A stretch of 63,728 nucleotides of DNA, filler included, from Folioceros fuciformis (taxonomy: Eukaryota): NCBI GenBank assembly GCA_049999805.1. It is 8 parts of 8 records of this genome, joined end to end, with 100 filler letters (N's around TTAATTAATTAA, not from the genome) between each part and the next. Parts side by side here need not be neighbours in the genome. Positions count along the whole stretch, not along the records: positions 3,805 to 27,490 come from JBNGIO010005654.1; 7 more parts are not named here. One strand, given 5' to 3'. The position numbers and the translations under genes were made by a program. Numbering within the stretch: position 1 is the stretch's first letter; the number at the start of each line of letters is the position of its first letter. Positions 1-63,728 of the stretch are shown here, one piece after another. Below the pieces are notes generated by a model. It had not been told where the DNA came from and did not search any database. It saw nothing but the letters and a program-made list of their open reading frames with translations.

Positions 1-1165
1 GACATACCTGTTCCTAGTTTTGTATGTGGATGATATGTTGTTGGCTTTGAATTCCCTCCACCTGCTAATAACGATGAGGGATTTATTGATGGCCGAGTTT
101 AAGATGACTCACCTGGGTGAAGCTAGGTACTGCGCGGGAATTCATATACAAAGGGACAGGACTACAAGGACTCTCACACTGAGCCAGGAGAGATACCTTA
201 GGGAGTGTTTGGCGCAGTTTAACATGACCGACTACAAGCCCTGTAGTACCCCGATGGTTGCAGGTTAGAGGCTGACAAAAGCTATGTGTCCAGTCACCGA
301 TGCTAAGAAGGAAGCCATGAGGGGAGTACCCTACAGAGCAATCGTGGGAAAAATCTTATATTCTCGAAATACTACTAGACCTGAAACGTTAGTAGCATCA
401 GGAAACTGTTCCCAATTTTTGGAAAATCCTGGCAATTTACACTGGGTGGCAGCAAAACGTGTCCTACGATACTTTGCTGGAACATTGACAGTTGGAATCA
501 CGTATGTAGGAGAGGTTGGAGGCATACTTACAATGCAGATTTTCTGTGACTCGGATTATGCTGTTGATGTAGATACCAGAAGATCAATTACTACTTTTGT
601 GGCCACTCTTGTTGGAGGACCTGTGGACTAGCAGTCACGTAAACAACCCACTGTGGCACTCTCAACAACTGAAGCTGAGTACAAGGTGTTGACAGAGGGT
701 GCCAAGGCTGCCATGTGGTCCAGGAGATTGTTAGCTGAGCTTCGGCATGAACAAAGAGAACCTACCATGTTGTACTGTGACAACCAAGGAGCGGTTGCTC
801 TTGCACGAAACCCTGTGTTTCATGCAAGAACGAGGCACATTGGTGTACAGTACCATTTTATTAGGGAAGCTATCGATGCTGAAGATGTAGTGGTTTCCTA
901 CATAGCAACTGCTGACAATCCAACTGATGTCCTGACAAAGCCACTAGCACGTGAGCTCCACAACAAGCATATAAAGTTTCTGTCACTTCTACCTACTACA
1001 CTAGCCAAAATAGGCCCTTCAGTCCACTTGAGTATCAGCCAGAATCTGAAGATGGGCTGTGAGAGCTTAGCTGGGGCAGAAGGCTGTCACGGCCTCAACA
1101 TTCATGGGGCCGTCACACTGTGGGAGCCTGTCGGCATCGAAGATTCAGAAGCTGCAGTGGTGTAG
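1..1165 (+). mobile_element. Ty1/copia RT-RNase H fragment, decayed by in-frame stops
   Basis: YVDD RT motif, DSDYA..D.DTRRS and ALSTTEAEY..CDNQGA..HARTRHI RNase H motifs; purine tract GTGGGAGAG at ~1249-1257. Confidence 0.95.
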
Positions 1166-1459
1166 CGCTGGCAGCAATTCGAAGACTCAAGCTACCGCGG
1201 CAATACAACGACGAAGAATTTTTGACGGGCGCTACTCTAATGTGCTATGTGGGAGAGTTGAAGAGCAGCACGATAGAGTAGCGTAGTTAGTTAAGTATAC
1301 ATGATATGAGATTTAAAGCGTTAAGTCGTTACCTATCTGCCGACCTAACCACCACGAGGTCAGCAGGCACCAAGGACGTGTCTGTCAGAGTCTGCATACA
1401 CAAGAGACTGCTAGCAGAGCGCTAATGTACAATCCATTCTAATCTGATGCGATTCCCTA

Positions 1460-1792
1460 CTATTTGTCTGGTGGCAAGGTCATTGAGGAAAGGAAAAATC
1501 TGGGGAGCCAAGGAAAGCATCAGAGGCTCATGTGGTTGCCCGGGCCACAACGACAAACCCAAATGCCATCCTCACTGTGTGCCTTGCACACACCAAGGCT
1601 TATCACAATTATTGGTTTGTCGATTCAGGTGCCTCAGCGCACATATGCTACATGCAAGAAGGCTTTATCAAATACAATAGCTATACACCTGGACAGTTTT
1701 TTCTACTTGGAGATGAGAGTGGACTTGCCATTGCCGGCTGTGGCACCGTGCAAATCCAGCTGCAAGATGGATCTACTCACCCTCTTCACCAT
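1460..1792 (+). mobile_element. Ty1/copia gag-end/protease fragment cut by an LTR insertion
   Basis: WFVDSGASAHIC protease motif and LLGDESGLAIAGCG; homology stops at ~1792. Confidence 0.85.
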
Positions 1793-2024
1793 TGGTAGAA
1801 TAATATATATCCAGCATTAATAAATAGTAAATAAATATTTAGATGGGAACCGGTAGATTCCTACCGACATACACAAGGGTCGGCAACCTAAAACTAATCG
1901 CCGTACCTTCACACTCACAGGACACAACCGTTCTGTCCTTTTTTAAGGCCACACGGCCAAAGTAAAGTACATCTATCATTCTACATCTTGTTTGCTCTCG
2001 CTTCCTCCTCGATCCTAATTTATA
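1793..2024 (+). mobile_element. 5' LTR of copia copy A (ends approximate)
   Basis: Shares blocks with the minus-strand LTR at 38039-38293 (AGAATAAT, ATCCAGCATTA, GGTAGATT, CCACACGGC, CTCGATCCTA); followed by a PBS. Confidence 0.75.
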
Positions 2025-2036
2025 TGGTATCAGAGC
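2025..2036 (+). promoter_or_regulatory. tRNA-iMet primer binding site
   Basis: TGGTATCAGAGC directly after the LTR. Confidence 0.9.
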
Positions 2037-2040
2037 GGTA

Positions 2041-2217
2041 ATGGAGGATGTGTCGCCACCGCGCGAGAGCAACATCTGCAAGAGTTTGAATTGCATTAGA
2101 AATTTGAGCCTCAAAGAATTTCATGCAGCAATCTCTGCACTCCGAGTATCTCTTACCCGATTTGGCGCAATGGCCGACACCTTTCTTGCAAGCGCCGTTA
2201 GTCACTACTACGACTGA
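2041..2217 (+). CDS. Copia leader ORF1, 58 aa, unknown function (below the ORF-track length cutoff)
   Basis: Hand translation MEDVSPPRESNICKSLNCIRNLSLKEFHAAISALRVSLTRFGAMADTFLASAVSHYYD*; homologous to 36239-36418. Confidence 0.75.
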   Translation: MEDVSPPRESNICKSLNCIRNLSLKEFHAAISALRVSLTRFGAMADTFLASAVSHYYD

Positions 2218-2226
2218 CTGCGCGTG

Positions 2227-2968
2227 ATGCCGAGAGCGCGAGGTAGAGCCACGCATTTGCCTGCAGACCCCTTTCTTGGCTGTCGCAGTGTGCCAGAGGA
2301 CGTGCACAACCAGAATCTCCACCGGTTCTTTGCAACACTGCAATTTCAATCCCCTGCACACGCACATAGATCACAAGCGTCAGCATAGGTGTCAGGATAG
2401 GCGTCGCACAACCCAATTCCATCAGCGACACCTGAAACCAGATCCTCTTGCTGCCCTTAGATGCCAAGTTCGATAGAATATCCAGAACGCACGCATAATT
2501 CCTGAACAGAGAGCACGCGAGCTTGCACGTTCTAAGTCTTATGATTTCACAACATTTACCGCACCAGGTTATGACTTCGTGGCAGGATTGTCAGGTCTGA
2601 TTGAGGCACACACAGCCAGAGTGGATGCACTGTTGCGAAATCACTCAGAACAAGTTCGCCAGCGCTCTGTGCACCTGTCCAGTGAAATCACACGTCTTAG
2701 TACACACATTAGGACCCTTTCTGGGCACGTCAAGAATTTGCTGCAGATTTCCTTGAAGAATTCTAGTCTGGATCTTACCTCAGAAGGTGCAACGCCCACA
2801 CCGGTTCATATCTCGAACGCACCGATTCAAATCCCAGTCGCACCGGTTCAGACCTCGCAGCAAGAACAAGAGCAAGACACACAGCTTATGAAGATGATTC
2901 ATGCCATGCTTCTGTGCAGTACCGGGCAACCAAGATCACTTGAGCCTGAACCAACTAGAGCCTTGTAA
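2227..2968 (+). pseudogene. Copia leader ORF2, coiled-coil-like, disrupted
   Basis: Starts MPRARGR..LPADPF, frameshifts into KPDPLAALRCQVR*..LIEAHTARV..HIRTLSGHVKNL..PVHIS..LMKMI; homologous to 36429-37070 and 43226-43838. Confidence 0.7.
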
Positions 2969-2976
2969 GACTGTAC

Positions 2977-3704
2977 ATGCCAAGGGGCAAAAGTCGCGGT
3001 AGAAGTAGAGGCAACTCACCTTCACCTAACTTCTTAGATCCACTCTCTCTCTTTGCTGCTTCATCTTCACAAGGTAGCAACACTTCTAGAGTAGATCCAG
3101 CCCTTGATCGCATTCAGCGAGCACGTCTCAAGAAGGCACTAGCAGATGCACGTAAGAAGCAAGCTGAGTTAGTAGCAGCTACCCTTGCAAATCAGATCAT
3201 AGTAAACATGGTCACTCCAGTTATTACCAACCTGAAGATAGATTTCAAGGAAAAGGACCGCTTCTCAGGGTCCCAGTTTGATATTTGGTCACTTAGAGTC
3301 CAGACAATTCTAAAAGAGAATGGCCTGTGGGGAGTTGTCACGGGAACCGTACCTAAACCAGCTGGACCCACTGTGACCGCTGCACAAGTCGAAGCTTGGG
3401 AGAAACTGGACCTGAGAGCACTTGGAGTGATCCAGTCCGCATTGGATGGATCAATGATGTCTCATACACAAGATGTGGAGAATACAAAAGAAGCTTGGGA
3501 CTCACTCACACATACATATCAAGTAAGCAACGGCTCATTGCTGGTTGGAGCTACAAGAGCGTTCTATACTTGTAAAATGTGTGAGAATGAACCAATGGAT
3601 CAACATGTGGTGAAGTTTCGACAGTTACGATCGAAGCTTACCTCAAGTGGGACGAGGACCACGGAGATGCAGGCAGCAGTTGCCCTCCTTCTCTCTCTTC
3701 CTCC
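2977..3704 (+). CDS. Ty1/copia gag, truncated by gap
   Basis: FSGSQFDIWSLRVQTILKENGLWGVV..AWEKLDLRALGVIQ (UBN2-type gag); close to 42211-43215. Confidence 0.9.
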
Positions 3705-3804
3705 NNNNNNNNNNNNNNNNNNNNNNNNNNNNNNNNNNNNNNNNNNNNTTAATTAATTAANNNNNNNNNNNNNNNNNNNNNNNNNNNNNNNNNNNNNNNN
3801 NNNN

Positions 3805-4843
3805 CACCGCGTACCTATGACGAGACTTTCATGGCGTACCTCACTCAAGGAGATGCTACCTTTTCACCTCCCACTTCCGCGTCGCAAGTTGGGTCAAGCT
3901 ATGCCTTTTTCCCCTCGTACAGACAATAGTCATTTTTCTCTTCTCCACCACTCTTTTCCTCTTCTCCTCTACCTCCCCCTCCTTCCACTATTGCAAGCTT
4001 GCCATCTGCTACACCACCACCACCTGCTACCAAGTGGGAAGCTTGTGCCAAAGGAGTCGGATAATGCCACCACCACACAAACAAAAACTAGGCGCTCGTG
4101 AGGGGAATTGTGGAAGGACCATCACGTCATCAACCTCATTCATGTTCGAGGAGGATTACAAGTGGAGTTTGACAAAACTCCCAAACAAGGTATGGTCCCT
4201 CATCACCCTACAGTGATTGTGCTTCTCATGTCTGATCGTACTTCCTTCTCACCCGTTCTCCTCGCACTGTAGAGGCATTGATGTATGGAATAAGGTGGTA
4301 ATCAAGCTGTCTTCTATTTGTCCCGACTTTGACAAGAATGGAGAAGCATGCCGACAAAAATGGAAAACAATCTACAATGACTATAAGCACGATAAGGCCC
4401 TGAATGGTATTCTAGGAAATGCCAGGTCTGATAAGTGTCGTTGGTTTGATCTTGTAGACAGGTACATGGGAGAAAGAGCTCATGTGGTTTGTCCCCTAGC
4501 TTCAAGCCATGTGGATTCACATTCCGGCTCACAGATAAGTAGTTCACAGGAGGAAGGCCATGGAGACCCATCACTTGATCCCTCATGTTGTTCACAACCA
4601 CAAGAGCCAAGCGGTGTTGATGGGCATTCCAGTACACCTACTTCTCAAGGTATGCAAAATACGGAAGCTAAGAAGCGGTCAAGGTCTCGCAGTGATGGAG
4701 AAGTAGATAATCATATGTACACTATGCAGCTCTTAGAAAGCCTTACAAGGAATGTAGAAAATAGTGAAGGCCAAAAAATTGCTTCATTACAGAGCTTGAC
4801 TCAAGCCATCACTGTCTTGGTAAGTGCTCTAGGAAATAAGTGA
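3805..4843 (+). mobile_element. PIF/Harbinger Myb/SANT-like DNA-binding ORF (spliced; 5' part decayed)
   Basis: WKDHHVINLIHVRG..KQG, GT-AG intron ~4190-4274, then IDVWNKV..CRQKWKTIYNDYK..CRWFDLVD; convergent with a DDE transposase. Confidence 0.8.
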
Positions 4844-4897
4844 TATGAAATGATAGCATCTTTCTAGCCTTAAATTGTACTAACTCTCACTTACATT

Positions 4898-6260
4898 CTA
4901 ATCACTCTCACTCATGCTTTCGGTCATTTCATTGTCATTCGGAAAAGTGTTCTGGATTACCTTGTGTGTCTTTGCACTGTACATAGCATGTCCGATGGCA
5001 GAAATTCTTCGAACGCCTTCTACATACCCGGGAAGCTCAAGCTCATTTCTATCCCCGTTGTCATAAGTACCACCAGTATGAACTGAGGGCATGGCATTGC
5101 GAGCTCTTACTCCCCTGATTTCAAATAAAGATTCCCTTGCTACGTTACTTGCCTCTGTCTCCATATCACCAAGTACACAACTTTCACAATCATGAATTGC
5201 CTCTTCAAGCCATGCATTATCAAAACTATCCATTTCCTGTATGCACATGTTATGTAGGATAAGACATGCTTGCACCACCCTAGGGACATATTTCTGTTTC
5301 ATGTCCAGCCGTTTAAGAAGGCACCTGAAACGAGCTTTTAACATGCCAAATGCACGCTCTACAGCCATGCGAGTACTACTCTGGACAAAGTTCCAATTCT
5401 GCTGTACTAGTGAAAATCCATCCTTCGAGCCTTTATATGGTGTCAACATGTAAATACAAGGCCAGTACCCTGCATCACCCACCAAACTATATTGTCCTAG
5501 CTTACCACGATCACACATTTGCCCAAGTGTGGTACGCTTGAACAAGTTTCAATCATTAAGGCTACCTACCCAACTGAAATCATAATCCCATACATAGCAA
5601 TGGGTAGAAAACAGTAAGTTGTAGCAACTGAGAGTAAAAGCCCTTGTTGTTATAATAGTCTGCCTTGTTGACAAAGGGTCCTACGATCGGTATGTGGCTC
5701 CCATCCACAGCCCCCACAACAAATGGAATGCCTCTAATGGCTTCAAACTGGCTAGCATACTTCTAGAAGCATACGAGCCGTCGATGGCCATGAAATATAT
5801 GTATCATGTAAGGTTTGCACCAAAGCCGCACAAAATTGGTGAACACATACACAGACAGTAGATGTTCCATATCCAAAGAGATCCCCAATTACCTGCAATC
5901 TGTCACCTCCTGCAAGCATGAGTAAGGACATAGCAACTTTATGTTCAAGTGGCACAGCTTTCCTGCATGAAGTATCTCGAGTTGTGAGGACAGGATTGAG
6001 CTTGGCACAGATGGCGTGAAATGTGGCTTTTCAAATGCGCATTCTTCTCTTGAACATTGCATCACTGTATGAGCCCATGAGCTGTTGGTCAAAGAGTGAC
6101 TGGCTTCTCGCATATGTCCATATACTTCTGGAAATCAAAGAAGCCCAAGTATCTTGCAACTGCAAAACAACGCCCCAAGAACCCAACACCAAAACAACGC
6201 CCCAAGAACCCAACACCAATGCCAATGATGATGAATCAGCCACTTCAATGGCTACATACA
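4898..6260 (-). mobile_element. PIF/Harbinger DDE transposase (HARBI1-like), frameshifted
   Basis: LEHKVAMSL..IGDLFGYGTSTV, GAVDGSHIP, LVGDAGY, SSTRMAVERAFGMLKARF, ACLILHN spread over several frames. Confidence 0.9.
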
Positions 6261-6547
6261 CAAGGACGCCCAATATGATTGCTTGCAAGAGGGGCATGTC
6301 CGTAGGTTGCTTGCAAGAGGGGCATGTCTATAGGTTCCATTGCAATCACGGCTCGTATCGTAGGTACAGCCAAGGGAATGTGGCAGTGCGATGGTGCGCA
6401 GACGAAACGATGAACGAAGCCACGAGATCAAGTACACTTTTATGTCTCTTATTATATCATCTAATAATAATGATAATATTTACATTTTATTATATTAAAT
6501 AATATGAATAAATAACCACATCATCACAATGCTGAAACCATTCCACC

Positions 6548-7136
6548 AGTAATGGCATAAGTGAAATAAGGTGAAAGTTAAAAGTAGAAAGGTGAAAGCT
6601 AAATCTAGAGCTGTCTTGATGAAGAAGCAAGTATGCTTCTTACTGCCTTTGGAAAAAAAATGTGTGTTCCAGGCAAAACCTCCTAAGAAGGATGGAGTTG
6701 TAATGACCACTAGTATTCTAGGATGAGTGGTGTGTATCATTCCCAGTTTTAGCAGTGGCTTAGCTGTGGAGTATAAATAGGCCAGTGTTAGGGTCTTAAG
6801 GATACGGTGATACACTGATACACAAAGAGGCAGACAGTGAGAAGTCTAGCCTGGAGGCATAGCTGTGGAGGGCTTGAAGAGCAAGCTTGTCAGATAGAGT
6901 CGAGGGCAGTAGCCAGTGGGGCGTAGATCGCCAGACTCTTTGTAAGTATCTGGAATAAAGAGCAGCACCTAGAGGAGGTGGTCTGCGAGTCGTCAGTGGA
7001 CGGCGGGCTACTTGGAGCCTAGTGCTGAGTCGTGTGAGAGGGAGTGAGTGAATTGCAAGTGGAGCGCTGCGGAGTGTTTAGACGAGATTCGAGGCCGTTG
7101 CTTCCTTTTACGCTGCGTAAGGAAGGGGGCGTTACT
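6548..7136 (+). repeat. 5' LTR of gypsy element
   Basis: Near-identical to 11720-12308; starts AGTAAT, ends GTTACT; TATAAATA at ~6772, AATAAA at ~6954. Confidence 0.95.
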
Positions 7137-7140
7137 TAGT

Positions 7141-7152
7141 TGGTATCAGAGC
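7141..7152 (+). promoter_or_regulatory. tRNA-iMet primer binding site
   Basis: TGGTATCAGAGC 4 nt after the LTR end. Confidence 0.92.
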
Positions 7153-7254
7153 ATAGTCTATTCCTCCAAGATGGCTAAGCGCTAGAGGATGCAAATACGA
7201 GAGGTTTCCCCTAATCCCCCGCCTCAATAACTCGAGGAAAATCAAGGCAAGGAG

Positions 7255-8355
7255 ATGCCGCCTACCGACTCAGCAGGGCCATCCGGAGACAAATCTGAAG
7301 ATTGGAAGACGCAGATGATGGTCGCTTTACGACAAATTCTCCCCGAAATATTGCCGGAAGTTCTCCAAGATTTGACAGCATCTGGGAAAAAGGCAAGGAA
7401 GGATCCACAGCCTATAGCTCTACAAAATGAGGAAGCGGAAGACAATCAAGATCCTTTTCATATCTTCGAAGCAGTTCCGAGGGCAAATCTGAAATTGACC
7501 GTGCCAGATAAGTATGAGGGAGTAAGGGATCTACAAGCTATTGATTCCTGGATTTACTCTATTGAAAGCTATCTTGCTTCATCTGGCCTGGAGCCTAAGC
7601 ATTACTTAGGAACTGTGGGCAACTTTCTCAAAGGGTATGCTTTGGTGTGGTGGCGAAGTTATTGTGCTAATGTAGCCCAGGGAAATCGAGCACACACCAT
7701 CACAGACTGGGCATCTTTCAAAGAGGCCTTGAAGAAGCAGTTCCAACCTGCGAATGCTTTACGCTTGAGCCGGCAGCTGCTTGATAATATAAAGCAGACA
7801 GGTACCGTACGAGAATATGTAGGTACATTCAGTGAAGCTGTTATGCATTGTACTTCAATGAGTGAAGTTGACAAACTACATCGCTTCATGGTTGGTTTGA
7901 AGGACTGGGCTGCTAACAGAATTGAGTTGTATAGTCCAATGACCTTGGCAGAGGCCATAACAGCAGCAGATGCTATCTCAGATACCTTTCATTCCAACAC
8001 ATTCAACTCCTTAAGAAGATTTCGAGGTAATACCCGTGGACGGTATATGCAAACTAGGGTTTCTTCCAATAATGTTGCAAGAGGGACTCCCAAGGATAAT
8101 GAAAGGAGTACAGTTGTAAGAGGCAACTCCAGTGCGAGCTTCCGTGGGAGAAATCGAGGAGTGCGCAGGGGGCGCGGACCTCAGAGAACAGTGACAATGG
8201 GTTCTCGGAAAGGAGTTTGTTTTGCTTGTGGAGAGCCGGGACATTACGCGAATGAATGCCCCAATACTCAACAAACTTTGAATGTTGTTCAAGACAACCC
8301 ACAGCCCCAAAGACTCAGGATTACAGAAGTATCCGGATCTGAAAATCCCAAATGA
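7255..8355 (+). CDS. Gypsy Gag (retrotransposon gag domain plus CCHC knuckle)
   Basis: LKGYALVWW..WASFKEALKKQF..IKQTGTVREY; CFACGEPGHYANEC. Confidence 0.93.
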   Translation: MPPTDSAGPSGDKSEDWKTQMMVALRQILPEILPEVLQDLTASGKKARKDPQPIALQNEEAEDNQDPFHIFEAVPRANLKLTVPDKYEGVRDLQAIDSWIYSIESYLASSGLEPKHYLGTVGNFLKGYALVWWRSYCANVAQGNRAHTITDWASFKEALKKQFQPANALRLSRQLLDNIKQTGTVREYVGTFSEAVMHCTSMSEVDKLHRFMVGLKDWAANRIELYSPMTLAEAITAADAISDTFHSNTFNSLRRFRGNTRGRYMQTRVSSNNVARGTPKDNERSTVVRGNSSASFRGRNRGVRRGRGPQRTVTMGSRKGVCFACGEPGHYANECPNTQQTLNVVQDNPQPQRLRITEVSGSENPK

Positions 8356-11300
8356 CGGGATTGGCCACATGTTGCACAGGCTACATGTGGTGACTCTCAA
8401 GATGCTGAGGACAGCATTATTCATAGGGCAGGTGGAGAGCTCATGTATATAGAAGGATGTGTGAATCGTGAAGAAGCGAAGATGTTGCTTGATCTAGCAG
8501 CAACACATAATTTCATTTCTCCTGGCAGAGCAAGTAAGCTCGGTTTGACATGGGCTAGTATTTTAGAGCCATGTACAGTGAAACAAGCAAAAGGAAAGCT
8601 GCAGTTCTTAGGACAGCTAGAAAAAGTTCCTTTGCAGATAGGCAATTGGACTGGACAAGCAAGCTTCACAGTTGTAGATATGGATGATCATGAAATCATT
8701 TTGGGCTTAGAATGGATGAAGGCCAATAAGGTATGTGTAGACGTGGACTCACGCACCATACAGATCGTAGGAGATGAAAAGCACAAAGTGAGTTGTGCAG
8801 TCCTTGAGCATCAGCTTGGGCACAAGATTGATGAAGTCATCTCTAAGAAAGAGCTCAAGCGTTGTGTCAAAAATGGAGAGGAACTCTATTTGTTGGTGTT
8901 GCAAGGACTAGAAGATGGTCTTGAGATGGAATCTCAGAAGCAACCAAAGATTCCAAAGGAGATACAGGATGTCTTAGATGAGTTTAAAGACTTAATGCCT
9001 ACTGAGTTACCTCCTTTACCTCAACGGAGAGTTGTAGATCATGAAATTGATCTAAAGCCAGGAAGTGTACCGCCATCAATAGCGCCATATAGATTGTCGC
9101 TAGATGAGCTTCAAGAATTGAAGAGACAAATGTCTAACTTGTTAGCCAAGGGCTATGTTAGAGTCTCAAAATCCCTATTTGGTGCGCCAGTATTGTTTAC
9201 GCGAAAGAAGAATGGAGGATTAAGGTTATGCTTGGATTACAGAGCACTCAACCAGATAACAGTCAAAAATTCCTATCCTTTGCCAAGGATGGATGATATG
9301 TTTGACAGGTTGAAAGGTGCTAAGTATTTTACCAGACTGGATTTGATGGCTGGTTATTACCAGATTCGCATCGCAGAAGGACATGAATACAAAACTGCTT
9401 GTAGGACAAGGTATGGATCTTTTGAATTTCTAGTCATGCCATTTGGACTCACTAATGCACCAGCCACATTTCAGACTCTCATGAATAGTATATTCAGAGA
9501 TCTGTTGGATGAGTGTGTTGTGATCTATTTGGATGACATTTTGATATTCAGTTCTACCTTAGAGGAGCATGTCCAACACTTGAGGAAAGTGTTGGAAAGG
9601 TTAAGGGCAAATTCTTTGTTCTTAGCTATAACAAAGTGTGACTTTGTTAAGGAAGAAATAGACTTCCTTGGATTCATTGTCTCTGCTGATGGAATCAGGA
9701 TGGATCCTGGTAAGGTAAAAGCCATACAGAGTTGGCTGCCGCCAAGCAATGTGCATGAAGTGCGTATGTTTTTAGGATTGGCTAGCGTGTACAGAAGATT
9801 TGTACCAATGTTTGCCAAAATTGCTGCCCCATTAACTGATCTCTTGAAGAAGGTGAAGACATGGAAGTGGGATGAAGAATGTCAAAGGGCATTCGAGTTT
9901 CTCAAGTTGAAACTCAGCACTACCCCAGTACTAGCAATCTATGATCCAAAGAAATATATAGAGGTGTATACTGATGCGTCAGATACAGCTATTGGAGGAG
10001 TGCTTATGCAAGAAGGTAGGCCAGTGGCTTACGAATCAAGAAAGTTGCATGAACATGAGAGGAAATACCCCACATATGAGAAGGAGATGACAGCCGTCAT
10101 CAATTGTCTCAAGATTTGGAGGCACTATCTTCTCGGAAGATCTTTTGTGCTGTACACAGATAATGTAAGTACAAGCTTCTTTTCTAATCAACTACGACTA
10201 AATGCTAGACAAGCAAGATGGCAAGATTTCCTAGCGATGTATGATGTGGAGATTAAGTACAAGCCAGGGAAGGAAAATCTCGTGGCAGATGCTCTTAGTC
10301 GCAAGCAGGAGTTGAGTTTAATGTCTGTTTTTAAGCTGAAGAATCCTAAACTAGCTACAACGCGGATGGTGATTGAGCCAAGGGACACTCACACGCAGAT
10401 TAAAGAGGCTTATTTGCATGATCCATTAGTGCAAGATTGGATCAACGAGATGGAGCAACCGGGGTCTAAGTTTAAGCTTAGAAATGGCTTGTTAATGTTC
10501 AAGCAAAACAGGATTGTGATTCCTGATTCTCAAGAGTTGAGAAAAAAGTTGCTTGCAGAATGTCACGATGTGTTAAGTGCTGGTCATCGGGGAATTGACA
10601 CAACTTATGAGAAGTTGAAGAAGCTGTTTTACTGGCCTGGAATGTACAAACATACTGTAGAGTATGTGAAGTCTTGTGTAGACTGTCAGCAGGATAAAGT
10701 AGAGCAGACAAATCCACGAGGTTTGTTGCAACCCCTGCCTATTCCAAGTGGGCCTTGGAAGAGTATATCAATGGATTTTGTTATGCCATTGCCACCCAGT
10801 AATGGATACACAGCTATCATGACAGTTGTTGATAGGTTCAGCAAGCAAGCACACTTTATCTCCACGAAGAAGCAAGTGAAGGCTTTAGAAGTTGCTCAAT
10901 TGTTTAAGAAGCATATCTATGTGTTACATGGATTGCCTATGCAAATTGTGAGTGATAGAGATCCCAGATTCACAGCGGAAATTTGGCAACAGCTTATGAA
11001 GAGCTTGGGAGTGCAACTATGTCTAAGTACAGCATATCACCCTGATACAGATGGATCTACAGAAAGAGTAAACAGAATCCAAGAGGAATACTTACGACAC
11101 TATGTACAAATGGACCAAAGGAACTGGAGTAATCATCTTGAGGATGCAGAGTTTTGTTATAACAATACTGTACATAGCTCCACAGGCTATACACCTTTTC
11201 AGATGACAGGTAACGAAGCAATGGACGCAGTTTCCATGTTGAATGCTGACGTGTTTGAGACAGCAGCAAGAGAACCACGTGAATTTATTGAGCAGTTAAG

Positions 11301-11709
11301 CGCCAGGCATGAAATTGCTAAGAGGATTTTGGCCAAAGCTCAAAACAGGCAAAAGAAGTTTGCTGATAGGCACAAGAAAGAGGCAGAATTTCAAGTGGGT
11401 GACAAGGTTTGGGTAAAGTTGAAACACTTCCCAGTACCTCAAGGATTGTCCCCAAAGTTAAGGCCTAAGTATGGAGGTCCTTTCGTAGTTCTAAAGCGCA
11501 TTGGGAATGTGGCTTACAAACTACAACTGCCTAATTGGATCTTCTCTCATGATGTGTTTCATGTCTCTTTGCTGAAACCGTTTGTGATTTCGAAAGAGAA
11601 TGACGACATGAACAGATCTTGTCTGGGTTTCACTTCAAGATGTGCAACAAGGATCATGGATGATCTCACGTTATACTGCAGGTCATTGAGGACAATGACA
11701 TCTTCCTAG
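8356..11709 (+). CDS. Gypsy Pol (PR-RT-RNase H-INT), in frame with gag
   Basis: LLDLAATHNF protease, YLDD RT, TDASD RNase H, HHCC zinc finger, ISMDF..SDRD..E integrase, YGGPF; frame open from 8356, first ATG at 8443. Confidence 0.95.
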   Translation, partial: RDWPHVAQATCGDSQDAEDSIIHRAGGELMYIEGCVNREEAKMLLDLAATHNFISPGRASKLGLTWASILEPCTVKQAKGKLQFLGQLEKVPLQIGNWTGQASFTVVDMDDHEIILGLEWMKANKVCVDVDSRTIQIVGDEKHKVSCAVLEHQLGHKIDEVISKKELKRCVKNGEELYLLVLQGLEDGLEMESQKQPKIPKEIQDVLDEFKDLMPTELPPLPQRRVVDHEIDLKPGSVPPSIAPYRLSLDELQELKRQMSNLLAKGYVRVSKSLFGAPVLFTRKKNGGLRLCLDYRALNQITVKNSYPLPRMDDMFDRLKGAKYFTRLDLMAGYYQIRIAEGHEYKTACRTRYGSFEFLVMPFGLTNAPATFQTLMNSIFRDLLDECVVIYLDDILIFSSTLEEHVQHLRKVLERLRANSLFLAITKCDFVKEEIDFLGFIVSADGIRMDPGKVKAIQSWLPPSNVHEVRMFLGLASVYRRFVPMFAKIAAPLTDLLKKVKTWKWDEECQRAFEFLKLKLSTTPVLAIYDPKKYIEVYTDASDTAIGGVLMQEGRPVAYESRKLHEHERKYPTYEKEMTAVINCLKIWRHYLLGRSFVLYTDNVSTSFFSNQLRLNARQARWQDFLAMYDVEIKYKPGKENLVADALSRKQELSLMSVFKLKNPKLATTRMVIEPRDTHTQIKEAYLHDPLVQDWINEMEQPGSKFKLRNGLLMFKQNRIVIPDSQELRKKLLAECHDVLSAGHRGIDTTYEKLKKLFYWPGMYKHTVEYVKSCVDCQQDKVEQTNPRGLLQPLPIPSGPWKSISMDFVMPLPPSNGYTAIMTVVDRFSKQAHFISTKKQVKALEVAQLFKKHIYVLHGLPMQIVSDRDPRFTAEIWQQLMKSLGVQLCLSTAYHPDTDGSTERVNRIQEEYLRHYVQMDQRNWSNHLEDAEFCYNNTVHSSTGYTPFQMTGNEAMDAVSMLNADVFETAAREPREFIEQLSARHEIAKRILAKAQNRQKKFADRHKKEAEFQVGDKVWVKLKHFPVPQGLSPKLRPKYGGPFVVLKRIGNVAYKLQLPNWIFSHDVFHVSLLKPFVISKENDDMNRSCLGFTSRCATRIMDDLTLYCRSLRTMTSS

Positions 11710-11719
11710 TGGGGAAGAG

Positions 11720-12308
11720 AGTAATGGCATAAGTGAAATAAGGTGAAAGTTAAAAGTAGAAAGGTGAAAGCTAAATCTAGAGCTGTCTTGATGAAGAAGC
11801 AAGTATGCTTCTTACTGCCTTTGGAAACAAAATGTGTGTTCCAGGCAAAACCTCCTAAGAAGGATGGAGTTGTAATGACCACTAGTATTCTAGGATGAGT
11901 GGTGTGTATCATTCCCAGTTTTAGCAGTGGCTTAGCTGTGGAGTATAAATAGGCCAGTGTTAAGGTCTTAAGGATACGGTGATACACTGATACACAAAGA
12001 GGCAGACAGTGAGAAGTCTAGCCTGGAGGCATAGCTGTGGAGGGCTTGAAGAGCAAGCTTGTCAGATAGAGTCGAGGGCAGTAGCCAGTGGGGCGTAGAT
12101 CGCCAGACTCTTTGTAAGTATCTGGAATAAAGAGCAGCACCTAGAGGAGGTGGTCTGCGAGTCGTCAGTGGACGGCGGGCTACTTGGAGCCTAGTGCTGA
12201 GTCGTGTGAGAGGGAGTGAGTGAATTGCAAGTGGAGCGCTGCGGAGTGTTTAGACGAGATTCGAGGCCGTTGCTTCCTTTTACGCTGCGTAAGGAAGGGG
12301 GCGTTACT
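11720..12308 (+). repeat. 3' LTR of gypsy element
   Basis: Follows PPT AGTGGGGAAGAG; followed by CCACC. Confidence 0.95.
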
Positions 12309-12945
12309 CCACCACCCTATATGAAACGGTGCGGCCGATCATGGAAAGACTGGCCGGAGCAAGCGTGCCAGGACCGACCTGTCACCGTGACAGTGTGTGA
12401 ATCCAGCCTAAGTACACACTGTCAGGCGTCTGACACCTCCAGACCTATGAATTTTGCGTAGGCTAGGCAGACGGCGTACAGAGGATTGGGTGCACCTTCC
12501 TCGCAGGCGTGCACGACTTGCTTCAGTAGAGCCAGCCTGCTGGAAATGTGTGGGATCAAATGCGGTCGCGCTCCAGGTAGTTAATCGAACGAGTGGAGAT
12601 TTGAGATTAGATTACGTAGAGTATCTAATTAGGTGGTCAATGCCAATATAATTTGTCTTAGGCCACCATTGGTGTTCATGAGGTCTCGTGCCGAGGTGAG
12701 AGTGTCGAAGACGAGCTTTGCCTGATGATTTGCTGAGACTATAAGCCAAGTTCACTTCTGTAGGAACATCTGAGAGCTTGACGACGGATGTCCCATAGAT
12801 CAATAAAACCTATTGACAAGATTCAAAGCCGAAGCACCAAAGTGTATGGAAACACTTGGTTTCTGTGCAATTCAAAGGTGGACATAAGAGATTCTGTCCT
12901 TCCTGACCAGCAGCTCGGCAGCTACGAATAGATCACAGACTAAGC

Positions 12946-15220
12946 CTAACCAGCTGCGATGTGGGTTGGCGGCTCACAGGACCGCCCGACAAGACGATGA
13001 ACCAGTATAGGAAAGCCTGCTTTGGGACGAGGCGCTGGCCAATTCTGCACACCCCGCACTGATCCGATACGCTCCCATCTGATCATGAGTGAATACAGAC
13101 CATTGAGAGAACCATGCGGGAATGGACACAATTTACGAAATCTTGGGAAGAAGGGTGTTCACCTAAAAGTGGTCACCATATAGTGGATGAAGATGAGGGC
13201 TTCCAGCATCGCCAGCTTGTTTCCCAAACAGTAGCGAGAGCCTCCCCCGAACGGGATGAAGGTGTACTGCTTGGTATTATGGAGAAACCGATCCGGGTCG
13301 AACTTGGTGGGGTTGGGGTACAGCTCGGGATCCATGTGCACATTTCTGTAGGTGCAGAATATCTGCCAGTCTTTGGGAAACACTTGTCCTGCACGTCGCA
13401 CATTCGATTAGAGTTGGATGTGATGAGCAAGAGTGGGAGATGCATGAAAGTTGACAAGCTGTGATAGTATTGAGCTGGGAAGGTGGAGCATTGCTTATTA
13501 CCCTTGTACTCAATGTCATGAAGAGCGACCCTGGGAGATAGGGGAACTGGATTCCCAAGACGGAGTGTCTCCTGAAGCACCTGCAAACCAGGAAACAAGC
13601 AGGTAGAAGGCCATCGAAAATTCAGAACCTTGGACGAGCAGAAGCTGGTGGACCTGCTACAGGAGTGATGTCGGTAGGGGAGCGTTACGTACACGATACG
13701 TTATTGGCATCCGCTTTGTGTCTTCCCATGTAAGGGGTTCCTGCGGCGAGCCCTTGCTTGCTCTGACTCCATCCTGCTCATCCTGCAATTTTGAAGCCTC
13801 ACCACATTAAGCACTGCATGAGCTGCATACGAGTTTGATGTCACTACTTAACCATTCCAAGTTGCAGTTAGTAACACGCTGATCAGCACCTTGACTTGAT
13901 GAAGAATGTCCGGGTTCTCCGTCAAGAATTTCACGGCCCAAGCGATAAAGCTTGAAGTCGATTCATGCCCGGCGAGAAGCATGATGAACATTGAGATTCG
14001 AATCTCCTGGTCGGAAAAGTGCTGTTCGTTTTCACGTCTGTTCTGTGCCAAAAAGGACTCGAGGACGTCGTTCTCCTGGACCCCAGCGTCACATTGGCCC
14101 CTCATCGTTCTACGCTTGTCTATGATTTTCTGCATTTCTTTCACGATTTCCACCTTCGCCTACAAGCATCAGATCAAACGGGAGTGTGGATGAACACTGT
14201 GGCATGGCGAGCTCAAGGACAGCACAGAGGCAAAAAATTAAACTGAACGTTCAACTTGACCCAGCAAGATGTAGAGAACTTTGGACACGGGAATGAACAA
14301 GCTGCACGTACCTTCAAAGCCTTGTGGAATGAGAAGCCCGGAAGGTTGATGGGCATGCTTGTGAGACCTTGGGCCAGGACGGAGTACAACTCCTTCAGCC
14401 GCACTGTCATCTTGCTGGGCTGGACACTGCAGGTGGCAGATAACGCAACGTGGAGGCTGTACTGCAGGACGACAAATTTCACAGACCCAAAAGTAAAATC
14501 AGCTGTGCACATATCACACGTCTGGAGCAATAATCACACCATGTCAGCAAGAAAAACCAGGCTGTGCATCCAACTGGTACCAACCTTACTCGTCTCCTGA
14601 TGCAAGATGACTGGCCCAACAGAGTCAGTCCACGCATTAATAGTCCATCGAGCCAGATAATCAAAGCTCCCCTCCACCTTGGCCTTGAGCGACTGAGGCA
14701 GCAGCGGAGGTACCAGCACATTCCTCATTTGCACATGGAACTCTCCCTCCCAAGGAGACGTCCCGTTCAGAATGGTGTCCATGGACTTGGGGTAGCTCGG
14801 AGAGAAGAGATGCGGATGCGTTTGAAGCACGAATCTGAGCGTCTCCGGATCCGACGTCATGATGGTGGGCGTGCCGAACAGGTTGGTAAGAAACGTTCTC
14901 CCATACCTAGCAAACATACAAGACAGCACTACAATCTGCTAAATTGAACAAAAGCAAGACCACCATCACGTCCCCGTGCGCACTCTGACAGCGTAATTCA
15001 ATGGGACTTACCGAGTTCGCTGCAAGTCCCAAAACTTCTGGGGGTCGAGCACAAAGGCCAATCCATCACCAACCAAAGGAAGCCAACAGTACCACCTCGT
15101 GCAAGGAGTTTGGGGGGAGTTTCGAGCATACAGGGTCCAGTACCATCGCAGCCGGACATAGAGACACGGCAGAAGGAACAAGAGTGGAAGCAGCACAACG
15201 CCCACAACAATGCCTTGCAT
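12946..15220 (-). CDS. Cytochrome P450, CYP85-clan-like, about 8 exons
   Basis: N-terminal membrane anchor, WLPLVG, RYGRTFLTNLFGTPT, AGHESTS I-helix, ETLR, PDRF, FGGGSRYCLG heme motif; GT-AG introns. Confidence 0.93.
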
Positions 15221-15339
15221 GTCAGCCGCTGGGATATGATCTCATCTAATTCACTAATCACAGGACAACCATGACATATACAATCACTAACCAACTCTAA
15301 TGCACAAAGTTCAAGTTCATTCACAAATGTTGTCTCAGC

Positions 15340-15640
15340 AGCAGCTCTCTAGACATATATAGACATGAATATCGCTAATGTCTTGATATACTTGAAATCA
15401 GTTTCGATCGTGTCAATACTTATGTACTTTTTATATTAGTTTTACAGCAGAAAACAATCCCCACTCACCCTACTCCAAGTGGAACAGCTCTCTAGATATA
15501 TAGACATCAATGTTGCTAACATTTCGATATACTTGAAATTTAGATCACATTTCGATCACGTCAATATATACATAAATTTTAGATTAATTTTTATCACACA
15601 AAACGATCCCCACTCATGGAGACTCTGAGGGGAACAGCTT
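15340..15640. repeat. ~145-bp diverged tandem duplication upstream of the P450
   Basis: CAGCTCTCTAGA..TATAGACAT..GATATACTTGAAAT..TTTCGATC..ATCCCCACTCA occurs twice. Confidence 0.8.
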
Positions 15641-16139
15641 ATGCATATGTAGATGATTCAAAGTACACATCATAGTAAAAAGTAACAAGTCAAACTCTAG
15701 AACATTTAAAGACCTAGAATCTTTTGGATGGAGTTCTTAGACAATAAGAGTATGGATCTTTTCTACTGAATTCCTTGGATTCCTCAGTGGAACAATATTA
15801 TACTTCTCATTAGCTTAAGCATAGTCTAAAGGACTGCGAGGCTCATTTGTCTCTCCAAGCCAGCAACTTGTCCAAAGAGTTCCCAACCTCCCAAGTGGCC
15901 GAAATACACATTTTGACTGGAGAAAAGTTTCAATGAATCCATATGATTTGATAATCATCTTCAACAAGTTGCCAAGGGAAGGACCAATGTTGCTTGACTC
16001 TTCAAAAGGAAATGCTTTTGCTCTTGATCCATGCAAATCCTGTGCGCCATTGATCCATTGCACCGTCTTACCTTGGCTCTCAATGCGCTCAAGAATTTGA
16101 TAGCTTCATTGTTAAATTGCACAAATCAACCGCTGTCTT

Positions 16140-16410
16140 ATGGGTTCGTCTCGTCACTCAAGAACTTGCCACAAGTGTTTGATTTGATCGTAGACACCAT
16201 CTCTTGCTAACATAGCACTATCTCTTGCTAACATAGACACTATCTCTTGCTAACATAAACATAAACGCTATCTCTTGCTAACTTAGATGTATTCATCCAA
16301 AATGATTATCCTGTAGGCTCGTCTCGTTGCTCAAGACTTGCCACAATTGTTTGATTTGATCGTAGACACTATTTCTTGCTAACATAGATGTATTCATCCA
16401 AAATGGTTGT
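16140..16410. repeat. Local duplication with ~22-bp CTATCTCTTGCTAACATAG sub-repeats
   Basis: About 5 copies of TCTTGCTAAC; the block ACTTGCCACAA..TTTGATTTGATCGTAGACAC is repeated. Confidence 0.8.
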
Positions 16411-17885
16411 CACTTAATGATACATACATATTCTACCATAACTCGCACACGAAAGGGAAAGACTAACATGGTGATGATCTTTGACCCAATTATGCCCACC
16501 ATAATATCATATTCTTGAACAAAAATCAGCCAACTTGAGGGGCTATAAAATCTCTCTAACCTTCTAGCATCAAGGATCAACTATTGTTAGTTGGATCAAT
16601 CACACAAGTCAGCGAGTCTAGTTGACTATATTGTTGAGTAGAAAGGACAAGCCAAGGATCTTGCACATTTAGGATGGTGTCCCTGAGTTCCTACCCAGAC
16701 AAAGGGGGGTTATTTTCTATGAAGTAGTACCTAGACAAAGGCATTGCTTGTATATCCTTGAGATTTTCCTCCAAATATCTTTGTGTAATCCCCTGATTTT
16801 CCCCACAGTTTGCACCAATACGAGGCATCATTCAAAGCATATAGATTGCATATCCCAACCAAGCCGTTGAGGGGTTTAGAGATCCAGCCAAATGAACCTA
16901 CCTAACTCATCTTGACCAATTTTCATGATGTTATGAGTTGTGTTTAGAGTGCAGTTTAATGGACACTCCTGCTGTTGTTATTTCCGGCTATTTGTGACAA
17001 TGGCTGCCGGATTTCAATTTCACGTGGTGGGACAAAGCAATTCTTGCCAATTCTTAACAAGTTGGAATTTGCGACCAGCTGCAGCAGCCTGGCTGCTTGA
17101 CTTTGTCTATCCTCGAAACTTCCAATTGCAGGGAAGATCTATGGTGTGAAAGCATTTTCGACATGTACATCACCCTCCGCACAGGATGGACGAGCTCTAC
17201 CATAAGGTGAAAGCATTTTTCACATGTACATCACCTTTCGGTACAGAGAAACCAATCTAAAACATGATTCAAGAATGACGTCGCAGGGAAAATCGCTCCA
17301 AATGTGAGTAGACTCTTAAGCCACCAACTCAATTCGTGATGCTTTCAACATCAAACATTCCAATGGGTGAAATCCCGGGATCAATCCATCAAGACAACAC
17401 AACAGCTGAGAAACGCATCCCGACGCCACCCGAGATCGCGACTTGCGCAACTGGCTCAACTCAGATGAGCTTGATTCAGAATTGTACTCCCCAGGTCCAT
17501 CCAAAACCAGTGACTAAGACACCGTTGGACCTGTAGAGCTTTTATAGGGCACACTCGATTTAGATACAATTCGAAGATGGCCATTACAGACCCTTCCCAA
17601 ACGAGTCCTCTTGCCCACCTGGAAACTCCCAGCACTCCTACCACAGCAACTGCAATTGAGCTTGGAAAGTTAAGAACCCCTCAAGAAGCCGAGATACAAC
17701 AAACCACAATTTCCATGATATTGGTGCCGCCCAACAGCTTCAGGAGCGGAAGCCCACTCAACAACTTCACGATCGGAAGCCCACTCAACAGCTTAAGGAT
17801 CGCTTCTGCTCAGGGGCAACTCCAATCTGCAGATCGCACCGTCCTGGAAATTCCTCCAAAGGACACATTTCCTTGACCTTAAAGA

Positions 17886-20080
17886 TCACAGTTTCTTGAC
17901 GATTTGCACTACATCCTCATCGGCTAGCTCATGTTCCTGCATCAAATTTGCCAACATTTAAGTTCCAAGAACTCCCTGCTCACCGGCAGAGGTTAAAAAA
18001 GAGCAAAAAACTACTGAATCTCACCTTACCAACCCTTTGAGGCTTATGCTTAGCACTGGAGCCCCAGACAAGAGCGCTGGAACAGCCATGGACAACAATA
18101 ATGTCAGCACCCGGGAGGCAACACCTAAAACCTATGAGCAAGACAATTAATTGCACTCAACATCTCAAATTCAAGTTTGCAGTCAACTAAAAGATAAAGC
18201 TTACAATTTAAACTGCTTCACCATATCTTTGTGGATTCGAGTGCAAAAGTCCTCAACCGTGCATTTCTTAGCAGAAAGAATAACTGGATCTTCATAATCT
18301 GGGCTCAAACCACGAGGCTTGGTGTAGACCCGAATCAGGTCAAGATACTCCCAAATCATTTCCAAAAGACCATCGAGATTCCACTCCAAATGAGCACTAT
18401 ACAGAAACAGAACAAGTCCCCGCCTCAGTCACGTCCAGTCCAGCAAGCCAGAAACCTCGAAACAGACATACCGTAAAGCTGCAAGAGGAGAGACGAAATT
18501 GCCAGGAGCGTTTAAAAACACAGAATACCTGACTGGACAGTAGTGAGGCAGTCTGTCAAGTATCTCAAGCTCCTCTAGTGTAATCTGATCAATTTTGTTG
18601 ACTGCATATATGCAAGGCATGTATACTCGATTACCCTCAATAACGTCAATCAGATCATCAGCAGTTGCATCATATCGGAGAGAGATGTCAGCATTGTGAA
18701 TTTTGTATTCTCCACATATAGCCTTCACAGTGTCCAAGTCTAGGTTAGTATTCGCTACTGTTGACGTAAGTGATATGCCTCCCTTGTCTTTTCTCCTGAA
18801 CGTCAAATTAGGTGGTTCTTGATTCAACCTGCACCACGTTGAGTATGATTTAACCACCTATACAAGAAAGAAAGGTCTGACTAACAGCAGCTGCGTGATG
18901 CTGCACCTGACGTAGCACCATTGTGGATGAGGTTAGCAGAGAAATGCTGCGGCGATGCTTACAAGAGTTCACCTGATGCCAAAACCCTCGAGCTCTTTCT
19001 CTATAAGACGTTTATGAGTAATAGGCTTGATGGCATCCAACACTATCAAAATGCAGTTGCAAGTTCGAGCCGTACTGATGACCTGCGCAAACGAACCAAT
19101 TGTTCAAGCATCAATGATCAAAGATGTGCAACATGGACCCATGTCAAGGACTTCTTCTCTCACCTGTCTACCTCGACCCTTGCCATCTTTAGCTCCTTCA
19201 ATAATTCCCGGAAGGTCTAATAGCTGCAAAGACATTCAGAGGCAACTAGGGTTCACAAGCTAAGACGGAAAGCAAAATTTCAGTATTAGGAGAAAGATGA
19301 CAAGCCATGCTGAACCCAACCTGAATTTTAGATCCTCGGTACTTTATAACACCTGGGACACACGTCAGAGTTGTAAACTCATAGGCCGCAACCTGCAAAG
19401 CACAGCTCCAGTCAGCATTCATTATCTTGGACTACAACCCTGCACAAGACGTAACCAGCGCTGAATTGCAGCTAGAATGTAAAATAATGGAAATGCCCAC
19501 ACAGACCTCTGAAAATGTACCCGTCAACTTATTAAGAAGGGTGGACTTGCCAACCGAAGGAAAACCGACAAGGCCAACCCTAGAGTCACCGCTTTTCGTC
19601 ACATCGAACCCTTCTCCTGCTCCGCCACCTCCTTTAGACGACGGAGGGGCTAGGATTTCTCTCCTCAATTTGGCCAGTTTCGCCTGCCATTGTTTGATCC
19701 CCACAAGCAAGTCAGCCAGCCATGTGAATCCGACGTCTCTCTCTCCAGTTCCATTACTGCAGAGATCTCACTTAAGTCTGACAAGATACAAACGTGACAA
19801 AACGTCGTCCACGACTTGGGAATCGCTAATCACCTTCAGAAGACCTAAATGATGAGCTGTGGCCTTGTTTTTCTGCGTCCTTGCCATCTGGGAGGAAAAC
19901 AAAGGATGACAGAATTAAATTTCATCACCTCCAGCTGCGATAGGAGCTGAATTACCATGCAAAATCCTCGCATCATATTGCGAGTTCCTCAGCTCGTAGC
20001 GACTGTCACAAACATAAAATTGCGACTAACCCTTTTACCTCATCCTCAATATCCTTGATTTTCTGCATGACGGTCGCCAT
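17886..20080 (-). CDS. DRG1: Developmentally regulated GTP-binding protein (DRG1 subfamily), multi-exon
   Basis: [69 protein letters not shown] domain ending [11 protein letters not shown]. Confidence 0.95.
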
Positions 20081-20757
20081 GGTCGGTTGACCTTACGCAG
20101 CACACCACCCCGCCCTCCAAAATGCACCAACAAACTCCTGCCCTACACTAAATTTCTCAAACCCCGGTCTGCTCCCCGGACGCTCGATGCTCGGAAGCTA
20201 CCAATTCAGAACCCAGACCGGTAATGACCGAGTCCTGTCCATCAGTGTCCCGGAAATCCAGAACGTCTCCACGAGCCTTCCCCAATCTACGCAACCAAAG
20301 CTTTCCCCTCATGGACCGGCAACCATTCCGCGTCCCACAATCCAGCTGAGATCTGCAGAGGCTCCAAGTAAGTCTCACTCGATAACTCGAGCGCTCGCTC
20401 CGCTGGCCCACTCGCGGTTGGAGTCTCGAGATTGGATAGAAAGGAAATTTAGGTCAACATTTCCCTTCAAACCATGGAGCCTCCAGAAAGCAGAGGACGC
20501 CTTCCATTTAGGGCACGTTGGGAGCGGGTGGTTGTGAGGTTCCATTACGGCCCGGGAAGCGTGCCGGCCATTTCCACCGACGTTTGTGTGAACGCGGGAC
20601 GCGGTGAAGGAAGATCGATGTTGCTCAGATCACAGAATCTATGTAGTGCAGATGCAACTCCATTTCCCCGCTCTTGCTGACACTACCCGATTAATGACTA
20701 CGGCGCCGGATTTGTGAAATTGAAGGATTTGTATGTTTTCCAAGGACATCTGTGGTG

Positions 20758-21817
20758 ATGGATAGTGATGGCAAGGCGGGGCAATCTCGGCGCAGGGTGG
20801 GGTTTCAGGACCCAGAGGACGATGGGGAGGGGGAAGAGCTGGCCCGGTCCTCCTCTGGCATTTCGCTGGAGGCGCAGGAGGCGTTTATGGGACTCAAGGC
20901 TAGACGTCGATCCTCAATAAATCGTCTCGTCAAGGGAGACTACATCAACGTCGGCGCCAACGAAGCTGTCATGCGCCTGCTATTCAAGCACGGTGAGATT
21001 AATACATTTCGGTGAAAGTCATGGTTTCCTCTTGTTCTCTTGTGTGGGGAGAATTACGAAACCTTTTGTCGGAGATCTGGATGCAACAGGCGAGCAGGAC
21101 TGCTGTACATCACCTCTGGTTGGATGTTTGGAATTCGTTGGGCTCGGCTGACAGCCTCGTTTTAACGTTGTGACATCTCCAGGTGACAAGGAAGTGTTAT
21201 TTGCAGACCATGTTGTGAAGATAAATCGCAAGGTCAAGATTACAAGAAGAGTGCTGGTGGTTACCAATGCTGCCGTGTACCTTCTGGATGCAGAGTTCTT
21301 CGGTCTCAGGCGTAGAGTACCTTTGCTGGGTATCGGGAAGCTTTTTCTTAGCGAACTGAATGACAATTTTTTCGCCATCATGATCCCCAGTGAATTTGAC
21401 ACACTGCTGGCAAGTACTCGCAAGACTGAAATTGTGACGGCTCTTGGGGAGGCCATTAAGAAGGTGTCCGGAGGGAAGATGTTGGAGGTTAACTTCGGGA
21501 ACAGGTAGGACATGGTCACAACTGCCGTACGCAATCCTGTCTCTCGGCTATGAATATACATTGAAGAAGCGTCTCTTTTGGCATTGGCAGATTCCAGTAT
21601 GTGGTTGATGCAGAAACTGCTGTTGAATTGGAGTTTGAGGAGACTGAAGGTAAGCGAGGCGGCAGTTCTTTTCTGTTTGCCGTAGCGCTGAATGCTGTCT
21701 TGCTTTCTTTTCCTCAGCAGATACTGTTTCTCTTGTGCAGACCTCGTAATTCGTTTTGTTTAAATCCGTTGTGCAGGTGGAGTGAAAACCAAGTTCACTA
21801 CAAACGTACCAAGATAA
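20758..21817 (+). CDS. Stand-alone myosin-I tail homology 1 (TH1) domain protein, 4 exons
   Basis: FMGLKARRRSSINR..GDYI, GDKEVLFADHVVKINRK..RRVLVVTNAAVY..LSELNDNFF..KTEIV; exons ~20758-20992, 21183-21504, 21591-21649, 21777-21817. Confidence 0.8.
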
Positions 21818-22698
21818 GCTCAACCCTTTCGCAAACCCTTCAAGTCTTCTGCAGACGACTAGTACAGGTACTGCTGGGACCAAGTCCTGAAAATTGCGCT
21901 AGTTGGCGCAATCAGTGCAGACGGGCAGATTGAACTTGGCCCCTTTTGGACGGGTCTCGCAACATTCAGGTTCAATGATCCAACAAACGCTTGGTACATG
22001 GACCTGATGCTACAACAGGAGTGCAACATCTCCATTGTGATCAGGTGGACTTGTTCCCATGCTGCTGGCTTTTCACGCTGACAACTGTCGGCTGCGGTTG
22101 TGGGACGTGCCAGGGCCTTGTAGCTCACTCAAGCAGTGAACTGGATGGTTTGTCTGTTTACCGATTGATTGAAACAGTAGAACTTAACAGAGGGTTTAAC
22201 CCCTAGATGACGAGCCGAAACCGGCCGAAACCCTAAACCCTAGCCGAAAATAATAGATAAGAAGCTTAAGCTAGTATTTTATTGAAGCGTTACATATGGC
22301 GGCCTTGGGCCTAGTCCTTTCGTGACCCCGTTGTCTTTCTAGTTTTTGTTTTTTTTAGGAGATGCATTTATCCATATTGCTTGTATTAATAAAGATTCCA
22401 TTTACTTCCTTTATGTAAATGGATATTCTGATATATTGAAAGTTGAACAAGTAAACGAAGTGGGAGAGGCTAGTAAACGCAAAAGAGATTGGTTAGCCTG
22501 TGGCTTCTTAAGCAACAAGAGAAACCATAGACTGCACTAGGCAAAAAAAAGTAACCTGCGATTAGACCTCGTGATCAAGAGTATTGAAACAACCTACAGC
22601 CGGAGAATTGCTGAGGAAAGATGTCACGGTGTCTTGTGAGGAAAGATGAACCTCTGATCAATTTGACTGTTCTACTAGAATGGTGAATAGGACAGTTG

Positions 22699-35230: not shown

Positions 35231-36238
35231 ATGCGGCTTAGTAGGGTTTTTCTTTTCTTTTCTTTTTTGTCATTTTTCTATTTGATTTTTACTAATTAGG
35301 TTAGTTGACCAGGAAATAGTTGCTGTGGTTAGTAGAGTGGTTATAGGTTTGGTACCAGGCCTAAGGAAACTTAGCTTTGGTACCATATCTTAGGTTTGGC
35401 TTAGTCTTAGGTCCGGGCATAGGTTTGGTTTTCAACCTGGTAATATTTCATTAATATGTAATTCACTTAATTCTTTTAGATAATATTAAATAATTGAATA
35501 ATTAAATACTAGTTTGAATAAGGTGGCTACCTCACAAAGGGAATCTATGCAAGTGAGGTGGTGTCTCACCATTAAGGGATAGGCTAGAAGCCAGCTAGGT
35601 CGGCTTGTAGGGCATAGCAGTAAGAGGAACATGAATACCAGCAATGAGGTAATGACGGTCTAGGTTGAGGAGTCAGAGCCCTGGCCATGGTGAGTTGTGG
35701 CATGGGACACCACCAAAACACAACACTGTGGAGACAATGGCCATGATGGTGCACTTGGTGGAGTGAGCCCAGCCAGATGCGAGATTGAGGGTACATTGGC
35801 GGCTATCCAAGCAAGGTTACGGGATTTGGGACTTTATGACAGAAAATCGCACAAGCAGAGATCAGCATGGGGCACTGGCTATCACATTGGGCTCTGTTAG
35901 CAAAGAGCAGAACTTGATCCTTAGGCTCTACTAGCTGAGAGCAGAACTCAATCCTTTGGTCTAGACGCAGGGGTGCTCGTGTGTCAGCTGCTGACCAAGA
36001 GAGGATGGGAGATTGAGCCATACAACAAGAGGCCTGGACACGAGCATGAGTTCCATAAACGTGAGTTGCTGGAGAGCGCATGCTAATGATCAACAAGTAG
36101 GATGTCATATCCGGCAGGAAGGCACTGCGAGCTGCCGATCGAGACCATTGCAGAGCTAGCTAAGGGCAATTGGGCTTGAACCAGTTGGGAATCGTGAGCA
36201 AAATTCTCGATCCTCTCGATCTTCATGGTATCAGAGCC

Positions 36239-36418
36239 ATGATGGACTCTGCCGGGCTTCCAATCATCTGCGCAACCTGCAACAGCGCAAATTGCGTCAA
36301 GAACTTGCCACATCAACAATTTTGCGCTGTAATTGCTACATTGAAGGCTGCGCTCACAACATTTGGAAGTATGGCAGACGTCTTCCTTGCTAGCGCTGTT
36401 GATCACTACTACTCGTGA
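36239..36418 (+). CDS. Copia leader ORF1, 59 aa
   Basis: MMDSAGLPIICATCNSANCVKNLPHQQFCAVIATLKAALTTFGSMADVFLASAVDHYYS*; homolog of 2041-2217. Confidence 0.75.
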   Translation: MMDSAGLPIICATCNSANCVKNLPHQQFCAVIATLKAALTTFGSMADVFLASAVDHYYS

Positions 36419-36428
36419 TCTCAGCGCT

Positions 36429-37070
36429 ATGCCGAGAGCTAGAAGCCAGAGAAACCCCCTGCCATCATACCCCTTTGCAGGCAGATCTGGTGAAACAATT
36501 GAATCACAGCATAGGAGACTGAACCATTTCTTCACGAATCACTATCAAGTCCTTGCATGCCCTACACACACACACAGCGTAGGTCTCATTAGGCAACATT
36601 CTCAGCCCAACCCCTTGCACAATTTACATCGTTAAGTTAGACAGCAAATCGCACACGCTCGTGACATTTCTGCACAAGCTGAATATCAACTGCAGGCACG
36701 TTCTAGTATTTGTAACACTTGTACTAGAGACCTTAATTCTTTTCCATGCCCGTCAGACAACTTGCTCATTGACATTTATGATCTTGTAAAATCTCAAACT
36801 GTCAAGGTTAGGTAGCACATCTCAGAGTTGACCCACAAGGTTCAAGCACAAAATAGACACATCACCTGCCTGTCACATCAGATCAATAATCTCTGCCTTG
36901 ACAAACCTACGTCTCTTCAAGGAAAGACAACTGTACCTGTTCATATCTCACCCGAAGAACAAAAACCGCAGTCAGATTTAGAGAAAATGATCAAAGTCAT
37001 GCGGGAGGCATTTGCTAAGGACTCTGAACACCTAACTGCACTGGAGGAAGAGGCCGGGAGACCACTCTGA
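36429..37070 (+). pseudogene. Copia leader ORF2, ~213 codons, two in-frame stops
   Basis: Single frame MPRARSQRNPLPSYPF..PNPLHNLHR*VRQQI..KVR*HISELTHK..PVHISPEE..LEKMIKV..LTALEEEAGRPL*. Confidence 0.72.
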
Positions 37071-38038
37071 GCAAGCGGCATATGTCAAGCAGTGGAAGAG
37101 CTCGAGGAAATCCAAATCCTTCACATAGAGCTCGTGGTCGAGGTAGGGGCAGAGGTTCGAGGTTATGGGAGAGGAATTCATTACGGTAGTGGTCCTTCCA
37201 TGCCTATAGACCCTCTCTCCCTTTATCAAACCCAGAGCCAACCAACCTCGTCCCAATCAAGTAACACTGTACCTACAAATTTGCACACTGCACAGGTTCA
37301 ACATGTTGCACAAGCTGGAGCAGTAGTTCAAAACACAGAAGCTGCACGTCTTGCACAAGCCACAAGGGCTGTGCATTAGCGGCACAAGTAGTGGGCACAA
37401 TGGCTGGTCAACAGCACAGTAGCACAGTTACCAACAACACTACTGTTCACAATCTCAAGATAGATTTCAAAGAACGTGACCAATTTTCAGGCACTCAATT
37501 TGACATATGGGGACTTAGGGTTCAGACTATCCTGAAGGACAATGATCTTTGGGGTGTTGTTTCCGGGACTATCCCTAAACCTACTGCTACTGCTCCACTT
37601 GCTGATAGAGAGGCATGGGCCAAACTAGATCTCTGTGCCCTAGGAGTCATACAATCAGCATTGGACGGTATAATGATGCACCATACTCGAGAGGCAAAAT
37701 CCACAAAGGCTGTTTGGGATGCACTTTCACAAGTCTACCAACTTGTTAATGGATCCTCACTTGTTAGTGCAACGTTGACATGACTTCTATAACTGTAAAA
37801 TGAGAGAGCATGACTATGTAGAGCAGCATATTATTAAATTCAGGACCTTGAGGTCCAAATTACCTCAAGTGGAACCAAGACCACGGAGATGCATGCTGCG
37901 GTGGCTCTGCTTCTCTCTCTTCCTAAAAGCTTCCGCACATTCGTCAGCAATTAGAGTTCAGCACTCCGGCAAGCAGCCCAAGCTGCACAAGTAGCTCAAC
38001 CAGGAAGCCAACCAGCTGTTACACTTTCAGATGGTATC

Positions 38039-38293
38039 TAAAGCTTGTAGGATCGAGAGAGCAGGCAAGCTAGATTAGAGAATAGGAGGATAGATTAAGG
38101 AAGAGCCGTGTGGCTCCTTAAATAGTCACGAGACCAACCGTTGTGGTGTCCCGTGGCCGTGAAAGTGCGTGACTGTTGTGTTTTGAGTCGGAACCCTTTA
38201 GTTGTGTCGATTGTAATCTACCCGTTTACTATCTGCCCTAAGTATTATGTAATTAAGTAATGCTGGATAAATAACTATTATTCTTAACCTTTA
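38039..38293 (-). repeat. 3' LTR of copia copy C (255 bp)
   Basis: Follows PPT AAGTGAGAG; TAAAG...CTTTA inverted termini; homologous to the LTR at 1793-2024. Confidence 0.8.
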
Positions 38294-41200
38294 CTCTCAC
38301 TTAGCCAACATTATGCTGACTAGGGTTTGTAACCATAGGTGAAAAAAAACGGCGCCGAGCTAGGTCACAGTCGATGGCGGCTTGCGCAAGGCTTTTCTCA
38401 CCTTACAGTTGGAGCTCTGTTCAGATGTTTGCCAAACTGCTTTGATAGGTTTATGTACGTCGGCTGTGACTTCACGAAAGATGGCCACCAGATACTTCGT
38501 TATGGTATGCTCCCTTGTGCTTACAATTGGTCCTCCCACTGCAGCCTTTGTAGGTAGATCCTTCTGACTGCATGCCTTTAATGTTCATGTGCAGAGCCTG
38601 GTGGCGTTGCACTACAAGGATGCCATCCAGAAGGTTCTATCCGGCTTGAGATGCTGCAGAGTGAGAGTCTGGTTACTAGCTAGGTGGACAGTGCAGGTTT
38701 CTTCTAGGACTCTGGGTCCTCCATTAACCCCATTGCAGCTGCAAATTTCTCATGCTTCTCTCTAGGAAGTGCTTTTGTGAGCAAGTCTGCAATATTGTCA
38801 TGTGTTGACACAAACTGTAGGTTAGCATGTCCATCAGTGATCACTTGTCGTATAAAATGGTGCTTGATGTCCATATGTTTTGTCCTGGCATGCATAAGAG
38901 GGTTTTGTGCTAGAGCTATCGCTGATTGGTTATCACTCAGAAGGAGTGTTGGTGCTTCCTGAGGTTCACCGAGAGATGCTAGCAATTCCCTGCCATGAAT
39001 GATATCTTGTGCTGCTGTAGTTGTAGAGATGTACTCTGCCTCTGTCAAGGACAGAGCTACCACTGACTACTTCTTTGAATGCCAAGCAATAATTTTGGAT
39101 TGTGATTCATCTTGTCCCAGCATTAAACAGTGTGCAAATATTGAGCGTCGGCTGTCAGAATCGGCTGCCCAGTTGGCGTCACAATAGCATGTAAGGAGCA
39201 GGCACTGTGGTCTTTGTTTGTACAGTAGGCCAAGATTAAGCGTACCTCCAAGATAAAGCATACACCGTTGAACAGCCGTCCAATGAGCTGCACCATAATT
39301 GGAGAGGAACTGTGAAGTCACCCCCACAGCATGTGAAAGCTCCGAGCGTGTCCAATTCTGGAAATAGATAAGTACTCCCACTGCTGGTCTGTAGGGTACT
39401 TTCTCCATTTGCATACGCTCCTTCTCAGTTTGTGGACACTGTTCCAGTGTAAGTTTTTCGCCCGTTGCCATGGGTGTTGCTGCAGGTTTTGCATTCTGCA
39501 TTCTGAACCGTGCTAGGACTTGGACAACAAATTGAGCCTGGTGTATAAAAATTGTGTGCTTGCTCAGGTTTTGACGGATCTGAATACCTAAGAACCAAGT
39601 AAGCTGCCCCAAATCCGTCATGGAAAACTCTGAAGTAAGGATACCCTTGACCTTATTCATTTGAGACGGACTACTGGATATTATTACTGCATCGTCTACG
39701 TATAAGGCCTGGTAGGCTACCCCATTCTTATCACAGAGTTGATAGACATTTGAGTCTGCACTACTTTGCACAAAACCACACTTCTGGAGGTACGTGTCTA
39801 TTCTTTTGTACCACTCTTGTGGTGACCGCTTTAAGCCATACATTGTTTTAATTAGTCTACATACCTTGTTTGGGTTCTTGGGGTCAACGTACCCCTCTGG
39901 TTGACGCATATAAATGGTTTCCTCTAGGTCTCCGTTGAGGAATGCAGTTTTAACGTCCATGTGCTGTAGAAGGTAATCGTGTTGAGCAGCAATTGCCAGC
40001 AGAGTGCGGATGGATGTTGCCCTGACCACTAGAGAAAAAGTCTCTTGGTAGTCAAGTCCTTCTACTTGGCTATATCCGCGTGCAACCAGTCTGGCTTTGT
40101 ATCGTGCAATAGTACCATCAGCAGCTTGTTTCAGTTTGAACACCCACTTGCAAGTCACTGCCTTCCGGCCAGGTGGTAAGTCCTCCAGAACCCAAGTTAT
40201 GTTGTCCATGATGGATTTGTACTCAGATTCTATTGCAGCATGCCACTTTTCCTTGTCGGGAGAGTTTATGGCTTCCTGATATGACTGGGGCTCTCCCAAG
40301 TCAAGAGGCATGTCTTCCTGTACCAAGAAACTCTGATATGTAAGTGGAGGCTGAATCCATTCATCCGGGGATGCTGCATGATGCCTTGAGCTGCGCCGAA
40401 GGACTGGCACTTCTTCAGGTACGTCCTCCTCCTGTGGTATAGGATCATCTGGAGATGAATCAGCATCTAATAGATTAGGCTGATGCTCACTAACCTCTTC
40501 AACTTCATCTTCAGGGAAGTCAGATGGTTCATCTTCACTGTCACTATCAGGGGGTACTACTGGTTGGGAGGACTTCTGAGTAGTAGTAAGATCGCCATCA
40601 TCACCTTGCTCAGCATCAGAAGGTTGAGACTGCATGTCTAACTGCGACTGTGTCAATGCAGGTGTAAGTAACAATCTCTTGTTAAACACTACACTGCGTG
40701 CATGAGTAGTTGTCCTAGTGACAGGATCTAGGAGTTTGTAGCCTTTAATGCCTTCAGTGTACCCTATGAACACAAACTTTCTTGCTTTGTAGTCTAACTT
40801 GACTCTTTGTTTTTCTGCAAGGTGTGCATATGCCGGGGAGCCGAAAATGCGTAAGTGATTGATACGGGGTTTGTCACTAGTCCAACGCTCAAAAGGTGTG
40901 CAGCGCGGGAAAGCCTTAGTGGGGAGCCGGTTCGTAATGTAGGCTGCAGTAGCAACGGCTTCACCCCAATAGCTTTGTGGGAGGCCAGCAACTTTCAGCA
41001 TGGACTTGGCTGCAGATTGCAGATGCTTGTTATTTATTTCAGCAAGCGGATTTTGTGAGGAAATATAAGGTATGGTCAGCTGCCTTTGGATTCCCAGCGC
41101 CTTGCAATAATCTTGAAAATCAGCTGAGATATACTCCCCGCCGTTGTCACTGCGCAGAGTTTTGAGTTGCTCTCCAGTTTGCCGTTGTGCAAACGAAACA

Positions 41201-43225
41201 TATTCTTTAAAACAGCCAAGCGTATGGCTCTTGTGTTTGAGGAAGTAGACAACCACATAGCGGCTCCAGTCATCAATAAAAGAGAGTATGTATAAGGCTC
41301 CACCCCAGGTAGCTGTGGACATAGGACTGCAAAGATCAGAATGAACAACCTCGAGAAGCTTGGTGGCTCGTGTAGGATTGTCATCCGTATAGGGGAGTCG
41401 CTGATGCTTCCCGAACACACATGCCTCACAGAATTACTTGTCCACAAACTGAAGCATGAATTTTTCTCTGTACAGAGTTGTGCTGGCCACCATTTGTTTG
41501 ATCTTCTCGAAATTAGCATGGCCTAGATAGCAATGCCACAGCATAGCTGCATCCTTGTCTTTCTGCTTGGTGTCCTGACTCATGTTGACTTGTGCACGTG
41601 TAGGAGGTAGACCTAGCTTAGAGGTGACATTAAGTTGATACAGGTCGTGGAATGGTGCCCCACTTGCTACTAACTTATTTTTATACTGTGGATCAGTGAC
41701 TGTACATTGTACCCCTGTAAAGGACACATTCAACAAATGCTGGGTAGTCAACTTGCGAACTGACACTAGGTTCTTCACCATTGAAGGTACGTGAAGAACA
41801 TCCTCTAAGACCAAGGTAGTTTTGTCAAATAGAGTGATAGAGACTAACCCTATCCCCTCTATTTGCATACCACTGTCATCTCCAAGCAATACGAATTGTC
41901 CAGGTGGCAATGGCTTGTACTCTATGAAAGACTTTTTGCAGTGACAAATGTGAGAAGACGCACCAGAATCTATAAACCATACATGCTTATTGGATGCGGT
42001 GGAGACCATGCATACAGCTAGTAGAGTGTTTGCCTTACGGTGTACCACATTGGATTCAGGTGGTGCCGATCTTCTGGCTTCGCCGGCCTTCTTCTTTCTG
42101 CAGTCGGCTTCCCAGTGTCCAGGAATGAGACACCAGTTGCAAGGCCCCTTCTTTTTAGCTAGAGCTTGAGGTGAACATTTCTTGTAAGTAGCGTTGTTGT
42201 TGTTTGGTGTCTAGGACTGCCTTGGTGGTTGTCTCCTGGGCCCCTTGTTTGCGTAGAGCGCCCTTGTGGATGACTCTCCTCGGGAGGAGGTGCCGCCTTG
42301 ATTGACAATTCTGGTGGACTCCTCCTCGAGAAGAGCTCCAATCACTTCAGATAATGTGACAGTAGGAGCCTGTCCTGCTGATGTATTCTGGGCTGCAACA
42401 CGCAGTGCAGAACTCAGGTTGCTTACAAAAGTCCGGTAGCTGGGAGGAAGAGAGAGAAGAAGAGCAACTGCCGCTTGCATCTCCGTGGTCTTTGTTCCGC
42501 TTGAGGTAAGCTTAGACCTCAGTTGTCTAAACTTCACCACATGTTGCTCGACTGATTCATGTTCACGCATCTTGCAGTTGTAGAATGCTCTTGTGGCGCC
42601 AACCATTGAAGAGCCATTGTTAACTTGATAGGTATGCGTGAGAGAGTCCCATGCTTCCTTGGTGGTAGCCACATCTTGTGTATGTGACATCATAGATCCA
42701 TCTAGTGCAGACTGGATAACAGCAAGAGCTCGAAGATCGAGCTTCTCCCAAGCCTCAATTGCAGTAGGAGTAGAAGTAGCAGCAGGAGGTTTGGGTACAG
42801 CACCAGTGACTACCCCCCACAGCCCATTTTCCTTGAGAATAGTTTGTACTCTAAGAGACCAGATGTCGAACTGAGTGCCAGAGAAGCTGTCCTCCTTAAA
42901 GTCTACTTTCAAGGTAGTGACAACAGGTACTTGATTGGCCATTGTATTGATTACTTGTGATGCAAGTGTTTGTGCGACCAATGCTGCTTGGTCTCTACGT
43001 GTATCTGCTAAGGCTTTCGCAAGACGTGCTCTTTGAATGGCAGCTAGTGTTGGATCTACAGTATCTGAACTACCTTGTGATGAGGACTGGGAATAAAGTG
43101 AGAGTGGATCTTCAGGTAATGTGTTAGATACAGGTATGACACCCCTGCCTGTGCCTCTGACTTTTCTAGTACCTTTCGGAACCTTACTTCCACGTCCTCG
43201 GGCGTTGTATGACATGTACAGGGGT

Positions 43226-43838
43226 TCACAAAGGTAGTGCAGCCTCAGCTTCAAGGGCTGCCAGCTGCTCCACGTGGCTTGGATAATATTTCTGAATAAC
43301 CTTGATCATCTTCATGATTGGTCGTTCTTCTTCTTCTTCTTGTCGAGATGTGAATTGGTGCACTTGTGATATGAACCGGTGCGAGTGAAGAAGACTCAGG
43401 TGCAGAATTTTTCAAGGATAACACTGTAAGATTCTTAATCTGTCCTGTCAGTGTTCTAATGTGAGTATTAATGTTGTTAATCTCATTGGACAGGTTTACG
43501 AATCGCTGCCACACCTGTGCAGCGTGAGTCGCAAGTAGATTGTGGACTTGAGCTGTCTGTGACCTAATCAAATGGAGCACCTCTATCAGCGACCTATCGG
43601 ACAGTGCGGGTGATGCTTCAGTCCTAGGATGTGCAAACTGACGTCTTCTTTGTTCAGAAAAATCGCGTGATTCGTGAAACCTTTGCCTAATCTGGCTTCT
43701 AGGTGAGACAGGAGAGTCAGATTTCTGGTGTCGCTAACAGGCTTGTGCTGTGTGACGCCTATACTAACTCTTCTTGACTTTGTGCGTGTGTAGAGGATAG
43801 AGATTGCAATGCGTGTCAAAGAAGCAATGCAGATTCTG
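43226..43838 (-). pseudogene. Copia leader ORF2 remnant of copy C
   Basis: RSQIRQRFHESRDFSEQ..LIRSQTAQV..HIRTLTGQIKNL..PVHITS, frameshift, then IMKMIKV..EQLAALEAEAALPL*. Confidence 0.72.
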
Positions 43839-44319
43839 NNNNNNNNNNNNNNNNNNNNNNNNNNNNNNNNNNNNNNNNNNNNTTAATTAATTAANNNNNN
43901 NNNNNNNNNNNNNNNNNNNNNNNNNNNNNNNNNNNNNNCCGAAGCCGCCCTGCAAGAATCGGAAACGAAGGATGTTCAGATCTACGCACAAACAGTTTCA
44001 CGTGATTGCAGTGTGCATGCGAGCAGTACTTCGTCTTCACTTCGTCTTCGTCTGCATTTGGTGATCTGGTCAGTTATACCTTAAATCGCCATCTTGACAA
44101 GTGAGAAAAACGGTTTTCAAGAAGTATGTAATCAGCTGCGACTTTTGTGTTTGACTGCGGTTTTGGGCATAGTTTAAAATCCTAGCTTCCTTGTGTGTAA
44201 GAGTGCTATGGAGAGCCATACGGCCATGGAAAAGGCTTTTCAGGGTTCAGTGCAAAGGTCTATCGTGGAAACCCTAAATGGGGTTCTTCCTTCTTTTTTT
44301 TTTTTGCCTTCTCTTGGTA

Positions 44320-44642
44320 TTCATTGATTGCAGAGAGTATCTGCCAACACTTATTCATTGATTGCAAACAGTATTAGCCAATGTAATCATTGCGAAGTTG
44401 ATTGCAAACATATTAGCCCATGCAATCATTGTAAAGTTGATTGCAAACGGTATTAGCCAATGCAATCATTGCGAAGTTGATTGCAAACAATATTAGCCAA
44501 TACAATCATTGCAAAGTTGATTGCAAACAGTATTAGCCAATGCAATCATTGCTTCGCGAAGAGTATTAACCAATGCAATCATTGCTTTGCAGAAGTATTA
44601 GCCAATGCAATCATTGCTTCACAAAGAGTATTGGCCAATGCA
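44320..44642. repeat. ~40-bp then ~30-bp tandem array
   Basis: TTGATTGCAAACAGTATTAGCCAATGCAATCATTGCGAAG units at ~44358, 44398, 44437, 44477, 44517, followed by shorter units. Confidence 0.92.
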
Positions 44643-46313
44643 GTCTTTCAAAAAGCAACAAATGTTAGTAATACAACAACTTCTTGGGCATCAATAGTAG
44701 GTAGACTTTTTGTTATTTTGGAATGATTCATGCAAGTCTTTTGACTTCTTTGGCACCAATCCGACTTCGGTAAATAATCTTTACTTGGGGATTTAAAACT
44801 TCTTTTTTTTTTGGATTCCTCTAGACAATTTATACTTCAAAACTGTGTCAAATAGATCCTTGTAGTCTCTAAACTTGGAGGCCTAAAGACATTTTAACTT
44901 AAAAAGGAAGGAATTATTTTTTCTTCTTCAAAAAAACCAAAAAAACAAATTACTCCCAAAACATGCACGTGGAATATTTTAAAGTAAGAGGAACATAAAA
45001 ATAGCGTGCAAGCTTGTAAACAACGATCCGAGTATAGTTGATGTTTAAGTTTCCATCGTTTAAAAATAAGATCATCACATGTCTTTGAAGAACTTCTACC
45101 GAAGGTGAAGACTTTATTGTATCATGTGAGTGATAGATAAAGTAATTCTTCACAACGTTTAAATTTTCCACCCCTATATCGTGGTAGGGATGGCATTGGT
45201 ACTTCTTCTTCAACCTACCTTGTTAACAAGCTCTTCAACTTGAGGGAATAGTGAATACCACCCTAACCCTTCAATAGGGACAAAACCCTAAACCTTTGAT
45301 ATCTTCCTTTTTCTTAGCACTTTCTACTTCTCCAAGTCTACCAGAAACTTTGAAGCCATTCATTCCTCTTGTTCCATTTACCTACCCAACCATAGCCGGC
45401 TAAATATCATACCTAGACTGCCACCCAATGGTAGTCCTTTATGAAAGAAACGAGCTTTCTCACATGGCAATTTGTCACACTTCTCTCTTTTGCCCTTTAA
45501 TCAATGTCTAGTGCATACAAGTATTGTGGCTATATCAAAGCACCAAAGCTCCTTCTATGGGTAGGAAGCATGCACACCATTCATCTTAACGTAGCACCAA
45601 AGCAAATGCTAAAAATGGGAAGCGTGCAAACCATTCATTTAGGGAGAGACTAGTGATTGATTGCTACTACTTCAATTTCATGGAACACCACTCATTTGAG
45701 GAGATGCTAGTAATTGCTACAACTTCAATTCCATGGAACGCCTGTCATTCGAGGTTCCCTTATGGGCTTGCACCATGTTTTGTGCTAAAATGTGAAACAT
45801 TTTGATCATATTTGTGGACAACTAATAATATTTTTTTAAATCCATGGAACCGCGGAGAATGTACCTTTTGAGAAGATCCCAATAACCAATTAGGGAATTC
45901 CCATTTATCCCATTGTCTACAGTAATAAGAAATGGGAGTAGGGCCAAAGGTCCCATTTAGTAAGGGCTGACTATAGAACCCTATGCACAACACATTTCCT
46001 TCAAGGGGGGTGTCCTGTTTTAGTTTCCTTAATTAATAGATTAAAAAGTTAATGATGTAAACATTAAAGTAAATCAAAAAAATTAATCAGTACATATTAG
46101 TTAGTGTAATTAAAGTAATTTTGTTCATAGTTGCTTAAAAGTGATCACTCTCTCTAATTATTGCTTAAAAGTGATCATTCTCTCTAATTATGACTAGAAA
46201 CTTGTATGATAAAGAAAACTAAAGATAAATAAAAAAAGGCTTATCTTATAGTCTTCTACCCACACCTATGCGTACATAATCATTAACAATACAAACGTTT
46301 TCGAAGCTTTGAG

Positions 46314-46410
46314 ATGATGATGCATCACTTTGAGATGATGACTCATCACTTTGACAAGATGACTCATTACTTTAACATTTAACATAATGACTCATCACTT
46401 TGAAATGATA
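46314..46410. repeat. ~21-bp degenerate tandem repeat
   Basis: GATGACTCATCACTTTGA-like units, about 4 copies. Confidence 0.75.
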
Positions 46411-46579
46411 ACAAGATATTTCCAATTATTGAAAAAAAAGATGGAAAGTCCCATTTCCTCCAAAGATCTGAGTAACAACTTGAACAAGGCCAAAGGCCAA
46501 AATGGGTACTAGCCCCTTCAAATATTATTCTCAAAAACTACCTACTGCTCCCAAAATGTCATGATGTGGAATAATAAAA

Positions 46580-47310
46580 GTCCTACCTACCACCTGTGCC
46601 AAAGAAGCCGTTTGAGCTACACTTGTTGCTGTTCTTAAAACCGCATTGGCCAATGCTCGTTGCAAAGCAATGGATACGCGTTATCAAAAAAAAGGCAACC
46701 ACAGAGCAAAGAGGGAGAACATCATTCCTATTACTCTAATAAACCTTGGCGCACTCCTTGATAAACCTTGAAAAGTCCTTACTCATAGCCCCATGTGTCT
46801 CGAGAGCAAGGAGATGAAAGTATGCCCGTTTTGCAGGGTAGAGTACTTATGGACTTTGGCACTTGCATAACCCTCTGCCGCCCAACCAGGGATTGATGAT
46901 GACGTGCTTGTAAATCGAATCCCTAGTTGGCTCCGTAACAACCACATAAGCAACACAAACATGTTCCCCTATTGAAAAAATAATGGGCTCTAAGTGAAAC
47001 CCCATTGCTTTTATACGCGAGAGGCTTAGAGACCCTTCAGCCCTTCCCTAGACAAGGAGGTGAAAGGAGATAGAGCCTTATGAGCCTCCAAACGTAGAGA
47101 ATCCCTGGCTTGCGTAAGAGATACCTACAAAGAAAAAACGTCATCTTCAATGCTTGAGATGAAACCTTTAACAAGAGGGAAATCTTGCAGCAAAAAAATG
47201 AATGCATAAGATGAGACCTTCAACAAAAGAGAATTCTTGCAAGCAAAAAACGAGAGGCCAAAATTAGAGCTGAGAGGCCAGAGAAAGGCAACTGAGGCAT
47301 AGGCTTCCAT
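46580..47310 (-). mobile_element. Decayed CRE-like non-LTR retrotransposon 3' end (restriction-like endonuclease region)
   Basis: Hand translation AAEGYASAKVHKYSTLQNGHTFI..ETHG..RVSIALQRALANAVL fits the RLE C-terminal pattern. Confidence 0.5.
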
Positions 47311-48689
47311 GGCAAAAACCAACCCCTCTAACCCCTCCAAAGGACTAAGATCTTAGTCTATACATTAACCCCTCCAAACCACTAAGCTTAGTCTTAGTCT
47401 ACACACTGTACCCAACTGCTCTAAAAGGCTTTCCCATCGATACCCGATGGCCATTAAGGCAAATACGGCCAGCAGACCTGTGCGGATTCGCAACCCGATG
47501 TACCGTGGCTTCATATCGACATATCAACATACACGACATAGCAGCAACATCAGTTTCTGGATCCCATCGTATACTCGGGTTTTTGCACCCGTTCTCTGTA
47601 CCTCCATTTCCATACCCGACTTTCCATCCCCGGGATGGAAGGATTCCAAACCCGTTGGTTTGAAGTTCAGGTTTCAAATGCACTTCTTATCACGGGTGAA
47701 CCAATTTAAAAAGGAAGCGGTGCAGATGCGACAAGACGCCTAATCTGTTGCCCGCTGCAGATGGAGTCGGCTGGCTTCCTGGCAGTTTTCATGTCCAAGA
47801 GGAGAGTGGCTATGCTGGTTGAGACTGAGTTTGGGGTTGCGAGGATGCGTAAACTCAAGATCTATTTGGTGGCATCAGGGCTGTGCTAGGATTTCTATCA
47901 GGATGGCAAAACTCGCAATGGTTGCAGCCTAGGTCCTGCTCAAGGTGGTTTTGCTGGCGCACGACTTGTGGGCTCCCAAAAGCCAAAGTTGTCAAGTGGC
48001 TGTGGATCTGAGCCTGCTGAAGAAGAACTTGGAACACAACATGATGGCGCTGGGCGGCAACCAGTTTTGTCGCAGGAAAACAATAGCTTGAGCTCTTGGC
48101 ATGTGTCTTGCAAGCAGCTGCGTAATTGTTTGCTGCCTCTGATACCGGTGTATGCGGTGCAGTCACTGACGACAGTAAACTTCTGTTTGCCATTTTTGTA
48201 GGGGCCTTGGAACAGGAACTTTCGCATGCAATCAAGGATGGGCACAAAATTCTAGGCATGGGGTTTCTGGAGGTGCACTAGGACGCTAGCCAAATACTTT
48301 ATGAACTCCACTCGCTGCGACAGCGTGTGATGATTTTCTTTCAAACCACGTTGTTCATTACTTTCCTCGAAGTATGCAGCCTGTGTGTAGCCTTTTCATG
48401 ACAGTGATGCTCCTTTGTAGCACCTTGTTTTTATTTCTCTACTTTGTGCATGAGGCGTCAGGCCGCAGTGGAGACCATGGCACAATGGGACGAGTTCTAG
48501 TTGGCTCTGTCACAGCTGCAAACTCTGCTCAGAACCTACACTAGGACCTCTTCGTCAACATCCCATAAGGCTCTTCGACAGCAGTTGCCAAATTCTCAGC
48601 TTCTAAAACCAGAAGAGTGGATTCTGACCTCTAAGACAAAAAAGCATAATTGACCCGATCAAAACTGAGTGCTACCTGCTATCTTCTCT

Positions 48690-48792
48690 CAGCACCCTAC
48701 AAAAGTGGATCGGTCAACTTCTAAAACCAAAAGCCCCCTACAAAAGTGGATTGGTCAGCTTCTAAAACCAAAAGCCCCCTACAAAAGTGCAT
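48690..48792. repeat. 42-bp tandem repeat, about 2.5 copies
   Basis: CCCTACAAAAGTGGAT..CTTCTAAAACCAAAAGCCC units. Confidence 0.85.
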
Positions 48793-48799
48793 CAATCCA

Positions 48800-51062
48800 C
48801 TCTTTATCAACTGCCTATGTTCCACCTCACCGTCTTTTTCTTCTTACACACAACTTCCTCCAAACCAACAAATTGTTTCAGTCTGTTTGTGCCCTCATTC
48901 TCAACAAAAGTTTCCAACACTTGTTTCCGTTGAGGTTGTTCGTATGCCTGTGCCACTAATTGTCTCACCTTCTGTTGAGTTTGCTCCATAATGCAGGCTA
49001 TCCCAAAAGCTAAATCTGAATGCTCAAATGCGGTATCACATACTTCAGTACATGCCATTTTAATAAAATCCAACCATTTTTCTTTTGCCATCTCCAATTC
49101 TGTCTTACATATTGGTGCCACCTAGGGGTTACTAGGCAACACAATGCCTCTTAATCCTGCATCCAAAAAGCCATACCCAAGTTGTTGGTATCACTACTTT
49201 CAGCAACATACGCTCCATCTGTTTTCCATTTTGCCTAGCTGCTGCTGCACCATCCTTGTATATGCCAAGGAGTTGTTGAACTTTCACCACATGTTTGCAG
49301 ATGAAACCTTTGTTCCCCATTGGACATGAGCAGGTAACCCAAGGAGAGTAAACATGTTCAATCACATACGACAAGTTAGGGGTCGATAAAGACAAACAAT
49401 GTGCAGCAACATTTTCGGCATGCGGTAAAATAATTGAGCTAATAGAAATAGTTTCTGCACCCTTCATAGCGGTTTCCTCTAAAGCCTCTAGCTTCTTGTT
49501 ATGCTTGTATCCCCCTTCTTTCGTGAAGTGCTGGTACCAATAATGTCGGGCAACCACATTCACTAATTGGTGTAGTAACCAGTCTCGTCTACGGCCAGGC
49601 AAACTTGACTTGCTAAATGCTGCACGTTCTTTTATAAATCTATGGAATCCTTCCACAACTGAAGTTGTATGTTGCCTTGCATGACGCAACATTCTAGCAT
49701 TACACAACCACATATCTATAGGCTCTCCCCATTGGACCTTCATATATCTCACAAAGTCTCCTTCACTTGTTCCCCACTTGTCATAAAAATTGTGTAGCAT
49801 ACTTCTTCCTATGGAAACACACTGCGAAGATGTGCTTGCCCCTGTGACATACATAATATCCCCTAGCTCTGCCCATATTGAAATTCGATTACTTTGTGAG
49901 TGCACTTTGTTCAATAAATTCTGTCTCCACGCTTTCCGCAAATGCCACAAGCATAATAATATAGGCATATTATGATTCCACACTGAGCGAATAGCGGAAA
50001 TCTCTACCTGACAATCATCAACAGGAATGAACTAGGTGTCCAATCCTTGTTGATCTTTTCAACCTTCTTCCGTAAAGCTGAAAGCCACCTGAAAAGTGAC
50101 TTAGTAGTAGCATCTTTTGTAATAGCCCATGCTACTAGAACACTGTTCAAGTAATGGTCAAAAACCATCATAGTGAATAAGTGATAGCGATACCTGTTCA
50201 ATCCAAAAGTTGCATCCATAGCTAGCACATTACCATTCCCATAAAGCAACATGCAATTTAACATAAAAGGAGTTTGAATACCCAAAGCGAACGGTTGATT
50301 CTCGCTTGATTGGTGGAAGACTATAGACACATTTTGCTCCAACCACAGGGACACTGATATGGCATCATCCGGGGCTAGCTTCCATTCACCAACTTTAACT
50401 TGTGTAAGTATATTGAGAACATCATATCTTTGCATATAATCATCTCTTACTAGCTCATATACCTCTGTCTGATTAATGATTCAAGCATACAATGCATCTT
50501 GATGCCGACGCATTATTTCATCAACAGGAACTTTGCAATATAGGCAATGCCTGATCCAATCCTTCTTTTCCTGTGAAAGCCATGCTGCTCTGACATAATG
50601 GGGTAAGCCTTCGTACCCAAGCCCATGACATGTAGCATTTGAAAGGTCAATATGCCTATGTTCAAAAAGACCAATCTCAGCAACCGTAGGCCACACAAGA
50701 AGTTTCTTCACCCTAAAATTTGCTTGGCAACCATGCTTGACACTCTCTCCATGGAGGACCTTACACTTAGCTATATTAACACCACGTGACACTCCCACCT
50801 CCTTTTGACGAAAGTCTTCTGGGTCGTAAGAACACCAATACCTGCAAGCCAACCTCACAATGTTAATGCCTCCCTAAGTAATAAAACAATTTGCATACTT
50901 CAAACCTTTTTACCTAACATATAATGCAGCTATATGCACTACCGGCCCCTTAGAATCCTTCTTGTAGAAGTTCGTAGGATGGTAACTTATAGCACTCATT
51001 CCCCCAATAAAGTCTCCCACTCTAGAAAAGAGTATGTGAGCCACCTTCACATGTTTTTGCTG
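48800..51062 (-). mobile_element. MULE-type transposase with SWIM zinc finger, disrupted
   Basis: GCQANFRVK..HIDL..CHG; AMDATFGLNRYRYHLFTMMVFD; LCLWHLRKAW; TTSVVEGFH; CSC..FICKH. Confidence 0.85.
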
Positions 51063-51162
51063 NNNNNNNNNNNNNNNNNNNNNNNNNNNNNNNNNNNNNN
51101 NNNNNNTTAATTAATTAANNNNNNNNNNNNNNNNNNNNNNNNNNNNNNNNNNNNNNNNNNNN

Positions 51163-51603
51163 TAGTGACTTGAGCTTGTGTATAAAAGGGGACCTAGCTA
51201 AGGGCTAAGTGAAGTTCAGTACATTCGAGTTGAGATGAGTATCTCCTCAAAGCCTTGAGAGCACTGGGTGCTTGGGCTAAGCCTTGAGAGCATGTGTTGC
51301 TTGGGCTGTGAGGGCACATGAAAGGTGCTGTGAAGGAGCTGTGGGAGGAGGCCAAGAGAAGGGAGAGCTAAACTCCTAGCTTAGGCAAAGATGGAGAGTT
51401 CTCTCTAGCCCTCCAGCTCTGTATGTTCTTGTTGACTCGTGATTTGAATAAAGAGCAGCAGCAAGGGTGCTGGCTGCGAGTCCTCCTAGAAGAGGAGGGC
51501 GGGCTACTTGGAGGCCTAGTGCTGTGTCCGGTGTTTAAACTTGATCCCTGTTTTGGCTTCTAACTGCGTGGTTCTGCCCCACCCCGTGGAAGGGGGTTTT
51601 ACT
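51163..51603 (+). mobile_element. 3' part of an LTR related to the 6548-12308 gypsy
   Basis: Shares AATAAAGAGCAGCA, CTGCGAGTC, GCGGGCTACTTGGAG..CCTAGTGCTG and the end GGAAGGGGG..TTACT; no PBS follows. Confidence 0.8.
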
Positions 51604-53149
51604 ATAGTACTCGATGTCAAACATCGGGAAATCTCGGAGAAAAGAAGAAACAAACTTTGAAAAGAAAAAGTAGACATATTGGAAAGCAAAAGAAAGCAAG
51701 CATGTGGAAAAGCGAAAAAAAATAAGCATCTTGGAAAAAGACAAAAGCAAGCAGGGTGTGAAAAAATCTTTTTAATTATTTAAAAAAAAAGATGGGAAAA
51801 TAGGATGATAAACCATGATAGAACATAAGGACACTAGGGGCTAGCCCATAAGCCTAATAACTATCAATAGCACCTAAAATACCATGGTTCCGGAGGAGAA
51901 ATGGTCTACCTACTACTAAAAGTCTACCTGCTATCAGAGAGCATGCTATCTCTCTTGCCAATGCAGGTGTGTTCATATCTATGTTGGAAAGGAGCCATAT
52001 TGCATGGTAATCAAAATTCACAATGGTGATGCTTGCAAGCTTGTCACTCACCACTATAACCCTCATTCACTCCGATTCTCTCGCATACCTTTTCTTGCCT
52101 TTATACCAGATTTGCATGAGGCAATCAATCTTGGTAAACCATAGACCAAACCATGGTTAGAGTTCATATTCTAGATATTTTTAATTTAGGTTAAATATAT
52201 ATTATATTTATAATATTACATCAATTTATATTGGGAATTCATTGCATACATGAGAAACATAGAGCTAATGTACTCCAAATTGGTTGAGCTCAAAATTTCA
52301 TGGTAGAGACAAGGTTCATCAATGTCCATAGGGTACTTGGAGTAGGACATGTCAAGATGGTCTCCACTAAACGATTATATTCCACAAAGCTCGTTTGGTA
52401 CATTTCATAAACAATGATATCCTAGTCAATTATCCATTTTTATTTATGTTTCCCAAAAACTAGGCCCACTTGACATATCTATTTTTAAACTTATTTTTTA
52501 TTTTTTCAATTAAACAACAAGGACTTCATTGTAGCTACTGCCATCTACCTATTCAAATAATGATTTTCATGGTCTCTTTGAAGATGCGCTGATAGACTGG
52601 CGCACTCACTTGAAAATAATGGTAAAACTAATGCGATTCATGATCGCGAGGGGCACGAGCAGGTGTGTAAGCGGCGATGCTAGGCAAGGACAAGGAAGAG
52701 AAGAATGAAAAACGGTTATCATTGTTCACGGGAAATTCTACATATATACAAAGCATTCGTAGGTGGTTATAACTGTTCATAAAACCACTAATATCTAGTC
52801 AACCTAACTTTAGGTGACACATCTATTTCATTAAAAACATATGGTGATGTTTTGAAATACACTTAATGTGTTCGATGTTTAGCCACAAATGGGTGTCACT
52901 TCTGAAAACAACCCATACAAGTTCACTCCTACCATATTGCCCTCCCATACAAACACAAGTTCTTTAGGGTTTGACTCTAAATCTACAACTACATCCACAT
53001 CATTCAGTCTTTGGTCTTTGATGTTATCTACCAGGGACAAGTTTGCAAGGTCTCTAAGTTTTCGTAGTTAACCATACAAGTGCTTGTTACATCAATCTCA
53101 TAAGAAAACAAACAGCTTGATATAGAAAAGACAGTAGCAAGATACTCCA

Positions 53150-53245
53150 ACAGGCAAGGTGCGCCAGTCTATTGGTGCACTCCAACAGTTCGGATGCACC
53201 AGTCTATCGACACACCCAGCAGTTCGCGTGCATCAGTCTACCAGT
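53150..53245. repeat. ~33-bp degenerate tandem repeat, 3 copies
   Basis: ACTCCAACAG..GC.CCAGTCTA units. Confidence 0.6.
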
Positions 53246-53349
53246 TACACAAAAAAAGTTTATATAATTAAGATTACAATTGAAAGTAAGTATCTTTCTC
53301 CAGTCTGAGTTAAAAGTAAGTATTTTGAGAAAGATTTCATAAGTCGCAG

Positions 53350-55229
53350 ATGGATTCACTCCACAAGAACCAAACTTGGGAGTTGGTTCAGTTGCCTAAG
53401 GGCAAGAAGGCGTTGCCATGCAAATGGGTGTATAAGATGAAGGACATACCCCATTATGAAAAACCTAAGTACAAGGCACGATTGGTTGCGAAGGGTTATA
53501 AGCAACAACAAGGTATTGACTTTGATGAAATTTTCTCACCGGTTGTCAAAATGACGACCTTGCGATGTGTTCTTGGTCTGGTTGCGAGACTCGACATGGA
53601 ACTTGTCCAGATGGATGTGAAGTCGGCATTTTTGCATGGTGATCTCCAGGAAGAGGTATACATGCAGCAACCAGAGGGTTTCATTGAGAAGGGCAAAGAG
53701 AATCTAGTGTGCAGGTTAAAAAAAAGCCTTTATGGTTTGAAGCAGGCACCCAGGGAGTGGTATTTCAAGTTCCACTCATTTATGCTTTCTCAAGGCTACA
53801 AGCGTAGCGATGAGGATCATTGCCTCTATACGAAGCAAGCTAAGGATGGAAGCTTGCTCATTCTGGTCCTCTATGTAGATGATATGCTAATTGCTGGGAC
53901 TAACAGTGATGAGATTTCAACGTTGAAGTCAAAGTTGAATAGTCGCTTTGACATGACACACTTGGGAGAGGCAAGCCATATTCTTGGCATGCGTATTCAT
54001 CAAGATAGACAGAAGCGTTTGTTGTACTTGTCTGAGACTGAATACATTGACAAGGTGCTTCAACGTTTCAATATGGAGAAGGGGAAGGTATTAAGTACTC
54101 CGTTGCCTCCATATGTGAAACTGTCGAGCAAGGATTGCCCAAGCTCTACGGAGGACAAAGTTGAAATGGAGAAGGTTCCATACTCTTCAGCTGAAGGGAG
54201 TTTGATGTATGCAATGATTGCTACACGTCCTGACATTGCCTTTGCAGTGGGAGTGGTTAGCAAGTTTATGTCAAACCCTGGCAGGAAGCATTGGGAGGCA
54301 GTGAAAGGAGTTATGACGTACTTGAATGGTACGAAAGCTTTGTGCTTATGTTTTGGTAGTGAAGATGCATATGTCGTGGGATATACGGATGCTGATTATG
54401 CAGGGGATATGGACAAAAGGAGGTCCACATCAGGTTACGTCTTCATGTGCACAGGAGGGGCAATCTCATGGCGATCTCGTTTGCAATCATGCATAACGCT
54501 ATCTACCACAGAGGCCGAGTATGTTGCAGCAACTGAGGCATGCAAGGAAGCCATATGGCTTGCTCGTCTAGTGGGCGATTTAGGGATCAAGGTTGAGCTG
54601 CCAGTGTTGTATTGTGATAGCCAGAGTGCTATTCAATTGGCAAAGAATCCAGTGTTTCATGCGAAGACCAAACATGTGGAAGTGAAGTATCACTTCATTC
54701 GAGAGGTGTTGGAAGACAAGAGGGTACAACTCGTCAAAGTTCACACCAGTTAGAACCTTGCAGATGTTCTTACCAAGGGGCTCTCTTCGGAGCAATTCAC
54801 ACAAGCTCGGACACTCATGGGCGTGAGGTAGACTACTCCCCTATGAAGGTAAATTGGCCTTTAAGGGGGCGGTTGTAGGGTTATTAAAGCCCAATGTGCT
54901 TAGACTAATGTGATTAGTCTAATTAAACTAGTGTGATTAGTCTAATTAAACTACTGTGATAAGTTTAATTAGACTAATGTAATTAGTCTAAGATTAGTGT
55001 TTAATTAAGTATCATTAGCTTAAGCTAATCTTTAAGAAGCTTCCTGCATAGCTTTCTGTGAGCTTCTTGTGAAGCTTCCTTGGGAGCTTTTCTAGAGGGT
55101 ATAAATACCCTCTTGAGCTCCCTTTGCAATAGAGTTGTGAGAGACACTGTGAGACCTCTCTTTCTCCTCTCCTCTCCTCCTCCCTTCTTCTCTCCTCCCC
55201 TTCACCATGCTCCTCTAATGATCCTTTCA
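53350..55229 (+). mobile_element. Ty1/copia (Tnt1/Tork-like) RT-RNase H with PPT and 3' LTR
   Basis: 467-aa ORF (KARLVAKGY, YVDD, TDADYAG, STTEAEY); PPT AAGGGGGCGG; LTR ~54874-55229 (TGTAGG..CCTTTCA) with 23-bp internal repeats. Confidence 0.92.
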
Positions 55230-55519
55230 CTATTGGTAGGTCTTAGCCTCTTGGTAAGTGTGCGTAGTTAAAGCTGGCGGTGGCTAGTGGTAGGTAGGAA
55301 GCTGTCTGCCATCCTATATAAGTAGAACGAAGGACTTGAGCTGGAGCCCCTTTTTTTGGATTGTAAGTGTTTCGTGACGAATAGTGAACCAACTTTCGTA
55401 AGCCTGCGTGGACATCCTGGCAGAAGGGGGAGTTACGAGTGCCCTTTCTGTTGCTGATCGCAAAGGTTCTTGTGATGTCTGGTTGGGAGTCTTGAACATA
55501 GGGAAATGAGGAGTTGGAT

Positions 55520-56130
55520 CGTGTAGAAGGTGTTGTGAGGAGACTTGTGGGGAAAGGTGCTGGGTGTAGGTAGTTGGAAGTTGGTACGGGGAGATACTGG
55601 GGCCCTTCCAACTGAAGGAATGGTGTCTTCCTACTGACTAGACGTGTTGAAGGTACGCGCTAGGAAAGATTGAATGTCGTAGGCAAACGATAAACAGAGT
55701 AGGAGGGAGCTGAGTAGGCTCGGAGGAAAACTTGTTGGACGCTGGGCCTAGGGAGACGAGCAGCTAGATTGTGGATAGAGGAAGGTGTTGTAAGGAGCCT
55801 TGTGACGAAAAGGTATTGAGTGTAGGGAGGTATAAATCGGTAGGGGAGGTACTGGGGCCCTTCCAAGTGAAGGAATGGTGCCTACCTACTAACGGGACGT
55901 GCTGCAGGATTGGTAGGAACGTGATTGGAAGGTAGAAATTGGTAGCGGAGGTACTGGGGCCCTTCCAAGTGAAGGAATGGTGCTTGCCTATTGACGGGAT
56001 GTGTGGCAAGATTGGTAAGAACGTGATTGGAAGGTAGAAATCGGTAGGGGAGGTATTGGGGCCTTTCCAAGTGAAGGAATGGTGCCTACCTACTGACGGG
56101 ACGTGTGGTAGGATTGGTAGGTATGTGGTT
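55520..56130. repeat. 102-bp tandem units within a ~255-bp higher-order repeat
   Basis: ACTGGGGCCCTTCCAAGTGAAGGAATGGTG-like motif at 55596, 55851, 55953, 56055. Confidence 0.9.
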
Positions 56131-56259
56131 GGGTGAGCTGACTATTGTAGGGGAGCGATAAACGTAGCTGACTAGGCTCAGAGGGGAGCGATTCCGGGGA
56201 AGCCTACAGCAACCGTGGGATTCATGTGGCCACGATACATGTGAGCGGGTGCCAGGTAG

Positions 56260-57686
56260 GGATACCATACTCACTTGCCCACAAAGACATATGCCAAAGT
56301 CAAGGAGTACTTCCATTGGGAAGTGATGCGCGCTGACTACATCAAATGGGTACACTCCTGCCAGTCCTGCCAGCAAGCCAAGCCTAGCCATCAGAAGACG
56401 CCAGGTCTGCTATTACCCATGCAAATTCCAAGTGGATGATTCAGGTCAATCGCCATGGACTTCATCACCCACTTGCCACGTACCCGTTCTGGGAAAGATA
56501 GTATCTGGGTTGTCACTGACAGGTTCTCCAAGGTATGCCATTTTGTCCCTGTGACCTCCACCATCACAGCATCCAAGCTCGTTGGGGTATTCGTCCGTGA
56601 GATCTTTAGGTTGCATGGAGCCCCAGAAGACATCGTCTCTGACTGGGATGCTAAGTTCACCTCAGGGTTCTAGAGGACATTCATGGAAACCCTGGGCATC
56701 AAGCAAAACATGTTGTCAGCATATCATCCAGAGACAGACGGGCAAACAGAGAAACAAAACCAGGTCCTGGAAGACATGCTTCGCCACTTCACTCATGAGA
56801 AACAGACTAGGTGGGAAGAACTCCTCCCTATGCTGGAGTACGCCTACAACTCGTTGAAGCATACGGCTACGAGGGTGGCCCCGTTCAAGCTGCCCTATGG
56901 AGAAACTCCGCCACCACCAGGCTTGTGGCCCAGCAGCCAGGAGAAGTGGCGCAGTGCAGCCGAGGTTGTAGAGGATATCTGGCATGAGGTCAAGTTAGCG
57001 AAGGAGAAACTCCTCGCTTCCCGGGACAGATCCTGCAAATCAGCCAACAAACACCGCCGGGCAGTCAGCTACAGCGTCGGCCAACAAGTGTGGCTTCGCG
57101 TGAAGCCTCACCGATATCCAGCTCTCATCCAGTCGCGGGACAAGCTATCCTACCGATATGCCAAACCCTTCACAGTGTCCATACAGATCAACCCGGTAAC
57201 GTACCAGCTCGACCTCCCCGCTGAGGGGCGAGACATTCCACGACTCCATGCTCAAGCTGGTGATCTCCCGCCCACCACCCGCCGCCACAGCCCAACCTGC
57301 ACACCCACCAGACCCTTCTGTCGAACAGCGACCATATCCACACCCTTCTTCTCATCCGAGCCCAGCCCAAGGCGGCTCCACTGCTCAGTGTCCCGCCATG
57401 GCCAGTCCCACCGTTCCAGACAGCTTTGGTTCGGAAACCCTAGCACAGTTGCCAAGTTTTGGCCTTCACCAGCCCCATCGTATCCTCCAGTGCCGTGACC
57501 GCCAGCTCCGATCCCGCTGTGTGTCGGACTTCCTCGTGGCCTGGACAGGCAAACTTGACAGTGCTGTGACTTGGGAACCCACAGCCTTTTGCAATCGCTT
57601 CCCTCACTTGCGGGCTCAGATGACAGCTTCCCGAGCTCCAAGACGGATCAGCTAGGAGGACCTGGCCAGCTTAAGTGGGGGAGAAT
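56260..57686 (+). mobile_element. Chromovirus (Ty3/gypsy) integrase + chromodomain remnant with PPT
   Basis: MDFITHLP..DRFSK..IVSD.D, AYHPETDGQTE, PHRILQCR..FLVAWTG..VTWEP; PPT AAGTGGGGGAGAA then TG. Confidence 0.9.
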
Positions 57687-58960
57687 GACACACGTGTAAC
57701 GATGGCCAGTCCGCGTGTGGAGCTATCGGGAACGAAGCCGCCTCCAGCCATAGCCGGACGAGACAGCAGGAACCGACCCAGAAGGTACCTAACGAGATTT
57801 TGTAACGAAACAGACACCCATATTGAAGACAACTCTTAGACGAACCCTAACTTGTATAGCCGTTAAGATGAATTGATAAGTAACCCTAGATTAACCAACC
57901 ACTAACGAGGGATAAATATCCAACTTAGGGAAAACTAACTTTAATGAACATTTAACGGCCCAACAACCCTGGTTGTTGGGCAGGGACGTGGCATGTCCCC
58001 CTCTCATGTATAAGTGCCCGATCACGTAGCAATGAAAAACGTCCTATCTCCACTAAGCTAGCTCGTACGGTCGTAGCATAAAACACTAGGAAACCTAACC
58101 TTTACAATTGCAATTTTGCATTACCATACAATATTCGTAGATGGTTTTAATGTAAGTGTTGTGATACTTACATTAAAACAAATCACTTATTTCTTCCTAA
58201 AACAAAAGCAATTCTACTTCTATGATTTATTCTTGGAGAAAAACAATAATTAGCAGAATATAAGAAATATCACATAAAATTCTATCGCACAATAAAATAC
58301 ATGTATCAAAGGTTGGTTCAATATATGTATGTGGAAACATAAATTACTATGCAATTCTCTTTTTGTCTTAGGTAATATTCCTCTAGTAAGCTATGCCTGG
58401 ACATGATGTGCGTTTTTAGCTCAAGTGATGGCATTGCTACTGCTAGTGCTCTTGCACCCGGTGATGCGGATTCCATATCACCCTAGCACTTTGGCCTCGG
58501 CTGAGAAATAGGTTCACCTTCTTCTTCGAGAGGATTCTGGCCAAGGTGGTCGGTGATGAATGCTTTGTTCTGCCTTTCTGGAACTGGGACAATCAGGGCG
58601 CCGACTCCAAGCACCTTCCCAACACCGTTCCCCACTTCTACCGCAATCCTGACAAGTACCCAGGTCTGTATCACAAGTATCGCGATCCTCGTCACCGACC
58701 TGAAGCGGAGCCTGCCGTCGTCAGCCTCCTTCGCAACTCCGTCGAATCAGGGTTTTCTCCCACGACACCGCAGGAGGCGGCTCGGGCTCGTGCACTGAAC
58801 AAGGCNNNNNNNNNNNNNNNNNNNNNNNNNNNNNNNNNNNNNNNNNNNNTTAATTAATTAANNNNNNNNNNNNNNNNNNNNNNNNNNNNNNNNNNNNNNN
58901 NNNNNTATCTCTTCTTCTAATCTTTCTCTTGCTCGATCCTAATCTAACCTTTTACCTTCA

Positions 58961-63728: not shown

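Follow-up and report, generated by a model that had tools for sequence, protein, structure and literature searches.

The window analysed here, a stretch of 63,728 nucleotides, consists of eight contigs of Folioceros fuciformis joined by N-padded spacers and is rich in LTR retrotransposons. Three diverged and decayed Ty1/copia copies carry the gene layout described below: copy A (2025-3704), copy B (36226 to approximately 38020) and copy C (minus strand, 43838-38704). The class was assigned from copy C, in which the Pfam domains Retrotran_gag_2, Pol_BBD, gag_pre-integrs, rve and RVT_2 were identified in copia order. The gag-pol gene of this copy (38704..43215, minus strand) covers 1504 codons in one frame, with three internal stops, and encodes gag, protease, GAG-pre-integrase, integrase, RT and an RNase H-type end in that order, the last of which was recognised by eye alone. 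Pol is visible in copy C only; the gag gene of copy B is frameshifted, and that of copy A is incomplete because the contig end cuts the copy at 3704. A tree comprising 67 of 85 rows placed copy C on a long branch together with two other copias from the window (90/83) and apart from the 63 metagenome rows.

A short 5' LTR in copy A (1793..2024, plus strand, ends approximate) aligns with the 3' LTR region of copy C (38025..38290, minus strand, approximate), while the recognisable LTR in copy B amounts to about 20 nt. Both LTRs together were recovered in none of the three copies, and every copy is incomplete on its own contig. The order expected of Ty1/copia elements, an LTR followed by a tRNA primer-binding site (PBS), is seen from the PBS in copies A and B and from the LTR alignment of copies A and C. 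The 3' LTR of copy C adjoins the gag gene of copy B on the opposite strand (38020-38300), so that copy C was likely inserted into copy B. The 5' LTR of copy A sits after a protease fragment of another copia, and contigs diverge behind position 1791. The region ahead of it (1-1791, plus strand) contains nested copias, with an RT/RNase H end, an LTR-like stretch from approximately 1259 and the protease fragment (1472-1791), which is related to copy C. The RT/RNase H sequence at 1-1170 is only 37% identical to copy C, belongs to a different copia, and was used solely within the control set. A broken copia gag-protease at 33522-35300 (minus strand) is also related to copy C (46% identity over part of gag), and the AT-rich stretch preceding this gag contained no match to ORF1 or ORF2.

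Other features of the window include an uninterrupted ORF of 607 aa (29055-30878, minus strand) with weak matches to STAND/AAA NTPases below the Pfam cut-offs, and an ORF of 278 aa with a SWIM zinc finger (49132-49968, minus strand), which is likely a piece of a Mutator-like transposase. A divergent gene pair at 3805-6000, Myb/SANT-like on the plus strand and DDE-like on the minus strand as judged by eye, is presumably a Harbinger-type transposon. Short tandem arrays were observed at 27644-27806 (units of about 41 nt), 44331-44648 (33-40 nt), 48691-48813 (41 nt) and 55570-56132 (102 nt).

In copies A and B, the LTR is followed by the PBS TGGTATCAGAGC (2025..2036 in copy A, plus strand; 36226-36237 in copy B, plus strand), which we take to be of the tRNA-Met type. 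The same PBS motif is present at 7141 in an apparently very young gypsy element (6548-12308, plus strand) with 589-nt LTRs that are 99.7% identical and with separate ORFs for gag (7255-8355) and pol (8443-11709). An ATG at the border of the LTR and the PBS opens a five-codon upstream ORF (uORF) in both copies. In copy A (2024..2041, plus strand) it has a weak start context and its TAA overlaps the ATG of the next reading frame, ORF1 (TAATG), while in copy B (36225..36242, plus strand) the overlap is formed by a TGA (ATGA, TGATG). The uORF stop thus overlaps the ORF1 AUG in 2/2 copies by means of different stop codons, and we regard the PBS uORF that ends on the ORF1 AUG as a lead from two copies.

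For comparison, we inspected 80 distant copia loci with an RT identity of 32-60%, recovered by an RT scan of metagenomes. Among these, 26 had a listed gag match, and a PBS was recognisable in 13 of the 26. In all 13, many of which are near-identical, PBS and gag are at most 339 nt apart and the interval contains no AUG; locus L012 (203-554) has a 339-nt ATG-free leader from the PBS to the gag ATG. In eight of these 13 loci (L017, L018, L033, L036, L038, L039, L056 and L078), the LTR-end/PBS ATG shares the reading frame of gag, suggesting that the PBS may be translated in those copias.

Between the PBS and gag-pol lie ORF1, of 58-59 aa, and ORF2, of about 213-247 codons. ORF1 encodes 58 aa in copy A (2041..2217, plus strand), with a Cys close to the N-terminus, a single long helix by prediction and a second in-frame Met 15 codons before the stop, and 59 aa in copy B (36239..36418, plus strand), with a C-x2-C-x4-C motif, the first Cys of which is missing in copy A; the two proteins are 48% identical. 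The contig end cuts the 5' part of copy C, and ORF1 is therefore present in two of the three copies. ORF2 is broken in 3/3 copies. In copy A (2227..2968, plus strand) it spans about 247 codons and is disrupted by one in-frame stop and by a frame change near 2336, in copy B (36429..37070, plus strand) 213 codons with two in-frame stops, and in copy C (43226..43838, minus strand) it is cut at its 5' part by the contig end and contains two stops and one frame change. The identity of the ORF2 proteins is 31-45% across the three copy pairs. Both complete N-termini, in copies A and B, begin with M-P-R-A-R; the copy A protein has a basic N-terminus and a long predicted heptad helix, and ORF2 ends at a homologous place after a conserved C-terminal K-M-I motif. 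The gag gene follows at 2977..3704 in copy A (plus strand) and at 37082..38020 in copy B (plus strand, approximate end), where it ends at the start of the 3' end of copy C. A basic N-terminal extension precedes the second Met of Gag, with a length of 77-91 aa in copies A and C; in copy A the 77-aa extension starts from a weak ATG and is followed by a strong second ATG at 3208, DUF4219 and Retrotran_gag_2. The corresponding second ATGs are found at 37400 in copy B, where it is also strong, and at 42942 in copy C.

The first-pass annotation had described a tricistronic order of ORF1, ORF2 and gag/pol with short spacers of 9 and 10 nt at the first junction and 8, 11 and 10 nt at the second, and a recheck of the coordinates gave the same picture. 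In copy A, ORF1 (2041-2217) is separated by 9 nt from the ORF2 ATG at 2227, and the ORF2 stop (2966-2968) by 8 nt from the gag ATG at 2977. In copy B, 10 nt separate the ORF1 stop (36416-36418) from the ORF2 ATG at 36429, and 11 nt the ORF2 stop (37068-37070) from the gag ATG at 37082. In copy C (minus strand), the ORF2 stop (43228-43226) is followed after 10 nt by the gag ATG at 43215. The reported CTGTACATG is indeed common to copies A and C. An ATG occurs within 12 nt of all five stops, as compared to 9-22% of random positions, but these are not five independent events since the copies are related. The ATG after each stop is conserved, as judged on the alignment columns that are common to all copies present there. 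As a possible stop-start signal, the TGATG that immediately precedes ORF2 in copy A was rejected, being missing in copy B and differing at position 2225 in all covering X1/X2 contigs.

Constant spacer length combined with a varying frame offset had been put forward as an argument against readthrough or frameshifting. This argument is weak, because a spacer of 9 nt keeps the frame, those of 8 and 11 nt correspond to a single frame, and only two and three decayed copies are available for the two junctions. Recoding that fuses ORF1, ORF2 and Gag, with the spacer differences as products of decay, would be compatible with these offsets and with the frame changes elsewhere in copies B and C. Against it are the conserved ATG after each stop, the shared M-P-R-A-R start of ORF2, a predicted RNA structure (see below) that includes the ORF1 stop rather than coming after it, and the extra base of copy B, which is paired in this structure; for that reason the tenth spacer base may be native, one point in favour of the original frame argument. 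We consider recoding very improbable. Three separate cistrons in an LTR retrotransposon, each with its own conserved AUG, are borne out, and a non-standard route to gag-pol is needed.

We examined whether the reading frames are under selection between the copies, the synonymous sites of which are near saturation. The in-frame pN/pS was 0.52 for ORF1, 0.60-0.66 for ORF2 (three pairs), 0.46 for the Gag extension and 0.14 for the Gag core (each P<=2e-4). For ORF1 and ORF2, the in-frame values of 0.52-0.66 (P 2e-4 to 1e-9) compare to 0.76-1.55 in the two shifted frames, noting that the alignments were built from the in-frame proteins, which favours the annotated frame somewhat. Over all shifted-frame tests the range was 0.76-3.66, and 1/12 reached P 0.028. 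The substitution patterns indicate purifying selection, in the annotated frame, on ORF1, on ORF2 and on the N-terminal extension of Gag.

Contigs holding part of copy A were available from three DNA runs of one sample, which is possibly the window's own source and so not independent; the comparison to copy A lists 40 of 464 differences and 12 of 31 gaps. A sister contig of 1001 nt spans positions 2007-3005 with 32 differing letters and two gaps. The X1 and X2 contigs differ from copy A at its in-frame ORF2 stop, and this stop therefore looks private to copy A. Two additional diverged contigs have matches to the gag core and, as a hint judged by equal depth and from sides of 20-45 nt, to short pieces at the ORF2 start or within ORF2. 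Most differences in run X3 are C>T (122) or G>A (101), a pattern expected of a bisulfite-type library, and one X3 record carries private letters of copy A and may be the same locus. No RNA run was among the sequencing runs listed for copy A, and a 45-nt piece of gag was the only match from one presumed RNA run; neither result provides evidence on expression.

These data bear on the idea that the ORFs are captured or decaying passenger sequences without a role and that the layout is a by-product. The disruption of ORF2 in all three copies, and the failure to find a homologue or family, would fit such an origin. Against it are the frame-specific purifying selection between copies near synonymous saturation, the breakage of gag and pol in the same copies and the sister contig over 2007-3005 that differs from copy A at the in-frame stop, and we regard it as highly unlikely.

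Searches for relatives of the accessory proteins were negative. No ORF1 relatives were found among 5.8 billion proteins of 31-104 aa, two ORF1 matches among 1.84 billion representatives were rejected because both were translations of tandem repeats, and the Atlas gave no usable match. For ORF2, represented by pieces from copies A and C only, 0/209 candidates were retained, Atlas leads remained below 0.8 and Pfam gave nothing above the threshold. Gag itself had a single match of 25% identity among 8000 scored candidates, which implies that close relatives are absent from the protein set. Locus scans with gag (viral contigs and metagenomes) and with RT (viral contigs) gave no matches, and no match to ORF1, ORF2 or the Gag extension was obtained at E<1e-3 in the 80 distant copia loci. 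An Rfam search over 1750-3700 returned no family.

AlphaFold2 models were built from two-row alignments. The ORF1 model consists of one long helix (pLDDT 73.5, pTM 0.41), and the C-terminal part of ORF2 was modelled as a helix of 68 residues with heptad spacing (pTM 0.34); a fold search with these two low-pTM models against viral proteins gave 0 matches at E<=0.001. The best 19-residue hydropathy was 0.53-0.96 for ORF2, which has no transmembrane segment, and 0.97 and 1.48 for ORF1, which is amphipathic with charged residues. As a guess from composition and models, ORF2 is likely to form a coiled coil, to bind nucleic acid and to be associated with the particle, and ORF1 to be its small, helical and possibly zinc-binding partner.

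The region ahead of the gag core is poor in AUG triplets. The tests, which all rest on three related and decayed copies, were performed in the order dinucleotide shuffles, codon-usage null, plain rates, codon junctions and Markov model, of which the junction test and the Markov model were devised after the codon-usage and plain-rate results. In dinucleotide shuffles, the summed ORF1, ORF2 and Gag extension contained 25 AUGs versus 43.4 expected, as compared to 35 versus 28.6 in the control gag cores and 71 versus 64.5 in pol. Under the codon-usage null, the shortage of out-of-frame AUGs upstream was not significant (13 seen, 16.3 expected, P 0.17), the control showed an excess (76 versus 58.9), and the upstream/control ratio gave P 0.063. 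In-frame Met accounted for 10/1037 codons upstream versus 49/2074 in the control (P 0.007). The plain rates were 23 ATGs per 3108 nt upstream and 125 per 6222 nt in the control, with TGG and GGG falling further than ATG, so that composition contributes to the shortage.

AUG-making codon junctions were used upstream in 10/159 cases versus 80/380 matching non-AUG junctions (P 1.2e-5), while the corresponding control numbers were 65/304 versus 174/739 (P 0.47). Divided by copy, the test gave 7/56 versus 23/145 in copy A (P 0.66), P 1e-4 in copy B and P 1.3e-3 in copy C; expressed as percentages, the junctions in copies A, B and C (12, 3 and 2%) were all lower than in 12 control blocks (17-38%). 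In the second-order Markov model, ATG was the most depleted of the 64 triplets in the 3108 nt of ORF1, ORF2 and Gag extension (23 seen, 41.8 expected), as compared to rank 52 in the 6222 nt of control gag core and pol (125 seen, 113.6 expected), and the antisense triplet CAT was not depleted upstream. The upstream ORFs are thus depleted of AUGs but not free of them; the depletion is clear in copies B and C and not in copy A, which keeps eight out-of-frame AUGs upstream. It ends at the second gag AUG.

The start contexts are graded. The ORF1 AUG and the internal Met of ORF1 are in a strong context in both copies, the ORF2 AUG is moderate in 2/2, and the first gag AUG is weak and the second strong (A at -3, G at +4) in 3/3 copies. 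The copies share in-frame Met codons near the ORF ends, at a distance of 15 codons from the ORF1 stop and of 24-29 codons from that of ORF2.

A spliced or internally started RNA could skip the upstream ORFs for gag-pol, and perhaps for ORF2, with the strong second gag AUG as the real start. Alternative splicing has been described in the plant copias EVADE and BARE1 (PMC12786077), and each of the three copies has a pyrimidine-rich YAG candidate within its Gag extension (3037, 37235 and 43087). By a simple consensus scan, however, these candidates are not at one homologous site, no donor is common to copies A and B, and no conserved splice acceptor was detected in the ORF2-gag spacer. The Gag extension is moreover under purifying selection from its own ATG, and avoidance of AUGs would be needless in an intron. 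We therefore consider a bypass at the RNA level unlikely.

The explanation that we favour, with modest confidence, is a copia family with two conserved accessory genes between PBS and gag-pol, in which all three cistrons would be translated from one full-length RNA by leaky scanning and reinitiation after very short ORFs. Transcription would start in the short LTR, some 60 nt ahead of the PBS. Most ribosomes would skip the weak LTR-end AUG and make ORF1, while those using it would terminate atop the ORF1 AUG and then scan past it. Such onward ribosomes would initiate at the moderate ORF2 AUG or traverse the AUG-poor body of ORF2, and the late in-frame AUGs of ORF1 and ORF2 would act as short ORFs after which scanning resumes. 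The weak first gag AUG would give a long Gag, and the strong second AUG a short Gag and Gag-Pol.

Leaky scanning, which the sequence features favour, was missing from the mechanisms listed in the first-pass annotation, but it has been described for three consecutive ORFs in RTBV, where ribosomes cross 900 AUG-free nt (PMC5902531). In RTBV and badnaviruses, leaky scanning is marked by accessory ORFs that are cleared of AUGs; ORF III of RTBV was translated no less when a short uORF was present within ORF II, and uORF sorting is known from KSHV and SIV (PMC5902531). Like those viruses (PMC5902531), the elements studied here have two small, closely spaced and AUG-poor accessory ORFs that together cover about 900 nt before the ORF for the capsid/RT polyprotein, with graded start contexts. 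The moderate start of RTBV ORF II has its counterpart in ORF2 (2/2 copies), whereas the weak or non-AUG start of RTBV ORF I is not matched. Further differences are the strong ORF1 AUG, the conserved internal Met codons and the only partial loss of AUGs. Neither a long leader stem-loop nor a shunt layout was seen, and ORF1 and ORF2 showed no sequence or fold match to caulimovirid proteins. The elements are integrating copias with LTRs and an integrase, which places them outside the Caulimoviridae, a family that lacks both and has a movement protein-capsid-RT polyprotein. Since the ORF1 AUG and its internal Met are strong, unlike those of RTBV ORF I, a bypass of ORF1 must be assumed; the strong ORF1 start is the weak point of the leaky-scanning reading, and the PBS uORF is the proposed bypass. 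Leaky scanning alone does not explain the short spacers, nor the hairpin described next.

A hairpin was predicted over the ORF1 stop in both copies that contain this junction. In copy A (2192..2223, plus strand, -17.6 kcal/mol) the 3' arm consists of the ORF1 stop and most of the spacer, and in copy B (36391..36429, plus strand, -21.6 kcal/mol) the hairpin encloses the ORF1 stop and the whole spacer and ends on the A of the ORF2 ATG. The loop is predicted to be 8 nt. Of 171 windows of 50 nt, the hairpin window had the lowest energy and the lowest z in both copies (z -5.2 in copy A, z -5.8 in copy B). The hairpin registers are 2 nt apart; folded in the register of copy B, copy A reaches -9.3 instead of -17.6 kcal/mol and keeps 10/13 pairs, with two double changes. 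Covariation between the two sequences was not significant (120/500 shuffles). No structure was predicted at the ORF2-gag junction in 3/3 copies (z +0.6 to +1.2), and the PBS junction also gave no hairpin signal. The hairpin may tune the hand-over between ORF1 and ORF2 or, given its position about 170 nt downstream of the PBS, act as a signal for packaging.

Coupled termination-reinitiation, one of the routes proposed in the first-pass annotation, would have a ribosome that ends ORF1 (and ORF2) restart at the AUG 8-11 nt further on, with the hairpin hiding the ORF2 start until translation of ORF1 melts it. None of the five stop-start gaps exceeds the distance of 20 nt given for TURBS-type reinitiation (PMC10275272), copies A and B both have their strongest window at the ORF1-stop hairpin, UAAUG/UGAUG overlaps occur at the uORF, and retrotransposon precedents exist in SART1 and LINE-1 (PMC5972666). 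As in caliciviruses, influenza B BM2, SART1 and LINE-1 (PMC10275272, PMC5972666), a stop lies near a start with RNA structure near the junction, but here the UAAUG/UGAUG overlap is confined to the uORF, and the two main junctions have gaps instead of overlaps. The structure also differs in that it encloses the stop, whereas it lies before the stop in TURBS and after it in SART1. The TURBS core UGGGA (PMC5972666), the 18S-complementary motif used for the search, is absent from 5/5 upstream stretches of about 110 nt, so that reinitiation of the calicivirus type is not supported. Nor does coupling offer a reason to clear AUGs from the ORF bodies, and it has to accommodate the unstructured ORF2-gag junction in 3/3 copies, hairpin registers 2 nt apart and non-significant covariation. 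We consider coupling rather unlikely; it is most plausible at the first junction, where it can coexist with leaky scanning.

The expression system had been proposed as a candidate for an undescribed one, which is too strong. In the MDG1 group of gypsy elements in Drosophila (412, mdg1, Stalker, Blood), two small conserved ORFs precede gag on an unspliced full-length RNA, and both proteins have been detected (bioRxiv 10.1101/2025.03.14.642691). The likeness extends to an LTR retrotransposon with two conserved ORFs ahead of gag; the pol order is that of Ty3/gypsy in the MDG1 group and that of copia here. The MDG1 ORFs encode proteins of about 110 aa (sORF1) and about 70 aa (sORF2, with a transmembrane segment and a polybasic region), with a poly(A) site between them, in contrast to the 58-59 aa of ORF1 and the more than 200 aa of ORF2, which are only 9-10 nt apart, ORF2 being without a hydrophobic segment. 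The accessible text on MDG1 (bioRxiv 10.1101/2025.03.14.642691) and on Ogre does not address the route to gag behind the upstream ORFs.

In plants, extra 5' ORFs have been recorded by REXdb in Ogre, Tekay, TatII and a few Bianca and Ikeros elements (PMC6317226). These resemble the present case in having an extra sense ORF between PBS and gag, but they are mostly gypsy elements, and of the 16 copia lineages, Bianca (5%) and Ikeros (4%) are the only ones represented (PMC6317226). ORF1 and ORF2 would have been missed by that survey because it counted ORFs of at least 250 codons (PMC6317226). According to a review, most extra ORFs lie after pol (PMC7264820), and the accessible part of PMC2533021 gives the Ogre example only. 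Literature searches, mostly outside the subscription journals, revealed no copia element that has two ORFs ahead of gag or that uses leaky scanning.

A more far-reaching interpretation, which we put forward tentatively and consider doubtful, is that a polycistronic RNA like that of badnaviruses has arisen independently in a copia lineage. In this RNA, the PBS itself would encode a ribosome-sorting uORF, and the hairpin at the ORF1 stop would keep the ORF2 start closed until it is unfolded by a translating ribosome, a bacterial-style coupling by unmasking in a eukaryote. If true, one RNA would determine how much is made of two new accessory proteins, which may act in the particle, in movement or against silencing, and of two Gag isoforms. 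The leader-to-gag region of 1.2 kb is small enough for one reporter series that separates leaky scanning, coupled reinitiation and splicing. To our knowledge, copia elements have been treated as gag-pol-only elements with at most an env-like ORF at the 3' end. The depletion of AUGs is a testable sign of a plant-pararetrovirus polycistronic strategy in a retrotransposon, and two selected accessory genes without known relatives ahead of gag would point to unrecognised functions in retrotransposon life cycles.

Follow-up and report, generated by a model that had tools for sequence, protein, structure and literature searches.

A small open reading frame (ORF) of 58 or 59 codons, situated directly after the primer-binding site (PBS) in a Ty1/copia retrotransposon family of Folioceros fuciformis, is very probably a coding ORF under selection, to judge from how its copies have diverged. 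We propose, with a probability of roughly 0.4, that it is a translated upstream ORF (uORF) that most likely acts in cis, in the way of the class I conserved-peptide uORFs (CPuORFs), and gates the translation of a polycistronic copia RNA. The underlying comparison is between two copies from one genome, chosen in a first-pass annotation for their conserved look.

The analyzed window is a stretch of 63,728 nucleotides built as a chain of contigs, with N44-TTAATTAATTAA-N44 linkers at the joints. Transposon remains occur throughout. Three copies of one Ty1/copia family lie inside it: copy A on the plus strand (~1797 to 3704, the right limit being a contig end), copy B also on the plus strand (~36226 to ~38050), and copy C on the minus strand (43838 down to ~38040). 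Position 43838 is again a contig end, which is why copy C has lost the small-ORF region; the small ORF could be examined in only two copies. It is present in both of the copies that span the region, a small number, and a tblastn search of the window with the small ORF found A and B only at E values up to 10. Copies A and C are the closer pair, with 76% identity in gag, and B is ~46 to 49% identical to either. The long terminal repeats (LTRs) and U5 regions of A and B could not be aligned with each other, and the sole nucleotide-level match between the two leaders (77% identity between 2170-2237 and 36371-36439) runs across the small-ORF stop codon and the spacer behind it.

The family is Ty1/copia. 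Its gag is of the copia type: Pfam recognized Retrotran_gag_2 in copies A (E = 6.9e-21) and C (E = 1.5e-29), together with DUF4219, and the gag of copy B aligns to both. In copy C, Pol_BBD and gag_pre-integrs are followed on one strand by rve and then by RVT_2 (E = 6.7e-70), which is the copia domain order; this order was read in copy C alone, A and B being cut off. The body of copy C (39067 to 43838, minus strand) holds part of a larger ORF that precedes gag (here ORF-X), the start codon of gag at 43215, and a pol in which Pol_BBD, rve, and RVT_2 are recognized. The start of gag in copy A spans 2977 to 3704 on the plus strand, carries Retrotran_gag_2 and DUF4219, and is cut by the contig end, and gag of copy B (37082 to 37924, plus strand) is decayed by stops and frameshifts. 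The 5′ LTR of copy A (1797 to 2024, plus strand, start approximate) has a TATA-like site at 1804 and adjoins the PBS; its homologue in copy C is the 3′ LTR, which lies on the minus strand (~38284 down to 38040).

Directly 3′ of an LTR-like stretch, copies A and B each carry an exact match to the pattern TGGTATCAGAGC, at 2025 to 2036 and 36226 to 36237, respectively, both on the plus strand; no copy has both LTRs in one contig. We take this sequence to be the PBS, pairing with the 3′ end of initiator tRNA-Met. With up to one mismatch, it occurs four times in the window against 0.30 expected, a count reached in none of 100 shuffles. In both copies, the final A of the LTR and the TGG of the PBS together form an ATG, which opens a five-codon mini-ORF. 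In copy A, this mini-ORF reads MVSER-stop (2024 to 2041, plus strand), and its TAA at 2039 to 2041 overlaps the ATG of the small ORF (UAAUG). In copy B, it reads MVSEP-stop (36225 to 36242, plus strand), and its TGA at 36240 to 36242 lies inside an ATGATG that comprises both start codons of the small ORF.

The small ORF occupies 2041 to 2217 in copy A (58 codons plus TGA) and 36239 to 36418 in copy B (59 codons plus TGA), both on the plus strand and both where the first-pass annotation had placed them. It had also been said to open within 4 nt of the PBS, and the gap is indeed 4 nt in A and 1 nt in B, where a second ATG lies 4 nt away. By BLASTP, the two peptides are identical at 28 of 57 positions without a gap (E = 1e-20 for the pair). 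Identity is very uneven along the peptide, with 2 of the first 12 residues shared and 26 of the last 46; the latter count, ungapped and ending at a common stop, reproduces the earlier one. The TGA stops are aligned, and the run TCACTACTAC is identical between the copies at every codon position. As a sense-strand ORF between the PBS and gag, the small ORF necessarily lies on the full-length genomic RNA. Its ATG has an A at −3 and a G at +4 in both copies, a strong context. The ATGs of ORF-X and gag are without a G at +4, and four of the five sites read have a pyrimidine at −3, the exception being ORF-X of copy A with a G. Only two ATGs stand ahead of the small ORF in copy A, one near the TATA-like site (1843) and one where the LTR meets the PBS (2024); in the homologous 3′ LTR, that of copy C, there is none.

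To gauge selection on the peptide, we compared the copies by the Nei-Gojobori method, which gave 26.9 changes over 38.2 synonymous sites and 46.1 over 135.8 nonsynonymous sites (pS = 0.705; pN = 0.339; P = 6.6e-5 by Fisher's test). The ratio was as low in 2 of 2,000 column permutations. The resulting pN/pS of 0.48, or about 0.2 with Jukes-Cantor correction, is rough, the synonymous sites being saturated. Codons 13 to 42, which lie outside the hairpin described below, gave a pS of 0.877 and a pN of 0.304 (Fisher P = 8.9e-6), and the contrast was weaker over the last 16 codons (0.56 versus 0.22; P = 0.10). The other two sense frames had ratios of 1.08 and 0.97, and the last antisense frame had 0.97. 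The antisense frame that has its third positions in common with the small ORF reached 0.60 but contains four stops per copy. A further antisense ORF, considered as the selected frame, was rejected: it is open in both copies, yet its pN/pS is 0.96. For gag of the same pair, pS was 0.79 and pN 0.37 (ratio, 0.47). By these substitution counts, constraint on the small ORF has matched that on gag ever since A and B diverged, which was long enough ago for silent sites to have become saturated. The gap-free stretch of 57 codons is likewise unexpected under neutrality, because the flanking LTR and U5 sequences of the same copies are unalignable.

The first-pass annotation had described a selected accessory microprotein in a type of leader that is normally noncoding. 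Selection on the peptide stands, from the single A/B pair, but the small ORF is no lone gene in a leader that is otherwise noncoding: it comes second in a chain of four abutting ORFs, a conserved hairpin overlaps it, and we lean toward action in cis rather than in trans.

The third of these ORFs, ORF-X, opens with a conserved ATGCCGAGAGC (MPRAR) 9 nt (A) or 10 nt (B) past the small-ORF stop. It is present in all three copies and broken in each of them. In copy A, it spans 2227 to 2968 (plus strand; ~247 codons; TAA at 2966 to 2968) and is interrupted twice, by the loss of frame at a 2-nt gap (near 2335) and by a TAG in frame (2474 to 2476). In copy B, it spans 36429 to 37070 (plus strand; 213 codons; TGA at 37068 to 37070), with in-frame stops at 36633 to 36635 and 36813 to 36815. 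The part retained in copy C (43838 to 43226, minus strand) has TAG codons at 43766 to 43764 and 43736 to 43734 and a frameshift near 43330. The ORF-X stop is aligned in all three copies, and the gag ATG follows 8, 11, and 10 nt downstream in A, B, and C. With a pN/pS of 0.57 between A and B (Fisher P = 1e-10; 165 codons) and 0.59 between A and C (P = 5e-7), ORF-X shows a coding signature and is likewise under selection. A model of an ORF-X fragment is mostly one long helix, with residues 34 to 99 at a pLDDT above 90. No Pfam family matched ORF-X, a search of proteins of similar length gave 827 candidates with none at E values up to 0.001, a search of longer proteins gave none among 7,997 scored candidates, and the best Atlas score, 0.78, was too low for use.

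We considered two routes from ORF-X to gag and rejected both. Leaky scanning through ORF-X finds no ATG depletion in A (9 ATGs versus 10.0 expected) or B (6 versus 8.9) and a marginal one in C (4 versus 9.7; P = 0.03). A programmed frameshift is at odds with the spacers of 8, 11, and 10 nt, with a different frame relation in C, and with an overlap of just 10 nt.

The 3′ end of the small ORF is folded, by prediction, into a three-tier hairpin. In copy A (2184 to 2235, plus strand), its energy is −20.9 kcal/mol (z = −3.2; stability equaled in 1 of 200 shuffles), and in copy B (36386 to 36436, plus strand) it is −25.7 kcal/mol (z = −6.2; 0 of 200). Within the copy A hairpin lie the final ~11 codons and the stop (2215 to 2217) of the small ORF, the 9-nt spacer, and the ORF-X ATG. 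The inner stem places the stop codon in the 3′ arm and closes on a loop with the Tyr-Tyr codons, and the basal stems pair codons 49 to 52 with the spacer and the start region of ORF-X; in copy B, the ORF-X ATG (36429 to 36431) is itself paired in the basal stem. All 14 pairs are kept in both copies, two of them through changes on both sides. Controls in which the alignment was slid had 25 to 46% of cells paired, and a shuffle control (120 of 500) is powerless with two sequences. The ORF-X/gag junction has no such structure in any of the three copies (z = +1.1 to +1.8). We found no sense-strand partner for the hairpin loop in those parts of A and B that the window contains: complements of the loop with up to one mismatch number 13 in the window versus 10.9 expected, and those within the copies are the loop itself.

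The sequence shows the ORF and the selection on it, the hairpin, how closely the ORFs are spaced, and the contexts of their AUGs; beyond this, we infer that the small ORF may be translated, that ribosomes may stall or reinitiate at its end, and that the leader may thereby act as a switch. As the first AUG in a strong context on the RNA, adjoining the PBS, the small-ORF start should capture most scanning ribosomes. These would then translate the conserved C-terminal part and reach a fixed stop within the hairpin, with the weak-context AUG of ORF-X 9 to 10 nt downstream. Termination in the hairpin, possibly slowed by the nascent peptide, would set the share of ribosomes that proceeds to ORF-X and gag. 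With the start codon directly beside the PBS, the loading of ribosomes and the binding of primer tRNA or Gag would be mutually exclusive, and the RNA could thus be switched between translation on the one hand and packaging and reverse transcription on the other.

An ordinary eukaryotic ribosome reinitiates poorly after 58 codons and a spacer of 9 to 10 nt. Passage to gag by scanning is also not obviously provided for, because ATGs within ORF-X are undepleted in A and B. What favors a gate acting in cis is the pattern of a variable N terminus, a conserved C terminus, and a fixed stop. According to the excerpt of PMC4330380 available to us, class I CPuORFs have a conserved C terminus and a conserved stop position, and in several of them the nascent peptide exerts its effect from within the exit tunnel while the ribosome is at the stop codon. 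The small ORF matches them in its leader position, its peptide-level conservation (in one pair), and its C-terminal conservation with an aligned stop. Against a role in cis, the conserved stretch of 46 residues is longer than the 30 to 40 residues that the exit tunnel holds (PMC4330380, excerpt).

That excess over the tunnel (PMC4330380, excerpt), together with a conserved helix face, makes a serious rival of a free-standing microprotein of 58 residues, helical and probably oligomerizing, that would act in trans and have the leader merely as its location; we consider it possible, if on balance unlikely. Such a protein may help the element, for instance together with ORF-X, in assembling particles, in evading silencing, or in reinitiation. 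This explanation is served equally well by the selection evidence. Nine of the 10 heptad positions 24, 27, 31, 34, 38, 41, 45, 48, 52, and 55 are invariant and form a hydrophobic face, and the opposite phases have two of nine and three of 10 positions invariant; the P value of 0.019 for this conservation is before correction for the seven phases among which this is one. An AF2 model with two sequences as input has a helix over residues 24 to 57 at a pLDDT of about 80, and the adjoining ORF-X is itself a long helix. As modeled, a helix with a conserved hydrophobic face would be no less expected of a folded protein than of an arrest peptide. Plant LTR retrotransposons with additional 5′ ORFs of unknown function offer a precedent (PMC11728184 and PMC7264820, in the parts available). 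A free-standing protein leaves unexplained the fixed stop in the hairpin, the strong and weak AUG contexts, and the bias of conservation toward the C terminus. A metal-binding motif, C-x2-C-x4-C...H, had also been suggested; it is confined to copy B, as copy A is without the first Cys. A C-x4-C pair and a His at the C terminus are all that the two copies have in common, and at position 28 copy A has H and copy B has C.

Searches of protein libraries turned up no relative of the small peptide, which counts against a protein acting in trans. Neither copy matched a Pfam family, and a word-indexed search of 5.8 billion protein clusters, covering proteins of 31 to 104 residues only, gave zero candidates. 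A HMMER profile run against 1.84 billion representatives gave two matches at E values up to 0.001, which we discounted; each is a long protein of tandem repeats, scored over 7 stretches in one case and 18 in the other. By Pfam, the clusters, and the profile, the peptide thus remains without a match to a described protein family. The ESM Atlas had no match good enough to use. Among metagenome contigs, 438 pattern matches with the small-ORF alignment and 264 with the gag alignment yielded no confirmed case, nor did 231 and 132, respectively, among viral contigs. These blank searches say little, because the libraries searched are poor in plant repeats.

The junctions between the four ORFs suggest a further, bolder explanation, which we regard as improbable: that every ORF of a polycistronic RNA, from the mini-ORF through the 58-codon ORF and a coiled-coil-like ORF-X to gag-pol, is read by serial termination-reinitiation at overlapping or 8- to 11-nt junctions. 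The small peptide would then be a dedicated factor tying ribosome traffic to primer binding and packaging, either as an arrest peptide or as a helper in trans (for reinitiation or silencing evasion). If so, it would be a translation strategy undescribed for LTR retrotransposons.

An RNA signal alone, be it a structure for packaging, dimerization, or primer placement beside the PBS with the open frame as a by-product, is unlikely. It would account for the hairpin with its two compensatory pairs over the 3′ end of the small ORF, for the 77% leader match across stop and spacer, and for the invariance of TCACTACTAC at every codon position, and the read depth of diverged contigs is highest in the bin from 2185 to 2248. 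Retroviral leaders do pair such signals with uORFs, as in RSV, where the O3 stem-loop lies just past uORF3 (PMC5035971, in the part available). It does not explain the codon periodicity, which is strong at codons 13 to 42, outside the hairpin, and the codon signature is absent from the other five frames. Beyond the 3′ hairpin, moreover, the folds of A and B have few pairs in common, and neither leader has an Rfam match at E values up to 1.

Chance and ascertainment would make of A and B two relics of one ancestral leader, open by luck, with the best-looking frame picked from a single pair; this we hold to be very unlikely, although the evidence is indeed one pairwise comparison. That the frames stay open amid decayed neighbors had been offered as evidence of selection, and this argument did not hold. 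Neighboring codons have 2 lesions in ~490 in copy A and at least 5 in ~460 in copy B, and from these ORF-X and gag lesions we estimate a chance of ~0.4 that both 58-codon frames escape. The Fisher value of 6.6e-5 and the 2 of 2,000 permutations, however, still hold once corrected for six frames and for the few ORFs that were candidates, and chance does not readily give an alignable, gap-free stretch of 57 codons, with start and stop aligned, beside an unalignable LTR and U5.

Public reads from three DNA runs of one sample gave contigs, among them a nearly identical relative of copy A that shows 22 differences between 1813 and 2773. Among the differences listed, four fall in the small ORF (2051, 2113, 2179, and 2199); three are nonsynonymous and one is synonymous, a ratio that would suit chance, and none creates a stop. 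No indels in the small ORF occur among the differences listed for the contigs of these runs. All four sites have T or A in the window and C or G in the contigs, and one of the three replaced residues, residue 4, is that of copy B in the contig variant. These differences have the pattern that neutral decay would leave in a dead copy and speak neither for nor against selection in an active lineage. One run guessed to be RNA gave a single 45-nt match, which lies in gag.

That stop-codon readthrough or frameshifting extends the small ORF into ORF-X, of which it would then form the N terminus, is scarcely credible: the frames are equal in copy A, with TGA and three codons between them, but it fails because the 10-nt spacer of copy B puts ORF-X in another frame. 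The required shift differs between the copies, and conservation marks the ORF-X ATG with its first five codons (MPRAR) as a start.

A cis-acting uORF, our preferred reading, has its closest likeness in the class I CPuORFs of plant mRNAs and in the uORFs of fungal arg-2 and cytomegalovirus gpUL4, which are also leader ORFs of tens of codons. The small ORF shares with class I CPuORFs its C-terminal amino acid-level conservation and its conserved stop (PMC4330380, excerpt). CPuORFs belong to host or viral genes and have orthologues across species, whereas the small ORF lies in a retrotransposon and is compared between two diverged copies in one genome. Its conserved part is longer, at 46 residues, and repression is putative here.

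The leader also resembles systems of termination-reinitiation and shunting in its close stop and start, its junction hairpin, and its Met-tRNA primer site on a retroelement RNA (PMC5902531, in the part available). Such systems include the calicivirus TURBS, a short ORF with a stem in plant pararetroviruses, and UAAUG with a hairpin in non-LTR retrotransposons (PMC5902531, same part). In a shunt, the short ORF stops ahead of a stem that is very large, with the PBS downstream, whereas here the stop is inside a small hairpin and the PBS lies upstream. We therefore rejected a shunt of the pararetrovirus type, given that the small-ORF stop sits within the 3′ arm of a hairpin of −21 to −26 kcal/mol.

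Additional 5′ ORFs (5′aORFs) of plant LTR retrotransposons are known mainly from Ty3/gypsy elements such as Tekay and number thousands across both superfamilies (PMC11728184 and PMC7264820, as far as the parts available extend). The first-pass annotation had named Ogre/Tat, which are Ty3/gypsy, as carriers. Like the 5′aORFs in these sources, the extra ORFs here are in sense, lie between the 5′ LTR/PBS and gag, are lineage specific and partly helical or disordered, and have no known domain (PMC11728184 and PMC7264820, same parts). The 5′aORFs of these sources, by the same parts, mostly have hundreds of residues and are found mostly in Ty3/gypsy, whereas here there are two extra ORFs in a Ty1/copia element. 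ORF-X fits this loose class better than the small ORF does, and we regard it as a new member. The small ORF stands apart in falling below the usual length cutoffs, starting at the PBS, and having a CPuORF-type pattern; the cutoff of a sunflower ORF survey, for instance, is 300 nt (PMC11728184, in the part available), and a 58-codon ORF falls below it. We found no description of a small ORF right after the PBS in copia elements among open-access papers and preprints, a set without the primary aORF surveys. Leaders of LTR retrotransposons are annotated as noncoding, and the length cutoffs of ORF surveys miss frames of 58 codons. With the small ORF and ORF-X, the family has a three-gene 5′ architecture in a superfamily usually drawn with gag-pol only.

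Among retroviruses, the RSV leader is the nearest parallel. Its uORFs have fewer than 20 codons, and, to our knowledge, no importance is attached to the sequence of their peptides; the small ORF, unlike them, has 58 codons and peptide-level selection, and another large ORF separates it from gag. As with RSV uORF1 to uORF3, short ORFs lie near the PBS on the genomic RNA of a retroelement, and a stem-loop is found at one stop (PMC5035971, in the part available). For RSV, the uORFs and the O3 stem-loop with the packaging signal have been proposed to balance translation against packaging (PMC5035971, same part). If our preferred reading is true, this copia element would set translation versus packaging of its RNA through the small ORF, much as has been argued for avian retroviruses.

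Between gag and the small ORF, the 58/59-codon leader ORF that follows the primer binding site (PBS), all three copies of the Ty1/copia family in the window carry a second extra reading frame of 213 to 247 codons, ORF-X (copy A, 2227-2968; copy B, 36429-37070; copy C, 43838-43226 on the minus strand). Comparison of copy A with copies B and C gave pN/pS values of 0.57 to 0.59 (Fisher, 1e-10 and 5e-7), which indicates purifying selection on ORF-X. Stops or frameshifts disrupt the frame in all three copies. No homologues of ORF-X were found across all libraries searched, and its predicted model is, for the most part, one long helix.

Upstream, a 5-codon mini-ORF runs through the PBS itself (2024-2041 in copy A and 36225-36242 in copy B), its ATG being made by the LTR end together with the PBS. 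In both copies the mini-ORF stop overlaps the start codon of the small ORF, as UAAUG in copy A and as a UGA within AUGAUG in copy B, despite differing local sequence.

Copy A was also compared with public DNA runs of one sample. Among the 18 differences listed between positions 2051 and 2593 of copy A and the contigs of runs X1 and X2, which include a close relative of it, copy A has T or A where the contigs have C or G at 14 sites, and the reverse holds at 4; this skew is the one that decay by deamination leaves. These contigs lack copy A's in-frame stop at 2474-2476. In the third run, X3, differences from window positions 1801-3700 were dominated by C>T (110 places) and G>A (92), far above all other kinds of change, a profile like that of a bisulfite-treated library.

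The window consists of separate contigs chained together by seven linkers (3705-3804, 27491-27590, 33422-33521, 43839-43938, 51063-51162, 58806-58905, and 61484-61583), each with two 44-N runs; the sole linker core read (43883-43894) is the 12-nt sequence TTAATTAATTAA. Features spanning linkers, namely, the gag of copy A and the 5′ end of copy C, are therefore not contiguous in the genome.

The window also holds DNA-transposon remains (4217-5548 and, on the minus strand, 49132-50480): a PIF/Harbinger-type DDE_Tnp_4/Plant_tran fragment with an adjoining ORF weakly matching Myb_DNA-bind_4, and a MULE/SWIM transposase fragment. The match to Plant_tran points to a plant as the source of the DNA. 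In the stretches between the elements, tandem repeats with units of ~60, 102, and 41 nt occur at 44340-44640 (minus-strand view), 55570-56132, and 27644-27806. The sole match of a 610-codon open frame (29055-30887, minus strand) is a weak one to nSTAND3 (E = 2e-4, below the Pfam cutoff).

A Ty3/gypsy element at 6548-12019 looks young and near-intact, with 300-nt LTRs 99% identical to each other, an open gag (7255-8355), and an adjoining open pol frame of 1,117 codons. Its PBS, TGGTATCAGAGC at 7141-7152, is identical to that of the copia copies, but the interval from there to gag contains no ORF.

Follow-up and report, generated by a model that had tools for sequence, protein, structure and literature searches.

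The element and its gag-pol border

The window, i.e. the whole stretch of DNA analysed (63,728 nucleotides from Folioceros fuciformis, filler included), contains a Ty3/gypsy LTR retrotransposon of 5,761 nt at 6548-12308, with LTRs, a target-site duplication, a primer-binding site, a polypurine tract and the domain order GAG-PR-RT-RH-IN. Its features are as follows.

6543..6547, + strand: target-site duplication CCACC, left; the same 5-mer stands at 12309-12313
6548..7136, + strand: 5' LTR, 589 nt, AGTAA start and TTACT end; 2 differences on comparison with the 3' LTR
7141..7152, + strand: primer-binding site TGGTATCAGAGC, from the sequence
7171..7230, + strand: in-frame ATGs at 7171 and 7189, then stops at 7183 and 7228
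7255..8355, + strand: gag, 366 codons from ATG 7255 to TGA (Pfam PF03732 at 2e-16, PF19259, PF00098)
8350..8364, + strand: stop context AAA-TGA-CGG-GAT-TGG (stop 8353-8355, 8-nt spacer 8356-8363)
8364..8391, + strand: hairpin 1, predicted by folding; 9 bp, U-U mismatch, 2 bp, ACAG loop
8401..8418, + strand: hairpin 2, predicted by folding; 7 bp, -7.1 kcal/mol
8356..11709, + strand: pol, 1,117 open codons; protease, RT, RNase H, integrase, SH3
11711..11719, + strand: polypurine tract GGGGAAGAG
11720..12308, + strand: 3' LTR, 589 nt
12309..12313, + strand: target-site duplication CCACC, right

The LTR termini are unusual, being AG..CT and not TG..CA, and the 5' LTR carries TATAAAT at 6772 and AATAAA at 6954. 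We take the primer-binding site to be of the initiator tRNA-Met type; chromoviruses are usually primed by tRNA-Met. The gag product comprises a capsid domain and a CCHC zinc knuckle (8218-8259), and pol holds the catalytic motifs of RT, RNase H and integrase.

As an earlier note on this DNA had proposed, gag and pol (open at 7231-8352 and 8356-11706) share one frame and are parted only by the TGA at 8353-8355, which is followed by CGG. This TGA sits past the zinc knuckle and ahead of the protease. The 29 open codons that the note counted from this stop to the next in-frame ATG, at 8443, were likewise borne out, a run of that length having by itself a chance of 0.25. With one in-frame stop downstream of the nucleocapsid part and upstream of the protease, the element has the gag-stop-pol layout of retroelements such as MuLV, Tj1 and Tca2, the sharing of the stop within the family being based on the majority contig of one sequencing run (X1) and one contig of another (X3). 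The linker of 60 codons that joins zinc knuckle to protease and contains the TGA makes up 4.0% of 1,484 codons and 4.1% of the weighted nonsense opportunities.

The context AAA-TGA-CGG-GAT-TGG matches the Virgaviridae pattern xxA-stop-CGx-xxx-xxG. This full-motif context represents 0.11% of the weighted nonsense opportunities in the gag-pol ORF (0.66% for TGA-CGG/CTA alone) and is available at 6 of its 1,480 codon positions; among the 103 stops that close ORFs of at least 100 codons in the whole window, the gag TGA is the one that fits it.

Hairpin 1 agrees with the stem that had been proposed: CCACATGT at 8365-8372 is predicted to pair with ACATGTGG at 8383-8390, with G8364-U8391 as the closing pair and with two G-C pairs, G8374-C8381 and C8375-G8380, beyond a U-U mismatch. 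The proposed 8-nt spacer (8356-8363) holds when the stem is taken to begin with the G-U pair. The predicted stem would start within the 7-12 nt past the stop that Type II readthrough signals require. Pair probabilities for hairpin 1 are 0.89-1.0 whichever of four contexts (45-600 nt) is folded, and the folding energy of 8356-8400 is -21.9 kcal/mol (z -4.79), a value equalled by 0 of 200 shuffles. The 45 nt after the stop have the lowest energy among the 1,470 segments of that length in gag-pol (mean -7.0, sd 3.1), the segment length having been picked on the hairpin itself. By z-score other segments come near, the best of 294 sampled reaching -4.57, and the coding region has four perfect stems of at least 8 bp. 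For a pseudoknot with hairpin 1 nothing convincing was found, the best loop pairing being 6 bp, G-U rich and more than 70 nt off; Rfam gave no family at the junction, and its one weak match (E 0.19) was on the other strand, away from the junction. As candidate features of the gag-pol junction, a pseudoknot, a frameshift and splicing were each judged weak.

Family copies and more distant relatives

The earlier note held that a sense codon at the stop position in sibling copies would mark a simple nonsense mutation. Contigs were compared from runs X1, X2 and X3, and from X4, a bisulfite-like run, none of the datasets that carry the sequence being recorded as RNA. Two contigs, X1 record 7 (8273-8558) and X3 record 17 (8193-8448), read TGA-CGG at this position and carry the hairpin with an identical stem. 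The X1 contig has a depth near the stop of 283.6 out of 315.8 (90% of the run), with diverged contigs at 7-17, values to be read with the provisos that depth does not equal copy number, that contigs lose rare variants and that X1 and X2 perhaps derive from the window's source sample. It differs from the window copy at one other letter, which does not lie at the stop, because all X1 contigs differ from the window at 8541. The X3 contig, from a different sample and a different study, has no differences from the window copy.

At seven other sites, among 1,201, the window copy departs from all or nearly all of the depth in X1-X3; therefore, a private stop would have been visible. Five of these seven private differences are of the C-to-T type, the class that also yields nonsense codons; three are synonymous and four are not, numbers too small for use. 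Among the rows listed, the stem shows one change, C to T at 8366, in a single diverged contig from X1 and another from X2. To judge from the X1 majority contig and the X3 contig, the stop is common to copies of the family and not private to this copy.

Beyond the family, a protein search with pol gave its best 120 homologs at 35-51% identity, 90 of which have gag and protease in one ORF. A FastTree phylogeny of 113 rows, with no named reference element among them, places the element on a long branch (0.61), outside both a 92-row clade whose named rows are from seed plants and a 6-row clade with a Riccia protein. The gag protein search gave no matches, and against cluster representatives the best ordinary matches of gag, at 26-46%, are uninformative on the junction. 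There were no matches of the junction region to proteins shorter than 816 aa, no exact-sequence matches of four window proteins in the protein collection and 0 matches of the junction DNA pattern in metagenome contigs. Scans with pol gave 21 distant loci (27-41%) in metagenomes and nothing in viral and prokaryote contigs, and a gag scan of viral contigs gave 15 matches, to the zinc knuckle only. Across the protein, metagenome, viral and prokaryote searches nothing closely related turned up in another species, and a spurious-looking host ORF used for an atlas search likewise returned nothing.

Several features bear on the present state of the element. The protease site reads D-L-A (8491-8499, Asp at 8491), also in X1 record 7; the third place is Gly in 99 of 101 aligned homologs and Ala in none. 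At E 0.1, Pfam matched no chromodomain in the final 49 residues, and one was found in the homologs P0031 and P0106. The ATG at 7171 has a strong context and lies in the gag frame, with the stops at 7183 and 7228 behind it in this copy; the ATGs at 7171 and 7189 either open short upstream ORFs or are remnants of a gag start that has decayed in this copy. The pol product departs from 12 of 176 highly conserved columns (the homolog median being 0 per domain), and other deep-branching rows depart from 2-15 in all. Judged by a D-[TS]-G protease and, if started at 7171, an unbroken gag, the element would not count as autonomous, and D-L-A, the stops at 7183 and 7228 and the absent chromodomain appear to weigh against present-day function. 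These three observations are all additional to the earlier note. The putative readthrough signal may come from a working ancestor even should the family of today, or the copy in the window, be defective.

Comparison with known readthrough systems

According to the portion of PMC3159437 available, the pattern xxA-stop-CGx-xxx-xxG with a stem after an 8-nt spacer is found at 35 of 35 Virgaviridae replicase sites. The stop context of the element would, from its sequence, belong with Type II signals (UGA-CGG/CUA, structure-stimulated), and fits the Virgaviridae motif more fully than the earlier note, which cited UGA-CGG plus a 3' structure, had claimed. The tobacco rattle virus UGA-CGG context gave 9% readthrough in leaves. 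In the Type II signals of Virgaviridae (tobra-, peclu-, furo- and pomovirus) and alphaviruses, as excerpted, the stem has at least 12 bp with a span of ~138 nt (PMC3159437), whereas the element has a compact, local 28-nt predicted hairpin (9+2 bp, 4-nt loop) and is a nuclear retrotransposon with its stop at the gag-pol border.

Among retroelements, MuLV shares the stop ending gag, the 8-nt spacer and the 3' structure but, in the accessible parts of these sources, uses UAG-G and a pseudoknot where the element has UGA-C (PMC3159437, PMC2194720); the element has no MuLV-type (Type III) signal, i.e. UAG-G with a compact pseudoknot. Candida Tca2 shares gag-UGA-pol, the 8-nt spacer and a structure, but is of the copia type, and from the available text its junction alone was without readthrough in an S. 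cerevisiae reporter (PMC2194720). Transposition of fission-yeast Tj1 requires its gag TGA, and Tj1, Tcry1 and Tosmo1-3 likewise have an in-frame TGA between gag and pol with AA before and C after, Tj1/Tosmo conserving GAA-TGA-CT (PMC4600332 and bioRxiv 2022.12.06.519325, in part). These elements are self-priming Tf1/sushi members with no 3' stem mentioned in the same excerpts, unlike the element, which has a tRNA-type primer-binding site and groups near plant elements.

Within plants, rice RIRE2 (Retand) is cited, in the section consulted, as an unverified leaky-stop candidate (PMC2754532), and soybean SIRE1 is named, in a partially available source, among elements with an in-frame stop between gag and pol or pol and env; RIRE2 is a non-chromovirus gypsy element and SIRE1 a copia element, i.e. 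both are of other lineages than the element. Its best pol homologs are plant elements of ~1,540 aa, at an identity of only 39-51%. Selaginella Galahad shares a tRNA-Met primer-binding site, a 5-bp target-site duplication and a CCHC gag, but Galadriel/Galahad chromoviruses are described, in the passages available, as having a single ORF, mostly with a chromodomain (PMC3350952, PMC6317226), whereas the element has the gag stop, no chromodomain and AG..CT ends.

Readings of the gag stop

Like the earlier note, we infer that programmed readthrough at the TGA probably sets the Gag:Pol ratio, a reading supported by the shared stop and the fuller fit to the Virgaviridae motif. The TGA would be an inherited, family-wide gag terminus acting as a programmed leaky stop, at which the majority of ribosomes would release Gag and a minority would decode UGA by a near-cognate tRNA and continue into pol, giving Gag-Pol; the A at -1, the CGG and the stem at the ribosomal mRNA entry channel may lift readthrough to a few percent. 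The effect of the signal on readthrough, and thus on the Gag:Pol ratio, we infer from the Virgaviridae, alphavirus and MuLV signals.

A founder nonsense mutation in a single gag-pol ORF, with the defective lineage amplified in trans by a helper, seems unlikely to us. It would make the motif and hairpin either a coincidence or the mark of a packaging function, and it is favoured by the single protein that joins gag and protease in the 90 homologs noted above, by the possible family defects (D-L-A, no chromodomain) and by the two further in-frame stops of this copy. In the copia element at 39067-43305 of the same window, long ORFs are likewise separated by single in-frame stops, which shows that decay does produce stops of this kind. 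However, a founder mutation requires three coincidences, in the linker position (4%), in the motif (0.1%) and in the best hairpin of 1,470 at the known spacing, and pol has stayed open for 1,117 codons with its RT, RNase H and integrase motifs.

Slightly less probable again is that the TGA is the true end of gag and that Pol is made otherwise, by a Tca2-like bypass, for which the excerpted account of Tca2 is a precedent (PMC2194720), by ribosomes that reinitiate or initiate internally at ATG 8443, or from a minor internal promoter. ATG 8443 lies where the protease fold has its first strand, but a hydrophobic residue, often Met, belongs to the fold here in single-ORF homologs; moreover, its context is weak (C at -3, T at +4), and out-of-frame ATGs at 8369, 8385 and 8402 lie between it and the stop. 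The Gag part of Gag-Pol normally packages Pol, and free Pol would be made without it.

An Ogre-like intron over the stop, spliced in a minority of transcripts, or a frameshift bypass is very improbable: Ogre elements do splice a region between two ORFs, AG dinucleotides occur in the stretch from the stop to the catalytic Asp, and a CCCAAAT stands at 8347, but pyrimidines amount to 6-11 of 20 nt at the 13 AG sites, none of which has a strong tract, a score of 4 of 6 is reached at the four donor-like sites upstream, 0 of the 5 contig joints listed have GT..AG ends, the X3 contig is unspliced over the junction (weak evidence, X3 being only guessed to be RNA, at depth 5.5), pol is in frame 0 with both other frames closing before the protease site, and the CCCAAAT heptamer lies in the wrong phase to serve a -1 shift out of gag.

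Readthrough between gag and pol is itself already known, from MuLV and Tj1, with a candidate in rice RIRE2. In a 2009 paper, as far as its available text goes, verified plant readthrough was all viral, with only candidates among rice gypsy elements (PMC2754532). The literature searched, which took in few subscription papers and no supplements, contained no report of UGA-CGG with a stem in a plant gypsy element. On balance, we lean towards the view that a plant gypsy lineage of deep branching, which lacks a chromodomain and integrates with AG..CT ends, independently evolved the full Virgaviridae cassette, xxA-UGA-CGG-xxx-xxG with an 8-nt-spaced stem, in place of the single ORF.

It is a standing question how plant retroelements with a single ORF keep Gag and Pol in balance. 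The compact putative 40-nt signal matching the viral motif is easily testable with published plant dual reporters. Annotation pipelines would miscall such families as broken, and LTR surveys based on TG..CA may overlook them owing to their AG..CT ends. If programmed readthrough is the true reading, the element would be a plant-genome case of structure-stimulated gag-pol readthrough and would represent convergence of a nuclear retrotransposon and plant RNA viruses.

The gag-pol junction and its predicted hairpin

The gag-pol junction of the Ty3/gypsy LTR retrotransposon described here (the element) supports a candidate reading that we regard as probable, i.e. programmed readthrough of the gag UGA to make Gag-Pol. 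The main features of the element are as follows.

6548-12308 (+): element, with two LTRs of 589 nt each, 2 sites differing between them
CCACC: target-site duplication of the element
7141-7152: primer-binding site
11711-11719: polypurine tract

The earlier note's description of the junction holds: gag and pol share one frame, parted by TGA 8353-8355 (the open frame runs from 7231 to the TGA in gag and over 8356-11706 in pol), the next in-frame ATG past the stop lies 29 codons downstream at 8443, and a stem of eight Watson-Crick pairs (8365-8372/8383-8390) plus G8364-U8391 is present. Beyond the eight pairs, this predicted stem-loop (hairpin 1) has a U-U mismatch, two G-C pairs and a 4-nt loop; its pairs form with probabilities of 0.89-1.0 when up to 600 nt of context is folded. 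The 45 nt 3' of the TGA fold at -21.9 kcal/mol (z -4.79; equalled by 0 of 200 shuffles), the lowest folding energy of 1,470 equal-length windows in gag-pol, the 45-nt length having been picked on hairpin 1 itself. Because a z-score of -4.57 is found among 294 other sampled windows and the coding region has four perfect stems 8 bp or longer, hairpin 1 is the strongest predicted hairpin of the gag-pol coding region, but of a non-unique kind. No Rfam match was found at the junction. An alternative 6-bp stem (AAUCCC/GGGAUU, 8344-8362), which would place the UGA in a 7-nt loop, is predicted to be compatible with hairpin 1.

The TGA falls within the 60-codon linker from zinc knuckle to protease, which makes up 4% of the ORF. 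Its context is AAA-TGA-CGG-GAT-TGG, the final G being the first base of the stem; according to Firth et al. 2011 (PMC3159437), xxA-stop-CGx-xxx-xxG is conserved in 35/35 analysed Virgaviridae replicase sites, where an 8-nt spacer separates the stop from a stem. Only 0.11% of single-base nonsense opportunities in the ORF yield this motif (transitions weighted 3:1), with 0.66% for the looser class TGA-CGG/CTA, and the gag TGA is the one stop to fit it out of 103 that close window ORFs of 100 codons or longer. The linker position, the motif and a best-folding hairpin with the known spacing are unlikely to coincide by chance, even with other motif classes and spacings allowed for.

Family copies, possible decay and rival readings

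Contigs of four public sequencing runs (X1-X4) were compared with window positions 7800-9000; X1, X2 and X4 are from one sample, which may be the window's own source, and X3 is from another sample and another study. Contigs lose rare variants, and X4 looks bisulfite-treated. A sense codon at the stop in sibling copies, which the earlier note would have taken as the mark of a simple nonsense mutation, was looked for, and TGA is kept in X1 record 7 (8273-8558) and X3 record 17 (8193-8448). The former contig accounts for 283.6 of the depth of 315.8 near the stop (diverged contigs, 7-17) and differs from the window by one letter; as the window differs from all X1 depth at 8541, this difference lies outside the stop, hairpin and protease motif. 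The X3 contig shows no difference from the window. The depth ratio suggests about 20 near-identical copies, depth being no copy number. At seven other sites the window copy has a letter that all or nearly all of the X1-X3 depth lacks, so private changes are detectable by this comparison, and the stop is not among them. Older diverged copies are roughly 85-90% identical, with one stem change among the listed differences (8366, in one diverged contig each of X1 and X2). One diverged contig (X1 and X2) is missing 17 nt from 8402, almost exactly a second predicted hairpin (8402-8418).

Several points count against the readthrough reading and leave room for a defective lineage mobilised in trans, which we consider unlikely. 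The protease site is D-L-A (8491-8499) in both the window copy and the high-depth X1 contig, its third place being Gly in 99/101 aligned homologs and Ala in 0; the protease fold is otherwise recognisable. The first leader ATG (7171), which has a strong context and is in the gag frame, soon meets stops at 7183 and 7228. Ahead of the long gag frame, 7171-7230 thus holds two ATGs and two stops in that frame; this stretch, which lies outside the read-contig comparison, represents either upstream ORFs or decay of the window copy; the ATGs over 6790-7330 are all in the gag frame (5/5). The window copy deviates at 12/176 highly conserved pol columns, the RT, RNase H and integrase catalytic motifs being present, and the C-to-T type accounts for five of the seven differences private to it. 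Between this copy and the contigs, internal divergence (0.6% in the compared region; at most ~1.1% by word share) is above the LTR-pair expectation, so the LTRs may understate its age or decay. All these points, however, leave the motif and hairpin unexplained.

Somewhat less probable again, taken jointly, are reinitiation and production of Pol by a route other than simple readthrough, as in Tca2, whose similar look cautions against assuming simple readthrough; reinitiation at ATG 8443 would start from a weak context, past three out-of-frame ATGs. Splicing or frameshifting past the stop has little support in the sequence and read contigs, and is very improbable.

The element, its relatives and its surroundings

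Pfam domains occur in gypsy order (capsid, zinc knuckle, protease, RT, RNase H, integrase, SH3), with no chromodomain by Pfam. At 11590-11709, pol ends ~35 residues past the integrase SH3, abutting the polypurine tract, and the chromodomain of relatives is absent. The integrated ends, seen in one copy, are AGTAA..TTACT (6548-6552, 12304-12308), i.e. AG..CT and not TG..CA, with a 5-bp inverted repeat; their positions are fixed outside by the target duplication and inside by the polypurine tract. LTR ends starting AG are known from Drosophila gypsy. A survey of 50 plant genomes lists seven LTR motifs other than TG..CA, each with the first T retained (bioRxiv 137141), and lotus Copia ends retain it as well (PMC9804982).

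Identity to the best 120 pol homologs is 35-51%, and 90 of them have gag and protease within one protein (search limited to proteins of 614-1,955 aa). A FastTree analysis of 113 rows puts the element on a long branch that belongs neither to a 92-row clade, in which the rows with names are seed plants, nor to a 6-row clade that takes in a liverwort protein. This sequence-based placement points to a Galadriel/Galahad-like element whose host may be a non-seed plant, and is only a lead because the tree had no named reference element. Protein, metagenome, viral and prokaryote contig searches found no close relative in another species.

The whole element is inside one contig piece (3805-27490). Seven N44-TTAATTAATTAA-N44 linkers (3705, 27491, 33422, 43839, 51063, 58806, 61484) join separate contigs, so features on either side of a linker are not true neighbours. 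Other features of the window are:

4217-6030: PIF/Harbinger-like remnants left of the element, with a Myb-like ORF (+) and a DDE_Tnp_4 ORF (-)
~13100-15300 (-): multi-exon cytochrome P450 gene, downstream end towards the 3' LTR; an exon of it has Streptophyta look-alikes, which makes the host a plant
29055-30887 (-): 610-codon ORF without introns, with weak AAA/STAND NTPase matches; its C-terminal part resembles nuclease domains of Crinkler-type proteins
39067-43305 (-): copia element; single in-frame stops at 41434 and 42211 interrupt its polyprotein frame
51446-51528: similarity to the element's LTR, 81% over 79 nt
56287-57219: unrelated gypsy integrase fragment, 35%

Neither copia stop fits the readthrough motif; both are probably decay.

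Readthrough in comparison with known systems

In its sequence and predicted fold, the junction looks like a Type II viral readthrough site (UGA-CGG/CUA plus 3' structure), and the stop placement is the same as in MuLV, Tj1/Tosmo and Tca2. Unlike the MuLV type, the element has UGA-C, and no pseudoknot was found. Three sources describe plant retroelements as mostly single-ORF (PMC5580714; PMC6317226; bioRxiv 2022.12.06.519325), and RIRE2, a rice gypsy element, has been cited as an unverified readthrough candidate (PMC2754532); the literature searched contains no report of a plant gypsy element with a UGA-CGG motif and stem.

The tobacco rattle virus context gives 9% readthrough in leaves (PMC2754532), retroelements require Gag to Pol at ~20:1 (PMC2194720) and Tj1 transposition depends on its gag TGA (PMC4600332). 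With programmed readthrough, termination at the UGA would give Gag, and its occasional decoding by a near-cognate tRNA would give Gag-Pol; by analogy with the viral signals, three features would favour such decoding, namely the A that precedes the stop, the CGG that follows it, and the stem, which would sit at the mRNA entry channel.

Follow-up and report, generated by a model that had tools for sequence, protein, structure and literature searches.

A second accessory gene between the primer-binding site and gag in a Ty1/copia clade of Folioceros fuciformis

The window and its three copia copies

The DNA analysed here, called the window, is a stretch of 63,728 nucleotides, filler included, from the genome of a single plant, Folioceros fuciformis (assembly GCA_049999805.1), and consists of eight contigs placed end to end. 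Seven identical 100-nt N-TTAATTAATTAA-N linkers mark the joints, at window positions 3705, 27491, 33422, 43839, 51063, 58806 and 61484; as the joining is artificial, neighbourhood across a linker is meaningless. Three Ty1/copia copies, designated A, B and C, are present. The clade to which they belong carries two accessory genes between the primer-binding site and gag, in the order primer site, ORF1, ORF2, gag-pol, and it is the second of the two, ORF2, that is treated here. The features of the three copies are listed below.

Copy B
36226..36237, plus strand: primer-binding site TGGTATCAGAGC, assigned by sequence
36239..36418, plus strand: ORF1, 59 aa, intact; a CxxCxxxxC..H motif, then a predicted helical hairpin (dN/dS 0.15)
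36419..36428, plus strand: spacer of 10 nt from the ORF1 stop to the ORF2 ATG, read from sequence
36429..37070, plus strand: ORF2, 213 codons with stops at codons 69 and 129; basic N-terminus, CxxC, predicted long heptad helix at about residues 108-156, C-terminal helix
37071..37081, plus strand: spacer of 11 nt from the ORF2 stop to the gag ATG, read from sequence
37082..38039, plus strand: gag with an RG-rich N-terminal extension, decayed (frameshifts, stops)

Copy C
38040..38297, minus strand: 3' LTR, about 260 bp, inner end approximate
38704..43215, minus strand: gag-pol (gag, protease, integrase, reverse transcriptase), a single frame with in-frame stops
43226..43838, minus strand: ORF2 remnant, its stop 10 nt upstream of the gag ATG

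Copy A
2025..2036, plus strand: primer-binding site
2041..2217, plus strand: ORF1, 58 aa, intact
2227..2968, plus strand: ORF2 with one frameshift and one stop, 9 nt after ORF1 and 8 nt before gag
2977..3704, plus strand: gag, truncated by the contig end

The gag of copy B is interrupted exactly where the 3' LTR of copy C begins (38040), and copy C is therefore nested head-to-head in copy B; the end sequence of this LTR recurs before the primer site in the relative L004. The TGGTATCAGAGC site, which we take to be of the initiator tRNA-Met type, lies 12-24 nt upstream of ORF1 in most relatives examined. The ORF2 of copy A starts with MPRARG at 2227 and ends with TAA at 2968, while that of copy C ends with TGA at 43226 on the minus strand, contains two stops and one frameshift, and has lost its 5' end at the contig end (43838/43839).

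A sequence-only reading of the window had placed a homologous protein at 2227-2968, 36429-37070 and 43226-43838(-), and all three were indeed found, together with the heptad segments, the PVH(I) and KMI motifs and the L.ALE.EA..PL ends that it had described. The likeness among copies far exceeds what chance would give: when 159 aa of copy C were searched against the genome, 14 of 27 scored candidates matched, several of these being two pieces of one element. The limitation to three copies proved too narrow, since all three are real but the gene is a feature of a large clade in this genome. That copy B is one frame broken only by a TAA and a TAG was also borne out, these being codons 69 and 129, with no other break in its 213 codons. 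A 94% identical sister of copy B is open at both of these codons and has stops of its own at codons 59 and 181, and transitions account for 31 of the 42 differences between the two; such private stops and transition-rich differences are expected for independent decay after insertion. Copy B retains only about 37 nt of the LTR found in this sister, and a DNA contig that links 36241 to 37436 has 22 letters only on one side, which is too weak to use.

Several unrelated features were noted elsewhere in the window. A Gypsy element with 300-bp LTRs that are 99% alike occupies 6548-12019 (+), and its gag (7231-8355) and pol (8356-11709) form one frame with a single stop between them. At 4217-5548, a Myb/SANT-like ORF (+) faces a DDE_Tnp_4 ORF (-), a pair that we take to be the remnant of a PIF/Harbinger transposon. 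A 610-codon open frame at 29055-30887 (-) has a weak nSTAND3 NTPase match (E 2e-4, below cut-off), and arrays of tandem repeats, with unit lengths of about 33-41 nt and 102 nt, occur at 44331-44650, 27644-27806, 48691-48813 and 55570-56132.

Coding constraint and clade distribution

The survey set comprised 52 copies that have both a gag core and an ORF2-like start, one of which belongs to a sister clade. ORF2 was open for at least 170 codons from the MPR start in 23 of the 52 and broken before codon 170 in 29; at full length it is about 188-243 aa long. The M-P-R start is invariant among 18 aligned copies that share 21-37% identity with copy B. When 15 copies were scored, CxxC was present in 10, a four-heptad segment had 7-8 of its 8 a/d positions hydrophobic in 13, and the net charge was positive in all. 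The predicted model is a chain of helices, in which the long helix (residues 108-156) has a pLDDT above 90 and no confident packing is seen (pTM 0.31). ORF2 and gag share a similar basic start (MPR.RGR and MS..RGRG, respectively), the two reading MPRARGR and MPRGKSRGR in one subfamily.

The sequence-only reading had taken ORF2 for a real accessory gene and had proposed dN/dS as a check, and purifying selection was indeed found. By codon models, applied to open or nearly open copies in protein-guided alignments at 21-37% identity, a choice that biases omega down, dN/dS was 0.23 for ORF2 (15 copies, 186 codons), 0.03 for the gag core and 0.02 for RT (8 copies each), and 0.15 for ORF1 (15 copies). 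Fixing omega at 1 in ORF2 lowered lnL by 175 units. Its shifted sense frames, on the other hand, gave values of 1.3 and 2.2 with many stops, and the in-register antisense frame gave 0.49, which is the usual shadow. Because of the downward bias due to open-frame choice and protein alignment, a comparison on DNA only was added. A gap-free ORF2 pair of 73% identity differed at 39, 24 and 89 first, second and third codon positions (dN 0.19, dS 1.39), and a second pair, of 69% identity, at 56, 44 and 86, its three indels (33, 3 and 3 nt) all being multiples of 3. Over all 15 DNA pairs at 55-90% identity the position counts were 1052, 904 and 1327; indels were a multiple of 3 in only 70 of 188 cases, because DNA alignment fails at that distance. 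It is to be noted that a pair of 98% identity had no third-position bias (4/7/3), as expected for post-insertion change. With its own stop kept as well, ORF2 qualifies as a genuine accessory gene under selection, the second of two in a copia clade of this one plant genome, and we regard its reality as a selected gene as nearly certain. Selection of this kind also suggests that the protein is produced. ORF2 is a separately stopped gene, fast-evolving yet selected, whose product has a basic RG-type start, an often-kept CxxC and, as predicted from sequence and model, a four-heptad coiled coil.

Its partner, ORF1, gave 89 matches among 95 scored candidates in this genome, and 81 of the 89 were examined (79 retrieved plus copies A and B; 8 were left out). 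Of the 75 copies with a placeable start, 63 have an intact ORF1 of 52-64 aa. ORF1 keeps the CxxCxxxxC..H pattern and terminates in H-Y-Y-x-stop; its predicted model is a helical hairpin (pLDDT 86).

The Pfam order in copy C (PF14223, PF22936, PF13976, PF00665, PF25597, PF07727) is that of Ty1/copia, i.e., gag-protease-integrase-RT. Relatives have the primer site before ORF1, a purine run before the 3' LTR, and nine LTR pairs of at least 200 nt; the 88-98% identity of these pairs implies that transposition in the clade extended over a long period. Immediately before the primer site, 37 of 61 copies have the dinucleotide TA and 17 have CA, and several LTRs of the clade start with TA or GT, which is non-canonical, and are short (about 230-265 bp).

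A quick gag tree of 84 rows, with SH-aLRT support only, a midpoint root and most rows picked through ORF1, contained a 64-row clade (support 98), in which 51 rows had both ORFs, 6 had ORF2 only or were cut short with ORF2 present, 4 were too short to tell, and 3 had neither ORF. Among the other 20 rows, 12 formed a clade in which ORF1 is accompanied by a different second ORF, 6 matched neither profile and 2 were short, the outgroup sample being 8 short stretches only. A check picked through gag alone yielded 20 loci without a listed ORF1 match, and among the 13 with at least 800 nt upstream, ORF2 was found in 10 (E <1e-20) and neither ORF in 3. The presence of ORF2 follows one gag clade, among the loci picked by gag alone as well.

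Other 5' ORFs were observed outside this clade. Members of the sister clade (L073, L086, L091, L110, L116, L118, L197) have an ORF of 186-233 aa located about 320-360 nt after ORF1. It starts with M(P/L)RN(G/S)R, contains CxxC and a coiled coil and, in those copies that were checked, extends about 60 nt past the gag start; profile comparison with ORF2 gave a weak match (probability 13%, E 0.002, 67 columns). The spacer after ORF1 in L081, L082, L086, L091, L103 and L106 contains a short, often broken frame, MDP.T.(V/L)GRLQFLA..TRPDL, which we take to resemble a copia RT motif and which is perhaps a captured piece of pol. Outside the clade, L196:756-1073 (-), L201, L141 and L199:1366-1854 (+) have an MPR- or MPH-starting ORF of 105-162 aa with a short heptad segment between the primer site and gag; against two MPR-starting ORFs of other clades, the ORF2 profile gave probabilities below 3%. 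Such 5' ORFs may be common among the copia elements of this host. The host genome also gave 32 matches to light-harvesting genes, with top scores against entries that we take to be land-plant Lhcb.

Junctions and the predicted translation route

A feature missing from the sequence-only reading is the tightness of the stop-start junctions. In all of the 56 copies selected by a first AUG within 45 nt of the ORF1 stop and an ORF2-like start, 5-13 nt separate that stop from the ORF2 ATG. Gaps in all three frames occur (21/12/23), and the ORF1 stop codon is TAG in 27 copies, TGA in 24 and TAA in 5. The distance from the ORF2 stop to the gag AUG was 8, 8, 8, 8, 8, 9, 10, 11, 12, 12, 14 and 22 nt in 12 hand-picked full-length copies, in five of which the gag AUG was assigned by likeness, the gag frame being broken downstream; it was 8, 11 and 10 nt in window copies A, B and C. 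This downstream AUG opens the RG-rich extension of gag. Since the spacing is kept while the frame and the identity of the stop are free, read-through and fixed frameshifting are excluded, and termination-reinitiation fits. ORF1, ORF2 and gag-pol would accordingly lie on a single genomic RNA and be translated by termination and re-initiation across the 5-14 nt spacers, a route that we consider somewhat probable on sequence grounds; the tight packing may mean that ribosomes stop and restart twice on one RNA.

It is rather unlikely, in comparison, that the genes, although real, are served otherwise, with leaky scanning, splicing or internally initiated transcripts giving access to ORF2 and gag, and compact packing alone accounting for the short spacers. 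Scanning finds some support in the number of out-of-frame AUGs, which in a count over related, non-independent copies was about 0.6 of expectation in ORF2 (46 observed, 70 expected) and ORF1 (13 and 23) but not in gag (78 and 82), and in 5 of 12 copies whose ORF2 has no AUG within its first 290 nt. Badnaviruses and RTBV, moreover, scan through two small ORFs before their polyprotein (PMC5902531). However, scanning of the RTBV type requires AUG-free ORFs, whereas each of the 12 ORF2 copies has 3-11 internal AUGs, and stop-restart therefore fits better than pure leaky scanning; the ORF1 start, furthermore, has G at +4 in each of the 12 copies. A shared splice acceptor was sought by offset only, and no AG occurs at a common offset before either the ORF2 or the gag start (at most 5 of 12).

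Termination-reinitiation has its own difficulties besides the AUG depletion, in that the spacing differs in the sister clade, as given above. The motif TGGGA, which we take to be the TURBS core, was absent from all 12 first junctions and present at 3 of 12 second junctions; this search thus identified no restart signal, and other signals are possible. Without a helper, ribosomes that have translated ORFs as long as 58 or 200 codons usually re-initiate poorly (PMC5902531). By analogy with the caulimovirus TAV protein, ORF1 or ORF2 might itself be the re-initiation activator of a three-gene LTR retrotransposon whose essential gag-pol is reached only via two rounds of termination and re-initiation. 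We consider this improbable; the available part of a 2018 review knows of no TAV-type activator outside Caulimoviridae (PMC5902531).

Possible roles of ORF2 and comparison with known systems

The basic start, the CxxC, the coiled coil and the fixed place before gag favour a helper role. ORF2 would oligomerise through its coiled coil, its basic end would bind the RNA or DNA of the element, and it would act with Gag in the assembly of the particle or ribonucleoprotein. From composition and analogy, the only basis here, such an assembly or nucleic-acid helper is put forward tentatively, as a proposal that falls just short of evenly balanced. The explanation as a whole, namely paired accessory genes, translated by stop and restart, with ORF2 as a putative oligomeric, nucleic-acid-binding assembly helper, we regard as evenly balanced.

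The main rival on function gives ORF2 (or ORF1) a host-facing role instead, for example as a silencing suppressor or a chromatin-targeting adaptor. Anti-silencing proteins are known from plant transposons. ORF2 evolves about eight times faster than gag and varies freely in length, both as in conflict genes, and a basic start with CxxC would suit a nuclear protein. Nonetheless, coiled-coil linkers also usually change fast, and no homologue, family or fold in support was found, so that we consider this role unlikely. An ORF2 profile run against 1.84 billion representatives gave two matches, both long repetitive proteins aligned in 4-5 stretches, which we read as generic coiled-coil matches. A word-indexed search found none for ORF2 (2697 candidates) or ORF1 (85 candidates) in sets poor in plant repeats, from which the absence of homologues does not follow. 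No Pfam family occurred in more than 1 of 18 ORF2 or 2 of 32 ORF1 members, the best E in a PDB sequence search was 0.23, and phage records held no ORF1 match. The ESM Atlas returned, for ORF2, unnamed Streptophyta clusters of ~173 aa (best 0.83), to be taken as a lead only, and nothing for ORF1. Fold searches of solved and viral structures, made for ORF1 and for ORF2 (model pTM 0.31), yielded only generic matches, to coiled coils at Z <=5.8 and to helical hairpins at Z <=4.4.

Three further readings fare much worse. ORF2 might be the N-terminal part of Gag, split off by decay or joined by read-through or frameshift, and copy L135 does have it in frame with the gag core, while in a few copies its frame extends beyond the gag start. 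But L135 lacks about 390 nt (the end of ORF2 and the start of gag) relative to its relative, and its fusion is thus a deletion; the stop is held at the same place before a new AUG, and spacers of 8, 9, 10, 11, 12, 14 and 22 nt mean that all frames occur. In-frame fusion to gag, which would have spoken against a separate gene, is therefore not the arrangement of this clade, and we hold the Gag-part reading very improbable. An env-like protein is hardly credible, as the sequence-only reading had already judged: Env proteins likewise have a coiled coil (PMC4408406), but ORF2 lies 5' of gag, both in the three window copies and in the clade at large, not between pol and the 3' LTR, its start is basic, unlike a signal sequence, and its best Kyte-Doolittle 19-mer scores 0.21-1.36 in 15 of 15 copies, none exceeding 1.4, so no membrane span is seen. 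Finally, a non-coding leader or neutral captured fragment with incidental frames, for which the 29 early-broken copies and a protein without relatives in public sets might speak, is refuted by the selection tests, given the third-position bias, the frame-keeping indels, the invariant MPR start and a dN/dS far below 1 across subfamilies with synonymous sites near saturation, and its probability is negligible.

Descriptions of plant copia elements present them as uniform in structure, the 3' ORF of SIRE being the only extra gene that defines a lineage. The present clade, which is diverse and keeps two small 5' genes whose proteins have no detectable relatives, indicates that a class of accessory genes can escape surveys limited to ORFs of at least 250 codons. 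It further poses the question of how ribosomes gain access to gag-pol behind two AUG-bearing ORFs on the RNA of an LTR element, for which the junctions, being short and rich in natural variants, are suited to a simple reporter. A literature search, with few subscription papers within reach, found no report of an ORF1-ORF2 copia cassette; the available text of PMC7264820 treats 3' ORFs, and that of PMC2774666 has nothing on copia 5' ORFs.

The REXdb survey counted extra ORFs of at least 250 codons (PMC6317226), a cut-off below which ORF1 and nearly all ORF2s fall. It lists 5' sense ORFs in Tekay (33%), TatII (23%) and Ogre (21%), and among copia elements only the 3' ORF of SIRE (74%), plus entries of 2-6% for Bianca and Ikeros, whose columns are ambiguous in the available text (PMC6317226). 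The likeness to Ogre, Tekay and TatII lies in an extra sense ORF between the 5' LTR and gag, its function there being unknown in the available accounts (PMC6317226; PMC4408406), and in Ogre-type gypsy elements (Ogre/Tat lineage IV) this ORF also has a coiled coil (PMC4408406). The elements described here differ from the Ogre/Tat gypsy type in being Ty1/copia, in having two ORFs with spacers of 5-14 nt, and in having no plant mobile domain; no Pfam family at all is common to more than one of the 18 ORF2 members. With SIRE they have in common a fast-evolving accessory ORF that most elements of a copia clade retain, although the SIRE ORF is env-like and 3' of pol (PMC6317226), whereas ORF2 is 5' of gag and has no membrane span.

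A downstream start near an upstream stop is likewise known from non-LTR retrotransposons, caliciviruses and the TAV of CaMV. Those systems use an overlapping stop-start with TURBS or a hairpin, or a viral transactivator (PMC5902531), whereas the gap here is 5-14 nt and a TURBS-like motif is not kept. The same source describes leaky scanning, TAV and termination-reinitiation, and its available part names no LTR element for the last of these (PMC5902531).

From badnaviruses and RTBV the present elements differ in having LTRs and an integrase, and no sequence or fold match connects the two. The product of ORF II in those viruses is a coiled-coil, nucleic-acid-binding particle protein. Their small ORFs are cleared of AUGs for leaky scanning, whereas those described here are only partly depleted, and the likeness is one of arrangement, with two small ORFs before a capsid/RT polyprotein on one RNA of a plant retroelement (PMC5902531).
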